A stretch of 64,000 nt of DNA, taken from positions 17,447 through 81,446 of the IMG/VR virus record IMGVR_UViG_3300045146_000214; one strand, given 5' to 3'. Shown here piece after piece: positions 1-64,000 of this stretch. Below the pieces are notes generated by a model. The model was not told the DNA's origin, searched no databases, and saw only the letters and a list, made by a program, of their open reading frames with translations. Source of the DNA: a virus. A program made the translations under genes and the position numbers. Positions within the stretch are counted from its first letter, which is position 1, and the number at the start of each line of letters is the position of its first letter.

Positions 1-511
1 TTTCGTTGGCATAGCTCATTGGGTCAAGATACACCAACCCACCAGAACCAACTGCCCGTAGCGACTCGGCCTCTTGCAGTCTTTTGATAACTGTTGAAAA
101 GTTACCAGTGTTAATATCAGAAATTGACTTGCGCAGCGCATCCGTCATTCGATTGTTAATTACAAATTTTTTGGCCTGTTCAAAAACGTATTCAGCTTCA
201 TTCTTATCCTCAATAAAACTGACAATATCCTGTTCAATTTGTAACAAACAATTAATCGCTTTAACTTTTACATCACCAGTTTCATGTTTTTGAACGTGGT
301 CTTTCAGCATCGTCAGCGTTGGAACTTCCGTAAGTGTTTCGTGCAAGGCCGCAATCGCCGCAAATATTGCCTTATTTTCTTCAACATCAAAAAAGCATTT
401 ATTGATATATGGTATAAGACTTTTAAGTTGCTTATCTCCGCGCAATATTGAGCGTAGCAATATTAGCTCAAAATGCGGTTCTAAAAAAATAGTTTGTGTT
501 TCATTTACCAT
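1..511 (-). CDS. Replicative DNA helicase (T4 gp41/DnaB-like), N-terminal part; runs off the window edge
   Basis: Manually translated open frame from ATG at 511 (MVNETQTIFLEPHFELILLRSIL...LIPYINNAFFD...EVPTLTML...AKKFVINNRMTDALRKS); resembles the helical N-terminal domain of gp41-like helicases and sits in the replication module; catalytic motifs are outside the window. Confidence 0.6.
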   Translation of the reverse strand, partial: MVNETQTIFLEPHFELILLRSILRGDKQLKSLIPYINKCFFDVEENKAIFAAIAALHETLTEVPTLTMLKDHVQKHETGDVKVKAINCLLQIEQDIVSFIEDKNEAEYVFEQAKKFVINNRMTDALRKSISDINTGNFSTVIKRLQEAESLRAVGSGGLVYLDPMSYANE

Positions 512-968
512 GACTATTAAACCTCTTGATTGGTTTTATATTTGTGTTTTGATGATAATAGCCCTTATGATTAGTTGACAAATTAGTCAAATAGTTCTTG
601 CTGTTAATATCCGTCAAACCATGATATACATACTTTGTAAAGCTGTGACTCTTTACAAGATCGCGTATCTTATTATACAATATCATGTAACAAAAAGCAA
701 AACATACACGTTTTTTATTGCCATTGTAGTGCTTGAGTTTGTTAAACATATGTGTAATACATGTTATTTGTATGTCAAGCCAATCCTCATTGTTCAAGTT
801 TTTATACCCTCGCACCGAAACATATGCTCGAATTATCTTGCTTATCTCCCAAAACGCACAAAACAATTTTTCTTCATTTGGTTTTGACTTATCTTTTCTA
901 TAGTTTATTATCAATTCATGCAGTAATTGAGACGTTACTTGATTTTTTAAATTATAAGGTAATACCAT
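501..968 (-). CDS. T4 gp55-like late-transcription sigma factor
   Basis: 155 aa; KLFCAFWEISK...DWLDIQITCITHMFNKLKHYNGNKKRVCFAFCYMILYNKIRDLVK parallels the gp55 region-2 pattern (..FD..K..NPFAYFTQI..NAF..). Confidence 0.6.
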   Translation of the reverse strand: MVLPYNLKNQVTSQLLHELIINYRKDKSKPNEEKLFCAFWEISKIIRAYVSVRGYKNLNNEDWLDIQITCITHMFNKLKHYNGNKKRVCFAFCYMILYNKIRDLVKSHSFTKYVYHGLTDINSKNYLTNLSTNHKGYYHQNTNIKPIKRFNSHGK

Positions 969-970
969 TA

Positions 971-1477
971 TTAACCCTCCTCATTAACAATACATAAATT
1001 TTCTAAAAGGCCAAAATCTATTTCTTCAAATCCATTAATGGTGAAGCGACCACAAAATATTCCTTTATGTAACTCGACCACTCGATTGTTTGCTAATTTT
1101 CCACTTCTGAGACTTCTCGTAAAATACATTATAGGTCGCTGATTTGATTTAACAATAAGCAGCCAATCTTCTTTACCTTCCTTGTCAAGTTTATCTATCC
1201 ATTTACGAATATCTGATTTAGCATTTTGCATATCATACATAATATTGAGATTCTTATAGCTCTTACACTCAATATTTGTATACCAGTTTTTTAATAGATT
1301 ATGATCATAGGTCACATCGCCGCGCTGACCGTCAACTGCTAAACTTTTCCCCTTATGAATTGTAGCATATGCTCCAGAATTGGCGGTGCGGAAAAACTCA
1401 ACACCAGTTCTTTCTGTTAAAAACTTTGCAACATATCGCTCAAATGTCTTTCCTTTATTGCATCCATTAACCCCCAT
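971..1477 (-). CDS. Holliday junction resolvase, Hjc-like PD-(D/E)XK nuclease
   Basis: KGKTFERYVAKFL, RTANSGA, GDV, IECKSYK motifs. Confidence 0.8.
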   Translation of the reverse strand: MGVNGCNKGKTFERYVAKFLTERTGVEFFRTANSGAYATIHKGKSLAVDGQRGDVTYDHNLLKNWYTNIECKSYKNLNIMYDMQNAKSDIRKWIDKLDKEGKEDWLLIVKSNQRPIMYFTRSLRSGKLANNRVVELHKGIFCGRFTINGFEEIDFGLLENLCIVNEEG

Positions 1478-1486
1478 GTTGCTTCC

Positions 1487-2338
1487 TTATATATGTTTTA
1501 AAATGTGTGCGACTACATCAACTGTCCACGCATTACCAATCAACTTAACAGCCCTGTGGTAACTAACAGATTTTGTATACTCTGCCGGAAGTGTTTGTAA
1601 CCGCTCCATTTCGCATTGTGTAAAATAACGCCACTTAACTTCTTTTGATGGAACTCTGCCAACACGCTTCTCGCTGGCAACATTATCTTTTGCGACTGTA
1701 GAAAGGCAATTGGTGTAATTATCATAGCGACTTTCTATGTATTGCACAATGGGAATACTCATGTTGTAATCATCTCGCTTTCCGTTTTTCAACCTTCTTC
1801 CGCGCATTGCTCCTGCATACCACCCATCATCACACACATCTTCCCAGTGTGTTTCTTTATCGGTTGGAAGTGTTATATCTGGTATGTTTGTCCAATACAG
1901 TCTTTTCCGATCTTGTGCGCTTACTAATTTACTATTAATGTAAATCGGCTCCACACCAATGAAGTTACTTATTACATTTTGCCATTCTTTCCTCATGCAA
2001 ACATTTTCAAGCAAAAAATACTTTGGCTTACATTCATTGATAAGACGGATGAACTCAAAGAACAAAGCACTACGATGGTCAGAAAAATTAAGCCCTTTGC
2101 CAGAGTATGAAAATCCCTGGCAAGGACTACCACCAATCAACAAATCTATTTTAGGCAATGCTTTCGCAGAAAGTTTTTGAATACTCCCTACTTGTAGTGT
2201 ATTAGGAAAGTGTAACTGTGTTATCGTAATAGCATCTTTATTGATTTCAGAAGCGTAATAATCTTTAACTTTTATTTTTGCTCTTTGTAATGCTATTTGA
2301 CCACACGATATACCGTCAAAGCAGGAGAGAACGTTCAT
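1487..2338 (-). CDS. DNA (cytosine-5)-methyltransferase
   Basis: Motif I FDGISCG, catalytic GGSPCQGFS, LLENV, QDRKRLYW, C-terminal IGNAWTVDVVAHIL; ATG at 2338 follows GAGGA. Confidence 0.93.
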   Translation of the reverse strand: MNVLSCFDGISCGQIALQRAKIKVKDYYASEINKDAITITQLHFPNTLQVGSIQKLSAKALPKIDLLIGGSPCQGFSYSGKGLNFSDHRSALFFEFIRLINECKPKYFLLENVCMRKEWQNVISNFIGVEPIYINSKLVSAQDRKRLYWTNIPDITLPTDKETHWEDVCDDGWYAGAMRGRRLKNGKRDDYNMSIPIVQYIESRYDNYTNCLSTVAKDNVASEKRVGRVPSKEVKWRYFTQCEMERLQTLPAEYTKSVSYHRAVKLIGNAWTVDVVAHILKHI

Positions 2339-2741
2339 TTTTATCCTCAAATTTTCTTTTTGTAAAGAACTTTTCTTTTTCCAAACTACGCACTCTATGT
2401 AGCCTGTAAACGATTTTATAGTCTACGGTGTTTTTGGATTTCTCCAACTCCAACACCAGCGGTAAAATATTTGTTGTTGCGTAAATCTCATTAACGATAT
2501 AGATTGCCGCAATGCTCAATGCGGGAGGGCAAACCATAACAAATTCATATTCGAGAAGCTGGTCTCTAACTTCGTCTATCACATTCACAATCTGTTGATA
2601 ACAATTCGACTTCAAATTTAAAGCAATTTGTTTTCTAATAGTTGTAACCGGAACTCCTAACGTATGAGATATGTCGTTATTAACAGTCTCGTCAAAGATA
2701 AGTTCCGAAAAATTAAGAAACAATACTTCTCGCTTTTTCAT
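2316..2741 (-). CDS. Hypothetical protein
   Basis: 141-aa ORF tightly packed in the operon, AGGA upstream. Confidence 0.6.
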   Translation of the reverse strand: MKKREVLFLNFSELIFDETVNNDISHTLGVPVTTIRKQIALNLKSNCYQQIVNVIDEVRDQLLEYEFVMVCPPALSIAAIYIVNEIYATTNILPLVLELEKSKNTVDYKIVYRLHRVRSLEKEKFFTKRKFEDKNERSLLL

Positions 2742-2749
2742 GTCTTTCC

Positions 2750-3019
2750 TTATTCTTCTTCTTCACGCCCTTCATCATCACCATCCATCTTCTTCAACTT
2801 CTTATAATATTTTGAATCTTCTCTCAAGTGATCTAGTGCAATACCCGCGACTATATCCATATCATTATTAACCGTTTCTGCATGTTCCTTTTCAACAAAA
2901 AATCCTTCTTGCATATCTTCACGCGAAAAATCTTCTTCTTCAAAGTCAACACCTAACTTATCAATAGCGTCGTCGGCTTCCTTGCACTCTTGTAAAAGCT
3001 GTTTAATAGTCATCTTCAT
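2750..3019 (-). CDS. DUF5661-like small acidic protein
   Basis: G..VEKEH......DIVAGIALDHLREDSKYYKKLKKM signature; ATGA overlap with gp46 stop. Confidence 0.7.
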   Translation of the reverse strand: MKMTIKQLLQECKEADDAIDKLGVDFEEEDFSREDMQEGFFVEKEHAETVNNDMDIVAGIALDHLREDSKYYKKLKKMDGDDEGREEEE

Positions 3020-4761
3020 ACTGTTTCTCCATTATGGGTTATTTTATCGCCTTTAATTACAGACACACCATTTTGTTTGACAATCGTTAATACATTTTCT
3101 TCATCCAGAAAGTTTTTCGACTCTGAATTGTGACTCACTAAAAATACCGTGCTCATATCTCTACATTTTGTTTTCAGCAAGTCAATAACTGCCTCAATAC
3201 CCACAGGGTCTAATTTATCAAGCAATTCATCAAGAAACAATATGTTGCAACTATGCTGTGCCGACATAATCTGCATAAGACTAATTGCTATAGCCACATC
3301 CACACGCCTACGCTCACCTTGGCTCATGGTGCTATAATTGCCAATCTTATCGGTTATGTCCTCATCAAACTCAAATGGCAAATACTCTTTCGGTGACAAA
3401 TACTGTAAAAACGTATCAATGTTTCTGTTGAGTAAATTGATGACGTTTCTTAAAAATATGTTACGAATACCGTCATAACCAAATAGCTTTTCACAAATTG
3501 ACAGCTTCTCAAGATCATTCTTCATTTCCTTGGTCGCATTATCAAGGTCATTAATTTCATTTGCCAGAGACGTTAATTCGGAAATTGAATTCTCTAAAGC
3601 AACAGAATATGGGTTCTGTCCCAATTCTAAGGACCTAATTTTCTCTTTGCATACATCCTTTTTGTGTAGAATGTCTACTATTGACATTCTATCTAGCATA
3701 GTGTACACTATGTTTGTCTTTTTGTCAATTTGTTCATCAAGTTTTTTGATAACACTAATTGCCGCATTTATCTTTTCGTTGTTTTCCTGTATTTCTTGTT
3801 CCTTAACATGAGTGGACTCGTCAATGCTTTTCTTATAGTGAGCATAATCACTAATAGATTGTTTACATGTCGGACATATTTCCGGTAGCTGCTTTTTCTT
3901 TTCTGCAACAATCACTCCATACAACTTCTTGTTGATCTCTTTAAATGATTTGACGTCGTAGTTCTTTGCGTTCTTTTCTTGTTTGATTTTCTCCACTTCC
4001 TCCAATATTGCCTTAGCTTCAACAATATTATACTTATCCAGTTCAGCAATATCCTTTCTATAGTTCTCCAGCACTGCATCTTTTGTTTCATTCCAATTAT
4101 TAAAGTTACCCTCCAATGCGGATTTCTTTATCACCAACTTATTATGCTGCTCTTTCTTGTTTTCGAATGTAGACGTTTTAATTACAAACGCTTGTTCTTG
4201 TTGTTTGAGCAACATTCGCGTTCTATTAAGGTAATCATCAAAATCTGTCAACTTAAACATCTTTTCGATAAACTCTCTTCTTTGAGACCTTGACTTATTC
4301 ATAAACGAAGCAACCGTATCGCCGGATAAAACGTAACTGTTCTTGAATACCTCAAAAGGCATACCGATATGTGACTCAATTAACTGTTGTGTATCACTGG
4401 ATGTTCCTTTGGTTATTTCTTCTCCATCAATCCACATGCGTAAAAAGTCAGGCTTTCTGCCACGGCTAACGATACAGTTGTCAAAATAAACCGTTACACA
4501 ACAATATTTCTTTTCATCTCTATTGATAACATTATCTTTGCGGTCTGGTGAACGATCCAAATTACCATATAACGCCCACAACACAGAAGATATTAAAGCA
4601 CTTTTCCCACTACCATTGCTGCTTTTTGTATCGCCGTTGTCGGTCGCATCAATTGTGTCATTGTTATAGCCGACAATAAGGCACAAGCCCCTATCAGACA
4701 ATTTGAAATGTGCCTTTTTAAACGAAAGGAAATTAGTAATCTCTACTTTATGTATGTTCAT
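3016..4761 (-). CDS. gp46/SbcC/Rad50-like recombination ATPase
   Basis: ITNFLSF, Walker A NGSGKSAL, zinc hook CPTC within a coiled coil, signature MSQGERRR, Walker B LFLDE, H-loop VSH. Confidence 0.93.
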   Translation of the reverse strand: MNIHKVEITNFLSFKKAHFKLSDRGLCLIVGYNNDTIDATDNGDTKSSNGSGKSALISSVLWALYGNLDRSPDRKDNVINRDEKKYCCVTVYFDNCIVSRGRKPDFLRMWIDGEEITKGTSSDTQQLIESHIGMPFEVFKNSYVLSGDTVASFMNKSRSQRREFIEKMFKLTDFDDYLNRTRMLLKQQEQAFVIKTSTFENKKEQHNKLVIKKSALEGNFNNWNETKDAVLENYRKDIAELDKYNIVEAKAILEEVEKIKQEKNAKNYDVKSFKEINKKLYGVIVAEKKKQLPEICPTCKQSISDYAHYKKSIDESTHVKEQEIQENNEKINAAISVIKKLDEQIDKKTNIVYTMLDRMSIVDILHKKDVCKEKIRSLELGQNPYSVALENSISELTSLANEINDLDNATKEMKNDLEKLSICEKLFGYDGIRNIFLRNVINLLNRNIDTFLQYLSPKEYLPFEFDEDITDKIGNYSTMSQGERRRVDVAIAISLMQIMSAQHSCNILFLDELLDKLDPVGIEAVIDLLKTKCRDMSTVFLVSHNSESKNFLDEENVLTIVKQNGVSVIKGDKITHNGETV

Positions 4762-5858
4762 GTGTCACTTTTCCCACTAATTATATTCAATGCTGTTTGA
4801 AGAACCGCATCAATCTTATCGTTGGATATGTTGCTTGATTTGAGCCATGACATAATAACTTCTTCAATATTGTTCGTCAACGACTCCTGTGATGCAATTG
4901 GTGTTTCTTTGACCTCTAAATCATCAGAAGAACCAGTAAACGCAGAACAGCATTCAATCTTTAGCTGTTTTGGTTTAAACCTTTCTTCAAATAACTTTTT
5001 TAGTGTGATTAGCCACTCAGAACCCAAGTATTCGTTAATTTCAATTTTAACAATATTGTCGTTAAAGTTTTTCATTATGTTAAGCTCTTCCTTGCTCAAC
5101 AAATCAATTTTATCTATTCGATGAACAATAAACTGACGGCAACATAATGGAATAAACTTACTCTCATGTGTTTCAGTGTCAAACACTACAAATCCATGCT
5201 CAATGTTTCTATCACCAAATGTTAATTGTAATGGTGAACCGATATAGCTTACGTTTGATTTTGTTTGATGTGAATGAAGGTGGCCAAGAAATACTTTATC
5301 AAATATCTTAAAATCACTTATGGATAATCGTGATTTACTTTCCTGCCCACTCTCTAAAGAAAACCCTCCAATATCAAGGTGTGAACAAAGAACATTGAAG
5401 GAATTACTATAGTTATTAATAATCTCTTCTTGTATCTTATTGAGAATGTTTAGTGTCTTATCATATTCTTCAATACAATGCAAAAACCAAAACGTGCATC
5501 CACCCAATTGCACACAACCATAATCTTTGTCATAAAACGTTTCCATTAATGACGAAAGATGACGGATATTATTCAGCCCTTGAATGAATATCTTAAATGG
5601 TGCATCATGGTTTCCTGCAACTGCATAAATCTTTTTGGTCTTGGAGATTTTTTCAAACAACTGATAGCTTTTATAGAGAGAGATTGAGGGGACATTATCA
5701 CGTAAATGAAAAATATCTCCTAGAATTGCAAGAACAGAAATGCCATTGCATGAACAATAATCATTGACTTGTTCTACGGCATTTAAACAATCATCCAATC
5801 TAAAAGAATTTGAACCATGTGGATGTATATGTAAATCAGCAATAAGCGCAATTTTCAT
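4758..5858 (-). CDS. gp47/SbcD/Mre11-like metallophosphoesterase nuclease
   Basis: ADLHI, LGDIFH, AGNHD, GHLH, YIGSPLQLTFGD motifs; adjacent to gp46; probable start MKIALIAD. Confidence 0.92.
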   Translation of the reverse strand: MKIALIADLHIHPHGSNSFRLDDCLNAVEQVNDYCSCNGISVLAILGDIFHLRDNVPSISLYKSYQLFEKISKTKKIYAVAGNHDAPFKIFIQGLNNIRHLSSLMETFYDKDYGCVQLGGCTFWFLHCIEEYDKTLNILNKIQEEIINNYSNSFNVLCSHLDIGGFSLESGQESKSRLSISDFKIFDKVFLGHLHSHQTKSNVSYIGSPLQLTFGDRNIEHGFVVFDTETHESKFIPLCCRQFIVHRIDKIDLLSKEELNIMKNFNDNIVKIEINEYLGSEWLITLKKLFEERFKPKQLKIECCSAFTGSSDDLEVKETPIASQESLTNNIEEVIMSWLKSSNISNDKIDAVLQTALNIISGKSDT

Positions 5859-6177
5859 ATTGACCATTTTTGAGAATAGCTTGCACAGAAGAAATATCAA
5901 TGAAAAAGTATATTTCTCCGTCAACCAGTATTTCGCAACCACTAAACTTTTCTATGAGCAATCTATCTCCTTTGTTAATAGTGGCCATCGCTCGTTTTTC
6001 TTCATCACTTTTGCCATCACCCTTGTCAATAACAACAGCCATTCTTAAAGTCGGGTCATCTCGCTGCGGAATATGAATGCCGCCAATTTGCTCCGTCATA
6101 ATCTTTTTTACAAGGATAAGATTGCTCTTTTTAATAACCTTAATTTTATCTAACGTAGTTGATACTGAGCTTTTCAT
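5836..6177 (-). CDS. groES: Co-chaperonin GroES (cpn10)
   Basis: ILVKK...GGIHIP mobile loop...AVVIDKGDG...INKGDRLLIEKFSGCEILVDGEIYFFIDISSVQAIL. Confidence 0.85.
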   Translation of the reverse strand: MKSSVSTTLDKIKVIKKSNLILVKKIMTEQIGGIHIPQRDDPTLRMAVVIDKGDGKSDEEKRAMATINKGDRLLIEKFSGCEILVDGEIYFFIDISSVQAILKNGQYENCAYC

Positions 6178-6179
6178 CT

Positions 6180-6611
6180 TTAACCATTCGTGTTTGGTGT
6201 TATTAACTCTTCGGGAACAATTGCCTCTTCAACAGTGTTTGTATCAGAAAATTGGATGATTACATCTTCATATGCGACTACATCTTCATATGCGACTACA
6301 TCTTCATATGTGTCGGTAACTGGGTCAATATAACCCAAATTTAAATCCCAATCAATAAACACAGTAAAGTTAGTGTATGCAGAACCATCAGAGTAATGAC
6401 TTACCGTAGGACAACGTGTATATAAAGCCCATGTCCCCTTAATCACAGTGTTGCTTACTAACTCTGGACTTTTTGCCAAATCTCTACGTGCAACAAGTGG
6501 AGCATTATCTGTTTTAAACACAGCGTAATCTTCTGCAAATATTTTATTATTAACAGCAAAAACAGTGGCATATAAAACAAACATACCAATAAAAAATAGC
6601 ATCTTTTTCAT
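6180..6611 (-). CDS. Hypothetical exported protein (signal peptide)
   Basis: MKKMLFFIGMFVLYATVFA N-terminus (charged n-region, hydrophobic h-region, VFA cleavage-like site). Confidence 0.6.
   Translation of the reverse strand: MKKMLFFIGMFVLYATVFAVNNKIFAEDYAVFKTDNAPLVARRDLAKSPELVSNTVIKGTWALYTRCPTVSHYSDGSAYTNFTVFIDWDLNLGYIDPVTDTYEDVVAYEDVVAYEDVIIQFSDTNTVEEAIVPEELITPNTNG
6261..6310. repeat. 18-bp tandem repeat (~2.8 copies) encoding YEDVVA
   Basis: tacatcttcatatgcgac x2 plus tacatcttcatatg. Confidence 0.9.
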
Positions 6612-6934
6612 TTTTTCTCCTTTTTGTTCATTTGATCTTCTATTCTCTCTATATCGGCAATCAATTCATCATCAAAGATTTGCTTACTACCACAATATTG
6701 ATAAAGACAATACGATAAAAACCCTATTGTAATTTTCTTTTTTATCTTATCCTTATCAATAAAGTCCTCTAAACATTCCTTAAGTCTTTTAACGTTAGTC
6801 AGTTTTAACTTCTTGATTTTTGAGGGACATGAAGTTGTTAAAATCTCTATGCGATTGTCAATTTCTGGGAAATTGATCATCATTGTTCCAATCGCACCAA
6901 CAACAACCTCGCGTTCTTCTGTTGTATAGTTCAT
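6608..6934 (-). CDS. Hypothetical protein
   Basis: 108-aa ORF with AGGAG RBS and ATGA coupling to the next gene. Confidence 0.65.
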   Translation of the reverse strand: MNYTTEEREVVVGAIGTMMINFPEIDNRIEILTTSCPSKIKKLKLTNVKRLKECLEDFIDKDKIKKKITIGFLSYCLYQYCGSKQIFDDELIADIERIEDQMNKKEKK

Positions 6935-6946
6935 GGTGCTATCTCC

Positions 6947-8116
6947 TTATTCTTCTTCACTAACCTCTTCAAGCTCATAAGAATTGTTAAATGTTTTAAT
7001 TTTATCCACCATATGCTTTAGCGAATCCCGAAACTCATCGGTATTGACTTTATCCTTATCGCCTCCAAGAATATGCTCTGCACCAGCAAAGGGCGTTTCT
7101 TTTTCTGCCAATTCCACAAAAACCTCAGAAACGTTTGATTTATTGAATTTAATATTGGTGTTATAAAAGTTACACCACGCTCCTGCTTGTTCAATAAAAC
7201 CTTCTTGCTTACCAATATTAATAAAGCCACTAAGAGGGTTAATTCCCTTGTCATACAATATGTCATATTCAACCTTGATGTCGGGAATGTAAATCTTATT
7301 CTTAATGACTTTAAGTTCGCCTTGAATTCCAATAGTTTTCTTTGTATCGGAATCTTGAATTTTTGCACGTGTTTTTGTCTGAACTCTCAATGAAGCATGG
7401 AATCTAAATGCAGATCCACCAGATGTAGTTGTTGAGTCGCCAAAAACTAGACCAATTTTCTGTCGTGTCTGATTGATACAGATAAGTGTAATTTTCTGCC
7501 GCGCAATTTGTCCGGTGAGTTTGCGAAGACCCTTTGAATTAAGTCTCGCTCGTTCAGCCATTTCCGCATCTGAAATATCGCCATTAAGCTCTTTTGCCGT
7601 TGGTGTTGCCGTTACCGAGTCCCATACCATAGTAACATATTTTTCCGGTATCTTTTCACGTATCATTTTAACGGCACCTTCAATTTGCATCCACACACTT
7701 TCCAATGTTTCTGGATGAACGCGCATAAGTTTGTCAATGTCGCCACCTTGTCGTGCAAAATATTCCTTCCAAAATGCGTATTCTGTATCAAAAAGAATAG
7801 GAATGCCACCACGCCGCTGTGTTTCAATAACCGACATGGTGCTTAACAGTGTCTTACCACTTGCCTCTGACCCAAATACTTCAGTTACACGGCCAACAGG
7901 AAATCCACCAGTAACCGGCTTTCCAGAAATAGCATAGTTAATGCCATAATTGCCCGTTGAGATAAACTCATCACATGAAAAATCATCGGCACTTAATACT
8001 GACAAATCCGAGTCTGGCCCCATTGCCTCTCGAAGACTGTTGGCAATGTCACTGATCATTTCACTGTTCATCGGTTTTTGTATTGTTTCTTCATCTATTC
8101 TTTTCTTTCTCGACAT
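6947..8116 (-). CDS. uvsX: UvsX/RecA-like recombinase
   Basis: GFPVGRVTEVFGSEASGKT (Walker A), FDTE, VWDSV, INQTR.KIG..FG...TTSGG.A..FHAS.R, KVIKNKI. Confidence 0.95.
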   Translation of the reverse strand: MSRKKRIDEETIQKPMNSEMISDIANSLREAMGPDSDLSVLSADDFSCDEFISTGNYGINYAISGKPVTGGFPVGRVTEVFGSEASGKTLLSTMSVIETQRRGGIPILFDTEYAFWKEYFARQGGDIDKLMRVHPETLESVWMQIEGAVKMIREKIPEKYVTMVWDSVTATPTAKELNGDISDAEMAERARLNSKGLRKLTGQIARQKITLICINQTRQKIGLVFGDSTTTSGGSAFRFHASLRVQTKTRAKIQDSDTKKTIGIQGELKVIKNKIYIPDIKVEYDILYDKGINPLSGFINIGKQEGFIEQAGAWCNFYNTNIKFNKSNVSEVFVELAEKETPFAGAEHILGGDKDKVNTDEFRDSLKHMVDKIKTFNNSYELEEVSEEE

Positions 8117-8136
8117 ATACTTAACTCCTTTTAGCT

Positions 8137-9288
8137 TTATAGTTTTTCGATTTTTTCACCTCTACCATATTTTTCGATAAGATTAACAAATTGTTGTTCG
8201 TCTTTACCTACCCAATTAAACAATCCTGATGTTTTTGTAATCGGCAAAAATCCATGAATATGAGTGTATAACTTACGAAATCCACGCAGTTGTTGTTTTG
8301 TCCACCCCCTACTAACATAGGTGTGTCTCTTCAACGAAGTTAATGGCTCATATTCTTGTGGAAATAAAAACACCGTCTTGCCAACCTTTAACACTGATTT
8401 TTCTACACACCGTAACTTTTGATATAGCTCTTGTGGTGTATCATTAAAGTTATACAGAAAATATGCAAAGTATTCTGCTCTAACTTTATGAGCTTTACAC
8501 CAAAGTAATGACCGTTCCAATTCTTCTATTTGCTTCCATTTATCAAGTGCAAAACGAATATACGTTGTTCCGTTTTTTGACTGTGATAAAAACGACACTT
8601 TAGCCAATGCCTGTATTTGCTCTTCTGTAATGATTAAATTATCCAAACCTTGTGAGAAATCAACGGGCAGATTATTTTCTCTAATCTCATCAACAATCTG
8701 AACAAAGTTTGGATGCGCAGTAAAGTTATTATCAAAAAGAACCAAGCCGTCAAAATTCCGTTGCTTTTTCGCCTCCTCTATAACGGTAGATATTGACGGC
8801 ATTGGTTTAAATGCGCCTTCGATTTTCGGCACACAACAAAAACCACATGTGTTTGGGCATCCTCTTGAGGCATACATTATAATTTTGTTGGTCGAAATGC
8901 CGTGTTCTTCCAAGGCGCGGTAATCTGGGATCACACTGTCTAAGTCATTATCAAGCCCAACGTGTGTTACAATATTATGATTGTCTTTAAAATACTGTGG
9001 CATTAATGACGCAAATATTCCTCCAACAACCCATCGTGCATGTGGAAACAGTTTTTGATAATGACTAATCCAATCGCTATACTTAGAAGCGTTATATGTA
9101 AAAAGAGTAGAAAGAAAGATAGTATCTGGAACAAACTCAATGTGCTTCGCCTTATCCGAATGAATTTGATATTGAATATTGTTGGTATTACAATATGTTA
9201 TCATCTTCATGGTCGCTAACGACGGGTGTTTTGTTTTGATGTCTTTCGGCACCAAAATAACTACCTTATCTTTCTTCTCTATGTTCAT
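8137..9288 (-). CDS. Radical SAM protein with N-terminal cobalamin-binding-like domain
   Basis: ASRGCPNTCGFC (CxxxCxxC), FDNNF, FSQGLD; N-terminal HPSLATMK...LSTLFT...VVGGIFASLMP as in class B radical SAM enzymes. Confidence 0.82.
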   Translation of the reverse strand: MNIEKKDKVVILVPKDIKTKHPSLATMKMITYCNTNNIQYQIHSDKAKHIEFVPDTIFLSTLFTYNASKYSDWISHYQKLFPHARWVVGGIFASLMPQYFKDNHNIVTHVGLDNDLDSVIPDYRALEEHGISTNKIIMYASRGCPNTCGFCCVPKIEGAFKPMPSISTVIEEAKKQRNFDGLVLFDNNFTAHPNFVQIVDEIRENNLPVDFSQGLDNLIITEEQIQALAKVSFLSQSKNGTTYIRFALDKWKQIEELERSLLWCKAHKVRAEYFAYFLYNFNDTPQELYQKLRCVEKSVLKVGKTVFLFPQEYEPLTSLKRHTYVSRGWTKQQLRGFRKLYTHIHGFLPITKTSGLFNWVGKDEQQFVNLIEKYGRGEKIEKL

Positions 9289-9306
9289 ACATCACCAACA
9301 ATGATG

Positions 9307-10278
9307 TTATTCACTATCTTCAAACTGCAATTGGTTTGTCAGAATAGCAAGACGGTCAGTGACGCTTGGCTCCTTTTTGTCTTGTGCCTTTTTTGGTGTA
9401 TTTGAAGGAATTTCAATTTCAAGTTCTTCAACAATCGGCTCGCTCTTTGCCTGTAGTTCCGGTTTGGTTGCCTCTGCGCCGACAACATCTGTAATGGAAC
9501 TCTTTGGCGTAAATGTTCGTGCGCTGGCCTTGTTGCCAACCTTAACCAAGTTCACCAATTCTTCTTGGCCGATTTCCTTCAAATACTCAATCAGCAATTG
9601 CTCTGTTTCTTCTTGAGAGTATACCTTTGGTTGATATTGACGCAAATCAAAACGCTTGGACAGAATTGCATCAATTTCATCCTGCGACTTTGCCAAAGGA
9701 CTTGCGGTAAAGTCAAACGAAGACTTACTATAATCTGGATATGGATCCTTACCGCCTGTTGATTCAACAATAACGTTATAGTCTCGCCCTGTTTGCGGAT
9801 TAGTAATATCCCAATCTTGATCTTTAGTCTTTAGACGTTGAATACCCGCAAGAATATTTTCCCTTACCTTCTTACCGACATTCCACACCTGAACGCCCTT
9901 GTCCTCTTGACCTCTTACAACAACGTTGAAGATGAACCGTGTGTAACGTTTGATGTCAGAAGCAAATGCGATGTTTTCCGCAACGTCACTATCGTAAAGT
10001 CTGCTGACAAAGTTGCACACTGGACAACGTTCATCGTTAATGATTTTTAGACACCCGACGTTCTTAACCTTCTCTCCAACAAGGCGATGGCGCGCTGTGA
10101 TTTCAAAGAACCAATCTGGATTTGTTGTAATGTCATCTCCACCAGGAAGAATTCGCACCATGAAATCCTGACCTGGCTTCGGCAAAAACAGATTTTGCTG
10201 TGTAGCGAATTTTGTCTTACCGCTATCACGGTTGTAAATCTTGATAACTGACTCATAATCGAACGATGGCTTACTCAT
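9307..10278 (-). CDS. Single-stranded DNA-binding protein (T4 gp32-like)
   Basis: VRILP, H...C...CPVC zinc motif, RFIFNVVVR, GRDY, YPDYSKSSF, acidic tail; ATG 10278 after AAGGAG. Confidence 0.88.
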   Translation of the reverse strand: MSKPSFDYESVIKIYNRDSGKTKFATQQNLFLPKPGQDFMVRILPGGDDITTNPDWFFEITARHRLVGEKVKNVGCLKIINDERCPVCNFVSRLYDSDVAENIAFASDIKRYTRFIFNVVVRGQEDKGVQVWNVGKKVRENILAGIQRLKTKDQDWDITNPQTGRDYNVIVESTGGKDPYPDYSKSSFDFTASPLAKSQDEIDAILSKRFDLRQYQPKVYSQEETEQLLIEYLKEIGQEELVNLVKVGNKASARTFTPKSSITDVVGAEATKPELQAKSEPIVEELEIEIPSNTPKKAQDKKEPSVTDRLAILTNQLQFEDSE

Positions 10279-10349
10279 TGTAACTCCTTGTTTTTTATTA
10301 TTTTGTAACACGTATAAAATAACAGCACGGTGCTGAAATTTTCAACTCT

Positions 10350-10378
10350 AGTATAGCACAATTTCCATGAATTGTCAA
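10350..10378 (-). promoter_or_regulatory. Sigma70-type promoter for the SSB gene
   Basis: Minus strand TTGACA (10378-10373), 17-bp spacer, TATACT (10355-10350). Confidence 0.8.
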
Positions 10379-10390
10379 TTTCTCATCACT

Positions 10391-10831
10391 TTATTGTGCA
10401 TTGTCCATTTTTTGTTCTGCTCGCATATTCGCCGACAGAGTAACCAACAAATCCTTTTGTGCAATCAGTGCCATAAGAAAACTATAAAGAACTTGCTCAT
10501 TTGCTCTTACACGAAAATACTCTTCATATGCAGCAATAACTCTTTCATCTGTATCAACAACAGCTTCAATCTGTGCTTGTGTCACCTTCCCTTTATGACA
10601 TGCTCGTATTTCCAAATCAACCTGTGATTTTGTCTTTTTTACAAGCCATTCCTGCCTATCAGCTATTGATTTACTCTTGCTATGTAACAGACCATAAAAA
10701 GAAATATTACTGGCACACTCACTAATGTGATTAGAAATTTTTGTTGGATCTATTCGTGTTAATTCACGAACGTCAATTTTGTTAATCTTTCCATCAATTT
10801 GAATATCCAATTCACAGTTAATGATTTCCAT
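10391..10831 (-). CDS. UvsY-like recombination mediator
   Basis: Helical ~146-aa protein (KVTQAQIEAVVDTDE...ALIAQKDLLVTLSANMRAE) between UvsW and SSB; AAGGAG RBS. Confidence 0.7.
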   Translation of the reverse strand: MEIINCELDIQIDGKINKIDVRELTRIDPTKISNHISECASNISFYGLLHSKSKSIADRQEWLVKKTKSQVDLEIRACHKGKVTQAQIEAVVDTDERVIAAYEEYFRVRANEQVLYSFLMALIAQKDLLVTLSANMRAEQKMDNAQ

Positions 10832-10857
10832 AATATTCTCCTTCACTCATTGAAAAC

Positions 10858-12309
10858 TCAATTATTAATAATGTTCTTCACAACATCATACAATTGACCG
10901 TTACTATCAATGTCAACTACGGAAACTCTATTCTTACCAAATGTTTCCTTGTATATCTCAACACGTTCTTGACTATGTGATATGGTATTACTATCATCAT
11001 CATAAAAATCATACACTGTCACCGCACCTTCTTTGTTCATTCGTAATGCTCTGCCTATTTTTTGAATTACCGGAATATCTGTTTTTGACCCACTGGCATT
11101 AATCATTACTGCAAAACCACCACGAATGTCAATACCAACACCAAGCACTTGTTCGTTTCCTAACAGTATTTTTGATTTGCCGCTTTCAAAATCTGCAATC
11201 ATTTCTTTTCGTTCAGACAACGGCGTTTCTCCACACAGATATGGTGTATGTAATATTTTTGAGAGAAACTCTCCATGGTCTTTTCTACGCACTAAAATAA
11301 ACACTTTGTCGTTAGTATGCTTCTTCACCAATGAAACAATAAGCATGTTGCGATACACGTTGTAGACATATACTCTATTTTCAACTGCCGTCCACGCATT
11401 TGCCGAGTCCAACTTATCTTCATTTTGTTTATCTATGATACTTTTTTCACTACGATTGCGCACCATAACGATTGTCGGCTCTGCCAAAACTTTTTCATCA
11501 CGGTCAAGCAACTCTGACACCTTCAATTCATACAATAGTTTACCATATTGACCTATCAATGTCAAATATTCAACAGATTTTGGCGAATGGAACGTTGCGG
11601 AAAAACCAAATTTATTATAGGCATTGGTGCATTTCTTAATAACACTTTCATAGCTTTTCGCCACAGCAGTATGAATTTCGTCAACAATAACCAATTTATA
11701 GTCGCTATAGTTAGTTATTTTGTCGGAAGATTGTACAAGCAGAATACATACTTGATGATTTTGATATTCAACATCCGATTCTGAGTGGATTAAATCACAG
11801 TCTATGCCCCATTCGGATAATCTTGCATATAGCTGTTCAGCAAGATTTTTTCGGTGTACAAGCACAAGTGTTTTGGTATTATACAATTTTATGAGTGTTG
11901 AGAAGATAACGGTTTTGCCTGAAGATGTTGGAGATTTGATTAAACCGTTACCGTTGTTAAGACAGGAAAGAATACAGTCTTTTTGATAGTCGCGTAACTG
12001 TATGTCTTTTGGAATTTCACTTTCGTGAAACTGCGGCATTATCAACTCACAATTGGATTTGATGGAAACTTCACAGCCATTTTCACTCAGGAAGTCAGCA
12101 ACAAAAGGACTCAAACATTGGAGAAATCTATTCGTCTTTAAAGAAAAGAAATGTTTTTTACCGTCCCATATCCTATTTTTATATGCCTGTGACCATATTG
12201 CATTTAGGCATTTGACTGACAAGAAGTCATCAAGTTGTCTTGCCAATTCATTGCTTATTATGGGAATTCGCGCCCAATAAGCATTCTCTATAATGATTTG
12301 TATTTTCAA
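10858..12309 (-). CDS. uvsW: UvsW-like SF2 DNA helicase
   Basis: LRDYQ Q-motif, SPTSSGKT, IVDEIH, GFSAT, GVGIDI, QKIGRALR; N-terminal WDGK. Confidence 0.92.
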   Translation of the reverse strand: MKIQIIIENAYWARIPIISNELARQLDDFLSVKCLNAIWSQAYKNRIWDGKKHFFSLKTNRFLQCLSPFVADFLSENGCEVSIKSNCELIMPQFHESEIPKDIQLRDYQKDCILSCLNNGNGLIKSPTSSGKTVIFSTLIKLYNTKTLVLVHRKNLAEQLYARLSEWGIDCDLIHSESDVEYQNHQVCILLVQSSDKITNYSDYKLVIVDEIHTAVAKSYESVIKKCTNAYNKFGFSATFHSPKSVEYLTLIGQYGKLLYELKVSELLDRDEKVLAEPTIVMVRNRSEKSIIDKQNEDKLDSANAWTAVENRVYVYNVYRNMLIVSLVKKHTNDKVFILVRRKDHGEFLSKILHTPYLCGETPLSERKEMIADFESGKSKILLGNEQVLGVGIDIRGGFAVMINASGSKTDIPVIQKIGRALRMNKEGAVTVYDFYDDDSNTISHSQERVEIYKETFGKNRVSVVDIDSNGQLYDVVKNIINN

Positions 12310-12345
12310 TTATATAACCCATTAAAATAAAATGTTGACGAAAAT

Positions 12346-12374
12346 TTGACACAATTTCTACTTTTCGTTATAAT
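12346..12374 (+). promoter_or_regulatory. Perfect consensus sigma70 promoter
   Basis: TTGACA (12346-12351), 17 bp, TATAAT (12369-12374). Confidence 0.85.
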
Positions 12375-12418
12375 TAAAACGCAGAAGCAGAAGCAGATAG
12401 CTCACGCTTGGGAAAAAC

Positions 12419-12605
12419 AATACTATACAGAACATTAATGTACTTTAGTGTACAGATTACAGATTACAGAGTACAGAGTACAGAGTACAGAGTACAGAGT
12501 ACAGAGTACAGAGTACAGAGTACAGAAGAAGAGTACAGATGCTCCGCTTGAGAGAATATATATTAAGAATAATCATTAAAGTTCTTTAATGTACTGTATA
12601 GTATT
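12419..12605. repeat. 32-bp inverted repeats (12419-12450 / 12574-12605) flanking a heptamer array; putative replication origin
   Basis: aatactatacagaacattaatgtactttagtg versus reverse complement of cattaaagttctttaatgtactgtatagtatt: 28/32 identical (19/20 in the outer part). Confidence 0.8.
12451..12527 (+). repeat. Heptamer tandem array TACAGA(G/T/A) x11
   Basis: 2x TACAGAT, 8x TACAGAG, 1x TACAGAA, with another TACAGAT at 12534-12540. Confidence 0.95.
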
Positions 12606-12659
12606 AACTTCCGAAACTTGTGGTAATCTATAACAATATACACAATATGGAGTAAAATC

Positions 12660-13295
12660 ATGTTGGAAAAAATTTATACGCAAAATAAGCTCGATACGAA
12701 AGAAAAGTTTGTTGACTATTACAACTCTAAGTTTCGAGCAAGAGCAGCACAGGAACATTCGCCGGTGTTCTTTAAAATTTCTGTCAATGGTAAGATGAAA
12801 ACTCATATTCAAAAGATATGGGACTTTTTTACCATGTTTCCAGAAATTGATTTGCGTCATTATACGGATTGTGTGTTTCAATACAGTGAAGACTTGAATG
12901 GATGTTTGCCGCATAGATTCCTTTCAAAGAAGTATGTTTTGCGTTATAGTAAGTATATTCAAGATAAGAACCATCAAGTAACCAACAAAGATCATTTGCA
13001 TTTATTGGTTGAACTTGAACTTAAAAACTTTTTGGATGAGCTTATAAAAGGAAAGAAGAAATACATGGATATGTTTAATGGTGTGTTTCCGTTAGCTTCT
13101 TCAATTTCACTTTATAACTTTCCTCCTGTTTCTATTCTGGCAATATCAAAAAGCTATATGCGCTATTACCTTAATGCAAACGATAAAACATTACCAAATC
13201 CTGAAGCGTTGTCGTATATTGTATGCATTGTTAAGCAATATCCAGAATTGCTGAATAAACTTAAACAAATAATTGGTGACGACTTTACCATATGA
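12660..13295 (+). CDS. Hypothetical protein (possible origin-binding or helicase-loader protein)
   Basis: 211-aa ORF with GGAG RBS directly downstream of the repeat element; function inferred from position only. Confidence 0.6.
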   Translation: MLEKIYTQNKLDTKEKFVDYYNSKFRARAAQEHSPVFFKISVNGKMKTHIQKIWDFFTMFPEIDLRHYTDCVFQYSEDLNGCLPHRFLSKKYVLRYSKYIQDKNHQVTNKDHLHLLVELELKNFLDELIKGKKKYMDMFNGVFPLASSISLYNFPPVSILAISKSYMRYYLNANDKTLPNPEALSYIVCIVKQYPELLNKLKQIIGDDFTI

Positions 13296-16200
13296 TATAT
13301 AAGAAACTGTTTGAAACTCCAGATAAATTGTATCTTGATGATGGCGGCGTTGTGGTGTTTGCCGCCAAGAATAACATTACGTTTATTACGCAAGGTGATA
13401 GTTACGCATTTTGTCAGAATGGAACATACGTCCCAATTCCGTATGCCTCGATAAGTGACACACCATATAAACTTGCGCAACCAGTTCGTATTGTAGTAGT
13501 TGATAAAAATGTTGTTGTTTTTCAAAAAGATATTAATATCAATGATAAAATGTTAATGTCATCACCCGAAGAAAAAACTAAGATGTTATCACATATTAAT
13601 TTTCTTGAATTTTTGAATAAACTGGAAAATGATGAAGGTTTAATACCAAAATTTGTAAAAGGTGAAAATATACAGGGAAGAGTTTTTACAAATTATAAGA
13701 CAATTTCTCTTTGGCATACTGTTAGTTTTGATTGGATGTTAAAGTTTTACAGCGTGTTCAAGAATGTTGCTGAACGGTATTATAATGTCAATGTTGATGA
13801 AAATTGGGATTTTGAAATTCCTAATAAGGTAACGACCTATATGAAAGGTTATACTAAGTATAAGATTTCATCGTTGCATAATAGTAAAGAGAGAGTGGCG
13901 CTTATTAATGATGCTTATAAGAACCAGCCAAGCTATTATGATGATAGTTATAATCGAAAAGTTAGTGGTTTGTTAAAGGAAACAAAACAAGAGCGTTTTT
14001 TACGACTGCTTGAAAATCCAGATATATTTTATGTTATAGGTGACGCTGGCAACATTACTGACAGATTGTATTTTGATGAGAGTGATGATAATATTACGTT
14101 TATTGCTTGCGGAAAAAGTATTGTGTTTGTTAAAAACTTTAATTATTATGATGATTCTTCTGCGCCATTTTATGTGATTGTTAATAACGGAAAATTTCTC
14201 GATAAAGGATATATTACTGAAAAGAAATTTCCCAAATTTGGTTCAAACAATTATGGTAATCATTCGCGTGGTGATGTTATTGGTATAACACATTGGAACA
14301 TTGGTTCTTTTCTTGACAACTACAAACAATACAATAAAAAATTCGTCGAAGATTTTTTAAATCACGAGACGCCTATACAAGGAAGAATATTTCCACTATA
14401 TAATGCAGTATCACTATGGAAGCAAGTTTCTTCATCTTGGGCAAAAACGTTTTATGATATATTTTTAAGAGTTGCGGAGAATTTTTCGCTAGAGTTTGAT
14501 GATGATTGGTTTATAGAAATTCCGAGTTCTTCATATAACATAGAACAAAAGAATTATGTTCTTAAAAGATTTTCTGAGATAATTGATGATACTAACTCTA
14601 AAAATAATGTCAATTTTGGAAGTTGGAAGTCTATGGAGCCGCCAGAAGGTATAGACCTATATGCATGGAAGGAAATTAAGAGAGCCGGTAGTGAGTATGT
14701 TGTTAATCTTTTACAAGTGATGAACCGTTACAAGAAAGAGAAACCGAAAGTATGGAAGAAATATGTGGAATATATTAACGATACATATAAAATGCAGCCG
14801 AGCTATTACAGTGATAATCTGAACCGCATGGCTGATGAAATGTTTCTGTTGGAGGATACGTTAAAAGATTGGTCATCGTCTGTTCAAAAATATGATATGC
14901 TTGTTAAGGCACTAGAAGTCATAAAGATAATCAACCAATATGGAAAAGCATATATTGTTGGTGGTTCAGTGCGCGATATACTTATGGGCAAAGAACCAAA
15001 CGATATTGATATTGCAACAACATTGTCAACACAAGAGATAAAAGAGATTTTTCAAGATAGTTCTGATAATATCGGCCAATCGGAAAAATTTGGCATTGTA
15101 ATGGTAAAATACCAAAATTATAATTTTGAGATTGCACAATTACGTAATGATGGTGAATATTCTGATGGCCGTCGTCCAGAAACAGTAGAGCTTGGCGTTT
15201 CGGAAAAAGAAGATGCAGCGCGGCGAGATTTTACTATTAATTCAATGTTGATTGATGTTGATGGAAATATTCTTGATTATTTTGGTGGCCAAACAGATAT
15301 TCAAAATAAGAAAATAAGAGCAGTGGGCAATGCGAATGATAGGTTTAAAGAGGACAAATTAAGAATTATGCGCGCTATACGGTTTGCCTCTCGCTTAGGT
15401 TTTGAAATTGAACCAGATACATTCAATGCCATTAAAGACAATGCCAATGCTATTACAAATGTTTCTGTAGAACGCATTACAAAAGAACTTGTCAAAATGG
15501 CTGAACAGACTGGTGATAAGTTTGCCGATGCTATTGTTACTCTCAAGGATGCAGGAATTCTCCAAAAGATAATTCCAGAAATTGTAGAAATGGAAAAATT
15601 TGATCAATCTTTAAAACATCATCCAGAAGGCGCAAAAGTAAAGAACATTATTACGAATGTGATTGAGGACTATAATCCACAAAATCAAGAGCATTTGGAT
15701 GATACCAAGTATTTAATGGTAAAAAAGGGCAACGTGTTAGATCATACTTTGGCTGCGTTACGCCAAAACAAGATTGCAGATCCTATTATCAATCTTTCAA
15801 TTCTTCTTCACGATGTGGGTAAGATAAAAACATTCAAAATGTCAGAGGATGGTAAGATGCGTTATTTGTATCATGCTGAAGTTGGTGTTAATGTGGTTAA
15901 TGACATTTGTGATAGACTTAAAATTGATAATAAAACTCGTCGGGCGATTGTATTTGCGACGTTAAATCATATGAAAATGCACGAAGTATTAAATATGCGC
16001 ACGTCAAAAATATATAATCTCATTCAAAATGAAGATTGGGATGTGCTATATGCTGTGACCTATTGTGATGATATTTGTAGAAAAGGTGCCAACACTCGAT
16101 GGGATGAAGTTGGGAAAAAGATAGAAGAGTTGGTAAGAAAGTTTAAAGACTCAAAAGCAATTAAAGATGTAGTAAATGGTGAACTGGTTATGAAAACGCT

Positions 16201-16336
16201 CAATATACCACCTGGTAAAAAGGTTGGATACGTTATACAAAAAACAATTAATTGGATACTTGATAAAAACATTGATATTCACAATGTTGATGCTATAACT
16301 AGGCACATGCGCCAATACAAAAACATTACGATATGA
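13292..16336 (+). CDS. Multidomain protein: two copies of an unknown domain fused to a class II tRNA nucleotidyltransferase (CCA-adding type) with HD domain
   Basis: From ~14940: YIVGGSVRDIL..KEPNDIDIAT, EDAARRDFTINSM, F.EDKLRIMRAIRFASRLGF, VSVERI..EL.K, HHPEG...NVLDHT, LLHDVGK; N-terminal ~520 aa is a two-fold repeat. Confidence 0.92.
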   Translation: MIYKKLFETPDKLYLDDGGVVVFAAKNNITFITQGDSYAFCQNGTYVPIPYASISDTPYKLAQPVRIVVVDKNVVVFQKDININDKMLMSSPEEKTKMLSHINFLEFLNKLENDEGLIPKFVKGENIQGRVFTNYKTISLWHTVSFDWMLKFYSVFKNVAERYYNVNVDENWDFEIPNKVTTYMKGYTKYKISSLHNSKERVALINDAYKNQPSYYDDSYNRKVSGLLKETKQERFLRLLENPDIFYVIGDAGNITDRLYFDESDDNITFIACGKSIVFVKNFNYYDDSSAPFYVIVNNGKFLDKGYITEKKFPKFGSNNYGNHSRGDVIGITHWNIGSFLDNYKQYNKKFVEDFLNHETPIQGRIFPLYNAVSLWKQVSSSWAKTFYDIFLRVAENFSLEFDDDWFIEIPSSSYNIEQKNYVLKRFSEIIDDTNSKNNVNFGSWKSMEPPEGIDLYAWKEIKRAGSEYVVNLLQVMNRYKKEKPKVWKKYVEYINDTYKMQPSYYSDNLNRMADEMFLLEDTLKDWSSSVQKYDMLVKALEVIKIINQYGKAYIVGGSVRDILMGKEPNDIDIATTLSTQEIKEIFQDSSDNIGQSEKFGIVMVKYQNYNFEIAQLRNDGEYSDGRRPETVELGVSEKEDAARRDFTINSMLIDVDGNILDYFGGQTDIQNKKIRAVGNANDRFKEDKLRIMRAIRFASRLGFEIEPDTFNAIKDNANAITNVSVERITKELVKMAEQTGDKFADAIVTLKDAGILQKIIPEIVEMEKFDQSLKHHPEGAKVKNIITNVIEDYNPQNQEHLDDTKYLMVKKGNVLDHTLAALRQNKIADPIINLSILLHDVGKIKTFKMSEDGKMRYLYHAEVGVNVVNDICDRLKIDNKTRRAIVFATLNHMKMHEVLNMRTSKIYNLIQNEDWDVLYAVTYCDDICRKGANTRWDEVGKKIEELVRKFKDSKAIKDVVNGELVMKTLNIPPGKKVGYVIQKTINWILDKNIDIHNVDAITRHMRQYKNITI

Positions 16337-17712
16337 AAGTAAAGAGAATAAATCCGACATGTTCTTTAAATGAACATATTGATAAAACGTTGTTCAATGA
16401 TTTTTATTGTTGTTTGTATATCAACACTGCGTTTAAAGACCCAATGTTGAAGGAATACTTTAAAAGAGAATTGGCATTGTTTCCAGATGTTAAAAAACAC
16501 TATGAACAGTTACCGATTGTCTTTGCGCGAGAGCTTCTTGATGATATTATGCCGCCTGTTTTCTTGGAGTTCAGCCATGTTTTTGAACGCTTTAGCGGCA
16601 TTGACAGCGTAGAAGATAGCTCAGAGTTGGATGCCCTTAAAAAAGTGTATGATTATTCAAGTAATTATAGCCATGAAGAATTTATTGGTCTTAGTAAAGA
16701 GTTTCACAGTGCTTCTAAAAAACAAAAGGAACATGCTAAAATACAAAATGTGATGAAGGGTATTGATAATCTTATTAACTACATAGAGATTAATAAAAAT
16801 AATCTTCCAGGAAGTTTTGGTTATTCTTTGGAGTCCGTAAAACGTCTTAGGAAAAAAGGGAAATATGAGATTGTCCGACTAATGATAAGAACATTTTTAA
16901 TACCTCAAGAATTTTCCGACGATAATCTTAAAAAGTATTCTGAATTATTAAAGACAGTACCTTTTTATAATGATGATGATATTACAGAATATAAAAAAGA
17001 ATACGATGAAAACATTCATTGGGATCAATATTATGGCGGTGAAGGATGGGGTGTTCTAGCGTGGTTGATGCTGCGATTAATGCGCTTTGTAGATGGAGTA
17101 GAAAGAACCAGTGATATATGGGAGCAAATATCATTATTAACGAATGCGATTATGATGATACAACACAATTCAGGAAACATCATTGCGAAGTTTAAAAATT
17201 TTGAAGATACATGGCAACCAGGTATAAATATTAAGTCGTTTGCGGTTTCTGCCAGCGAGTTTTCACCTGTTTCCAATAAGGTTGAGAAAATTAAAGAGTT
17301 GGCCGAAAATGCCTTGAGACAGTATAAGAAACACAATGTTATATATGGTGAGAAGGCTGAAAATCCATTAATAAGAAGTAAGGTTGGTGAACAAATTGAG
17401 GCACTGACAACAGCGGTTAGAACCATTCTACAATATCGTTTACAAAACTCAAGATTTAAAAATAACGATATTTCAAAATGGTTATTACAATATTTTCCAA
17501 TCGTTGCTATTAAAAATATTTTTAGAGTAGGCATATCCAACATTAACAAAAAATCAAAGGAAAAAATTGCTTATGATATATATGAACAGTTATGTGATAT
17601 TGCTGGATTTTATAAATACAATTTAAAAAGTTGTGGTATAAAAGAAGTTATAATAGATGCTGTTGTCGAAAAAACTATTGACATAATAATTAACAAGATA
17701 AAAAACAAATAG
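16333..17712 (+). CDS. Hypothetical protein (possible internal head protein)
   Basis: 459-aa ORF, ATGA overlap; contains WDQYYGGEGW and QHNSGNIIAKF. Confidence 0.7.
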   Translation: MKVKRINPTCSLNEHIDKTLFNDFYCCLYINTAFKDPMLKEYFKRELALFPDVKKHYEQLPIVFARELLDDIMPPVFLEFSHVFERFSGIDSVEDSSELDALKKVYDYSSNYSHEEFIGLSKEFHSASKKQKEHAKIQNVMKGIDNLINYIEINKNNLPGSFGYSLESVKRLRKKGKYEIVRLMIRTFLIPQEFSDDNLKKYSELLKTVPFYNDDDITEYKKEYDENIHWDQYYGGEGWGVLAWLMLRLMRFVDGVERTSDIWEQISLLTNAIMMIQHNSGNIIAKFKNFEDTWQPGINIKSFAVSASEFSPVSNKVEKIKELAENALRQYKKHNVIYGEKAENPLIRSKVGEQIEALTTAVRTILQYRLQNSRFKNNDISKWLLQYFPIVAIKNIFRVGISNINKKSKEKIAYDIYEQLCDIAGFYKYNLKSCGIKEVIIDAVVEKTIDIIINKIKNK

Positions 17713-17722
17713 TCGTATATTT
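17713..17722 (+). promoter_or_regulatory. Candidate late promoter motif TCGTATATTT
   Basis: Same motif in the intergenic gaps at 49156 and 63713; precedes the tail module. Confidence 0.5.
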
Positions 17723-17812
17723 ATTACATTACAATACAAAAGACAAAAAACTATCCTATATTGAGGGTAGAATGGAAACAAACAAAAGGTAACGAGAACC
17801 AATGGAGAAACT

Positions 17813-18805
17813 ATGACAGAAAGAAATTTCAATGAAAAGGCGCTTAAGCAAAAGTATGAAGCAGCGAGAGGAAGAGCGATAACACCTCCCAGTGCGCCGG
17901 ACAGTGCGCAAGATAATGCGCATAAACTACATGCCAGGCCGGACAGTGCGCAAGATAATGCGCATGAACTACGTGCCAATGTTTCATCCCAAGAAACATC
18001 TAATATAAAAATTCCCGACAATCTTTCCGAACAAATGGGAATTACCTCACAAAAGAAACTCTATGACATTCCTACAATGAGTGTTGATCTTCCTTCTGGT
18101 GGTAGAATTTACGAAGGATTAATACCAGATGGTGTGATTAAGATTAAAGCATTAGAGCAAAAAGAAATAGATATACTCAATACAGACCATTTGAACAAGA
18201 AGAATATTGCATTTGATACTGCTATTGATAGTTGTATTTTGGAACCGAAGGTTTCTTCAAATGTGCTTATTTCAGCAGACAGAGTATATCTGCTTTTTAA
18301 GCTTTTTGAGTTAAGCAAAGGAACATCAGTGTATGACTTTACAGAAAAGTGTCCAAAGTGCGGTCAAAAGAATAAAATCAGTATTGACATTTCCGGTTTG
18401 GAAGTAAGGCGAATTAACTTGGCATCAAACAAGTTCAGTGTTCTGTTGCCGTTATGTAAAAAGAACATTACATACCATCTTTTAACAGGAAATGAGCGAA
18501 AGGAAATTGAAAACAAGATTAAGATTTTGATGTCGCAAACTGCTGCATCAAAACTTATTGATACGACTACAACTGAAACATTGATTAAGTCAATTGATGA
18601 AGTTGAAGGTGTGCCGCCAACACAAAAGGTTGAGTTCATTAAGCATCTTATTTACGGCGACTCGGTGCGTTTGCGTGAACATATGAATGATAATACGCCT
18701 GGCATTAATCCAGTATATGAGTTTTCGTGTGTCAATTGCGAGTTCGAGGATAAATTAATTATTCCAATAACGTCATCTTTCTTCTCGATGGCATCAAATA
18801 TTTAA
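17813..18805 (+). CDS. Baseplate hub assembly protein (T4 gp26-like)
   Basis: VDLPSGGRIY...IKIKAL..KEIDIL...SCI...LISADRVYLLFKL...CPKCG...LPLCK...CVNC pattern. Confidence 0.8.
   Translation: MTERNFNEKALKQKYEAARGRAITPPSAPDSAQDNAHKLHARPDSAQDNAHELRANVSSQETSNIKIPDNLSEQMGITSQKKLYDIPTMSVDLPSGGRIYEGLIPDGVIKIKALEQKEIDILNTDHLNKKNIAFDTAIDSCILEPKVSSNVLISADRVYLLFKLFELSKGTSVYDFTEKCPKCGQKNKISIDISGLEVRRINLASNKFSVLLPLCKKNITYHLLTGNERKEIENKIKILMSQTAASKLIDTTTTETLIKSIDEVEGVPPTQKVEFIKHLIYGDSVRLREHMNDNTPGINPVYEFSCVNCEFEDKLIIPITSSFFSMASNI
17897..17978 (+). repeat. 42-bp tandem duplication in the N-terminal extension
   Basis: ccggacagtgcgcaagataatgcgcat(a/g)aactac(a/g)tgcca x2 (PDSAQDNAH repeat). Confidence 0.9.
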
Positions 18806-18817
18806 TGCCGATGAACA

Positions 18818-19618
18818 ATGTCGGCATCAATATTAAAGTTGCCTAGTGGTGGTTTGTTTAGTGGCATTGAAAGAGTTGTTGTGCATGACATAACATTGCG
18901 CAACTATCTTGAGTTACTCTCTAAAAGAAATAACGATATTGCCATTATTGAGTCACTGATAATGGGATTTGTAATTCGTGATGAAGCTATTGTTAGTAAA
19001 CTTCCGAACGTTGACAAAGAGTTCATACTGACAAATGTTTTTGCAGATAACTTTCGTGATACGTATAGTTTTATCTTTACATGTCCGGTATGTGAAAACA
19101 AAGTAACCGAGTCATTTTTCATACCGGACTATAAAGTATTCTATTTGGATGATGATGATGGGAAGATGTTTACCTATCATATCAACAACAGGCAAATTTT
19201 CCTTCATCTTCCGCACACGCACAACACCAATATTGTTCTGGAAGATTATCTGCATGTTAAAAGTCAAAATGAACAATTCAATGAGGATGAGAAACAAGAG
19301 CTTTTATCGTATATTATATCTGAGATAAACTTAAATATAGGCATACAAAAGAATACCTTTATGTATTGCCCGTTTTGTGGCGTTGAACTACCAGTCGAAA
19401 GACCGTGTGGTTCTATTCTTTTTAAGATGACGCCAGAGATTATCGAAATTGAACGAAAGAACATACTTGAGTTGTTCAATTACTTTTCGTATGCGGCACA
19501 TCAACCTATAGCAGGATTGATGGATTTAACATATAAAGATGTTTTGTTTATGTGGAAGCATTTTGTAGATATTAAGGAAAAAGAAGCAAAAGAATTTAAT
19601 AAAGCGAGAAAGGCATGA
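18818..19618 (+). CDS. Second gp26-like hub/tail chaperone paralogue, possibly with a gp51-like C-terminus
   Basis: LKLPSGG, DKEFIL, FTCPVC, CPFC shared with the upstream gene; helical C-terminus LMDLTYKDVLFMWKHFVDIKEKE. Confidence 0.6.
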   Translation: MSASILKLPSGGLFSGIERVVVHDITLRNYLELLSKRNNDIAIIESLIMGFVIRDEAIVSKLPNVDKEFILTNVFADNFRDTYSFIFTCPVCENKVTESFFIPDYKVFYLDDDDGKMFTYHINNRQIFLHLPHTHNTNIVLEDYLHVKSQNEQFNEDEKQELLSYIISEINLNIGIQKNTFMYCPFCGVELPVERPCGSILFKMTPEIIEIERKNILELFNYFSYAAHQPIAGLMDLTYKDVLFMWKHFVDIKEKEAKEFNKARKA

Positions 19619-20100
19619 AGGTAGGAGAAATAGTTAAAACATTGTATATCATGCGAGGTATTCCTGGCAGCGGCAAAAGCACACAGGCGAAAAAACTTGT
19701 CGGCGCTGGAAAAATATTTTCCACGGATGACTTGATTGAAGCAACCGGAGATTACAATGGCTTTTTCGCGTCCATGTCAGTAAAAGGAGATTTCACACCA
19801 CTGCGTCAAATGCACGAACAAAACCTCAACAATGTAAAAGCAGCATTTGCGGAAGGCGTCTCACCAATAATTGTTGACAATACAAACTTATCGGCGCGAG
19901 AAGCTGCACCATATGTTAAGGCTGCAACTGAAAATAATTATGATGTAAAAATAATTGATGTTGGTTTAGGTGGTGCCGATGCTGAAACACTGACAAAAAG
20001 AAATAAGCATAATGTCCCTCTTGAAGGAATTAAAAGAATGATAGACAAATACAAAACTTTAGGAAACTACACCATTGAGGATTGCCTATATGAAGGTTAG
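19615..20100 (+). CDS. P-loop polynucleotide kinase (AAA_33/N4BP2-like)
   Basis: IMRGIPGSGKST, FSTDD, IIVDNTN, RNKHNVP...I.RM. Confidence 0.85.
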   Translation: MKVGEIVKTLYIMRGIPGSGKSTQAKKLVGAGKIFSTDDLIEATGDYNGFFASMSVKGDFTPLRQMHEQNLNNVKAAFAEGVSPIIVDNTNLSAREAAPYVKAATENNYDVKIIDVGLGGADAETLTKRNKHNVPLEGIKRMIDKYKTLGNYTIEDCLYEG

Positions 20101-20983
20101 TTCATTACTGTTTACATTACCGCCAAAAATTAAGAAGAACTACAAAATTGTTGGCGATCTCTCCAATGTAAATAATTGGGAGGCAAAAACAATTCTTGCC
20201 AACAGTGGAGGAAAGGTTGGGGAATGGAGTGAGGTTGGTTATATTCTCATCAATCCAAATGGCGACGATATTATACCAGTATCGCGTAATGATGAACACC
20301 AAAACGGCTATGAACTCATGCATCATTTGCTGGATAAAGGAATGATAAAATTAAATTCGTATGTGTCAATTTTTTCAAACGGTAAGAATTATATATATCT
20401 CAGCGGGGCAAAGGAAAAAATTGACGAAAAAACTCTTATGGCATATCGAAAATTTGTGCAGTATGGTGGTGATAGCAATGGCGTTGTCACCATTACAAAG
20501 CAATATTGGAGGGATAAAGGTTTTCAAAAATTGATTATTACAATTGATGATATGCTGTCGTCTCTGTCAAATGGTAAGGTTGTTGAAAAAGTTGACGGTA
20601 TTTCAAAAATTGGCAAAAGAGTAATAGATGGTTTGGAAGAAGTATCAAAGCTATATGTGCAGCGTTCAAAGAGGTTGTTTTCTGCTGCTTATGGTTTTGT
20701 CAATACGTTTTTAACAAAGTTGATGTATGAGCTTGGTTGTGATTATAGCTGGGAAGTTGTACAACAAATTAAAGAGGAATTGTTAAGAGCAGAAAGTATG
20801 GAAGATTATGAGAAAGTAGGCAAACTCTTTTTTACAATGAATGGCATAAAGAACAATATTCATAACGCAATACGGAAGGCAAGGAGCAATGATCGTTTTT
20901 TTTCTTCTGAAACAATAAAGGAATTTTGGAATGATATTGAGGCAGCAGACAATGAATTTCAACGGCTGGCAAACAAATATTAA
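20090..20983 (+). CDS. Hypothetical protein
   Basis: ~297-aa ORF, probable ATG at 20090 (MKVSSLL). Confidence 0.65.
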   Translation: MKVSSLLFTLPPKIKKNYKIVGDLSNVNNWEAKTILANSGGKVGEWSEVGYILINPNGDDIIPVSRNDEHQNGYELMHHLLDKGMIKLNSYVSIFSNGKNYIYLSGAKEKIDEKTLMAYRKFVQYGGDSNGVVTITKQYWRDKGFQKLIITIDDMLSSLSNGKVVEKVDGISKIGKRVIDGLEEVSKLYVQRSKRLFSAAYGFVNTFLTKLMYELGCDYSWEVVQQIKEELLRAESMEDYEKVGKLFFTMNGIKNNIHNAIRKARSNDRFFSSETIKEFWNDIEAADNEFQRLANKY

Positions 20984-20992
20984 AGGATAACT

Positions 20993-23482
20993 ATGGCAGG
21001 AACATATACACAAGCTGCTCAATTGTTGGTGTCGGTTACGTTGGACTCTACTAGTGCCGGTAAATTCGCTGATGATTTATCCAGTAAGATTGCTGGTTCT
21101 GTAAGAAAGGCATTAATGAAAATCAATAAAGATGTTGCCAAAGATTATGTTGATGCAATAAAGTTAGGGCTTACTGGAGTAACGCCATATGGAAAGACAG
21201 CGGCGAAAGGGACATCAGGCGTAGGCTCAATTAGTCCAGCATCGTTTGATATATCTCCATTAATTAAATGTATACAAAAAAACGCCGTTAATGTAAGATT
21301 GGTGGATATTGGTTCAGTTGGTGCATTTGGAACAAGAATAAAACAATTTATGGTTTCTGGAGGTGTTAGTACAAGTGTTTCTGCTAAACCAGAAAAGGTT
21401 ATCGAAAACACATTAAAAGAAAGTTTAAAAGATGTTGGTGGTGGTGGTGGAATAGATACAAAATTATTAAACGCTGTATTCAAAAAACTTACTGGAGTCT
21501 TGCCGCTTGTAGCAACTGGAATGATATTATTGTCAACTATTTCGTGGATAATTTCTCAAATATTTGCTGGAATAGAAAATGGATTTAAGATGTTTAAATC
21601 ATATACGAGTATAGGTGTTTCAACTGAAATGGCTACAATGATTGGTAGAAAAAGATATGCGATAACAAGATCTGGAAGAATTAATGTTGAAAAAATGAAT
21701 GAAGTTTTAACTCAAAATAATTATCAAGTTGTGTCATTAATAAGATCATATATGATGTTTAATGATACTATGAAAGATGCAGTAGAAAACACTATGGATT
21801 ATATGAGATATATTATGGAAACGGGTAAGGCATATAGCGTTTCAGAAGATAAATTATTGAGTTTTACGACAACACTTTTAAGAAGAATGTGGTTGTTGAA
21901 AGAGGATGCAGAGGACTTTATAAGTCGTGTTGGCAAAGCACTTGGATCATTAACGGATAGTCAAAAGGATGTGTATGATAATTTACAACAAAGAATTACG
22001 CTTGATTATGGTATGCTGGATTTGGGGGAAAAAGGAAAACAAATATTAGATAATCTTAATATAGCAATGCCAGCACTTAGTGCAATAACAAGCCCTGAAA
22101 CTGCTGCTTCTTTAATGGCTACATTGTTTAATTCATGGACAAGCGAACAGGGACTATTCAACAAACAGCTTTCTCCGCTTTTTAGAAGATGGGAAAATAC
22201 ACCAGTGCCAAAGGATAGGGCAGCAAGAGATGAATACGAAAAAACGGTGAGAATGCAAATGGTAACAGCTTTTTATGATGTTACTGAAGATGTCCAAGAT
22301 TTATTGGAAGATGCAACCGAAAGTTTTTTAAGCGCTGAGGGGACACAACAATATTTGGAAAAATTAAGAACAAATGACCCAAGACTTAGAGCGTTTGGAG
22401 ATGACCAATTAAGACAAATAATAACTTTTGTAAATGGACTAAATAAAATGGGTCGGACAAAAGAAGAGGTTATAGAAAGTTTGGAAAAAACGATGGAGAA
22501 CACTAGATTAAAAGAAGAAAAAAATAATTTACTTAATTTAACTCAAAGCCCGATAGAAAGATTAGTAAATATTGCGCAATCTTTATTACAGGAATTAGGG
22601 GAGGTGTTAGTGCCTTATATAAGAACTATATCTTTTTATATTAATAAAGGTATAGAATACATTATGGCTTTTACAAACATGTTTAAGTCGGAAGAAGAAC
22701 AGAGAAAAGCAAATGAAGATTTAAAGACAGAATTTGCGGAATATACAAAAAAAGAACAACAAGAGAGAGACATAAAAGAACAATCAGTGTTTGCATCAAA
22801 GGTTAAAGAACAATATGGGATTAATATTGATGACATAATTAAGGGGCAATATAATAATGGAAAGGGTGAAAAAGAATTTGAGAGTGAATTAAGAACACGT
22901 TTAACTGAGGAGTTCGGTAATGAAGATGCAGGCGGGGAACGACGAGACATGATAGTGAATGAGCTATTGAGAATAAAAAGAGCTAATAACGAAAAATTTA
23001 CAAAAGAATTAGAAAAAATGGATAATTCACGGTCAGGAGAATTACCGCGATTTGATGTAGCAAAGTTTGCAGTTAAAGTTGGTTCGACTGTAATAAAGAA
23101 AGTAGCATTGAAAGTTGGTGAAGAAATGTCCCCTTATAGTGGTTTGGGAAACATGAATATCTATGATCCTGGTTGGCAGTATGGTGGTTTTTCTGGTTGG
23201 AATGGAGCGTTTGGAGGTTTTGACCCACAACAGCAGCAAGTATATGTAATAGAACCTGCCGGAGGAAATGAAGACATAAAAAGATTTGAAGAAACGAAGG
23301 AACTACAACAGCAGCAAAAAACAGAAGATGAAAGAGAAAGGAAAGACACCAACGACAGAGAAGAAAAACGGTTTAAAAATTTTATAGATAAGTGGGTTGA
23401 AACACATAATTATTTAAAGGATATTATAAATAATATAAAGATTGGCTCTGGTGGTATTTCATATATATATAAAAACAATTAA
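20993..23482 (+). CDS. Tail tape measure protein
   Basis: 829-aa largely helical protein, N-terminal LLVSVTLDS, a hydrophobic segment, located after hub chaperones and before baseplate hub genes. Confidence 0.65.
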   Translation: MAGTYTQAAQLLVSVTLDSTSAGKFADDLSSKIAGSVRKALMKINKDVAKDYVDAIKLGLTGVTPYGKTAAKGTSGVGSISPASFDISPLIKCIQKNAVNVRLVDIGSVGAFGTRIKQFMVSGGVSTSVSAKPEKVIENTLKESLKDVGGGGGIDTKLLNAVFKKLTGVLPLVATGMILLSTISWIISQIFAGIENGFKMFKSYTSIGVSTEMATMIGRKRYAITRSGRINVEKMNEVLTQNNYQVVSLIRSYMMFNDTMKDAVENTMDYMRYIMETGKAYSVSEDKLLSFTTTLLRRMWLLKEDAEDFISRVGKALGSLTDSQKDVYDNLQQRITLDYGMLDLGEKGKQILDNLNIAMPALSAITSPETAASLMATLFNSWTSEQGLFNKQLSPLFRRWENTPVPKDRAARDEYEKTVRMQMVTAFYDVTEDVQDLLEDATESFLSAEGTQQYLEKLRTNDPRLRAFGDDQLRQIITFVNGLNKMGRTKEEVIESLEKTMENTRLKEEKNNLLNLTQSPIERLVNIAQSLLQELGEVLVPYIRTISFYINKGIEYIMAFTNMFKSEEEQRKANEDLKTEFAEYTKKEQQERDIKEQSVFASKVKEQYGINIDDIIKGQYNNGKGEKEFESELRTRLTEEFGNEDAGGERRDMIVNELLRIKRANNEKFTKELEKMDNSRSGELPRFDVAKFAVKVGSTVIKKVALKVGEEMSPYSGLGNMNIYDPGWQYGGFSGWNGAFGGFDPQQQQVYVIEPAGGNEDIKRFEETKELQQQQKTEDERERKDTNDREEKRFKNFIDKWVETHNYLKDIINNIKIGSGGISYIYKNN

Positions 23483-25344
23483 TGAATTCTTTAAATATAA
23501 AAATTCCTGTTAGAAATAATTATGAGCTAAATCATAAAAATTTTAGTGGTATGAAAGTGCCGCTACGACCGTTTGTGCAAATTTTGGTTTTTAATAATGC
23601 AGATGATAAAAACGCAATTGATGTATTTAGTATTCCCTATAATTACTTTGAAGATTTTGTTTTGCACTTCGGAGAACCAGGTATTGGCGGAACTCTTACG
23701 GTTTTAAATCCATACCCTATTTCAAATGAGAAAAGAGAAAAAGATAGATTTCAGAAGTTTCAAGATATAATAGCATCTTTGGTTAAAATTGATAAAAAAA
23801 ATCCAACAGATAAAAAAGACGAAAACGCTCGCGCACGTGCGTATTATCGTTTTGGGTGGTGTGATGAAGAAGCAGTGTATTATGTATCGAAGTTTTCAAG
23901 ATTTGGCATTATAAATTTAAAAGTTAATTTTAGTGTTGAGGGGTTTAGAACCAAAATAGACTTCATGGATTTTGGTCAAAAAATTTCTCATACACAGCGT
24001 ATTGATGTTACGTTAGAGAATAATTCTACAGATATTTTATTAGATGTTGCTGTTTACTTAATGCTTAATTATGATATTAAAATGGATTTTCTTGAGCGTG
24101 ATGATCAAGAATATAGAATTTGGAAAAACACAATTGACACAGAGGCATCAAGAGAGTTTATAAAATCCATGAGAGAAAGCGTTAAAAATAATAGTGATGC
24201 GCAGCAGCAGATAATGCAATTAATAAAACGAGACTTTACTATGCAATCACCTGCTCGCGCTGCGTTGAAAGGAAATTCTTCTAACAGTGTTGGTAAAAAA
24301 TATTCTGCACAACAACAAACAGTTTTTGAATATATTAGTCAATTGACTAAATCAATAATTAAACCAGATGATAACCTTTATAATGAAAGCAAAGCAATAC
24401 AGAGAGAAAGGATATATGTTTCATATGAGTCTCCTATAACTAGTGATGACAATGACTTCGAGAAAAATCCTATATTTTTAACAGCGGCAAAAAAAGAGAT
24501 GTTTGATGTTATAGATATTCCTAATAACAATTTTAAGGAAGTCAACACTACAATTAATCTTTCGTGGAAACCAGCAGTTCCAAACGATAAGACGATAGTA
24601 GCAGAACGTTTTGCAAATTACACAGGAGGTAATGAAAAATTAAGTGAAAAGTATAAGAAGTATCTATTGCCGTCAAGAGATGGTGGTATATATACATATT
24701 TTCCCTCTAATGTGTTACCTGTTGATTATAAAGATAAAATATTTAGCACTAAAAAAGTTCGTCAATCAAACGTATTAAATTTTTCCATTGACTCTGAAGC
24801 GTGGATGGGTTTTTATTTGCAAGGAACACAATATTCAATTAATATAGATAGAAGCACAGGAGAAACAACGTCATTAATGTCAAAAAGTCAACAAAAATAT
24901 GTTGACAAACCGACTTCTGTTGTTAGTAATACAATACAAGACCCAACTAATAATTTAAATGGTAGTTCTAAAGCACAAGCTGCTTTCATACAGTCATATA
25001 AGAATATTTTAGTGAATAAGGGCACTGTAGAAATTTTAGGCGATCCAACGTTATGTTTTGGTGGAAATCTCATGGGTAAATATATTTATTTAACAGTGTG
25101 CTACCCTAATGGAGATATAATTAAAGAATTCACCGGATTTTATAATGTTTGGGGATATACACATTCAGTTGCATCAGGAAGGTTTACAACACAGCTTTAT
25201 GTGTTGATGCCGCCGACTTGTCCGTTTGCATTGTTTGATGGAAAGACAAAAGAAGAGGTCGAACAAAAAAGTCAAATTGGAAGCGATGGTGTTATTCCTA
25301 TTGGTGCAAACCAAATTAATCCTTCAACAGAGGCAGTTGCGTAA
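23482..25344 (+). CDS. Baseplate hub protein (gp27/late control D-like)
   Basis: YRFGW near the N-terminus; C-terminal GTVEILGDPTL...FTGFYNVWGYTHSVASGRFTTQL typical of hub proteins. Confidence 0.7.
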   Translation: MNSLNIKIPVRNNYELNHKNFSGMKVPLRPFVQILVFNNADDKNAIDVFSIPYNYFEDFVLHFGEPGIGGTLTVLNPYPISNEKREKDRFQKFQDIIASLVKIDKKNPTDKKDENARARAYYRFGWCDEEAVYYVSKFSRFGIINLKVNFSVEGFRTKIDFMDFGQKISHTQRIDVTLENNSTDILLDVAVYLMLNYDIKMDFLERDDQEYRIWKNTIDTEASREFIKSMRESVKNNSDAQQQIMQLIKRDFTMQSPARAALKGNSSNSVGKKYSAQQQTVFEYISQLTKSIIKPDDNLYNESKAIQRERIYVSYESPITSDDNDFEKNPIFLTAAKKEMFDVIDIPNNNFKEVNTTINLSWKPAVPNDKTIVAERFANYTGGNEKLSEKYKKYLLPSRDGGIYTYFPSNVLPVDYKDKIFSTKKVRQSNVLNFSIDSEAWMGFYLQGTQYSINIDRSTGETTSLMSKSQQKYVDKPTSVVSNTIQDPTNNLNGSSKAQAAFIQSYKNILVNKGTVEILGDPTLCFGGNLMGKYIYLTVCYPNGDIIKEFTGFYNVWGYTHSVASGRFTTQLYVLMPPTCPFALFDGKTKEEVEQKSQIGSDGVIPIGANQINPSTEAVA

Positions 25345-25346
25345 AT

Positions 25347-26345
25347 ATGTTTTCATCAATTAAATTTGCTAACGTTGACAAAAATTTTACAAAAGTAGAG
25401 AATGAAAAAATTCCTGCTAATGATCAAAATAGGTCAGAGAATAGTAAGGCACCAAAAGCTATTGATGGAAGTCCATTTAATAACTTTATCGGTTACATAC
25501 TGTTTACTCGACCAGACAACGGAACATTAGATGCTTTTAAAATATACAATGAAGGCAGAGAAGATTTTACCGACTCACATACGGCAACATTTAATTCTGT
25601 TCAGTTTGCCGGAAGAAACGAACCAGTATGTGTGTATTATCAAGGCAGTGAAAGAAAATTCAGTGTTAAAATTGAGTTGTTTGCCAGTCGCCGAGGTTAT
25701 TCTACACCACCTTCATTGCGTGTTGCGGATATTCCAAGAGACCTTATGACGATTACTGATGTTGACTATATTTCACGTATGGCATTGGCATTAACATACA
25801 GTAATTATAAAATGAAGTATTCTGGTCCGCATCGTGTATGGCTGACATATGGTAATTTTATTAAAATGATACCATGTGTTTTAAATTCAGTATCAAGAGT
25901 ATTCGTGGGGTCATCGCCAGTAGACAGAACTGGTGAGTCAACAGACTTTTTACCGTATCATCAGAAAATTACCTTTGAATTAACTGCGTGTCCAGAAGAG
26001 TTGACGAAGTGCCCCGACTCGGAAGACATTATGACGGACTCTAATGCCAATAAGTCCTATGGTATTGGCACTCCTGTTACAGGTGTCCCACAAGAACCTA
26101 CCGTAATTGCCAGCACGATGCAGGCATTTGATTTTGTTCGTAGAGTTAATTTATTACTTGAACAGGGCAGAAGAATTATCTGGCAAGCAGCAAATCCATT
26201 TCAATCCGCGATATGGAATGATCTTAAAAATTCAGTAACGCAATATGCAAATCTTGGCAATCAATTTACTGGATTTGATCAGCAACAGTTAAACACTATT
26301 ATTGATAAGTCACTACCAGCCAATAAAGTTCGACTTTATAAATAA
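25347..26345 (+). CDS. Tail tube initiator/baseplate protein
   Basis: FTDSHTATFNSVQFAGRNEPVCVYYQGSERKFSVKIEL...GPHRVWLTYGNFI..IPCVLNSVS. Confidence 0.7.
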   Translation: MFSSIKFANVDKNFTKVENEKIPANDQNRSENSKAPKAIDGSPFNNFIGYILFTRPDNGTLDAFKIYNEGREDFTDSHTATFNSVQFAGRNEPVCVYYQGSERKFSVKIELFASRRGYSTPPSLRVADIPRDLMTITDVDYISRMALALTYSNYKMKYSGPHRVWLTYGNFIKMIPCVLNSVSRVFVGSSPVDRTGESTDFLPYHQKITFELTACPEELTKCPDSEDIMTDSNANKSYGIGTPVTGVPQEPTVIASTMQAFDFVRRVNLLLEQGRRIIWQAANPFQSAIWNDLKNSVTQYANLGNQFTGFDQQQLNTIIDKSLPANKVRLYK

Positions 26346-26347
26346 TT

Positions 26348-26647
26348 ATGAACCGCTATAGCATTTTTTCAAGAGAATTTTATATAACAGAGGATAACAA
26401 GTATGATTATTCTCCTGTTCCATTTTACACATTTCCTGCTAATGAAAATGACAAATATATTGTTATTGATAAAGCAGAACAGTTTAATCCTGATTTAATT
26501 GCTTATAATTACTATGGTGATGAGCGTTTATACTGGGTTATTCTGATGGCAAATGAAATTTTTGATCCGTTCTCACAACTATATGCTGGTCGTTCAATTC
26601 GTATACCAGATTTATTAGAATTGCAAATGGCAGCAAGTCTTGCGTAA
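26348..26647 (+). CDS. Baseplate wedge protein gp53/gpX (LysM-like)
   Basis: NPDLIAYNYYGDERLYWVILMANEIFDPF..LYAGRSIRIP. Confidence 0.88.
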   Translation: MNRYSIFSREFYITEDNKYDYSPVPFYTFPANENDKYIVIDKAEQFNPDLIAYNYYGDERLYWVILMANEIFDPFSQLYAGRSIRIPDLLELQMAASLA

Positions 26648-26655
26648 GGAGTAAT

Positions 26656-28260
26656 ATGGCATTTTGGTCTGAAGTATTAACACAGTTTTATGATGTAATG
26701 CGAATAACGCAGAAGTCTCGTGCAAAGTCATTGAGTTCAACTGGCACATGTATTGGCGAAGTGATAGATAATAATGACCCGTTAAAACTTGGCAGATTAC
26801 GCATTTACATTCCAGAGCATGACGAGTCTATATTGCTTGAAGCCGGAAGAGTGGAATGTAAGAATAAAGAGAAAAACTGGTCGCCATATGTTTCACCATT
26901 TGGTGGTATGCACAATTCTGGATTGTTTTTTGTGCCCGACATTGGCGCAAAAGTTGTTGTAGGATTTTTCAATAATGATTTGTATGATAGATTCTGGTTG
27001 GGAGCTATAAATAACCCAAATACGAACAATCCACCACTTGAGTCTATTGGTAGTCACTTAACAGAATATCCTAAAAATAGAATTATCAAAACTCCGGCTG
27101 GTCACACTATTGAAATGGACGACACTAGTGGTTATGAACGTATTGCTATAACGACTGCTAATGGTAACAGTGTTTCTTTGGAAGATTATAGAGATAATGC
27201 ACTCAAGGTTGAAGCGCGTGGCGATGTTTATATTCATTCTGGTGGCAACATTGTTTTTGAAGCAGAAGGCGATATATTTATGAAGTCGAACCGTGATATT
27301 GCACTTAGTTCTGGCAGCAGCGTCAATATTGCATGTCCTAATGATGTTAATGTTGAGAAAAACCTTAACATTCATGGTGATACGATACTACGATTTGGTG
27401 GTATTATGGTGGCCGATGGTAGTATAGATGTTAATGGCAATGTGTTGGCAACAGGCAATATGCTATGTGAAGGGTTATCAACAAATCATCACCAGCATAT
27501 CGTTATTGCAGAAGCGGTTGACCGAGATGTTGACGGCGGCGAAATTATTGACAAGAGAATGATACGTGCAAGTCACGTGCATACATATCAAGATAAGCAT
27601 ATTGTTGAAAACCATACACATCAAAGAATGGAAAAATGCAAAGATAAGTCGAAGTATAAAACATCAAAATCAAAAGATGCCTCTATTCTGCGCGACCATC
27701 CAGAAGACTCAGATGATTCTGATAAAATTCTTGGTGTAAAAGTAGAGAGAGATGCACCAGCAATAAATAAAATGGTTGGAGAGACATATGATAACATGCA
27801 TCATATTGGTGGCGCAACGTGTGAATTAAATATTAAGGAAGCAGAAAATAATGAGCATGGAGAAAGTGAATTCGTTTGTACAAAGAGAATTTCTGAGCGT
27901 GATTGTCATGAACATTTGAAAGACGTAAACGATACAGATTCAACTAAGATAGAAACAAAAGCCGACTCTGAAAGTGACGCAAAAGATATGAACAGTATGG
28001 ACGGTGGAAAGGGTAAAACTGGCTATATTGAAACACCAAAACCAGAATTTGAACAGCAAAACGTCAAGACTGATTCTCCTGACTCGATGATAGATGGGTC
28101 GAATAGAAAGACTGATGTAATTATAGAGCAAGTTGATAGAGATTATTATGAAAAAACGATTAAAGAACGTGCTCCACAGGAATTACAAAAGAACTCAATG
28201 CACGACACGCCTTTTGCCGTAATGCAGCATAGGCATTCAGTAAGAGGTATTGCAATATAA
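26656..28260 (+). CDS. Baseplate central spike (gp5/gpV/VgrG-like) with C-terminal extension
   Basis: OB-fold IGEVIDNNDPLKLGRLRIYIP, GLFFVPDIGAKVVVGF, IKTPAGHTIEMDDT beta-helix, apex HHQH. Confidence 0.9.
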   Translation: MAFWSEVLTQFYDVMRITQKSRAKSLSSTGTCIGEVIDNNDPLKLGRLRIYIPEHDESILLEAGRVECKNKEKNWSPYVSPFGGMHNSGLFFVPDIGAKVVVGFFNNDLYDRFWLGAINNPNTNNPPLESIGSHLTEYPKNRIIKTPAGHTIEMDDTSGYERIAITTANGNSVSLEDYRDNALKVEARGDVYIHSGGNIVFEAEGDIFMKSNRDIALSSGSSVNIACPNDVNVEKNLNIHGDTILRFGGIMVADGSIDVNGNVLATGNMLCEGLSTNHHQHIVIAEAVDRDVDGGEIIDKRMIRASHVHTYQDKHIVENHTHQRMEKCKDKSKYKTSKSKDASILRDHPEDSDDSDKILGVKVERDAPAINKMVGETYDNMHHIGGATCELNIKEAENNEHGESEFVCTKRISERDCHEHLKDVNDTDSTKIETKADSESDAKDMNSMDGGKGKTGYIETPKPEFEQQNVKTDSPDSMIDGSNRKTDVIIEQVDRDYYEKTIKERAPQELQKNSMHDTPFAVMQHRHSVRGIAI

Positions 28261-29726
28261 TGGCAACTGTTAATACAAATCCGTTTGTTAGGGAGAACGC
28301 TACAACTGTCAATACAAATCCATTTGTTAAAGAAGATGTAACAGTCCCAACAGGAAATAACTCCACGCCGTTATGCAGTAAGTCATGCGCAACAGGTAAC
28401 GATAAGCGTTATGTTGCGTTTGGCAAATATGATTATGGCTGCAATCAAAAAGCAGTCATAACAGAAAAATACATAATGGAGAAGTTGGACTCGCTTACTA
28501 GGTTGGATAAGAAAACTGGCGACTCAATAAAGGAAATTCAATGCTTAGTGTCAAGTGCGATGGACTTGAATTTGGTTGATCCTAATCAAGTTCTTAAAGA
28601 GTTGCAAAAAATTGACGCAGAACCATATCCAGAACAATCGAAGTATTTCTTGTTGCCAGACCGCTCTATAGAAGATGCAAAAAACGAAGTGTTAAAATGG
28701 TTTAAGCGTCAACAGGAAAAATACCAACAATATCAATGCTGGCATAATAGAGATATTAAGCAAATTGTTAGTGGTGGAATTCGCACTGAAGCTGAAAAGA
28801 AGATTTCAAGTATTAAGAAAGCAACAGAAAAAAACCACTTTCAAACATTTGACCAGTTGTTTCCCAAGCACTCGTTGTTAAAAGATAAGAACCAACAAGA
28901 ATTGTCAAAAAGAAAAGGCGGTGATGATTGGATTGTTCGTCCATTTGGTCAAGCATATCGAAATTGGATAGAATATGAGTGTAATATTAAAAACGCATTT
29001 GAGTGGTATATCTCAGTTGTTAAGGAAAAAGTTGATAATGTTGTTGATATTAAGACTGCTCTTACTGGTATTGAACAATTCTTCTTGTTTAATACCAATA
29101 CCGATACTGATTCTGTAATTAATCGCCCACACAAGAGCTTGAATGTTCTTATTTTACTTAATAAAGAATATGGAAGAGCAGTGGATAAATACTCGATGGC
29201 AGTGAAATCTGGGACAATTGAGACAGAAGCAGAAAGAATGGTTGAAAGTGCTATCAAGGAACATTATTTGCCTTATAATGTTAAAAACGACTACAATGTT
29301 GTTAATATTATGTTTCAGCAAGAAATTGATGATGCGTATGACTCAACGAAATCACGAATGTCTCAGAAAACAGGTAAGAAACAAGATACAGATAAAACTA
29401 AGAGTGCAGAAAAAACAAATAATGCCCAATCTCTTATGCTTAAATCACAAGGTAAGTCACAAAGTGTAGAGAGTTCACAAAGTAATAAAAAAACACAAAC
29501 GACGCATACGTCACAGGATAAAGAAAATAAGTCTTTGTATGATATTTTTATGGATGAAATACGTAAAAACATTACCAATAAAGGAACTGTTACGTCAGCA
29601 CAGATTTCAAACAATGCAACGTTACAATTGCTGTTGTATAAGAATAATAGTTGGGATTATGCCTACAAATTGTATAGAGATTTAAAACATATGCGTGATG
29701 TGCAATATGAACAAAGACTTAAATAA
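28260..29726 (+). CDS. Hypothetical protein
   Basis: 488-aa ORF coupled to the spike stop codon (TAATG). Confidence 0.7.
   Translation: MATVNTNPFVRENATTVNTNPFVKEDVTVPTGNNSTPLCSKSCATGNDKRYVAFGKYDYGCNQKAVITEKYIMEKLDSLTRLDKKTGDSIKEIQCLVSSAMDLNLVDPNQVLKELQKIDAEPYPEQSKYFLLPDRSIEDAKNEVLKWFKRQQEKYQQYQCWHNRDIKQIVSGGIRTEAEKKISSIKKATEKNHFQTFDQLFPKHSLLKDKNQQELSKRKGGDDWIVRPFGQAYRNWIEYECNIKNAFEWYISVVKEKVDNVVDIKTALTGIEQFFLFNTNTDTDSVINRPHKSLNVLILLNKEYGRAVDKYSMAVKSGTIETEAERMVESAIKEHYLPYNVKNDYNVVNIMFQQEIDDAYDSTKSRMSQKTGKKQDTDKTKSAEKTNNAQSLMLKSQGKSQSVESSQSNKKTQTTHTSQDKENKSLYDIFMDEIRKNITNKGTVTSAQISNNATLQLLLYKNNSWDYAYKLYRDLKHMRDVQYEQRLK
28264..28341 (+). repeat. 39-bp tandem duplication (TVNTNPFV)
   Basis: caactgt(t/c)aatacaaatcc(g/a)tttgtta x2. 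Confidence 0.85.
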
Positions 29727-31149
29727 AGAAAAGTTAGACAATTTCATAAAGAATATTGGCTATAGCGACTGGCACTTAAACCAAGGTGCGCGAGTTTACA
29801 ATAGCGCCAATCGCGCATCTGTATTAAGTGTTTTACACGCATATTTTGCAAGGCTTATAAATCATATGTCGGAAATGTCTGTTGTGGGATGGACGAAAAA
29901 AATGTTATCATCCGGCAAAAGCAAGTGTGCGTATAGGTCAGAGATAGAAGAGGATGAGAATAAGTCAGAGAAAGCATTGGCATCAACCTATGTCGCCGCT
30001 GAGTCGTTTGTCGGTTACGTGTTTGATAGAAGATATTGGCAGTTGCACCAGTGGTTGCATGAAGAAGAAACCAGTAGAAGTCACGCAGGGATGCAAACTA
30101 TTAACGGGCAAAGAGAATCTGTACATAAGGAACATTTAAGCTATAATAAGCATAATTTAATGAAGAATGACTCGATGGCACAAGAAATGAACTTGGACAA
30201 AATTCATGATTATGCTGAAATGATACGTAAAGATAAGGCTGAAGGTGACATAATAGACATCCCGTATGAAAAGATTGGTCAATGGGATTACTGTAAACAT
30301 GTTGACTCCGGTGGTGGTGCTGTTATGGAAAACAACAAATTGTTTAACTTTTTGGATGCGCTGCGAATTGTTCAATCTGCAATGAGCGTTATGCAAATCA
30401 ATCAGCACAACACCGCACCACTATATGCAGTGTGTGGTATGGGTGCAGCGGAAAAATTCAGCATGGCACCAGAAGGAGAACAAGAGGTTGACCATACCGT
30501 ATATCGTTATACTGATATTAACATGGTCAAAAGAAGGTTTGCCCACTATGATATTTTGGCGAAAGAAGCGGCCTTATCTGGTATTGGTGTTGCGGGTAAC
30601 GCTCGCCACACACTGCCATCAGAAAAGTTTTCAGGTTCAACTACAAAAATACTCAACGATCATTTGGTCGCGCATAGTGTTGAAGTAGTAAACGCTATTG
30701 CTGAAGCATCGTATAGACTTGATAATCTTGGCGATGCAGGTGAGTGGAATAGTGCGATTTTTGAACAAACCAGTTTAACCAATAAGAAGATAAACAATCT
30801 TGAAGAGTCGTTTGGTGAGGCGATGTTCAAAAACCATGAAAAGTGCAAGTCATTGTTGAAAAACGGTGACGATCCGCTTATGTTGTATGCTTTTAATGTG
30901 GATGACTCAAAACTTAAGGATGAAGAAAAGAAACGTGTCAGTTATTTTGACACAACACAAGTTGCACCGTCTACGATGCTTGGTGTTGAGAAACTATATG
31001 TAATTCAAACATATGTGGAGAATATCGAAATAGAGGACAAGGGCGTAGAAAAAGCAATGAAAGAAAAAGAAAAAGAAAAAAAGTTAAAAGAAAAGGAAAA
31101 ACCAAAAGAAACACCTATTGACAAACCATTTACGGGTAATATTGCATGA
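29695..31149 (+). CDS. Hypothetical protein
   Basis: ~484-aa ORF (alternative ATG at 29707); KE-rich C-terminus. Confidence 0.7.
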   Translation: MMCNMNKDLNKEKLDNFIKNIGYSDWHLNQGARVYNSANRASVLSVLHAYFARLINHMSEMSVVGWTKKMLSSGKSKCAYRSEIEEDENKSEKALASTYVAAESFVGYVFDRRYWQLHQWLHEEETSRSHAGMQTINGQRESVHKEHLSYNKHNLMKNDSMAQEMNLDKIHDYAEMIRKDKAEGDIIDIPYEKIGQWDYCKHVDSGGGAVMENNKLFNFLDALRIVQSAMSVMQINQHNTAPLYAVCGMGAAEKFSMAPEGEQEVDHTVYRYTDINMVKRRFAHYDILAKEAALSGIGVAGNARHTLPSEKFSGSTTKILNDHLVAHSVEVVNAIAEASYRLDNLGDAGEWNSAIFEQTSLTNKKINNLEESFGEAMFKNHEKCKSLLKNGDDPLMLYAFNVDDSKLKDEEKKRVSYFDTTQVAPSTMLGVEKLYVIQTYVENIEIEDKGVEKAMKEKEKEKKLKEKEKPKETPIDKPFTGNIA

Positions 31150-31577
31150 ATAGACTTTACACATATATAGGACCTTCACTGTATGCAGTTTCAAACAATG
31201 AAACTGTTCCAATTAATTTTGAAACTGTTGAAGTAATACAAGATGGTCATACTATTGAGGTTGTGCCAGCGATAAAGACTGATATTGATTTAATTAACGA
31301 GTCAGTTTATCGAATATTGACGACTAGTAAGGGTGAACGGCCATATTTAAGAGATTTTGGTTGTAATCTTAAATCTTACGTTTTTGAGCCGTTGGATAGT
31401 ATATTGTTTGAGGTGATTAATAAGGAAATTCGTGATGTATTGGGGAAGTGGGAACCGAGAGTTGGTGTGCAGGATATAGCCGTGGAAAAGGCTAGTGAAC
31501 ATACTGTATATATAACGCTGTTGTATTACATTATTTTGGATCAACGGTATTTAATTAAGGCAAGATTTATTCTATGA
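31146..31577 (+). CDS. Baseplate wedge subunit gp25/gpW
   Basis: INESVYRILTTSKGERPYLRDFGCNLKSYVFEP...KWEPRV. Confidence 0.92.
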   Translation: MNRLYTYIGPSLYAVSNNETVPINFETVEVIQDGHTIEVVPAIKTDIDLINESVYRILTTSKGERPYLRDFGCNLKSYVFEPLDSILFEVINKEIRDVLGKWEPRVGVQDIAVEKASEHTVYITLLYYIILDQRYLIKARFIL

Positions 31578-32599
31578 AAATATTGGAACTATTAGAAGAT
31601 TTACAACGTGTTCGAGATACTCCTTATGAACTCGATAAGCAAGTAATTGAGTTATATCGTTGGTCATATTGTTATCAAATGGCACAGCAAGAATTCAGTA
31701 AAACTGGACTTAAACGATTTGAGAATGTTGCAAGAATATTTGAAAGTAATTTTGATCAGTTATATGATGTGGTTACGTCATGGTTAATACCTACGTTTGA
31801 GTTTTGGTTAAGCACGCATAATGTTGATAATCCTAAACAGTGGGCAAGAGCCATTGCAGAAATGCATAATAAGTTATATGTTAGAGAATATGATAGTATT
31901 TATGGTTATTTTAGAGATAATGACAGCTTTGTTCATGGTGGCGTGATAGTTGGAATGACAGAAATTTTTCCATATCTGTTTTCCGTTGATAAAGTGTATA
32001 GTGGCTATGGTGTAAACGGACTTTTAGAGATGTTTGGATACTATTATGTTAATAAGTTTGTTAAAAAAGGCATAAATGACGTTGACTCAGGCGACCCAAA
32101 CGCATTGAGCGAGTTTTTAGAAGAAAAAGGTCTAATGGATGGCTTTGTGGATTGGTGCAGAAAAAATGAAAGAATGCTGGTAGAAGAAATGATTGATAGT
32201 CTTGGGAGAGAGATTATTAAAGATGATTGGTTTATTAACAGTTGTGTTGGTAGTGAGGACAAAATACTTGACAGATTATCTACTGCGCTATACGAAAAAC
32301 TTTATAATAAGTATGTTGCTGTGCACCCAGATATTAAGCTAATATATAAAAAGAATAAAGCTATTCTGGACAAACTTGTTGCGTCATCTTCAACAAATGA
32401 TAAAATAGTGAATATCAATATTGCCATTAACGCCGTGCATAAAAATGGTAGTATGCTTGATTATGTTGTTGAAGCAAACGAAGATATTGATAATGAAGGT
32501 GGTGCCGAGCACATCGAAAACGTGTTGGAAGGATTGTCGAATGGAGAGTATGACGATGAGTTTCATGAAACACTTGATGAAGTTGGAATACAATATTAA
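31574..32599 (+). CDS. Hypothetical protein (possible internal head protein) inserted between gp25 and gp6
   Basis: 341 aa; leader MKILELLE; ATGA overlap. Confidence 0.7.
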   Translation: MKILELLEDLQRVRDTPYELDKQVIELYRWSYCYQMAQQEFSKTGLKRFENVARIFESNFDQLYDVVTSWLIPTFEFWLSTHNVDNPKQWARAIAEMHNKLYVREYDSIYGYFRDNDSFVHGGVIVGMTEIFPYLFSVDKVYSGYGVNGLLEMFGYYYVNKFVKKGINDVDSGDPNALSEFLEEKGLMDGFVDWCRKNERMLVEEMIDSLGREIIKDDWFINSCVGSEDKILDRLSTALYEKLYNKYVAVHPDIKLIYKKNKAILDKLVASSSTNDKIVNINIAINAVHKNGSMLDYVVEANEDIDNEGGAEHIENVLEGLSNGEYDDEFHETLDEVGIQY

Positions 32600-32613
32600 T
32601 TGGAGATTTTACA

Positions 32614-35600
32614 ATGGCTAGACAAAAAATGCCCTTACTGCCTCGTATCAAATTTTCAGCATTAGATTATGATGCTGTCAATAATGATATTGTGCAATAT
32701 TTAAAAGCAGCATATCCCGATAATTGGAATGATTTTCTGGAGAGTAACGCTGGAAAAATGTTTGTTGACATGTTCAGTTATTTTGGAGAATTATTAGGTT
32801 ATCGTATTGACGTTGCTGCCAATGAGTGCTTTCTTCCCACTGCTCGTTCTCGTGCAGATATTATCCGATTGCTACAATTAATAGATTATCACTTAAAATC
32901 AGTTGGTCAGGCATCCGTTCAAATTGATGCAACACGATTAGATACAGTGTTAACTAATAGTGCTGTTTCAAATCGCAATGTGCAATCTCGTTATTATGAT
33001 GTGGTTGTTTCAGATTTAGCCAATGGTATTAATACACAATTAACAGCACGTGGAACAAACGGTAAAGAAGTTCCTTTTACGGTGCTTGCAGCGCAATATG
33101 ATTATGACAGTAGAGTTTCTATTTTGCATACACACGAAATAGATAATTATGGTAATGTGGCATCAGTAAACAGTGCGGCACAAGTTATCAATGCATATGA
33201 GGGTATTGTAATATATGATCTCATAACAGATGTAACTGGAGAAGAATATCAGACCTATTACACATCAAAGGGTAATGTTGTTTTTGGTTCATTAAAGGTT
33301 TATATTGATAAAGGTCTTGGCTGGGAATTGTTGCAGCCTAATCAATATCTGTTAAACTCTCCTGTTGATATTAGTGCGGAAAAAATCGTATATCGCACAG
33401 AGTATACAGAAGATTACAAGGCGAGAATTTCATTTGGTGATGATAAGTTTGGCGGCATTCCAAAGACTGGTTATAAAATCAAAATGGTTTACATGATTGG
33501 TGTTGGTGAACTTGGTAATGTGTCATCACGAAGTATCAATAAACGTGTATTATGCCCGATTGTTGATAATATTAACAGTCAACCAAACTCTGTGCTTGAT
33601 TATATCAATGTGTATTTCATTAACAATACACCGGCAACGGGTGGTAGCAATCCAGAAACTCTGTCAAACGCTATTCAGTATGCGCCATTGACATTACGCG
33701 CTAATGAAAAGATGAATACCAGAGAGGATTACAAAATTCTTCTGGAAAATAATCCATCTGTTAAAGAAGCATATGTTGAAGACGATTTAATTAACGATGA
33801 AACGCCAGTTTATACGGTCAATCTCTATATTTTACAAAATGGTGCGATTTCAACAGCATCATATATGTCATTAAGTTCATCATTATACAATTCTATTAAG
33901 CAATATGTTGATGAGCGTAAGGTTATTGGTATTGACAATAACATTTTTCCTGCTGATGTAAAATTGGTTAAAGTTGAAGTTACTGTTAAAAAGAATTCTT
34001 TTGCGAATGCTTCTGTGGTTTCTGAAAAGATCAAATTGGCAATAGAAGAGTATGTTACACAAACTAAAAACTCTCTTGGAACCAATGTTGAAGTGTCAGA
34101 AATAAGCGGTTTGATACAATCTATTGATGGTGTTGATTATGTGCAATCCATCAATGTATATGTTTCTCCGAATATTGTTATAACAACAAATGATACAGAA
34201 ATTTTGTTATCAACACAGCGCAAGGCTTCTGACGCAAAGGTTGAAATACTACACAAAACCAACAAAAACGAGTCGCCGATATTTAATTATTTGCAAATGG
34301 CAGGCTCAAATGAGTATGATTCATATTATCACACTTACAAGAAGCTTAAAAATTCATTAATACCATATGACAAGAATGGCGTATATCTTGGTGATGACGT
34401 GGTTAATAACTGGTTGTTGTATTCCTATAACTTCAACGATAAATATGATTATGAGAAAAAGGTTTATCGTGGTGCCGACCCGAAAATTGTCAATAATGTG
34501 CAACAGGAGGCAAGAGCGTGTGTTGTTGCGAATGTCATAGACACATATGTTATAACTTCCACAGAAAGAACAATTCAAGACGGTCAAGAAGGCATAGGCA
34601 TGGAGTATTTGTATAATTACATGTTCAATGTTTACAACACCAATGACAATCTTCTTATTCTCAATGTTAGAAAGCCAGAAGGAAACATTATTGTTAAGAT
34701 AAATTTTTCCCGTAACAACTTAATTCAATGCCGTAACGAAAACGGTTTTTCAGAAAGCCAAGATGCAAGTTTCCCTCAAACGGGATTAACGCCAAAGAGC
34801 TTTACAGAGTTTATTAATTGGTATATCGGCAAGTATTATAGTGTGTTTTATGTTAAGGATGAAAGTTTAAAATATGAACTATGGTCGGAGCAATATGGCG
34901 ATTATGGTATAAAACTCTTGTGCCGTTATCCGTTTTCATCATTAGACTCGTATAGTGACGAAGCAGGAAATATTCTTAACAACAATGCTCATTCCCTTAT
35001 TGGTTTTAGTGATAAAGAAGCATTTAAGGATGCCGTAGACAACCGTTATTTACCATGTGAAGGCGGTATGCTGTTGCGTCAAGGCGAAAACAAGTTGTGG
35101 TTTAAGATAAATGGCAATGATGAGATTGTTGAGTTGCCATTAGGTAAACCTTCAATGGTTATCACTAATCCTCCGCTAGGCGTGTCTGTTATCGGAACAG
35201 CCAAATATCCATTGCCGTTATCGGAAGAGAGTTCTGCTATGGTAGAAATTGATGATGACATGTATGAGATAGTGTTTTCTCATTATCCAAAGCGTTTTAT
35301 TATTGATGACAACATGTGGAAACTCAATAATGAACTTGACTTGTCGGACGATATCAACATTGTCAATACATGGGGAACTGGCTCAATCAATGACATATTG
35401 TTTAAGATGACCCAAAACTTCAGAGACAAAAAAGTTTTATCTACAACGAACTTTGAGAAACCTATTGCGTCTGATACCGACATCATCAATATTTGGAGCG
35501 ACAATATTCAATTTTGGAATGCATTTAGTGTATTCTATGACATCATGCGTAAAGAAGTTGACAAGGTTATTAATTTTAAAAACAATCCATATAAGTATGA

Positions 35601-37515
35601 TTTTGAAAAGGCCAAATCGAGTATTGAGTCCTTTGTTGTTGAAATAATGAAGCAACCATTGGGCACGTTTAAAAAATTTGTCAACGACTTTTTAAGTATC
35701 AATGTTAATATTGATGTTAATTTCAACATTGGTGATGATGCCAGTGCCGTCAACAAGACAGTCAATCTTAATGTTGGTGCATATCAATTGAATACACTTA
35801 GAAATAAGGATGAAATACTTTCTTATATGTCTAAGCAGGGGTTAATCAGCAAAGAAGACCTTGAAAGAATTTCTAATGAACGACATATATATAGCAGTTT
35901 GTCAATTGCAAGTACAATAATGCAAAAATATGCAGCATTACAGGCATATTTAAATCAATTTGTCAATATGCTATTCCCACCCGTAGCGTCATCATCAAAA
36001 GAAGCATTTCCTCTTGTTGGAAACGCAAAAAACTTCAAGGCCAAAGGAACTTTTGAGCTTTCAGCATCGGTGTATATTGATGAGTATGTTTCATTTTTCA
36101 ATATTGACAACAATAGCAGCGAAGGTGTCAATATTAATTTTATCAAGGGTGCCGTCAATGATTATGCTGGTTGGTTTTCATATGATAAGTTCCAAAAATC
36201 AAGAGAATTTCATACGTTGGCCTACACTATAGCGAAGATGTTTTATCGGTTTAAAGAAGACATGATATTAACGAGTAAACAGTATCTTTTACAACAGAAT
36301 AATCTTCTATATAATGAACTGCCTGAGCTTGCCGATAGTTCATGGGATATTTTTAGCAAAAGCGATTATTCCTCATTAAGCGATAGTGAAATTAAGCTGC
36401 TGAATAAAGAGTTTAAAGAATATATAGCCAATACATATGTTTTCCGAGTGCCAAGATCTATTATTGAAGAAGGTGAATATGTAATAGAGTGTAAGGCGAT
36501 TAAGAATTATAATGACCCGCGCTTTGTGAACTTAGAAAGTGCGCCGGAGTCAAGAGTGGTCACAATACAACGAAATCATGTTGATACCGCTATTTATCCA
36601 ATAGAAACGCAAATGTTTCCAGAGATAACAACGTTGAATTGTTATACAAATACTATTGTAATGTCAAATGATAATATACCAAAACGTATTACGTGGAAAA
36701 TTAAACAGCAAATTGATACAACATCTACACGCCCACAATTGACCGCATGGCGTCTGGATGCATTTGACGAAAACTTCAATGCTTCAGATGTGTTGCAGCA
36801 AAGGTCAACACTTTTGAAAGAGGGTGAAATTAATTCATATGTTATTGGTTCGGCACTCGATGATATTCAGTTTGATTCGGCGACCAATGCACCATCTATT
36901 GTATTTGACTCGGCAGATTGGACAAAATTGGTATGCGATATATCTTTTTTTGGCGAAGCACCGCAAAGAATTGTGTTTGATTTGATAAGTGCATTTGGAC
37001 CAAATATTTCTGTTGTTCCAATACAGCGCTTAATTGATGCAATTAATGCTATATCATATAAGACGTTTAAAAAGCCGTTTTACGCTTTCTTGGTGGATGA
37101 AAATAGAATTGGTATTTACTCAGCATTGCCATATGTCAAGTTTCTTCTAAGCGAACAGCCCAAAACGCTAAACTATTACATTGGCGTAGAGAACAAGTCA
37201 ATCAACAATATTGTGTTGCTTGACTTAACGCCGGATATGTTTCTTAACAGACAACCTGGCTTATATTACATTCGCTGTGAAGTGTCACCCGCAAATTTAT
37301 CTGTTACCGACAAGCCGTTTTCTTACATACGAGTATTTTGGAACAAGAAACCGGATTATACAGGAACGCTTTCAACAGAAGAAGTTGCACAAGAAATCAT
37401 TAACCAAATACCCAATGAAAACAAATACATAGCAGATAACGTAGTGTGTAATGATAAGCAATTTGCCATGTTTGGCGGAAGTAACAATGATTCAATTAAA
37501 ATCAATGTAGTTTAA
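32614..37515 (+). CDS. Baseplate wedge subunit gp6/gpJ-like with ~1100-aa C-terminal extension
   Basis: FSALDYD...WNDFLESNAG...ANECFLPTA, FGDDKFGGIP, ATGGSNPET..A...AP, TREDYK. Confidence 0.9.
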   Translation: MARQKMPLLPRIKFSALDYDAVNNDIVQYLKAAYPDNWNDFLESNAGKMFVDMFSYFGELLGYRIDVAANECFLPTARSRADIIRLLQLIDYHLKSVGQASVQIDATRLDTVLTNSAVSNRNVQSRYYDVVVSDLANGINTQLTARGTNGKEVPFTVLAAQYDYDSRVSILHTHEIDNYGNVASVNSAAQVINAYEGIVIYDLITDVTGEEYQTYYTSKGNVVFGSLKVYIDKGLGWELLQPNQYLLNSPVDISAEKIVYRTEYTEDYKARISFGDDKFGGIPKTGYKIKMVYMIGVGELGNVSSRSINKRVLCPIVDNINSQPNSVLDYINVYFINNTPATGGSNPETLSNAIQYAPLTLRANEKMNTREDYKILLENNPSVKEAYVEDDLINDETPVYTVNLYILQNGAISTASYMSLSSSLYNSIKQYVDERKVIGIDNNIFPADVKLVKVEVTVKKNSFANASVVSEKIKLAIEEYVTQTKNSLGTNVEVSEISGLIQSIDGVDYVQSINVYVSPNIVITTNDTEILLSTQRKASDAKVEILHKTNKNESPIFNYLQMAGSNEYDSYYHTYKKLKNSLIPYDKNGVYLGDDVVNNWLLYSYNFNDKYDYEKKVYRGADPKIVNNVQQEARACVVANVIDTYVITSTERTIQDGQEGIGMEYLYNYMFNVYNTNDNLLILNVRKPEGNIIVKINFSRNNLIQCRNENGFSESQDASFPQTGLTPKSFTEFINWYIGKYYSVFYVKDESLKYELWSEQYGDYGIKLLCRYPFSSLDSYSDEAGNILNNNAHSLIGFSDKEAFKDAVDNRYLPCEGGMLLRQGENKLWFKINGNDEIVELPLGKPSMVITNPPLGVSVIGTAKYPLPLSEESSAMVEIDDDMYEIVFSHYPKRFIIDDNMWKLNNELDLSDDINIVNTWGTGSINDILFKMTQNFRDKKVLSTTNFEKPIASDTDIINIWSDNIQFWNAFSVFYDIMRKEVDKVINFKNNPYKYDFEKAKSSIESFVVEIMKQPLGTFKKFVNDFLSINVNIDVNFNIGDDASAVNKTVNLNVGAYQLNTLRNKDEILSYMSKQGLISKEDLERISNERHIYSSLSIASTIMQKYAALQAYLNQFVNMLFPPVASSSKEAFPLVGNAKNFKAKGTFELSASVYIDEYVSFFNIDNNSSEGVNINFIKGAVNDYAGWFSYDKFQKSREFHTLAYTIAKMFYRFKEDMILTSKQYLLQQNNLLYNELPELADSSWDIFSKSDYSSLSDSEIKLLNKEFKEYIANTYVFRVPRSIIEEGEYVIECKAIKNYNDPRFVNLESAPESRVVTIQRNHVDTAIYPIETQMFPEITTLNCYTNTIVMSNDNIPKRITWKIKQQIDTTSTRPQLTAWRLDAFDENFNASDVLQQRSTLLKEGEINSYVIGSALDDIQFDSATNAPSIVFDSADWTKLVCDISFFGEAPQRIVFDLISAFGPNISVVPIQRLIDAINAISYKTFKKPFYAFLVDENRIGIYSALPYVKFLLSEQPKTLNYYIGVENKSINNIVLLDLTPDMFLNRQPGLYYIRCEVSPANLSVTDKPFSYIRVFWNKKPDYTGTLSTEEVAQEIINQIPNENKYIADNVVCNDKQFAMFGGSNNDSIKINVV

Positions 37516-37516
37516 A

Positions 37517-40500
37517 ATGGATACAACAGACAAAAACAATGTATACAGTAAGTTGGGGTTCTTTGAACAGAACATATTTCAATATGTTCCTATACAAGAC
37601 GCCAATTTTATAGAGGAAAAGACTAATCTTCTGAAGAGTTTTCTACAACGTGCAGGATTTAATCTTGATAATACGGTTGTAGATGTTGAGTCAATTCAAA
37701 GATTTTATTGGTTGGACGATAATTATTCCAATGCGTTACGTAATGCGACTTTTAGAGAAGAGAATGAGCAGTTTCGTCATTGGACTACCTTTACCGACTA
37801 TTCGTTGTCTGATTACTATGATTACTCATATGTCGAACAACAAGAAAAGCCCAATGCTGTTTTAGAAGAGAAGTTTTACTCGAACATAATGAGCAATATT
37901 GATGTTGAGCAGTATTTGAAATTTAATGTATTGCTTAATGCGGAAATTGATAAAGGCATCATCACAACACTCAATCATAATTCTGATGAATATGGTGTCT
38001 ATATACAAGAAGGCAGTAATCAAGGTAAAGAAGAAACGTATTCATTTGATGAAATTCTCAATATTGTTAGAAGAGAATATCTTGAAGTTGGCACAAGTGT
38101 TTTTGTTACAAGATTACAAGAAGGCTCCAAGGGCACAAAAGGAAATATTAGCACAATTCACTTTAATCGTGTTGATAGCGGCTTTTACATCTATATTGGT
38201 TTTCTCAAAAACATACTTGGTTCCAATGATGCTGTTTTGACATTCTTAAAGCAGATAAGCAATGTTGACAGTTCACATCAACCATATATGGCGCGACAAA
38301 CACTTATTGATTATTTCAAAGTGTTGGAAGATAAGTATGTGGTCATTAGAAATGCTGTAGAAAAATTTGGTATTAACTATAAAGAATCATTCAATGCTGT
38401 TTGTGGTGAAGAGTTGAATGATCTTGGCGATGCGCTTCGTGCCGGTGAAATTAACGATAGTCAGTATAAGCACCTTCAAGATGAAATACTGAAAAAATAC
38501 TCAGATGAGAACGAGTTTTTCTCTACGAATGTTATCACTACAGTTGACGATTACAATAAAGCTCCTTATGTAATTAAGTCTGCCATACGAACACTCTATA
38601 CGAATTCATTGGCATATACACAATCACTTAACCCAAATGCAGATAGTTATTATTATGATACAGTTACTGCAATTACCAATGAAGAAAAGATATACACGCT
38701 CCTGCCAGAAGACGTAGACGCTATAAAGAATGGAAGAATTTATGTGTTTCCAAATCTTGCATATGCGAATACTATTATTCTTAATAAGAACTTAACACCA
38801 ACTATTTCTAATGATGATATTGACGTTTTGAATTTGGATGCCGCGCAAGTTGGGGAACTTATTACAGAGATAGAAGGAAATTCGATAAATCCATATAAAG
38901 TCGCAATGGATAACGGTGAGTATCAAAAATGTTACTTTTCTGTTGCGAACGATCATGCTGTTGGTGCCAAACAAATAGCGAGATTTCAACGGCACGTTAC
39001 CGATGTGCGTCTTAATTATATTGTCAATGTTGAGCCAATTGTGTTTACATATAACACAACTGATGATGTTTACGCATTGCTGGTTGACAACACTCGTCTT
39101 GGAAGGGATATTTCCGTTGACCAGTTTGTGACTAAAGAGAGAATGAACAGTTCTGAAGAGATTATTTGTGATTTATATAATGAAAAACATCGTAGTGTTA
39201 ATAACACTTACATCCTCTATGCTCGTCAAAATATACCAAATAATAAGGTTGGTTTAGACAAAATACGCAACAGTATTGGTTGGAGTTCATTTGACAGCCC
39301 ATGGAGAAAACAAAGCGACGGGACACCATATACTGATTGGTATGAAGAAATTGAATGGGTAGAAAATCCCTTATCATATAAGTTCTCAATGAATGATACT
39401 GTTTTCTCGTTCAATATTCTTGAGCCATATCCAGGAACCGACAATATCTGCCGTGCAATCACACAAGCAATCAATGGCGATGGCGACACGTTATACGCAG
39501 TGTATGGTATAACGTGTTTAGCGACCAATGATGGCTTGCTGTATTTTATCGGCAATGATGAAATGACATTAAAGAGAGTGAACGATGAAGCTGGATATCG
39601 TTTTTGGGAAAATTTAGGGTTCACACGCTTTAAAATTGGTGCATGGCAAAAACCAAACAACTATTATGCGGTGGAGTCAACACAAAATTTAGCATATCCG
39701 ATGGACAAAAAATGGAGTATGATTGTTGATGTTAATGATACAACGATTATACTCAATGGAGCAATTGATTTGGCAACAAAAACTGCATTGTCAAATTCAG
39801 ATGAAAAATATAATTTGTTCGATAAGACTGTTGAAGATTTGACAACGGCAAAGTTGCGCATAACTGAAGAGCCTTATACGGTAGAAGTTCTCAATGCGTA
39901 TCATACTGCATTTGTAGCTGATATTCAAAAGCAGTTAGACGATCAATACAACAAAAAAGATGGAGTTGAGCTTGAGAACAGTAAACGTATTAATGTGTAT
40001 AGAGTTCCCGACACGAATTTCACTATAGGTATTGAGTCATATAATCAACCGTTCTTTATCAAGGCGTATGACAACAAGGGCGATGGTTTGACCTCATGGA
40101 GAAACCTATACTTTGATAATATTTTGTATAGTGAAATCAATGATGATGTTTACTCATATGAAACATGGATAAATACAGATTTAAATAAGACAGCATATCG
40201 TTACGATTACAGAGAATTAATTGCCAAACAAAGTATTAGTGATGCTCCTGATGATAGTGCTGTTCTCCACGACAATTACTTTTATTTTACCTGCAACGTC
40301 AACACAACAGAAAACTTTTCTCTTATTGTGCCCCGCCGCTGGATGTTGCCAAAATATTCGATAATTAGTGAAGCTCTTCCTGATGATTTGTCTACAGCGC
40401 GTGGTGATATTGTATTTTATAAGTATACACCATCTGATGTTACTGCTACTACCAAATCATCCATACAATATTGGACAGAAGGCAATAACTCATTATGCTT

Positions 40501-43500
40501 TAATGATGCGGCAAATTTAATTGAGTCTCATAGAATTAATATCAATCAAAATATAATAGAGGCATATGATAATCTGTTCTTCACGAAATTTACGGATAGC
40601 ACATTTTATCGTGAATATATTGGAACAGCGACTGCTAAGAAATATGTGGTTCCATCAATTGTTGGCACATATACATTTTGGGATTTAGGCAAGTCGGTAA
40701 ATAATGTTCTGGATAGAGATTATACCTTAACCTTTAAGATTTGTGATGGTGTTAATATGTCTGCCAGCATTAACGGTAATGTTGCCGGACAATCCATAAC
40801 AATACCAAAAGGTCGTTGGTCGCCGGAAGAACTGGTTGACTATATTAATACAATGCGACGAGTTATTGGTGGCGAAGGTTATATTGCGCAAAGCAATAGC
40901 GAATATGCTGACCGTCAGAATGTATGGAAAGTTGAAGCAAAATTGATGAACGTTAAGGGTATTTATGATACTGATGACAAATACATAATTTACTTTGAGC
41001 AGATTTGTGAAAATGAAGATGACACATTAATGCTTGATGGTGACTTTTTAACAGCATTAGGGTGCTCTGGCACTGGCGTATATGGTATATGGGCGTCATA
41101 TACATCGCCACGTTGTAATAATGTTTGGCGTGTTCAAGATTACTGCAATTGGTTGAACTGGAGATCGTTGTGGAAAAAAGTTGATGAAACCGAAACTGTT
41201 TCATATGATCCTGCGGAAGATTGGGATGTGCCGACGTTGGTAGAAGAAACACATTATTATGATAATAGAAATTCTACCGATGCATATTCAATATTACAAT
41301 GGAAAACACTTAATAGTAAATGGTTGGGCGTAGAACGTTGTAATAAGCCATTGACCTTTGATACATTGGAAACATCAAGTGCAACAAGCGTTTTAGGTGA
41401 ACAGATTGATTTATTCTTCAAATTTGAAGATTATACAGTTGCAGGGTCAACAGTGAGTTTTGAGCCACATAAAGGCTTATTCTATTTGTTGCGCGATGTT
41501 ATCTTAAGACATCACGATAAAAAGTATGTTCATGGCGAAGAGCGTAATTATAGTAGTCGTATTACCGCAGATGGCGTCACGGATGATGAAAAGTCAGAAG
41601 CACTGAGTGAGATGAAATATTATGCTGAACGTAGTATTCTTGACAATATTTTTGAAAAGAAAAACACACTAACAGATCGTTGTTTCCATACTATTAAGGG
41701 CAATCCAAGAATTAAGGTGAAAGCATGGCGTGAAGGCACACGGTATGGTAGTGCACGATATGGTGTTTCTAAATATCCAGAATATTATGAAGACTATGTT
41801 GATATTAAAATGTTAGATTTGGACGAAGCAGCAAATCTTATTGAAGATGAAATTCTCAAAACACAACGAATTGACAATGTTGCGCGTGAAATCAGCAAGC
41901 ATTTTCAGTGGTCGGTCAACACAACATATAATGATGTTATTAAACAAGTATTAAAGTTCTATGATTTTTATAATGGGCAGTTTAATACGTGGCGTGGTAG
42001 AGCATTTCGTCTCGGCAGCGGTTGGGACACAGTGTCAGTATCATTAGAGGGCGGTTCGGCTGATATTAACATCACCAATTGTGAAAGCGATTGGCGTGAA
42101 CCTCCATATTTACCATATGTCGCGTATTTGCTCGGCTGGGATTTCACCGGCGATAAGGACTTCTCATATCTTGACAAGAGCCAATTGATTAAATCATTGG
42201 TGAAAATATACAAAACGAAGGGAACATTTACAGGCATGAATCGTTTGTTCAACATGCTTGGCATGGTGACGACAATTGATGAGCTATACCGTTCTTTTCC
42301 TCTCAATGGCGACTTTAATTTGCTTAATAAAGAGAATATTAATAAGGCGCAAAATTGTCTATATGACACAAAGCCATTTACCAGCGTCTTTTTACCGGAT
42401 TTCTATAAGAACGAAGAAGGGCGTATTCTCTTGAGTGATATATTACTTGCCCTTGGCTATTCCAAAGATGACATTATCAATGACAACGTAGACTTTGATG
42501 AGTTTATTGCTAAAGTTCGAGAATATCCAGCAATAAAGAATTATTTACTGGTGTTTGCCAATAATGAAGATTACCGCCATGATGGTAAGTGGTATCTCAA
42601 CAAGTCAAATCGAGTTCGTTTGGATATGCAAATGGCGTTTTGGCAACCGTTGACGGATAGAAAAATAAATACCATCAATTATTTCGTTGATTTTATGAAA
42701 CCGGTGCATGTGTTGTATGAAACAAAGAAAATATCAACACCGCGCATTACGGAAAAACCTTATGATGTTAAATTAGGAAAGGCCATAGTAGAGAATATTG
42801 ATATAAACATTAATGCACCAGCAGAAGATAAGTTTAATTATCTAATGCGATTAGATGGAAGAGTATTCCATAGTAGACGAGATCATTTAAATAGTGTTGA
42901 CCGCGCCGCAAAAGATACTGCTACAAAATATCAGGAATTAAGGCTTAATACATGTTCATCAGTTGTTTCAGCACATGAGTTATTTGATTTTAGTGTTGTT
43001 GATGACAAGAAGATTAAGTTTTTACTACATAATGGTAAACAATATTTCAACGTCAATACGTCTGTTGCAGAACCAGCATATTATTATAAGAGATTTGGCA
43101 TAGCATATGATGCTTCTGGAAAATTTAGAGTGCCATCTAAGGGAATTTTCTATATTACACTAAATAATATTAAGGTAGAGATAACTAATAGTGATGTTGT
43201 TGAGCGGGGCTATAAAACAGCCGAATTAGCAACAGCATTGTATGAAAAAGCCATTGAACTTGGTTTAACAAAATTCTGGTTTACGTCGGATGAAACAAAA
43301 CGAGAGATTATTATACACTCTCTTACCCCATTTACATTAGGTGCATTTTATCCGACAACATCGCTTGATTATTCTGCCGATGGTGAAAATACCAGCCATT
43401 TCACTGGTTACGTGTCTTTACTAAATATTCAATTTAATGAAAACGGACTATACCGAGCTTTTGCAACACCAGATACGTTTAATATTGTGCTGGCAAATAA

Positions 43501-46500
43501 ACAAACTGGCAGCGAAACAAGCATTACTGTTGAAATGCCAAAAATTGTCTCTGAAACATTCCTTCAAGACGGTGTTCAGGTTACTTACAACAAAGAGCTT
43601 TATGCCATGTCTGATATTGCCGCGTATTTCGATAAACAACTGGTGGCATATCAAAGGCATTATCAACTTTGGTCATTCATGGTTATTGACGAGTCCGGTG
43701 CTTACTTCGACTTTATCTCTTATAGTGATACTAATGATGTTGATAGAATTGAGTTGATAACCGCGCAAAGTATATCAATATTAAACAACAACGACATTAG
43801 CAGAAACTTAGGATGCTATAGCGGTCAATGGATAAATGGCGTTATATGGACTGCGGAAATGTTTTCTGAATGGCTGTTGGCAACTGTGTTTAACGTTGTT
43901 GTTAATGGTCAATATGCTGAATATAGAAATTACACAATAGACGACATTCGCACCAAGGTATTTAATGCGTTTACCCATGAAGTTGACAATATGAATTGTA
44001 GTAGAATGGCTACAATTGGTGGATGGTCATTGCATTTTGAAATGAACGATATGTTTGCGTATATGGATTGGCAATCATACCATTCGCGCCCACACCATTC
44101 GTTTATGATTGATAATGATTATAATGATAGTGAAAACACAACTGCGGCAACGTTATATTACAACAATCAAATGATGTATGAAAACAATGCCGACAATGTG
44201 CAAAGAGTTATTAATGATGCAGTTGGTGAAGGTAATGAGTCTTATACAATGTTGTTAAGGCCAACACCCAATGCGAATAATGTTGGTGATTATAGTAGAA
44301 TTTCACGTTTTGGGAAAATAGGCGAGGATAGAGTTCCTTATGGTGTAGATAGTTGTCCAAAAGAAAAATATGGCATTAATCTTCTACCAAATTCGTTACC
44401 GCTAGAATGGTTTGTTGAGTATGAAACAAATCCACAAACGCGAGCAAATCAAAGCTGGAGTTATGCGCGCCTTGATGGTATTCCTTATTATTGCAAAACT
44501 CCTTCGTTTGCCACACCATTTTATTATGAAGTAAAAGTTTCCGGCGACATCAGCAATAACGAAGCAACAGAATTGCGTGAATTAAATCCTCCTCTTGAGA
44601 TAACCAACAGCAACAACAAATTGTTTTTTGACATCTATGTTGACAATGAGTTAATACGTGATGTTGTCGTATTTGTTCGTAGTGGTGTTTATACCAACCT
44701 ATATGACTTACGTGAAGCAATTCAAAACGCACTTGATGTTTATATCAATCGTCCTTATGGTCTTTCCGGTAAAAACGTCGGCAAAATATCTGCCATAGAG
44801 TCGTATTCACGTAATCGCCATAATATGAGCGATACATTTATTAAGCGATTAATGTTGTCATTGGAAAATAATGGTATGTATAAGCTCTTGCCGAAGGAGT
44901 CGTGTATAATTGAGACATCCATTGCAACATTTAGTGCACACAACAGCACAAATACGGTAATACAGATAAATCCAATACAGTTAGTGGATATGTTAAACAG
45001 TGGCGTTGAATATAAGAATGGCCAAAGTGGTAAGCAGATATATCTAACATATCGTGCTTTGTCGGATGGTGATTTTATTGAAATAGTCGCCAATGAAGAT
45101 TTTACGTTATTGTCATATCCGGTCATTAACAATGTTACTGGTAGCTATGTCATTCCAATTGAAATAACATCGGAGTCAACAGTTATTGTAGACCCGCAGA
45201 AGAAAAGGTTGTCAATACAGATGGTTGATGGTGTGTTTAAAATTCTTCCTGCCGAGAGTGTTGGGTTCACTACAAATGCTGGCGAGTCATGTTATGAAAA
45301 TACCAGCAGTTTAATGGAAACACTGTCGCCACAACAATTGTATAATAAGCTGGTAATGAATAAAACAGCAACAATCGGTATGGAGTTTGTTGAGCATGAC
45401 GGTGAGTATTTTATTGATATTATTGCCAATGCTACAAATACACTGACATTAACATCATATACAACAGTCAACAAAACAACACAATGTTATTTGGCAGAGG
45501 CACCTATAGTAAACTTTTCCAAGAGTTTGTTGTATACCTATATTTTTGATCGAAGCATATCGTTCGAGTCTCTTGGCACGAATTTCACTATTAAGACAGA
45601 TGCAGAAGATGGTTCGGCTGCAACACTATTCCCATATCTGTTTAGACGTTATAGCTTTGTCAGAAATGATGCAAACTTTACTGCACAATCAGACTATTAT
45701 GTATATAATAAAGATGTGGTTGCAATTAAACAGTCAAATCGAAACCTCTTCCGTGTGGATGGTTTTGTCTATGATGATAAGCGTTGGTTTAAACTATGGG
45801 GTATTGATGACACCAGAGAAAGTATGGCATATGAGTTAAGACCACGCGGCTTTCATTTGGCGCAAACAACATATCCTGAAGAAGATGGTTATGCAAAGCT
45901 ACCAGATACAACTTATTACGAAGAGCAATTTCTGGTGATAGGCACAAGCAGTGATGATGGTAAATTTACGATACCACCCGCAGAAGGTCGTCGGCTTGCA
46001 TTTGATATATTCGTCAAAAATGGTGAAAGTAACTTTATTGAAGTGTATAATAACACACCAACAGTAATGCGCTTAACGTTGTTTGAGTTGGCAGATTTGA
46101 TGCAAGAACAATTCAATTCTGGTGTTAAATATGTTGATAGCGATGGCGATGAAGTTATTAATGGATTTGCATGTGGTATGTTTTCTGTTACCGCCAATCG
46201 CTATACAGATTATCAAGGTATGCCACAAGCGCAACCTTCTATTGTTATACGCTCATCAATTAGTTGGTCGGTATGTGAAGAAGCAGGCAATCCGTTTAAT
46301 TTGAGTGGAAAACAATATCAATCATATGCTGATGTAAGTAAGAGCACTATATTAAGCCCGAATAACATTACTGGTGACTATATGATTTGGGTGAATAGAG
46401 CCAAGAACAATACGTCGTTTCCAAATGGCATACCATCATTGGGTGGCGAAGTGAGACCATTTGGTGTGCTGTCATGGTCAAGCACAGAAGAGAATGCGCT

Positions 46501-49129
46501 GTCTGATGATAATTTCTGGTATTACAACGAAGAAGAAACACCGAGAGTTGGGTGTAGGCATGAAGTTTCTTTGATCTATGATAATAGACAATTAATTGGA
46601 GATACATATCAATATTCATTTAAGAATTTTTCATTTGATTATAAAACATACGATAAGCAAACAGCAACGATTTCTACGGGAACATATACGTATAGTGGAG
46701 AACCTTCACATAAAACTGCGGTAGAAATAATAAGTTTAATTAAACAGGGTTTAGCGGCAGACACAAATATTGATGTTTCTGCATTGGTTGATATAGTAGC
46801 AACCCATAGATATGTTGTTGTTTTAAACAATGCCTATACTGAAAATACAACTACTATTATACGAGAAATATTCTATAAGACAGTGCAACGAGAAATAGTT
46901 GACCCGATTTACAAGTATGTTTCACAAGGTAATCCAATTAAGATAAAGACATTACCAATACGTAGTGATAGAGGCAATACTTCAATTGGCGGCAGTGGTG
47001 GCTCAACAACGGTCGGCGGTGGAGATGATAGATTTCGCGGTGGTGCTGGTGGCAATCCACCACCAAGCGCACAAAGGCCGGTTAGAAATCCTGGTTTATC
47101 GCCAGTTATAATATTTCCAAAACCGAAACCCAAGCCAATCATTATTGAGTCAATAGAAGAATATATTAAAGAAACTATACAACAAGATGGAACAATCGTT
47201 TTGCGTAAACGAGACTACCAATACTTTGAAATTGTAAAAAGCACTATGGTAAATTGCTCTTTATACCGTGAGACATACACTTATGATGAAGAAAGCGAGT
47301 ATAATAGAGTTGGCTTCTTTAGAAAACCTTCATATTGGCGAGACTATTATTCAACGCTATTAGACGGTGAAAGTGTGCGTTTTGATTATCGTGATTTAGA
47401 CCCGCACTTTGCCAGCAAGGACTTTAACATTTATGATAGAGGTGTTGCAGCAACAAAATATGATATTCGCACAAAAGATAATGGCAGAAGAAAGTGGTGG
47501 TGGAGTGATTTCAGAACAGTAGAACCAGGCACAGATAGTGGTTTTAATGAAGCATCGCCAATTACTAAATGTTCATATTTTCCGAATAGTGGTTTTCGAA
47601 TTTGGTATGCTGATAACAATGATGATCCAAAATTAAAATTGGTTGATTGTGTTGATGCTTCAAGCTCCAAGGTTGTCAAGAAATATAGTTCAGGTGTTGA
47701 TTATGTTCATATAAAGTTGCGCGACACAATTAAAAACTTCTTTGTTCCACACTTTAGATTAAATATTGAGCAAGTTATCGTAAAAGATGGTGGAACAACA
47801 AAAGTATATCCACCACAATCAGTTGGTGTGCTGAGAATACCGCCGAACAGCAAATATACACTGGTGTTTAAATTGCCGACTACTGTTAATGAAACAGATG
47901 ATATTACCACAAATTATATTGAGATTGTCAATAACCATACGGCAAATTATCGTGAAATGACGCTGGAAGACATTGTGTTGGACATGAATTTATGCTTTAG
48001 TGCGTGGAAGTCGGCCAATGATACCAACAAAAACGTGTATTTCTATAATAAAGGCAACAAGATTATCAATAAGAGTGCAGCAAATCAATTGCGTGTTGCG
48101 ATTATAGATATGCCTAACATTGGAAGAGTAATTGCATTTGTTAAATGTCCAAAAGACAACTTTAAGATTTATGTTCACGAAAGCAGTTTATTGAACAGTA
48201 AAAACAATTCATATTTCGAATACAACCCACCTATGGATGATGGTATGATACCTTCGAAATATCTTAAAGAAACTAAGTTCAATACCTTTATGATGGGGTT
48301 CTGTTGCGTTCCAAAATATCGAGAAGTAACTATTGGTTCCAACGACATATATGCGAATACTGACACTATACTTGAAGCGCAATTTTTAAGATGGAGTTTA
48401 ATAGGAACAAAGTTGCCTCCATATAATGTAGCAGATAAAGAATTAAAGGTCTGTATTTACAAGAGTATTGCTTCTGAAAAATTCAGTGTGCCATATATTT
48501 ACACAATTAATTTTGATCGTAACTTTATGACACATGAAGATATTTGTTCGTATATTAATGTGAAAATGAAAGCAATTAATGATGAGGCTATTAATGCTGG
48601 TATACGCGCAACAGCAATAACCAATAATGAAAGTCAAGAAACAGAGGTTTTGACAACGCCATTAGTGCCTTTTGTTCGACCAAATCGTTATGGTTATATA
48701 CAAGTGTGGAGTCCGTCATATTTCGCATTTTTAGAGTCAACTGCATTACCATATCTTGGTTTTGAGGCATATGAAGAAATTCGCTATTCGTTTGGAGAAT
48801 TTAAACAAGAGAAATGGTCGGAAATGAGCTTGCAACAACGTGCAGAGACATATACAGACGGGTTACGAGGACTTGAAATATATGCAAGTCCAATCTCGCC
48901 ACAAGCAAAGAACGATAGACCAACAGACTTGTATATTATCAAAGATGAAACAGTTTTTGTTCCGTATAAAGCGTATTCTGTTGTGCTGCAATCTGATTTC
49001 TTTAGAAAGGACAATACAAGATGGTGGAACAATAATTTGAACATTATACCTCGCTTACGTGAGCCATATGAAGTATATACTGCAACAGTTCCATTCTATT
49101 GTGAGTATTTTGGCGTTGAAGCTGGTTAA
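37517..49129 (+). CDS. Giant baseplate wedge protein (gp7/gpI-like core) with many repeated domains
   Basis: 3870 aa; central YLPYVAYLLGWDF...LIKSLVKIYKTKGT..GM..LF..LG and FMKPVHV typical of gpI/gp7; follows gp6. Confidence 0.75.
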   Translation: MDTTDKNNVYSKLGFFEQNIFQYVPIQDANFIEEKTNLLKSFLQRAGFNLDNTVVDVESIQRFYWLDDNYSNALRNATFREENEQFRHWTTFTDYSLSDYYDYSYVEQQEKPNAVLEEKFYSNIMSNIDVEQYLKFNVLLNAEIDKGIITTLNHNSDEYGVYIQEGSNQGKEETYSFDEILNIVRREYLEVGTSVFVTRLQEGSKGTKGNISTIHFNRVDSGFYIYIGFLKNILGSNDAVLTFLKQISNVDSSHQPYMARQTLIDYFKVLEDKYVVIRNAVEKFGINYKESFNAVCGEELNDLGDALRAGEINDSQYKHLQDEILKKYSDENEFFSTNVITTVDDYNKAPYVIKSAIRTLYTNSLAYTQSLNPNADSYYYDTVTAITNEEKIYTLLPEDVDAIKNGRIYVFPNLAYANTIILNKNLTPTISNDDIDVLNLDAAQVGELITEIEGNSINPYKVAMDNGEYQKCYFSVANDHAVGAKQIARFQRHVTDVRLNYIVNVEPIVFTYNTTDDVYALLVDNTRLGRDISVDQFVTKERMNSSEEIICDLYNEKHRSVNNTYILYARQNIPNNKVGLDKIRNSIGWSSFDSPWRKQSDGTPYTDWYEEIEWVENPLSYKFSMNDTVFSFNILEPYPGTDNICRAITQAINGDGDTLYAVYGITCLATNDGLLYFIGNDEMTLKRVNDEAGYRFWENLGFTRFKIGAWQKPNNYYAVESTQNLAYPMDKKWSMIVDVNDTTIILNGAIDLATKTALSNSDEKYNLFDKTVEDLTTAKLRITEEPYTVEVLNAYHTAFVADIQKQLDDQYNKKDGVELENSKRINVYRVPDTNFTIGIESYNQPFFIKAYDNKGDGLTSWRNLYFDNILYSEINDDVYSYETWINTDLNKTAYRYDYRELIAKQSISDAPDDSAVLHDNYFYFTCNVNTTENFSLIVPRRWMLPKYSIISEALPDDLSTARGDIVFYKYTPSDVTATTKSSIQYWTEGNNSLCFNDAANLIESHRININQNIIEAYDNLFFTKFTDSTFYREYIGTATAKKYVVPSIVGTYTFWDLGKSVNNVLDRDYTLTFKICDGVNMSASINGNVAGQSITIPKGRWSPEELVDYINTMRRVIGGEGYIAQSNSEYADRQNVWKVEAKLMNVKGIYDTDDKYIIYFEQICENEDDTLMLDGDFLTALGCSGTGVYGIWASYTSPRCNNVWRVQDYCNWLNWRSLWKKVDETETVSYDPAEDWDVPTLVEETHYYDNRNSTDAYSILQWKTLNSKWLGVERCNKPLTFDTLETSSATSVLGEQIDLFFKFEDYTVAGSTVSFEPHKGLFYLLRDVILRHHDKKYVHGEERNYSSRITADGVTDDEKSEALSEMKYYAERSILDNIFEKKNTLTDRCFHTIKGNPRIKVKAWREGTRYGSARYGVSKYPEYYEDYVDIKMLDLDEAANLIEDEILKTQRIDNVAREISKHFQWSVNTTYNDVIKQVLKFYDFYNGQFNTWRGRAFRLGSGWDTVSVSLEGGSADINITNCESDWREPPYLPYVAYLLGWDFTGDKDFSYLDKSQLIKSLVKIYKTKGTFTGMNRLFNMLGMVTTIDELYRSFPLNGDFNLLNKENINKAQNCLYDTKPFTSVFLPDFYKNEEGRILLSDILLALGYSKDDIINDNVDFDEFIAKVREYPAIKNYLLVFANNEDYRHDGKWYLNKSNRVRLDMQMAFWQPLTDRKINTINYFVDFMKPVHVLYETKKISTPRITEKPYDVKLGKAIVENIDININAPAEDKFNYLMRLDGRVFHSRRDHLNSVDRAAKDTATKYQELRLNTCSSVVSAHELFDFSVVDDKKIKFLLHNGKQYFNVNTSVAEPAYYYKRFGIAYDASGKFRVPSKGIFYITLNNIKVEITNSDVVERGYKTAELATALYEKAIELGLTKFWFTSDETKREIIIHSLTPFTLGAFYPTTSLDYSADGENTSHFTGYVSLLNIQFNENGLYRAFATPDTFNIVLANKQTGSETSITVEMPKIVSETFLQDGVQVTYNKELYAMSDIAAYFDKQLVAYQRHYQLWSFMVIDESGAYFDFISYSDTNDVDRIELITAQSISILNNNDISRNLGCYSGQWINGVIWTAEMFSEWLLATVFNVVVNGQYAEYRNYTIDDIRTKVFNAFTHEVDNMNCSRMATIGGWSLHFEMNDMFAYMDWQSYHSRPHHSFMIDNDYNDSENTTAATLYYNNQMMYENNADNVQRVINDAVGEGNESYTMLLRPTPNANNVGDYSRISRFGKIGEDRVPYGVDSCPKEKYGINLLPNSLPLEWFVEYETNPQTRANQSWSYARLDGIPYYCKTPSFATPFYYEVKVSGDISNNEATELRELNPPLEITNSNNKLFFDIYVDNELIRDVVVFVRSGVYTNLYDLREAIQNALDVYINRPYGLSGKNVGKISAIESYSRNRHNMSDTFIKRLMLSLENNGMYKLLPKESCIIETSIATFSAHNSTNTVIQINPIQLVDMLNSGVEYKNGQSGKQIYLTYRALSDGDFIEIVANEDFTLLSYPVINNVTGSYVIPIEITSESTVIVDPQKKRLSIQMVDGVFKILPAESVGFTTNAGESCYENTSSLMETLSPQQLYNKLVMNKTATIGMEFVEHDGEYFIDIIANATNTLTLTSYTTVNKTTQCYLAEAPIVNFSKSLLYTYIFDRSISFESLGTNFTIKTDAEDGSAATLFPYLFRRYSFVRNDANFTAQSDYYVYNKDVVAIKQSNRNLFRVDGFVYDDKRWFKLWGIDDTRESMAYELRPRGFHLAQTTYPEEDGYAKLPDTTYYEEQFLVIGTSSDDGKFTIPPAEGRRLAFDIFVKNGESNFIEVYNNTPTVMRLTLFELADLMQEQFNSGVKYVDSDGDEVINGFACGMFSVTANRYTDYQGMPQAQPSIVIRSSISWSVCEEAGNPFNLSGKQYQSYADVSKSTILSPNNITGDYMIWVNRAKNNTSFPNGIPSLGGEVRPFGVLSWSSTEENALSDDNFWYYNEEETPRVGCRHEVSLIYDNRQLIGDTYQYSFKNFSFDYKTYDKQTATISTGTYTYSGEPSHKTAVEIISLIKQGLAADTNIDVSALVDIVATHRYVVVLNNAYTENTTTIIREIFYKTVQREIVDPIYKYVSQGNPIKIKTLPIRSDRGNTSIGGSGGSTTVGGGDDRFRGGAGGNPPPSAQRPVRNPGLSPVIIFPKPKPKPIIIESIEEYIKETIQQDGTIVLRKRDYQYFEIVKSTMVNCSLYRETYTYDEESEYNRVGFFRKPSYWRDYYSTLLDGESVRFDYRDLDPHFASKDFNIYDRGVAATKYDIRTKDNGRRKWWWSDFRTVEPGTDSGFNEASPITKCSYFPNSGFRIWYADNNDDPKLKLVDCVDASSSKVVKKYSSGVDYVHIKLRDTIKNFFVPHFRLNIEQVIVKDGGTTKVYPPQSVGVLRIPPNSKYTLVFKLPTTVNETDDITTNYIEIVNNHTANYREMTLEDIVLDMNLCFSAWKSANDTNKNVYFYNKGNKIINKSAANQLRVAIIDMPNIGRVIAFVKCPKDNFKIYVHESSLLNSKNNSYFEYNPPMDDGMIPSKYLKETKFNTFMMGFCCVPKYREVTIGSNDIYANTDTILEAQFLRWSLIGTKLPPYNVADKELKVCIYKSIASEKFSVPYIYTINFDRNFMTHEDICSYINVKMKAINDEAINAGIRATAITNNESQETEVLTTPLVPFVRPNRYGYIQVWSPSYFAFLESTALPYLGFEAYEEIRYSFGEFKQEKWSEMSLQQRAETYTDGLRGLEIYASPISPQAKNDRPTDLYIIKDETVFVPYKAYSVVLQSDFFRKDNTRWWNNNLNIIPRLREPYEVYTATVPFYCEYFGVEAG

Positions 49130-49155
49130 ATAAAATTATTAAAATATGTGTAATG

Positions 49156-49165
49156 TCGTATATTT
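49156..49165 (+). promoter_or_regulatory. Candidate late promoter motif TCGTATATTT
   Basis: Intergenic copy ~25 nt upstream of the ATG at 49190. Confidence 0.5.
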
Positions 49166-49189
49166 TACAAACTATATAAGGAATTAACT

Positions 49190-50164
49190 ATGGATTTATC
49201 TGAAAAAATAGGCGTTAGGGGAGAGGTTAAAATAGAGGAATTTAACGCTGACGGTAAAAAGACGAATGAGTGGTTGCTGAAAAACTGCATCATGGATTAT
49301 GGTCGTTGTATTTTGCCGCTAGTGCTGGCTGGTCCATCTGCATTGCCAGCAAATTTTCCTGGTCGGACTGTTCCCTATGTCTCAAAGGTTAAATACGGAT
49401 TTGGAAGGCCATTAGGCGCAGGCGCAACAGAAAATACAGACAACAAAGGCATAACCGAGAAATTTAAGAATGTTGTTGATCCAGATGGTGCGTTGTCCTC
49501 GGATATTAATGTTGCAGAAACAGATGCTGGTTCTGCGATATGCACCGTTGCCAGTGATGTTCTGCAAGGTCAAGAACAATCAATTCAAAGTGTTGCTCCC
49601 TATTATTTACGCTTACGTGCGGGGCTACACAAACCTTATACATTTCAGCTTTCAGAAAACTCACCGTTTAATCCAGAACTCATTCGTGGCAATACAGAAT
49701 TCGATGGAAGGTGGGTTAATCCATTTCGCCCAATTGAACTTCAAGAATATGCGTCGGGATACCAGAAGAACTTTCCGCTTCCTCCACAGTCTGTTATTAA
49801 CAACGAAGAGTATTACTGGTATGGAGGAGCAACACCATCAAGTGCCGACGATTTAGTTGAAGATTTGAAAAATAATCTTCCACAATTTGGTGAATTTGAA
49901 TGGAGCGTAACGTTTAAATCGTTCTTAGACGCATCCGCAAGAGTAGTTGAAACAGTTGACAATAATCAGTTTGTGTCCGATGATGGACTTTCATTTGATA
50001 TTAATGAAATTGGACTTTTTTCAGATTTCACCAGAACAGATAATTGGGTAACATTGAATAACCGCTCTTATCCATTAAATCCTATGCTGGCAATGCGCTA
50101 TACACCAACTATTAGAAAAAAGAGATTGTTTAGCTTGCAGATTTCTTGGTCTATTATATTCTAA
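49190..50164 (+). CDS. Baseplate/tail-collar fibre attachment protein
   Basis: GVRGEVKI...KNCIMDYGR N-terminus; INEIGLFS...MLAMRYTPTIRK...LQISWSIIF C-terminus typical of collar/fibre-anchor proteins. Confidence 0.65.
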   Translation: MDLSEKIGVRGEVKIEEFNADGKKTNEWLLKNCIMDYGRCILPLVLAGPSALPANFPGRTVPYVSKVKYGFGRPLGAGATENTDNKGITEKFKNVVDPDGALSSDINVAETDAGSAICTVASDVLQGQEQSIQSVAPYYLRLRAGLHKPYTFQLSENSPFNPELIRGNTEFDGRWVNPFRPIELQEYASGYQKNFPLPPQSVINNEEYYWYGGATPSSADDLVEDLKNNLPQFGEFEWSVTFKSFLDASARVVETVDNNQFVSDDGLSFDINEIGLFSDFTRTDNWVTLNNRSYPLNPMLAMRYTPTIRKKRLFSLQISWSIIF

Positions 50165-50188
50165 AACAATTTTTGAAAAGGAGATACA

Positions 50189-51190
50189 ATGGCAATTAAT
50201 CAACGTGATGGAATGGTGACGGGTCTTGAAGGAACGCCAATAATGGTTTCTACCAATCGCGGTAAGATACGATTATTTTCAACCGGACCAGCAACAGAAG
50301 GAATACAGGCACTTGTTCCAGCAGATCCAGCAATTCCTGAAACATGGAACCGCGCCTTCAAGCGTTTAGTGTTTAACGATCTTGATGAATTTTTCAGAAA
50401 CACACGAACGTTTAAAATAGAGCGTAATGGCGACAATCGTTATGCCTTTTTTGCGTATGATGCACCGGAACAAGGCACGGCACAAATTCAGCCAACTGTT
50501 GTTTCGTTCGTAAAACCGTTTCATTCTTTCACAAACGTTGGTGAAGGTGTTGGTGCATTTGACACAATGGTATATCTGTCACAATACATCCCTAATAATG
50601 CAAATCTTTGGGGCACATCCAGAGCAGGCGAGGATATAGACGCTGATTTCAATACATCTTCGATTAGTAGCAACTTCTGTTTTGATTTCGGCGTCTCTTC
50701 ATATGAAAGCCCCTTTGTCGAAAGCTCATTTGACGATAATTATAGCTTCAGCAAAACTCCTCAGCCGCGCATTACTATTGCTGGCAAAGGTAAGAATGCA
50801 ACATTTATCAGCGGCTTGGGTCTTAATTTAAGCAATATGTTCGTTGAGTTAAAGGACTTAACGATTGTTGCAAATCCTTGGTTATTTACTGTTGCGCCTA
50901 CCGCAGAATTGATGTTTAATAATGTTAAAATTATTGGCAGTATGAATACCGGATCGGAGTCTTCGCTGCCATATTGTCGTGGAACAGTAGAAATTTCTAA
51001 TGATAATAGCTCTTACACATTGGCGCTTAATAACTTGGCGGCAACAAAACTGCTGTCGTCATCAGCATTTAGTGGTAATGGGTTCTATAGACTAATCGGC
51101 AACACATATCATGAAATAGCATACTGGGGCGACTCAACGGCTCAAGGACGCGCATCATCAACAAATACTGATGTTGGATTAATCGAATAA
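50189..51190 (+). CDS. Tail fibre-related structural protein
   Basis: LVPADPAIPETWNRAFKRLVFND resembles a fibre N-terminal motif; no signal peptide. Confidence 0.5.
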   Translation: MAINQRDGMVTGLEGTPIMVSTNRGKIRLFSTGPATEGIQALVPADPAIPETWNRAFKRLVFNDLDEFFRNTRTFKIERNGDNRYAFFAYDAPEQGTAQIQPTVVSFVKPFHSFTNVGEGVGAFDTMVYLSQYIPNNANLWGTSRAGEDIDADFNTSSISSNFCFDFGVSSYESPFVESSFDDNYSFSKTPQPRITIAGKGKNATFISGLGLNLSNMFVELKDLTIVANPWLFTVAPTAELMFNNVKIIGSMNTGSESSLPYCRGTVEISNDNSSYTLALNNLAATKLLSSSAFSGNGFYRLIGNTYHEIAYWGDSTAQGRASSTNTDVGLIE

Positions 51191-51206
51191 TTCATAAGGA
51201 AAACAA

Positions 51207-53195
51207 ATGTATAGATTTATTTTACTATCAATTGTTGGTGTTGCTTTAGTTGTTGGTGATGAGTTTCCAGCACGACTACCAAATGTCCGACAAAACTATC
51301 GCAATAATGAAATAATCCAATATTCTGATGCTAACCACATGGGCAGAACTATTAATGCGCTATGTGAAAAAATTGGAATTAATAACACGCAACTTTATGG
51401 TAATCGTTATACCAATACCTTTGACTATAAAATCTATTTGTTGTTCTCAAATGCAATTGCCAACAATGCCAGTATTAATTACTTAATGGAGAACGGTTTA
51501 GGAGGTAGCTCTGCCAGTAACGTTGTTTCTGATGTTCTCTATATCACGAGAAGCCCAGAAAACAGTGACCGAACAGTTGGTTTACGATTATACTATGATA
51601 TGGACAGTTATACCAATAATGCTCAAATAGGTTATCAGTTCTATGTTTTTGAAGAAACAAACGCATATGTAGCAGGGCTTACCAATACAGTGTTGGTGTC
51701 AGAATTTGAGAACGAAATGAGATTTTATGGTTATCAAAAAGGCGGCGTAGAGACACCATCAAGAAACGCGCAAAATATGGTAATGAAACTGGTTGCGCCA
51801 ACATTGGAATATTCTGGATCAACCAACGCATACACTTCTGTCGGTGGCGGTGCATATTTTGGCCAAGGTCTTGTTGTTGATGATCGCAACTTTATCACTA
51901 ACAACAACAACTTTTATCGCATTGATGAGCGCGAAAAGTTTTACATGCCAGTCACGACCAGCAATAGCCAGTCTTTTGTGTCATATGTAAATCCTGGCGA
52001 AGTATCTAATTGGTATGGAAGTTTTCTGGTGTTTAAACCAAAACCACAAGGATTAAGTAGAAAAATACCTGTTGGCTATGAGTTTGTTGATGATGAAGAA
52101 TTTCCTGTGTTTACTATTCGTGGAAAATTAAATGCATCAGGATTTATCACCAATGTATATCAGTATTGGGTGGCAGATTTTCATTTCACTAAAGTAACAG
52201 GAGTGCCAGAGCCGGTTGATACAGAGATATATGATGCAGTTCCCATGGGTTTTCTTAACAAAGAGTTTGACCGAAAGATACGGCAATATCAACTAAACTT
52301 AATGGAGTTTAATCCTGAATCGGCAAAGACAATGGGACAATATCGTCAACTTTCAGACAGACATTATTACAATACATTATCGCACATCTTTGTTAATCCA
52401 GTTATTTCGACCAACCCGTTAGTGAGTGTTGGTGGAACGAATATGGTTATGCACACGATGTCAACGCAGAACGACAATGATGGCATCCTGTTGTCATATG
52501 ATGATGTAGCCACCAACTCCTATATTGGTGGTGTATCGTATCCAGCGCAGTTTACCTTTTCTGGCATTATTGTTGACCCATATAACGTTTTGCCAAATCT
52601 TTACGGCATTAAGGCAAGAACAGAATATACTGGTTTGGCAAGAATAGAGCCAAACGAAAACTCAACAATTGTTACGGTTAATCCCTTTGAGAACGAGTCT
52701 GGGCTGACTGCGTTTTCTACGGTGATTGGACCAAATACAGCAATATTGGCAACACCTTTTAAGGCACCCAGTTCATTGTATTGGTATTGGGTGGAGTATA
52801 TAACAACCAACCAATTTAGAATATGCTTGGACGCACCGCAAAGTCAAGCAGTGCCGTTTAAATGGATAATACCACATGTATTAACCGCAACATATAATTC
52901 TGTGGAGTATCCAAAAAATAGAGTGCTGTTGGGTGATTCTGTTATTATCTCCAACGGCCAAACGGAGTCATATCCGATAACGATTAACAATCTTCAATAC
53001 AAGATGAATAACTTTACCAATGAAGTTGCGCTGTTTACACCATTGGGTTATACTACGAATATTTTTGGTGGAACGAATTTGATAAGCTGGTATCAGGTAA
53101 GAGAGCTAACGTCAACAAGCTCTTTAGTGAAGGTAATTGTTGATGCACCAGTAACTCGACCAATAAGATTTAATTGGGCAATATTTAAAAAGTAA
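51207..53195 (+). CDS. Tail fibre-like protein with N-terminal signal peptide
   Basis: MYRFILLSIVGVALVVG leader; then FP..LP...IQYSDANHM..TINALCEKIG fibre-type motif; two C-terminal TP...W...F.I.(L/V)DAP...F.W.I beta domains. Confidence 0.6.
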   Translation: MYRFILLSIVGVALVVGDEFPARLPNVRQNYRNNEIIQYSDANHMGRTINALCEKIGINNTQLYGNRYTNTFDYKIYLLFSNAIANNASINYLMENGLGGSSASNVVSDVLYITRSPENSDRTVGLRLYYDMDSYTNNAQIGYQFYVFEETNAYVAGLTNTVLVSEFENEMRFYGYQKGGVETPSRNAQNMVMKLVAPTLEYSGSTNAYTSVGGGAYFGQGLVVDDRNFITNNNNFYRIDEREKFYMPVTTSNSQSFVSYVNPGEVSNWYGSFLVFKPKPQGLSRKIPVGYEFVDDEEFPVFTIRGKLNASGFITNVYQYWVADFHFTKVTGVPEPVDTEIYDAVPMGFLNKEFDRKIRQYQLNLMEFNPESAKTMGQYRQLSDRHYYNTLSHIFVNPVISTNPLVSVGGTNMVMHTMSTQNDNDGILLSYDDVATNSYIGGVSYPAQFTFSGIIVDPYNVLPNLYGIKARTEYTGLARIEPNENSTIVTVNPFENESGLTAFSTVIGPNTAILATPFKAPSSLYWYWVEYITTNQFRICLDAPQSQAVPFKWIIPHVLTATYNSVEYPKNRVLLGDSVIISNGQTESYPITINNLQYKMNNFTNEVALFTPLGYTTNIFGGTNLISWYQVRELTSTSSLVKVIVDAPVTRPIRFNWAIFKK

Positions 53196-53205
53196 GGAGA
53201 ATATA

Positions 53206-53949
53206 ATGAGAAAAATCGTTTTTATGGTCTTTATTGTTTCGGTTGCGCTATTTGCCGATCAACAAATTGCCAATGATCTTAATTTGCTGGGACATACACT
53301 TAAGGGAGTTAAGTCTTTCAGTAAGCCAGGTGGAACAACGTGGAACTTTATAGAGTCAAATCAAGTGGTTCAAATATGCACGAATTTTGATGGTAATATC
53401 AGCAATGCAGTTATTAATAGTGCTATTAGTAGAGATACTGCGGTTAGTAATGCTTTGAGTGCTGTTTTAACCAACACTATAGCGATACTGACAAATGCAG
53501 CATTACCAAGAGCGCAATGGGCAAATGTAGCAAGCGTGGCGAGTAACTTGATTAACAAAAATATTATTACATACGATATGGCGTGGTATGATAATTCAGT
53601 TGCCGTAGAAGTTCCTAATTACATCTCTATACAAGTTTATAACAATAATGTCGCTATAGACAGAATGGTTCTTTTAAGAGTTTGGTTATCTAATAGCTTA
53701 GACCCAAATGGAGAAATTCCAGAAGAACACCCAAACCCTGTTCCGCCTGTTTTTGAAATTAGTCATGGAAAAGGCGTAGTATTGAAAACTGTTACAACAG
53801 GTAAACAACTTGATGTTCTTACAGATAAAGATGGTTCTCTTGAATTAAAAGTTAAGTTTGACCATCCCGAACCAAATGTTTATTTAAATATTAAGTCATA
53901 TAACGGCGTTGTCACAAATAGTTCTAGTGTGTCTTGGGTAGAACCATAA
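53206..53949 (+). CDS. Exported fibre/decoration-like protein (paralogue family)
   Basis: MRKIVFMVFIVSVALFA|DQQIANDLNLLGHTLKGVKSFSKPGG. Confidence 0.6.
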   Translation: MRKIVFMVFIVSVALFADQQIANDLNLLGHTLKGVKSFSKPGGTTWNFIESNQVVQICTNFDGNISNAVINSAISRDTAVSNALSAVLTNTIAILTNAALPRAQWANVASVASNLINKNIITYDMAWYDNSVAVEVPNYISIQVYNNNVAIDRMVLLRVWLSNSLDPNGEIPEEHPNPVPPVFEISHGKGVVLKTVTTGKQLDVLTDKDGSLELKVKFDHPEPNVYLNIKSYNGVVTNSSSVSWVEP

Positions 53950-53968
53950 CAGCAAACACAATATATCT

Positions 53969-54664
53969 ATGAAATACATCTTTCTTATAATTTGTTGTAG
54001 TGTTAGCGTTGTTTTCTCAGCAGAACAATCAATCAACACGAATTTGGATGTACGCGGCAACTCCATAAAAGAAGTTGGCTCTTTTACTAAACCAAGTGGA
54101 GCATATTGGGTGTTCTTAGAGTCAAACGATGTTGTTAATATATATAGAGGTTATGATAATATTATCACTAATCTGTTGTCTCAAGATATCGTCAATAGAG
54201 ATATACTTGTTAGCAATGGATATTTAATTTCATTAACCAATGCAATAATGTTTACTAACTCTGTTGTGAGAGCAACAGAATATGCTGAGGTAGCCAACAA
54301 CACTAGTAATATATATGATAGCGGAGATGTTTTTACATTATATACAATTGTATATAGCAAAGCACGATTTGATATAATAGCGTCTTCTTCATTAAATATG
54401 AAAAAAGTATATGAAGTTTGGTTTTCTGATACGTTAAATCCAAACGGAGAATCTTCTTCATTTGACGAAACGCCGACATTTACTGATTGTCGTCTTATAA
54501 AAACTGTGACTTCTGGAAAACATTGGGTAGTGATGAGTAATTCAAGTGGGCAGATTAGATTATCATTTGACACAACTCCAGAGTTGAAAGATATTCAATG
54601 TTATTTTAATATTGTTGATAATTATGGTTGTGTTACAAATTGTCATTTAGATAATGATTTGTGA
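53969..54664 (+). CDS. Exported fibre/decoration-like protein (paralogue family)
   Basis: MKYIFLIICCSVSVVFSA|EQSINTNLDVRGNSIKEVGSFTKPSG; C-terminus shared with 53206 (VW.S..L.PNGE, KTVT.GK). Confidence 0.6.
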   Translation: MKYIFLIICCSVSVVFSAEQSINTNLDVRGNSIKEVGSFTKPSGAYWVFLESNDVVNIYRGYDNIITNLLSQDIVNRDILVSNGYLISLTNAIMFTNSVVRATEYAEVANNTSNIYDSGDVFTLYTIVYSKARFDIIASSSLNMKKVYEVWFSDTLNPNGESSSFDETPTFTDCRLIKTVTSGKHWVVMSNSSGQIRLSFDTTPELKDIQCYFNIVDNYGCVTNCHLDNDL

Positions 54665-54667
54665 TAA

Positions 54668-55876
54668 ATGCTCTACTCCCGTAAAATGGTACGCACATAT
54701 TTCTATACTACATTTTTTCTTTGTCTGCTATCTTATGGAGCAGAACAAATATTTACTAGTGATATAAATTTGCGCGGCAACTCATTAAGACAAGTAAATA
54801 AAGTCACAAAGCCAAATGGATTTCCGTATGAGTGGACTGAAATACAGTATGTGGATGGTGTTTCTAATGCTGTGGCAAGCGCAAGTGTAAGTAGAGACAA
54901 CATCTTAGGCAATTACTTATCTAACTATGTAGTGTTTGCCAGTAATGTTGTAGCAAGTGCAAGCGTAAGTAGAGACAACATCTTAGGCAATTACTTATCT
55001 AACTATGTAATGTTTGCCAGTAATGCTGTAGCAAGTGCAAGCGTAAGTAGAGACAACATCTTAGGCAATTATTTATCAAATTATGTGGATTCTGTTGAGT
55101 TAAGAAGTTATATTTCTCCAGGGTCTGATGGTAAAATAAAAACCAATGGTATTAGTTTGCTGGCATATGATGGAGCATCTGTTACTAATTTGATATATGC
55201 GTATGCCGAAGCTGATGATTCTATGGTAAAAAATGCTATTATAGAGTTAAAAGCCAGAACTTATGGTAGCATCGAAGGAACGCAAAGAACGGGTATCGTG
55301 TCAGTTGCAGGCTCTAAGATAATTAATGTGGATAGTCCAGTTTTAGACAATGATGCTGCAAATAAGATGTATACAGATATTACGAGCAACAACATCGTGC
55401 TCGCTGCAAAAAATTATGTAGATTTAAGAAAAACTATAGCATGGCCTAAAATGTGGAGCGACAGTACTGTGCTTTATCCATATAACACTCATATAGCTAC
55501 AATGCGTATGCGGCCTGCCAATTATGATTATTCGGGCGAGTTAAACTCCATAATTGTTCCAGCAAACAAGTTGCTTATTGTTAAATATAACATGATAAAT
55601 GATATATCTGCCACGAACATTGGCATTAGACATACATTATATTTTTATAATTTAACAAATCTATATTATTCTGAAGATTTTGGTATATACAGTTACACAG
55701 TTAACAATTATTTTGGTGATAGCTTTATAGGTTGTGGATTTTGCACATATTCTCTATGGGCATCAAATATAGTTGAGACACACGATAAAATAACATCTTT
55801 TCAAATGGGAAGAGTCGTTAATGACAACAATACTTCTACTAGTTATTTATATAATTTAGAATATTGGCTTGAGTAA
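54668..55876 (+). CDS. Exported fibre-like protein (paralogue family)
   Basis: ...FFLCLLSYGA|EQIFTSDINLRGNSLRQVNKVTKPNG; fibre neck motif KIINVDSPVLDNDAANKMYTD. Confidence 0.6.
   Translation: MLYSRKMVRTYFYTTFFLCLLSYGAEQIFTSDINLRGNSLRQVNKVTKPNGFPYEWTEIQYVDGVSNAVASASVSRDNILGNYLSNYVVFASNVVASASVSRDNILGNYLSNYVMFASNAVASASVSRDNILGNYLSNYVDSVELRSYISPGSDGKIKTNGISLLAYDGASVTNLIYAYAEADDSMVKNAIIELKARTYGSIEGTQRTGIVSVAGSKIINVDSPVLDNDAANKMYTDITSNNIVLAAKNYVDLRKTIAWPKMWSDSTVLYPYNTHIATMRMRPANYDYSGELNSIIVPANKLLIVKYNMINDISATNIGIRHTLYFYNLTNLYYSEDFGIYSYTVNNYFGDSFIGCGFCTYSLWASNIVETHDKITSFQMGRVVNDNNTSTSYLYNLEYWLE
54863..55087 (+). repeat. 78-bp tandem repeat, ~2.9 copies (ASASVSRDNILGNYLSNYV(V/M)FASN(A/V)V)
   Basis: gtagagacaacatcttaggcaatta recurs at 54891, 54969 and 55047. 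Confidence 0.92.
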
Positions 55877-55900
55877 TACATTAATTTAAGAGGAGAATTT

Positions 55901-56770
55901 ATGCGTTTAATTTATATAGGACACGGCATTAATCAATATCCGAATGTTGACAATGGCGGTAGTAATTTGTCAAAGTGTGTTGACGATGTTAAAAGAGTCT
56001 CATCAACATTAAAGAAATTTGGCTTTGAGCCATTTTCATACTTTGACTGGCAATGCACAAAAGCGGATGTTCTTAATCATTGGAAAACATCAGTGTCAAT
56101 GGTTAAGCCTGATGAAAAAGCATTAATTGTGTGGCATAACAGTTCTCATGGAACACAAGTGCCGACCAAAGATCCAAATGAGCCTGATGGTATGGATGAA
56201 GCCATTTGCTGCCATGATACAAAGTGGGGCAGAGACAGATTTGATGGTGTGATAATTGATGATGAGATTAAAGCGATACTCAATACTATTTCAGAAAACA
56301 TTACCATTGAGTTCATCTGTGACAGTTGCAATTCTGGTGATTTAACAAGAGGTTTTGTGCCACGACCGATTAAGAACAGAAAGTTCTTATATCCGCGCAA
56401 CTATAAAACCGGCAAGATTGTTCGTTCATTATCCGACGGTTTTCTTGAGCTTTCATCACGCCATATTTTATTGGCTGGTACTGCACCGAACAAATTCAGC
56501 TATGAAGATGCGTCAGGTGGCCTATTGTCAACCAATATATCAAAAGTCATTGAGTCCACATTACCATATTTGCCGACAAGAAGGGAAGCAATTGCGTATA
56601 TTATACGGGCGATTAAAGATAAAGGCTATGACCAACCAGCGCATTATGAAGCCAAACCGGAAGCTATGAGTTGGTGTGCATTTTCACTTGATAATAGCAA
56701 GGTTTCTCCAAGTAATCAAGGTAATTGGTTTACACGAATGATTAGAAAACTATGGATGATAATTTTTTAA
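55901..56770 (+). CDS. Metacaspase/caspase-like C14 peptidase
   Basis: GINQYP, CVDDV, HNSSHGTQV (His), EPDGMDEAIC, IIDDEI, ICDSCNSG (Cys). Confidence 0.9.
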   Translation: MRLIYIGHGINQYPNVDNGGSNLSKCVDDVKRVSSTLKKFGFEPFSYFDWQCTKADVLNHWKTSVSMVKPDEKALIVWHNSSHGTQVPTKDPNEPDGMDEAICCHDTKWGRDRFDGVIIDDEIKAILNTISENITIEFICDSCNSGDLTRGFVPRPIKNRKFLYPRNYKTGKIVRSLSDGFLELSSRHILLAGTAPNKFSYEDASGGLLSTNISKVIESTLPYLPTRREAIAYIIRAIKDKGYDQPAHYEAKPEAMSWCAFSLDNSKVSPSNQGNWFTRMIRKLWMIIF

Positions 56771-57144
56771 GTTTTAGACAATTATTAGACGAAAACGTTC
56801 TTTTTCATGGATCAAATAAGGCTTTCAAAACTTTTGACAATCCATCAAAAACAACGTTACGTGGCACCGGTGTATTCTTATCAAATTCTATTAAATACGC
56901 TCGCCAGTTTGGTCAATATGTTTACGTTGTTGAAATTGCCCTGAAGAATCCAAAGACATATGAAACCAGCGTGGATTTTGAAGTGGATGTTATGAAAAAC
57001 AACACTGCCAATGCTTTATTGCGTAATTTGATGAAGCAGGGTCATGATGGTGTTATTATTAATAAGTCAAAGGTGAATACGGGTGTGGTAAAAGAAGTAA
57101 TTTGTTTTGAGCCAACATCTGCTGTAATTAAAGGAACAATATGA
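56752..57144 (+). CDS. ADP-ribosyltransferase-like protein (ART-PolyVal/DarT-like fold)
   Basis: LFHGS..AFKTFD...GTGVFLSNS..YA..FG.YVY.V....KNP...GHDGVII...EVICFEP. Confidence 0.75.
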   Translation: MDDNFLSFRQLLDENVLFHGSNKAFKTFDNPSKTTLRGTGVFLSNSIKYARQFGQYVYVVEIALKNPKTYETSVDFEVDVMKNNTANALLRNLMKQGHDGVIINKSKVNTGVVKEVICFEPTSAVIKGTI

Positions 57145-57473
57145 AAGATATAGACGCATTAATAGAGAAGGCACTTAAACAGTTGGAAAATTTCAGCATT
57201 AATGATCGTCAACTGGCCGATGAAACATATGCCAAGTTTAATGATGTATTTGAAATGGCGCGATCAACCAATAACAAAATTCCTGATGGTATTATTGAGG
57301 GAATGAATAAAGCGTTATTATTGCGTATTGCTTCAACGGAACGATTAAGCAAAATAATCAATCAACTGTTACGGCTGCGTTCAAGTGTTGAAAAACCTTA
57401 TAATGAAGGTAATGCTGATGATCATAAAGAATTGTTGAACAAGTTAAACAAGTCACAAGGAGTTGCGGTATGA
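57141..57473 (+). CDS. Hypothetical helical protein (weak resemblance to terminase small subunits)
   Basis: 110-aa coiled-coil-like ORF; resemblance is only general. Confidence 0.5.
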   Translation: MKDIDALIEKALKQLENFSINDRQLADETYAKFNDVFEMARSTNNKIPDGIIEGMNKALLLRIASTERLSKIINQLLRLRSSVEKPYNEGNADDHKELLNKLNKSQGVAV

Positions 57474-58012
57474 ATGAAAAATACACCGTGTGGATACCAA
57501 TTGTAATCTCCATTGTCACCGCTCTTATTACCTACGGCTTTTTCAATTGGAAGGCTGTATTGTCGAAATTGAATGTCTGGATGCTTACGCTATTGGGTAA
57601 AACGCCAACAGTTCTTGATGAACAACTTTATACTATATTAGTGCAGCATGTCGCCGAATATATGAACTCTGATGACTTTAAGGGTCATTGGTTGCGCGTT
57701 AATGATATTGTTAAAGATGGGAAAATTACTGATGAGGAACTGGCAATATTGAAGAACGTTTTTATAAAGTCGTTGGCGCAAGATTTAATAAAAGTTGGCA
57801 TAAATGTGTATAGCAATGAAGGAAGAATTTTATTAGTGCAAGCAATTGATGAGTTTACTGCCTTTGTGATGAAGAATGCTACGGATATGAATTGGTTTAA
57901 GAGAGTAGGATTGGGATTGATTATGAGTTCGTTAAATCGTTGGATAAAAGAAAAGATAGAGGGATGGATATTGCAGAGTAAAGTCACAACAATAAAAATT
58001 TACATAAGGTAA
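57470..58012 (+). CDS. Membrane protein, possible holin
   Basis: N-terminal TM segment VWIPIVISIVTALITYGFF followed by a soluble helical domain. Confidence 0.5.
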   Translation: MNEKYTVWIPIVISIVTALITYGFFNWKAVLSKLNVWMLTLLGKTPTVLDEQLYTILVQHVAEYMNSDDFKGHWLRVNDIVKDGKITDEELAILKNVFIKSLAQDLIKVGINVYSNEGRILLVQAIDEFTAFVMKNATDMNWFKRVGLGLIMSSLNRWIKEKIEGWILQSKVTTIKIYIR

Positions 58013-58017
58013 CTATC

Positions 58018-60252
58018 ATGATAAAACGCATATTATTTTTGCTTTGTATTGTTGCACTTGTTGGTGCCGAAGAGAAGTTTACTACACCCATAAATATGAT
58101 GGGGAATACAATACAAAATCTTGGTCAATCTGCAACACCAAATCAAAATGAGGCAGTTACATATGGCTATGTTAAAGAATATGTTGAGAATATTGATGTA
58201 GGTATTGCCAGTATGAGCATGTTTATTTCCAATTATATAGACAGTGCAAATTTAGCATCAAAAGAATATGTTGGAATAACAGTGAACACTATTGTGACAA
58301 ACGAAATTACAATAGCGGGTTATGTAAATAAATCCGGCGATACGATGACGGGCCTGCTTACCACGCCCAGCAACGTCATCGTCGGCGGGCTGGCAATTGG
58401 CAATGTGCCTGTACCTGACATTGGAGAACACCCATCTGGCAAAGGCGCAATCAACATGGGCCACAACGAAGGCACGATGACCGCATACGCTCCCGGCACG
58501 CAAAACGCGGGATACAACTTAGGCACGATGACCGCATACGCTCCCGGCGCGCAAAACTCTGGCTATTGCAGCAACATAGGTACGATGACCTCATACGGGT
58601 ACGGCTCGCGAAACTCAGGCGAAAACTCCGGCACGATGAGCGCAAGCGGTCGTGGCGCGCAAAACGACGGTTACAACATTGGCACGATGACCGCAAGCGC
58701 GAGCGGCGCGCAAAACATTGGCTACAACTATCACACGATGACCGCAAGCGGGCAAGGCGCGCAAAACGCGGGATACAACTTAGGCACGATGATAGCAAGC
58801 GGAAAAGGTGCGCATAACGCGGGATACAACTTAGGCACGATGATGGCAAGTGGCGACGGCGTGCTAAATCGCGGCTATCTTAACAGCGGTCAATATTGCA
58901 CAAATTCCTGTAATGGCAGCGTTGCTCTGCTAGACGCCAGCGGCAATATGCTGGTTACCAACCACGCAGCGATTGTGCTTGGCAGCGGCTACAGCGCAGG
59001 TAACCGCACGCTTGTTGCTGACGCGGTTGTGATTCGCAGCATGGGCAGCCGCACGACTGACGCCGCCACCAAGGGCTACGTTGACGCCATTTCCAACGCC
59101 GCCCATGCCGCCTATGTGAATAAATCCGGCGATACAATGACAGGTATGCTCACCACGCCCAGCAACATAATCGTCGGCGGGCTGGCAATTGGCAATGTGT
59201 CTGTACCTACTGGCGAAGGCGCAATCAACGCGGGGCAAAACTATGGCACGATGGACGCAAGCGGGCGCGGCGCACAAAATTCCGGCGAAAACCATGGCAC
59301 GATGACCGCATACGCTCCCGGCGCGCAAAACTCTGGCTATAACATAGGTACGATGACCTCATACGGGTACGGCTCGCGAAACTCAGGCGAAAACTCCGGC
59401 ACGATGAGCGCAAGCGGTCGTGGCGCGCAAAACGACGGTTACAACATTGGCACGATGACCGCAAGCGCGAGCGGCGCGCAAAACATGGGCTACAACTATT
59501 ACATGATGACCGCAGGCGGGCAAGGCGCGCAAAACGCGGGATACAACCTAGGCACGATGATAGCAAGCGGGAGAGGCGCTCGCAATTTCGGGTATGTTAG
59601 TTCTGGCCAAACCTGCTCCAATTCGGGTAACGGGTCATTCGCGCTTCCAGACGGCAGCGGCAACCTGGTGCTGTCAAATGACGCTGCAATAGTGCTCGGT
59701 AGTGGCTACAGCGCAGGTGACCGCACTATCGTCGCTGACGCGATTGTAATTCGCAGCATGGGCAGCCGCACGACCGATGCCGCTACAAAAAGCTACGTTG
59801 ATAACTGTACTAATGCCATAAGATCAGCAAGCGCACTGGCCGTCATAGGTGGATTGTTCCAAAACCAGATGACGAACGGCGCGTATCAAGTGCGATATAT
59901 GGCGGGCGAAACGCTGGTGGCCGGAAATTTGGTTTCGGCGTCGGTTGATGTTGACTATCAGGTACGCAAACTTGTTGCTGCTGGGTATGACTGTATCGGT
60001 GTTGCTTCACACGCAGCAACATCTGGGCAGTATGTGTGGGTTACAGTGAGCGGCATGGAACAAGCATTGATCTATTCATGGCCGACTCGCGGGCACGTCG
60101 CGCTGGGCGGCCCGGTCGCCGGTGCTTGCACAAACATTGCTGTGCCATCATCGAGTCCGTCGAACGATGAGCACTGGCGCGAGATCGGACATTTCATGCA
60201 GACCGGCACAAACACAGCCGGTCGCGTGTGGGTAAACCTTCATTTTCAATAA
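58018..60252 (+). CDS. Adhesin/tail fibre-like protein with signal peptide, 17-aa beta-roll repeats and a DUF2190-like C-terminal domain
   Basis: MIKRILFLLCIVALVGA|EEKFTTPINMMGNTIQNL; YVNKSGDTMTG x2; GTM(T/S)ASGxGAQNxGYNx repeats; TDAATK.YVD x2; C-terminal AGETLVAGNLV...IGVA.HAATSGQYVWV. Confidence 0.75.
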   Translation: MIKRILFLLCIVALVGAEEKFTTPINMMGNTIQNLGQSATPNQNEAVTYGYVKEYVENIDVGIASMSMFISNYIDSANLASKEYVGITVNTIVTNEITIAGYVNKSGDTMTGLLTTPSNVIVGGLAIGNVPVPDIGEHPSGKGAINMGHNEGTMTAYAPGTQNAGYNLGTMTAYAPGAQNSGYCSNIGTMTSYGYGSRNSGENSGTMSASGRGAQNDGYNIGTMTASASGAQNIGYNYHTMTASGQGAQNAGYNLGTMIASGKGAHNAGYNLGTMMASGDGVLNRGYLNSGQYCTNSCNGSVALLDASGNMLVTNHAAIVLGSGYSAGNRTLVADAVVIRSMGSRTTDAATKGYVDAISNAAHAAYVNKSGDTMTGMLTTPSNIIVGGLAIGNVSVPTGEGAINAGQNYGTMDASGRGAQNSGENHGTMTAYAPGAQNSGYNIGTMTSYGYGSRNSGENSGTMSASGRGAQNDGYNIGTMTASASGAQNMGYNYYMMTAGGQGAQNAGYNLGTMIASGRGARNFGYVSSGQTCSNSGNGSFALPDGSGNLVLSNDAAIVLGSGYSAGDRTIVADAIVIRSMGSRTTDAATKSYVDNCTNAIRSASALAVIGGLFQNQMTNGAYQVRYMAGETLVAGNLVSASVDVDYQVRKLVAAGYDCIGVASHAATSGQYVWVTVSGMEQALIYSWPTRGHVALGGPVAGACTNIAVPSSSPSNDEHWREIGHFMQTGTNTAGRVWVNLHFQ
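58321..59802 (+). repeat. Internal ~790-bp duplication containing nested 51-bp repeats
   Basis: Blocks start at 58321 and 59113 (tatgt(a/g)aataaatccggcgatac); ~280 bp nearly identical (58522-58802 vs 59296-59570). Confidence 0.9.
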
Positions 60253-60260
60253 GGGATAAT

Positions 60261-60584
60261 ATGAGTATACGAGTTAAATACTTAATCAAGGCCAACACAC
60301 TGATGCTCATTGCATTCGGTGCGATACTACCACTCGCTCTCAACGCCTTTGGTGTAGATGTGCCGCTGCCAACCGCTGACGAACTGGGCCGTTGGCCTGC
60401 GGCTACGTTGCTTGGTGCAGTCTCAATTTCGTCCATGTGGTTTGCCTATCGCACGTGGACGAATAGTATGAAAGCACAAATTGAAACTGCAAAAGCACTG
60501 ACACTCCTTAGTCAACGTCCTTGTATGAAAGACATACGAGAGGCAGATTACAGACGAATAAAGACAAAACAATGGAGTGGGTAA
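60261..60584 (+). CDS. Holin-like membrane protein
   Basis: Two hydrophobic segments then LTLLSQRPC; GC-rich like the upstream fibre; ATG after AAGGGA. Confidence 0.5.
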   Translation: MSIRVKYLIKANTLMLIAFGAILPLALNAFGVDVPLPTADELGRWPAATLLGAVSISSMWFAYRTWTNSMKAQIETAKALTLLSQRPCMKDIREADYRRIKTKQWSG

Positions 60585-61180
60585 GAAACTCTATTCGTGG
60601 TGTAATTGAGGGCAGATATAAAGAATATGATGATAAAGTAATAATAGACAAATCTAGAGAGTGGCCTTTGCACTCTCTATTGCTGCGAGACCTATACCCT
60701 CAAGCATCAATATTATTATGTGTTAGAGATTTAGTTGATGTGTTTGACAGTATTGAACGAAGAGAAAGGGACACCGCCTGTTTAACGCAAGCGCAAAAAC
60801 CATATGATTTATGTATTGGTAATCGTGCTGAAGCTATGATTGGCCCAGAAGGTATTATCGGTTCTCCTTTAGTTGGGATTCAAGACATGTTAAGACGTAA
60901 ACAGTCTTTTGAGGTTGTCAGATACGAAGATATGTGTGATGCCCCCGATATTGTAATGCGCAAAGTAGATAAGGCATTAGGGCTGGAATCATTCTCATAT
61001 GATTTTGATAACATTCAAAACACTAGCGATGATGCTGATGGTTTATATCTTTGGAAATACCCTCATAGCGGTTGTGGTAAAGTTAAAAGAGAGAAAAAGG
61101 AATATTGTTTCACAAAAGACATTGAACTTCGCATAAAAGAAGTTCATGGGTGGTATTATAAGCAATTCTACGGATCATAA
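60521..61180 (+). pseudogene. Sulfotransferase-family gene lacking its N-terminal PAPS-binding loop
   Basis: IIDKSREW, ILLCVRDLVDVFDSIER (3'-PB), VRYEDMC..P..VM..V...LG....YDFDNI present; no PRSG(T/S)T-type 5'-PSB loop seen upstream. Confidence 0.6.
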
Positions 61181-61186
61181 TAAAAT

Positions 61187-61921
61187 ATGACAAAATACAA
61201 AGGTTGGCTACCAGATATACCTGACTTTCGAGATTATATTTATTCTTCTCGTGCAGTTGTTGTATCAGAGGTAATTGACTTGCGCTCGGTTTGCTCTACC
61301 ATTGAACACCAGATGTCAATCGGAAGCTGTACAGCACAAGCAATTGTTGGCATGTTAGAATGCATTGAAAACAGTAAACGTAAATCATATACTGACTTAT
61401 CTCGTCTGTTTGTGTACTACTATGAGCGTGAAATAGAGGGGACAATACATTATGACAGTGGTGCTTATTTGCGCGATGGTATCAAAGTTCTCAAAAACAA
61501 AGGTGTCTGCGATGAAGTTCTTTGGCCATATGATATTAACCGTTATAAGGAATGCCCACCAATTGAATGTACAATGAATGCGCAAAGACGTAAAATTACA
61601 CAATATATGCGCATTACTAACTTAAACGATAAGTTACAATGTTTAGCAGAAGGATTTCCATTTGTGTTTGGTGCAGCGTTATATTCTTCTTTTGATACTG
61701 ACATCACAAAGAAAACTGGTGTTATCCCTATGCCACAACGAAGTGAAGAGTTTTTAGGAGGTCATGCCATGTGTTGTGTTGGTGCAGATATGATAAAAAG
61801 GAATTTCATTATACGCAACTCATGGGGTAAGGATTGGGGCGATAATGGTTATTGTTATATGCCTTTCGATTATTTAAATAACGACAATTTAAGTAATGAC
61901 TTTTGGACAATACGATCATGA
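61187..61921 (+). CDS. Papain-family C1 cysteine peptidase (xylellain-like)
   Basis: GWLPDIPDFRD, QMSIGSCTAQA, LSRLFVYY.ER, GGHAMCCVG, IIRNSWGKDWGDNGY. Confidence 0.92.
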   Translation: MTKYKGWLPDIPDFRDYIYSSRAVVVSEVIDLRSVCSTIEHQMSIGSCTAQAIVGMLECIENSKRKSYTDLSRLFVYYYEREIEGTIHYDSGAYLRDGIKVLKNKGVCDEVLWPYDINRYKECPPIECTMNAQRRKITQYMRITNLNDKLQCLAEGFPFVFGAALYSSFDTDITKKTGVIPMPQRSEEFLGGHAMCCVGADMIKRNFIIRNSWGKDWGDNGYCYMPFDYLNNDNLSNDFWTIRS

Positions 61922-62502
61922 AAAAACTTTACGCAATCTGGTCAGCCATTTTAACATGGTTCGGTGACTTGTATTTAGCTACCAGTCCACCTAAAATAAA
62001 AGCCAAAGATTTACGTGCAATGCTATCACTGGTTGAAGCTGGTGATATTCTTTTAAGAAGGTATAAGTCATATTTGGACGGATATTTTATACCTGGGCGT
62101 TATTCACATAGTTCTATTGTGGTGGATAAAAACAGTGTAGTTCATGCGGCTGCGGAAAGTGTAGAAAAAATTGACATACTTGATTTCTGCTTGCATACTG
62201 ATGGGTTCTGCATATTGCGCCCCAAATATTTGAACAGTAATTTTGCAGAACAAGTCGTCCGAACAGCAATAAATCTAGTTGGTCGGCCATATGATTTTGC
62301 GTTTAATTCATATGACACATCGGCGTTATATTGTCATGAGCTTACCAATACAAGTTTGTCAGCAGTTGGATTAAGCGTTTCTCCCAAGCGTAGAAAGGTG
62401 GCTTTGTTTGTGCATCGAAATGTTATTATTGCAGATGACTTTCTCAATAACTTCGATATCGTGTATGAAACAGATGTAAAGAGAATACGAAAAGCACTAT
62501 GA
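61918..62502 (+). CDS. Permuted papain-like NlpC/P60 amidase (YiiX/YaeF, C92-like)
   Basis: GDILLRR, IPGRYSHSSI, VVHA, GRPYDFAF, LYCHEL; ATGA overlap at 61918. Confidence 0.85.
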   Translation: MKKLYAIWSAILTWFGDLYLATSPPKIKAKDLRAMLSLVEAGDILLRRYKSYLDGYFIPGRYSHSSIVVDKNSVVHAAAESVEKIDILDFCLHTDGFCILRPKYLNSNFAEQVVRTAINLVGRPYDFAFNSYDTSALYCHELTNTSLSAVGLSVSPKRRKVALFVHRNVIIADDFLNNFDIVYETDVKRIRKAL

Positions 62503-63704
62503 AAGTAAATCAGTTAATAGAAACTCCTGATGTGTTTAGACATGTTTCTTATGATGATGGCAATACTATTACATTTTCTTACAGTAATTCGAGTGCAAAA
62601 TATGCCGCATTTGCCTTTTGTTCTTTATCCGGCAATAATCGTTACTTTCTTTTTCGTGGTGATGAGGTAATACTTGATTATGTTCTACAGCCGTTACCAG
62701 AAGAAGGAACATGTTCAATGATGAAAGATTTGGTAAAGAGATATGCAACACATGATACGTTGACGCAGCGGTTTGACACTATTTTCTGCAATTATCTGTA
62801 TAATCCAGAAGTGCGCAACAAAGAAAATGGTTATATAACATATGCGCTGAATACAGATGAACAAGAACGGTTTAATACATTAAACTTTAAGCGTTGGCGT
62901 TTTTCTGGTAGAGTTTTTGTAGGTGAACAAACCATATCATTGTGGGGAGTATTGAAAAACAGTGAAATGCAGGACTTGTCGCAAAAGATGTCCACAATAG
63001 CAAAGCGTATGGGATTTTACTACGATGAGAAAACTTGGTTTGTTGAAATGCCCCGTACAACAGTTGAATGTAGTAATACTTCGCCAAAAGGATGTTATGA
63101 CAATTATGCCAACTATGGTAATATGGTGATAACTGTTGCCAAGGCTCTTCGAACATTAGTAAACGAGTCGCCAGATAGATGCAAGGGAGTTAGGTATTTT
63201 AATTTTAATAATATTACTTTTACATTTTTAGGTAGTTATGGATTTTTTGTAAAAGCGGAAGATTTTGGAGAGGCAGTAAAATTCGTCATTATTAATGGTA
63301 AAAATATACTTTTTAATGACATAATTAATATAAGTGTGGAATTTGATGGCGTAGTGCATGGTGTTTTGGGATCTTTATATCAACATGTTGCTAAAAAATT
63401 GAAAATTAGTCTTAGCGATAAACGTAAAATAAAAAATGCTTTTGATTACGTAGATAATGATTGTTGTGATGAAAGTGGCGATATTGGGAAAGGAAGAGTG
63501 TTCCCTACTCGCAAGACAATATCGTTTTGGAGCAAAAAACAATATAAAAGTTTTGTTGGTAGAATTGTTATGGTTTGTAATAAATGTTTTGGAACAACTA
63601 TTGATAAAACATGGCAAATAGAAATACCTGATAAATTCGCCGACATTGCCGCCGATAGATTTAATTCCGAGAAAGGAGAGGGAAAGTTTCTGCCTCTTAA
63701 CTAA
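62499..63704 (+). CDS. Hypothetical protein made of two copies of the domain found at the N-terminus of the CCA-enzyme fusion
   Basis: LIETPD...NTITF...THD...GRVF..EQTISLW...WFVEMP and LVNESPD...NNITF...VHG...GRVF..RKTISFW...WQIEIP. Confidence 0.75.
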   Translation: MKVNQLIETPDVFRHVSYDDGNTITFSYSNSSAKYAAFAFCSLSGNNRYFLFRGDEVILDYVLQPLPEEGTCSMMKDLVKRYATHDTLTQRFDTIFCNYLYNPEVRNKENGYITYALNTDEQERFNTLNFKRWRFSGRVFVGEQTISLWGVLKNSEMQDLSQKMSTIAKRMGFYYDEKTWFVEMPRTTVECSNTSPKGCYDNYANYGNMVITVAKALRTLVNESPDRCKGVRYFNFNNITFTFLGSYGFFVKAEDFGEAVKFVIINGKNILFNDIINISVEFDGVVHGVLGSLYQHVAKKLKISLSDKRKIKNAFDYVDNDCCDESGDIGKGRVFPTRKTISFWSKKQYKSFVGRIVMVCNKCFGTTIDKTWQIEIPDKFADIAADRFNSEKGEGKFLPLN

Positions 63705-63712
63705 TGTTCATT

Positions 63713-63721
63713 TCGTATATT
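63713..63721 (+). promoter_or_regulatory. Candidate late promoter motif TCGTATATT
   Basis: Intergenic copy ~25 nt upstream of the ATG at 63747. Confidence 0.5.
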
Positions 63722-63746
63722 GATTGTAACTTTTAGGAACTTATTC

Positions 63747-64000
63747 ATGAAGAAATACATTTTGATATTACTGGTAACGCCGATACTGTGTGCATCAGTG
63801 TGGACAACAATCATTGATCCAAACTTGCCAATTACAATTATCAACAATAGCACCAATATGACAGTTACGATTGGCACGATGACGTTTCTACCAAATTCTA
63901 CTAATGACTTAGGCAGAACATATTCGCGTGAAGAGATAAATTTAAATATTCGCTATATTTACAACAGAATTCTTTCTGGAGGAGTTTTAACCAATAGTGT
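63747..64000 (+). CDS. Exported protein with signal peptide, partial (runs off the window)
   Basis: Manual translation MKKYILILLVTPILCASVWTTIIDPNLPITIINNSTNMTVTIGTMTF...; AGGA RBS. Confidence 0.6.
   Translation, partial: MKKYILILLVTPILCASVWTTIIDPNLPITIINNSTNMTVTIGTMTFLPNSTNDLGRTYSREEINLNIRYIYNRILSGGVLTNS

Follow-up and report, generated by a model that had tools for sequence, protein, structure and literature searches.

Five fibre-like late open reading frames (ORFs) of an uncultured large lake-water phage begin with N-termini that look like cleavable Sec signal peptides, and the explanation that we tentatively favor is that they encode Sec-exported, trimeric fibres, which would be cut by signal peptidase and join the particles at lysis. 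If this is true, host-recognition fibres fold outside the cytoplasm, the compartment where phage particles are built. The window analyzed here is a stretch of 64,000 nucleotides from an 81-kb fragment, about 35% complete, that encodes a T4-type baseplate. The initial annotation had described leader-like N-termini on the five ORFs of the fibre locus and on two others, starting at 63747 and 6180, and the leader anatomy bore this out in all seven. The features concerned, in window coordinates, are as follows.

6180..6611, minus strand: leader-bearing ORF of 143 aa within the minus-strand replication-gene block, with an uncharged run of 17 residues
32614..51190, plus strand: leaderless baseplate-side genes, directly upstream of 51207
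32614-37515, plus strand: gp6/Baseplate_J-like protein of 1633 aa, without leader (Baseplate_J, E 6.8e-4, below the cut-off)
37517-49129, plus strand: giant protein of 3870 aa, without leader
51207..53195, plus strand: fibre-like late protein of 662 aa; leader, residues 1-17 (51207-51257)
53206..53949, plus strand: small fibre-like paralogue of 247 aa; leader, residues 1-17 (53206-53256)
53969..54664, plus strand: small fibre-like paralogue of 231 aa; leader, residues 1-18 (53969-54022)
54668..55876, plus strand: fibre-like paralogue of 402 aa; leader, residues 1-25 (54668-54742)
55901..57473, plus strand: leaderless accessory genes between the fibre genes
55901-56770, plus strand: caspase-family peptidase, without leader (PF00656, E 2.6e-15)
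56752-57144, plus strand: stand-alone ART-PolyVal ADP-ribosyltransferase, without leader (PF18760, E 2.1e-8)
57470..58012, plus strand: membrane protein of 180 aa; hydrophobic N-terminal helix of 21 residues, lacking a small-residue site
58018..60252, plus strand: mosaic fibre-like protein of 744 aa; leader, residues 1-17 (58018-58068)
58300..60460, plus strand: high-GC block (GC about 0.51-0.63, versus about 0.32 upstream)
63747..63998, plus strand: leader-bearing ORF cut by the contig end, with MKK followed by a 20-residue uncharged run

All five fibre-like ORFs are present at these coordinates, 3ʹ of the baseplate genes and on the same strand, with gaps of 16, 10, 19, and 3 nt. The leaderless baseplate-side block is completed by proteins of 324 and 333 aa, and its proteins gave tblastn matches (22-26% identity) in 157 phage records, to genes annotated as baseplate wedge/J. 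A leaderless ORF of 110 aa is the third accessory gene in 55901..57473. For the last ORF, the mechanical list placed the start at a TTG (63720), while the ATG at 63747 yields the MKK start. Being encoded on the minus strand, 6180..6611 starts at 6611; this ORF carries no fibre motifs, and searches of Pfam and NCBIfam gave no match for it.

Each of the five fibre-like leaders has one to three K/R and no D/E, followed by 13-16 uncharged residues, a small-residue site, and then D or E. The cleavage sites quoted in the initial annotation (VVG↓D, LFA↓D, FSA↓E, YGA↓E, and VGA↓E) were all found in the sequence; in 53969 and 54668, however, where the quoted position -3 is F or Y, a cut one residue earlier suits the -3/-1 rule better in our reading, and with that shift small residues stand at -1 and -3 in every leader. 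Because the hydrophobic runs span 13-16 residues, compared to 21 in the neighboring 57470, the leaders look like cleavable Sec signals and not like anchors; 57470 is a true membrane anchor and provides an internal contrast. Apart from the N-terminal run, no further hydrophobic segment was found in the mature parts of the fibre-like ORFs. Under the positive-inside rule, by which K/R before a hydrophobic run places the body outside, the K/R before and the D/E after the run would put the fibre body outside.

To define how far leaders are restricted, the 62 ORFs of at least 70 aa in the whole 81-kb record were scanned for a 10-residue Kyte-Doolittle mean of at least 2.4 in the N-terminus. Only 6180, 51207, 53206, 53969, 57470, and 58018 passed, and 4758, with a GTG start, fell below the threshold at 2.31. 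The high Y/T/F content of its hydrophobic run keeps the N-terminus of 54668 at 1.96, and this ORF was counted as leader-bearing from its leader anatomy, not from the threshold. On scan and anatomy together, hydrophobic N-termini were found in 5/5 fibre-like ORFs versus 2/57 others, namely 6180 and the anchor of 57470 (Fisher test, p = 3e-6), or in 4/5 versus 2/57 by the strict threshold. As had been expected initially, leaders are confined to the fibre-like set, and the scan detected none in the neighboring baseplate proteins.

Homologues retain the leaders. In the 51207 family, with the fragments P0012 and P0018 excluded, all five full-length members (P0008, which is the window's protein, P0009, P0010, P0011, and P0013) carry a leader ending just before a conserved (D/E)(F/Y)P motif, and the same leader is present in six more proteins of the P0011 cluster. 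With its two closest homologues, P0002 and P0003, 58018 has only the body from residue 96 on in common (BLASTP homology to P0003 starts at this residue); their N-modules are unrelated, yet both begin with a leader of their own. What is conserved is thus the presence of a leader and not its sequence.

The mature parts have a modular build, and all the phage-fibre motifs quoted initially are present in them. 51207, the first gene past the leaderless baseplate-side genes, shows a (D/E)(F/Y)P..(L/M)P motif right after its leader. 53206, whose mature N-terminus bears an LNL.G..L..V motif, is paralogous to 53969 (E 5.8e-25, 36% identity) and to the N-terminus of 54668 (E 3.8e-7); in the alignment these paralogues have the mature N-terminal module in common, whereas their C-termini differ. 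54668 contains the motif KIINVDSP....DAANK.Y.D and 2.8 copies of a 26-aa unit (tandem repeat of 78 nt, 54865-55086). In 58018, a low-GC, native N-module (about residues 1-95) is followed by a body of high GC that carries two arrays of 17-aa G/A/Q/N-rich repeats. The high-GC block starts inside this gene and ends inside a small two-helix membrane ORF (60228-60584), and the GC3 of 58018 is 0.576 versus about 0.22-0.39 in other genes; we read the block as an imported distal fibre cassette. Both a common N-module with a variable C-terminus and a swapped distal cassette are typical of receptor-binding proteins. The 'DUF2190-like end' assigned to 58018 corresponds to a Phage_cement_2 match in Pfam, which is sub-threshold (E 0.073, 13.9 bits versus a cut-off of 24).

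A fibre-like structure of the mature chains, also proposed initially, found support in one model, although the mature parts showed no homology to a solved or characterized fibre in Pfam, PHROGs, NCBIfam, or PDB, and 51207 had zero matches in all four. When mature 53206 (residues 18-247) was modelled as three copies with its own 3-row alignment, the trimer scored 0.65, whereas the best of three controls scored 0.00; this mark was reached by 20/30 proteins whose solved structure is a pair of one chain and by 1/23 solved as single chains, counts that hold only roughly here. Between runs, at least 65% of the contacts agreed; the fold is uncertain because the partner pLDDT is low (at least 47). The modelled interface comprises residues 18-95, starting at the predicted mature N-terminus, so that in this model the mature chains would behave like trimeric fibres. 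Two monomer models were useless (pLDDT 34.7 and 36.3).

From these features we infer export, cleavage, and joining to the virion along the following route. The chains would be made late, alongside the baseplate genes, and pass through SecYEG in an unfolded state, leaving the N-terminus inside while the body ends up outside. Cleavage just before the conserved acidic residue would remove the leader, and the chains would then trimerise in the periplasm from the new N-terminus. The proteins are most likely the side fibres or receptor-binding appendages of the phage, and they would meet the fibre-less cytoplasmic particle only at lysis, once holin breaches the inner membrane. As particles of tailed phages assemble in the cytoplasm, joining at lysis needs an extra step not yet described. 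The leaderless 1633-aa and 3870-aa proteins could themselves supply fibres, which counts against fibres being exported.

The leaders would look identical if the proteins were exported without becoming virion parts, as soluble or surface-bound copies of a receptor-binding module in the infected-cell envelope. There they might act on the receptor, masking or destroying it, and so exclude superinfection or keep progeny off debris, or they might change cell adhesion. We consider this rather unlikely, while several observations favor it: no baseplate-docking domain was identified in the fibre-like proteins with Pfam, PHROGs, or PDB, and accessory genes crowd the locus (caspase-like, ART, sulfotransferase-like, and C1 and C92 peptidases). 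Precedents exist: lambda Lom, with a signal peptide, lies between tail spike and tail fibre genes (PMC12309495), and signal-peptide genes of Porphyromonas phages were read as envelope modifiers (PMC10367356). Against it, the leader is on all five fibre-like genes, and the 81 kb hold no leaderless twin. No lipobox, outer-membrane barrel family, or T9SS sorting domain was found in family searches of Pfam and NCBIfam, and leader-bearing proteins at a similar locus of Cellulophaga phage phi10:1 are annotated as found in virions. Moreover, the genes are tightly packed with late baseplate genes, whereas T5 llp and other exclusion genes are expressed early.

It is improbable, in our view, that the proteins are not exported at all, with the hydrophobic N-terminus buried in the baseplate or trimer, or keeping subunits on the cytoplasmic side of the membrane, where baseplates assemble. 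Classical assembly of tailed phages is cytoplasmic, and no whole set of fibres is known to be exported; both speak for retention. So does the lack of a periplasmic-maturation signature among those searched. Disulfide bonding and glycosylation, both suggested initially, left no sign: the mature cysteine counts of 2, 1, 4, 2, and 7 in the five ORFs are not enriched versus leaderless proteins and not even-numbered, and neither the Bacteroidota O-glycosylation motif D(S/T)(A/I/L/V/M/T) nor the PglB sequon is enriched in the fibre-like proteins. However, the leader sequence diverges freely while the n/h/c layout is kept, which suggests signal-peptide evolution and not the evolution of a buried interface; the charges flanking the run predict translocation of the body, and the unrelated N-modules have a leader each.

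Uncleaved signal anchors, which would tether the fibre to the outer face of the inner membrane until the membrane is destroyed and the fibre is released or handed over, are likewise improbable. Their topology signals would be identical, the F or Y at the quoted -3 of 53969 and 54668 is poor for signal peptidase I, and a lipobox-like V-S-S-C in P0013 suggests that membrane attachment occurs in the family. Nevertheless, 13-16 uncharged residues make a short run for a stable membrane helix, and the 57470 anchor is longer; small -1/-3 residues can be placed in every leader, and the modelled trimer interface begins at the residue right after the site. Miscalled starts or chance hydrophobicity in an AT-rich genome are very improbable: AT-rich coding does favor I, F, L, and K, and no clear ribosome-binding site precedes 53969 or 54668, but AGGA-like sites precede 51207, 53206, and 58018, in-frame downstream starts (besides ones inside the leader) lie at codon 26 or later and would remove conserved mature residues, genes called independently in homologues also start with the leader, and only 2/57 other ORFs of the same AT-rich record were flagged.

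The literature searched contained no description of a set of signal-peptide-bearing fibres as a system, in agreement with the initial annotation; nevertheless, a cultured case exists in GenBank annotation. Like T4-type fibres (T4 gp12 and gp34-37; HTVC008M), the exported fibres proposed here would be encoded in a late operon, right behind the gp6-like and giant wedge genes, by several genes with a modular, swappable distal part. Unlike them, they bear leaders, and no homology was detected with Pfam, PHROGs, or PDB. The scanned baseplate and fibre genes of the cultured T4-like pelagiphage HTVC008M all lack a leader, indicating that the trait is not general to T4-like phages.

The cultured case is phi10:1 (NC_021802), a siphovirus of a Bacteroidota host, in which a distal tail gene block after the tail core genes (gp091-gp095, including a 'tail fiber protein' and pectate lyases) likewise has a short Sec-type leader on each protein. 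The GenBank note classes gp091-gp094 as 'structural' on MS/MS evidence and names one a tail fibre; leaders are present in 4/4 of these versus 0/8 other MS-supported virion proteins scanned. We take gp091-gp094 as a cultured precedent for leader-bearing virion proteins. The present phage differs in its T4-type baseplate and in sequence (tblastn of 51207 and 58018 against the phage collection was empty). The phi10:1 leaders end A↓Q or G↓Q, following the Bacteroidota Q rule, whereas those here end before D or E, with Q at +1 in 0/7; the precedent thus comes from another host type.

Exported 'moron' proteins are also phage products with Sec signal peptides, but here the leader is on the fibre-like proteins themselves, all five. 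Lambda Lom is a beta-barrel protein entering the host membrane (PMC12309495) and the Porphyromonas phage genes were read as envelope modifiers (PMC10367356), both described there without fibre motifs. The mosaic adhesive trimers (MAT) of Bdellovibrio bacteriovorus (PMC10769870) are phage-tail-fibre-like trimers on the cell surface, with a signal peptide, a conserved N-terminal module immediately after it, variable swappable tips, and folding outside the cytoplasm; trimerisation is a model result here. They are cellular proteins of the predator surface and not phage late genes, and their conserved N-domain of about 130 aa is likened by description, not by sequence, to the N-module of about 45-95 aa here. 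One MAT fibre in that study, made full-length behind a PelB leader, formed fibres, which by analogy argues that export of phage-fibre-like proteins is feasible.

A contractile-tail baseplate module occupied the plus strand from ~17.8 kb onwards, and five fibre-like genes, named here by their start positions (51207, 53206, 53969, 54668 and 58018), followed on that strand, spaced by 3-19 nt and immediately downstream of a gp6-like gene, a giant gene and two small leaderless genes:

17813-18805, plus strand: T4_baseplate/baseplate hub protein (Pfam E 3.6e-12; phrog_150)
26656-28260, plus strand: gp5-like OB-fold protein
32614-37515, plus strand: gp6/Baseplate_J-like protein, 1633 aa (sub-threshold Pfam match)
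37517-49129, plus strand: 3870-aa ORF directly after the gp6-like gene, with no Pfam family
After the 3870-aa ORF, plus strand: two proteins without a leader, 324 aa and 333 aa

By tblastn, the 1633-aa gp6-like protein matched genes annotated as baseplate wedge/J in 157 phage records (~22-26% identity), and the 3870-aa ORF presumably encodes a giant baseplate or fibre protein. Cultured phages were all distant, with the DnaE-like polymerase of the record reaching ~28-30% identity at best, and this polymerase and the gp6-like protein matching them at ~22-30% identity only. The virus record comprises 81,446 bases, of which the window is 17447-81446, with an estimated completeness of 35%. One lake-water metagenome run (X1, share 0.97), which may be the sample of origin, contained near-whole DNA of the window, and three lake-water runs of other studies (X2-X4) carried short near-identical contigs over parts of it, with 11/16, 8/10 and 9/12 pieces at 99% identity or above and uncovered parts too short for interpretation. 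Loose ends at 58345-59284 in X2 and X4 were also too short for interpretation, and a joint in X4 (59306>58465) fell between both repeat arrays of 58018. RNA runs containing window DNA were not listed, and no tRNAs were found within the window.

The initial annotation had described the five fibre-like ORFs as starting with a putative Sec-type signal (hereafter leader), and this layout was indeed present in all five. Together with 63747, which runs off the contig end, and 6180 on the minus strand, seven leaders were compared, and all seven carried one to three K/R and no D/E ahead of the hydrophobic run. The uncharged run was 13-16 residues long in the five fibre-like ORFs, compared to 21 in the membrane protein 57470, whose 21-residue hydrophobic run without a small-residue site marks a plain membrane anchor; the runs of 63747 (20 residues) and 6180 (17 residues) were less clear as signal h-regions. 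In the five fibre-like ORFs the run was followed by small residues and then D or E. The -1/-3 rule was fitted directly by V-x-G|D, L-x-A|D and V-x-A|E, and by 53969 and 54668 only when the cut was placed one residue earlier. No further hydrophobic segments were found in the mature parts, that is, the chains after the predicted cut.

For the 62 ORFs of at least 70 aa in the 81-kb record we then computed the Kyte-Doolittle mean over 10 residues at the N-terminus, and a value of at least 2.4 was reached only by 6180, 51207, 53206, 53969, 58018 and 57470 (6/62). Apart from the anchor 57470, this agreed with the expectation that leaders would be restricted to the set named at the outset. With many Y, T and F residues in its run, ORF 54668 scored 1.96 and was counted as leader-bearing by its anatomy, not by the hydrophobicity threshold. 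With 54668 counted, leaders were present in 5/5 fibre-like ORFs and 2/57 others (Fisher p = 3e-6); under the strict threshold, the numbers were 4/5 and 2/57. As a control of the heuristic, 35 annotated genes round the gp6 homologue of HTVC008M, a cultured T4-like pelagiphage, were scanned; the only two hits were a cyclase and a gene annotated as 'outer membrane porin', with no baseplate or fibre gene among them. True starts downstream of the hydrophobic segment are unlikely, because the in-frame alternatives lie either inside the leader or at positions that would remove residues kept in homologues.

Several other identities for the leaders were considered and rejected. The lipobox [LVI][ASTVI][GAS]C was absent from the window's leaders, which rules out lipoproteins here. 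A Bacteroidota-type leader, which follows the Q rule, was likewise rejected, as 0/7 leaders had Q at +1, where D or E stands in those of the five fibre-like ORFs. Cargo of the T9SS was ruled out, since searches of NCBIfam and Pfam down to E 0.1 matched no T9SS CTD or outer-membrane anchor family. A signal-arrest-release (SAR) domain is a weakly hydrophobic, G/A/S-rich N-terminal helix able to leave the membrane; the composition of the runs, in which I, L, V and F dominate and the 10-residue Kyte-Doolittle mean was 2.9-3.6 in four of the five fibre-like leaders, excluded this identity. Prohead proteases of the phiKZ type cut at S/A/G-x-E sites, which the S/G-A-E ahead of the mature part recalls; removal of the leader by such a protease was rejected, as to our knowledge a hydrophobic leader is not a capsid-targeting signal.

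The leaders were kept in homologues, as the initial annotation had proposed checking. The 51207 family is rare: when 1.84 billion representatives were searched in full with HMMER, five proteins reached E 0.001 or better, and a word-based search added one further member (P0010). All five full-length members (P0008, which is the window's own protein, P0009, P0010, P0011 and P0013), at 24-41% identity, had a leader; P0012 and P0018, fragments starting inside the protein, were excluded from this count. These leaders diverge in sequence and all end right before a conserved (D/E)(F/Y)P..(L/M)P motif, and the same leader was found in six more members of the P0011 cluster. In P0013, a distant member from a JGI metagenome, the leader contains a lipobox-like V-S-S-C, suggesting from its sequence that this protein may be a lipoprotein. 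Both of the nearest homologues of 58018, P0002 and P0003, were leader-bearing; the more distant matches comprised a fragment (P0004), an ambiguous case (P0005, score 2.0, no K/R) and a leaderless protein (P0006). P0009 lies on a 30-kb contig, P0015 on one of 32 kb, P0011 on one of 22 kb and P0003 on one of 15 kb. No relatives were found among GenBank phages by megablast of the locus or tblastn of 58018 and 51207, in IMG/VR scans with 58018, 51207, our alignment A2, 49190 and 50189, in JGI metagenome scans with A2 and P0013, or in a GTDB genome scan with P0005, and a word-based search with 53206 returned only itself.

The strongest argument for the leader came from the mosaic structure of 58018. 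GC content rises from ~0.32 to ~0.57 at ~58300, inside this gene (residue ~95), and stays high until ~60460; the block 58300-60460 ranges from 0.51 to 0.63 against ~0.32 upstream and ends inside ORF 60228-60584. Consistently, GC3 of the mature part of 58018 was 0.576, compared to 0.22-0.39 in all other genes measured. The BLASTP homology of P0003 starts at residue 96 of 58018, exactly at the GC switch, and that of P0002 covers the body alone; therefore, one fibre body sits on three unrelated N-terminal modules in three phages, each module with its own leader. The leader and first ~95 residues of 58018 are native to this phage, and from its base composition the distal part looks recently imported from a higher-GC source. 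By this comparison, the leader would be a selected property of the fibre rather than an accident of one sequence. The 118-aa ORF 60228-60584 (plus strand), in the high-GC block, has two hydrophobic helices and shares its first 25 nt with the 3' end of 58018, stop codon included; its SLATT_1 match was weak and sub-threshold (E 0.011; 15.8 bits, cut-off 41), and its product could be holin-like or pore-forming and have been acquired along with the fibre cassette.

Whether the mature parts are fibres was less clear. The fibre motifs quoted in the initial annotation were all present. ORFs 53206, 53969 and the N-terminus of 54668 proved to be paralogues (E 5.8e-25 and 3.8e-7; our alignment A1) with a common module after the cut and different C-termini. 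For the five mature proteins, no family or fold match was obtained in Pfam, PHROGs or NCBIfam, nor any significant match in the PDB; Atlas leads to fibre families (0.80-0.85) were below the meaningful level, and otherwise there were short motifs only. Of the 'DUF2190-like end' proposed for 58018, a sub-threshold match of the C-terminus to Phage_cement_2 (former DUF2190; profile positions 21-102 of 103; E 0.073; 13.9 bits, cut-off 24) was seen, and a Pfam scan of the whole protein gave no Phage_cement_2 match.

AF2 monomers (53206 as a single sequence, pLDDT 34.7; 51207 with a 6-row alignment, pLDDT 36.3) were too poor for a fold search. Modelled in three copies, mature 53206 scored 0.65 (0.65, 0.64 and 0.65 in the individual runs), compared to 0.00 for the best of three controls. 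A score of 0.65 was attained by 20/30 proteins whose solved structures are pairs of one chain and by 1/23 whose solved structures are single chains, which is a rough guide only for three copies modelled from our own 3-row alignment. The runs agreed in at least 65% of contacts, with a pLDDT of 47-56 (at least 47 for the partner) and an uncertain fold. The modelled interface covers residues 18-95, residue 18 being the first after the predicted cut, and contacts beyond residue 48 follow a helical period. The model gives some support to a putative trimeric stalk in mature 53206.

Other features were observed at the locus. A 78-nt tandem repeat at 54865-55086 (2.8 copies, 93% matches) encodes a repeated 26-aa unit in 54668. 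In the five mature parts, (S/T)-N dipeptides numbered 64 against 37.7 expected (1.7x; Poisson p = 6e-5), with N-(S/T) at 0.98, and (S/T)-N stood at 0.82 in 12 leaderless structural proteins; judged by dipeptide counts, this excess may mark a turn motif in the fibre structure and not a sequon. A leaderless enzyme cluster (55901-57144 and 60521-62502, plus strand) is interleaved with the fibre genes:

Within 55901-57144, plus strand: caspase-family peptidase (PF00656, E 2.6e-15)
Within 55901-57144, plus strand: stand-alone ART-PolyVal ADP-ribosyltransferase (E 2.1e-8)
In the cluster, plus strand: sulfotransferase-like protein (below cut-off)
In the cluster, plus strand: papain-family C1 peptidase (E 1.7e-14)
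In the cluster, plus strand: C92 permuted papain amidase (E 5.1e-13)

Disulfide bonding or glycosylation in the envelope, which had been suggested for these proteins, found no counterpart in the mature parts: neither cysteine enrichment or pairing nor a signature in D(S/T)(A/I/L/V/M/T), N-x-S/T or (D/E)-x-N-x-(S/T) was detected. The initial observation was confirmed and its interpretation borne out in part: the cleavable-looking leaders kept in homologues stood, and a maturation signature and fibre homology did not appear.

We read the leaders as working Sec signals, because K/R ahead of the run and D/E behind it would place the N-terminus inside and translocate the body, and the short runs followed by small residues would allow cleavage by signal peptidase. 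Export as such is thus probable for the leader-bearing chains. That the exported chains are virion fibres, joining the particle when the inner membrane opens at lysis, is a longer chain of reasoning that we put forward tentatively, as somewhat less than an even proposition. This reading is favoured because the genes are packed with late baseplate genes, because 5/5 fibre-like genes have a leader and no leaderless twin exists in the DNA at hand, because the modular layout of N-anchor and C-tip is that of receptor-binding proteins, and because four MS-supported distal tail proteins (gp091-gp094) of Cellulophaga phage phi10:1 carry leaders. Against it stand the lack of a maturation signature in the mature parts, a docking domain that was not found, the two thirds of the genome missing from the record, and the giant leaderless proteins, which might supply the fibres instead. 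The full scheme, doubtful as a whole, would be a two-compartment virion, with head, tail and baseplate built in the cytoplasm and all side fibres exported by the host's Sec machinery, trimmed by signal peptidase, trimerised in the periplasm and docked only in the short interval that follows breach of the inner membrane by the holin. Under this scheme a portable fibre module could not do without its leader, which would persist whenever phages of differing GC content swap distal cassettes.

The main rival, that the exported chains act on the envelope of the infected cell, has precedents in excerpts on lambda Lom (PMC12309495) and on Porphyromonas phage genes (PMC10367356); with the genes packed among late baseplate genes, we consider it unlikely, though it is the best of the alternatives. 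No export at all is improbable in view of the charge layout, and uncleaved leaders that keep the exported chains tethered are about equally so in view of the short runs and small residues. An artefact is very improbable, with leaders kept in homologues.

Assembly of tailed phages is, in textbooks, entirely cytoplasmic. If host-recognition fibres were routinely exported and added at lysis, the accepted view of how particles assemble, when they become infectious and what lysis proteins do would need revision for a considerable share of phages in the environment. Annotation rules by which a signal peptide excludes a protein from the virion would be mistaken, and anyone producing such receptor-binding proteins recombinantly for host-range work would have to express them in the periplasm.

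Our literature searches found no paper describing leader-bearing tail fibres as a system, in line with the initial remark that no such description was known. The excerpts of PMC3322345, PMC5723332 and PMC13274417 held nothing on such fibres. The nearest report, Matrishin et al. 2023 (PMC10367356), as far as its excerpted text goes, deals with Porphyromonas phages in which capsid and spanin genes, and also unknown ones, have signal peptides, and the term 'tail fiber' is absent from that text. Extracytoplasmic folding appears feasible from the excerpted account of the phage-tail-fibre-like MAT fibres of Bdellovibrio (PMC10769870). In phi10:1 (NC_021802, 41847-48878), gp091-gp095 all start with leaders; gp091-gp094, annotated as structural from MS/MS (GenBank annotation), have Q at +1 (A|Q or G|Q, 4/4), and none of eight other MS-supported virion proteins scanned has a leader. 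These leaders follow the Bacteroidota Q rule, whereas the present ones do not (0/7), which also counts against the virion-fibre reading. HTVC008M, a cultured T4-like phage, also differs, its scanned baseplate/fibre genes being leaderless, unlike the fibre-like genes here. Beside these systems, the locus contributes a large T4-type phage whose leaders are not of the Bacteroidota type, a test for cysteine pairing that came out negative, and a clean natural experiment in which one shared fibre body is joined to three N-modules, unrelated to one another and each bearing a leader of its own.
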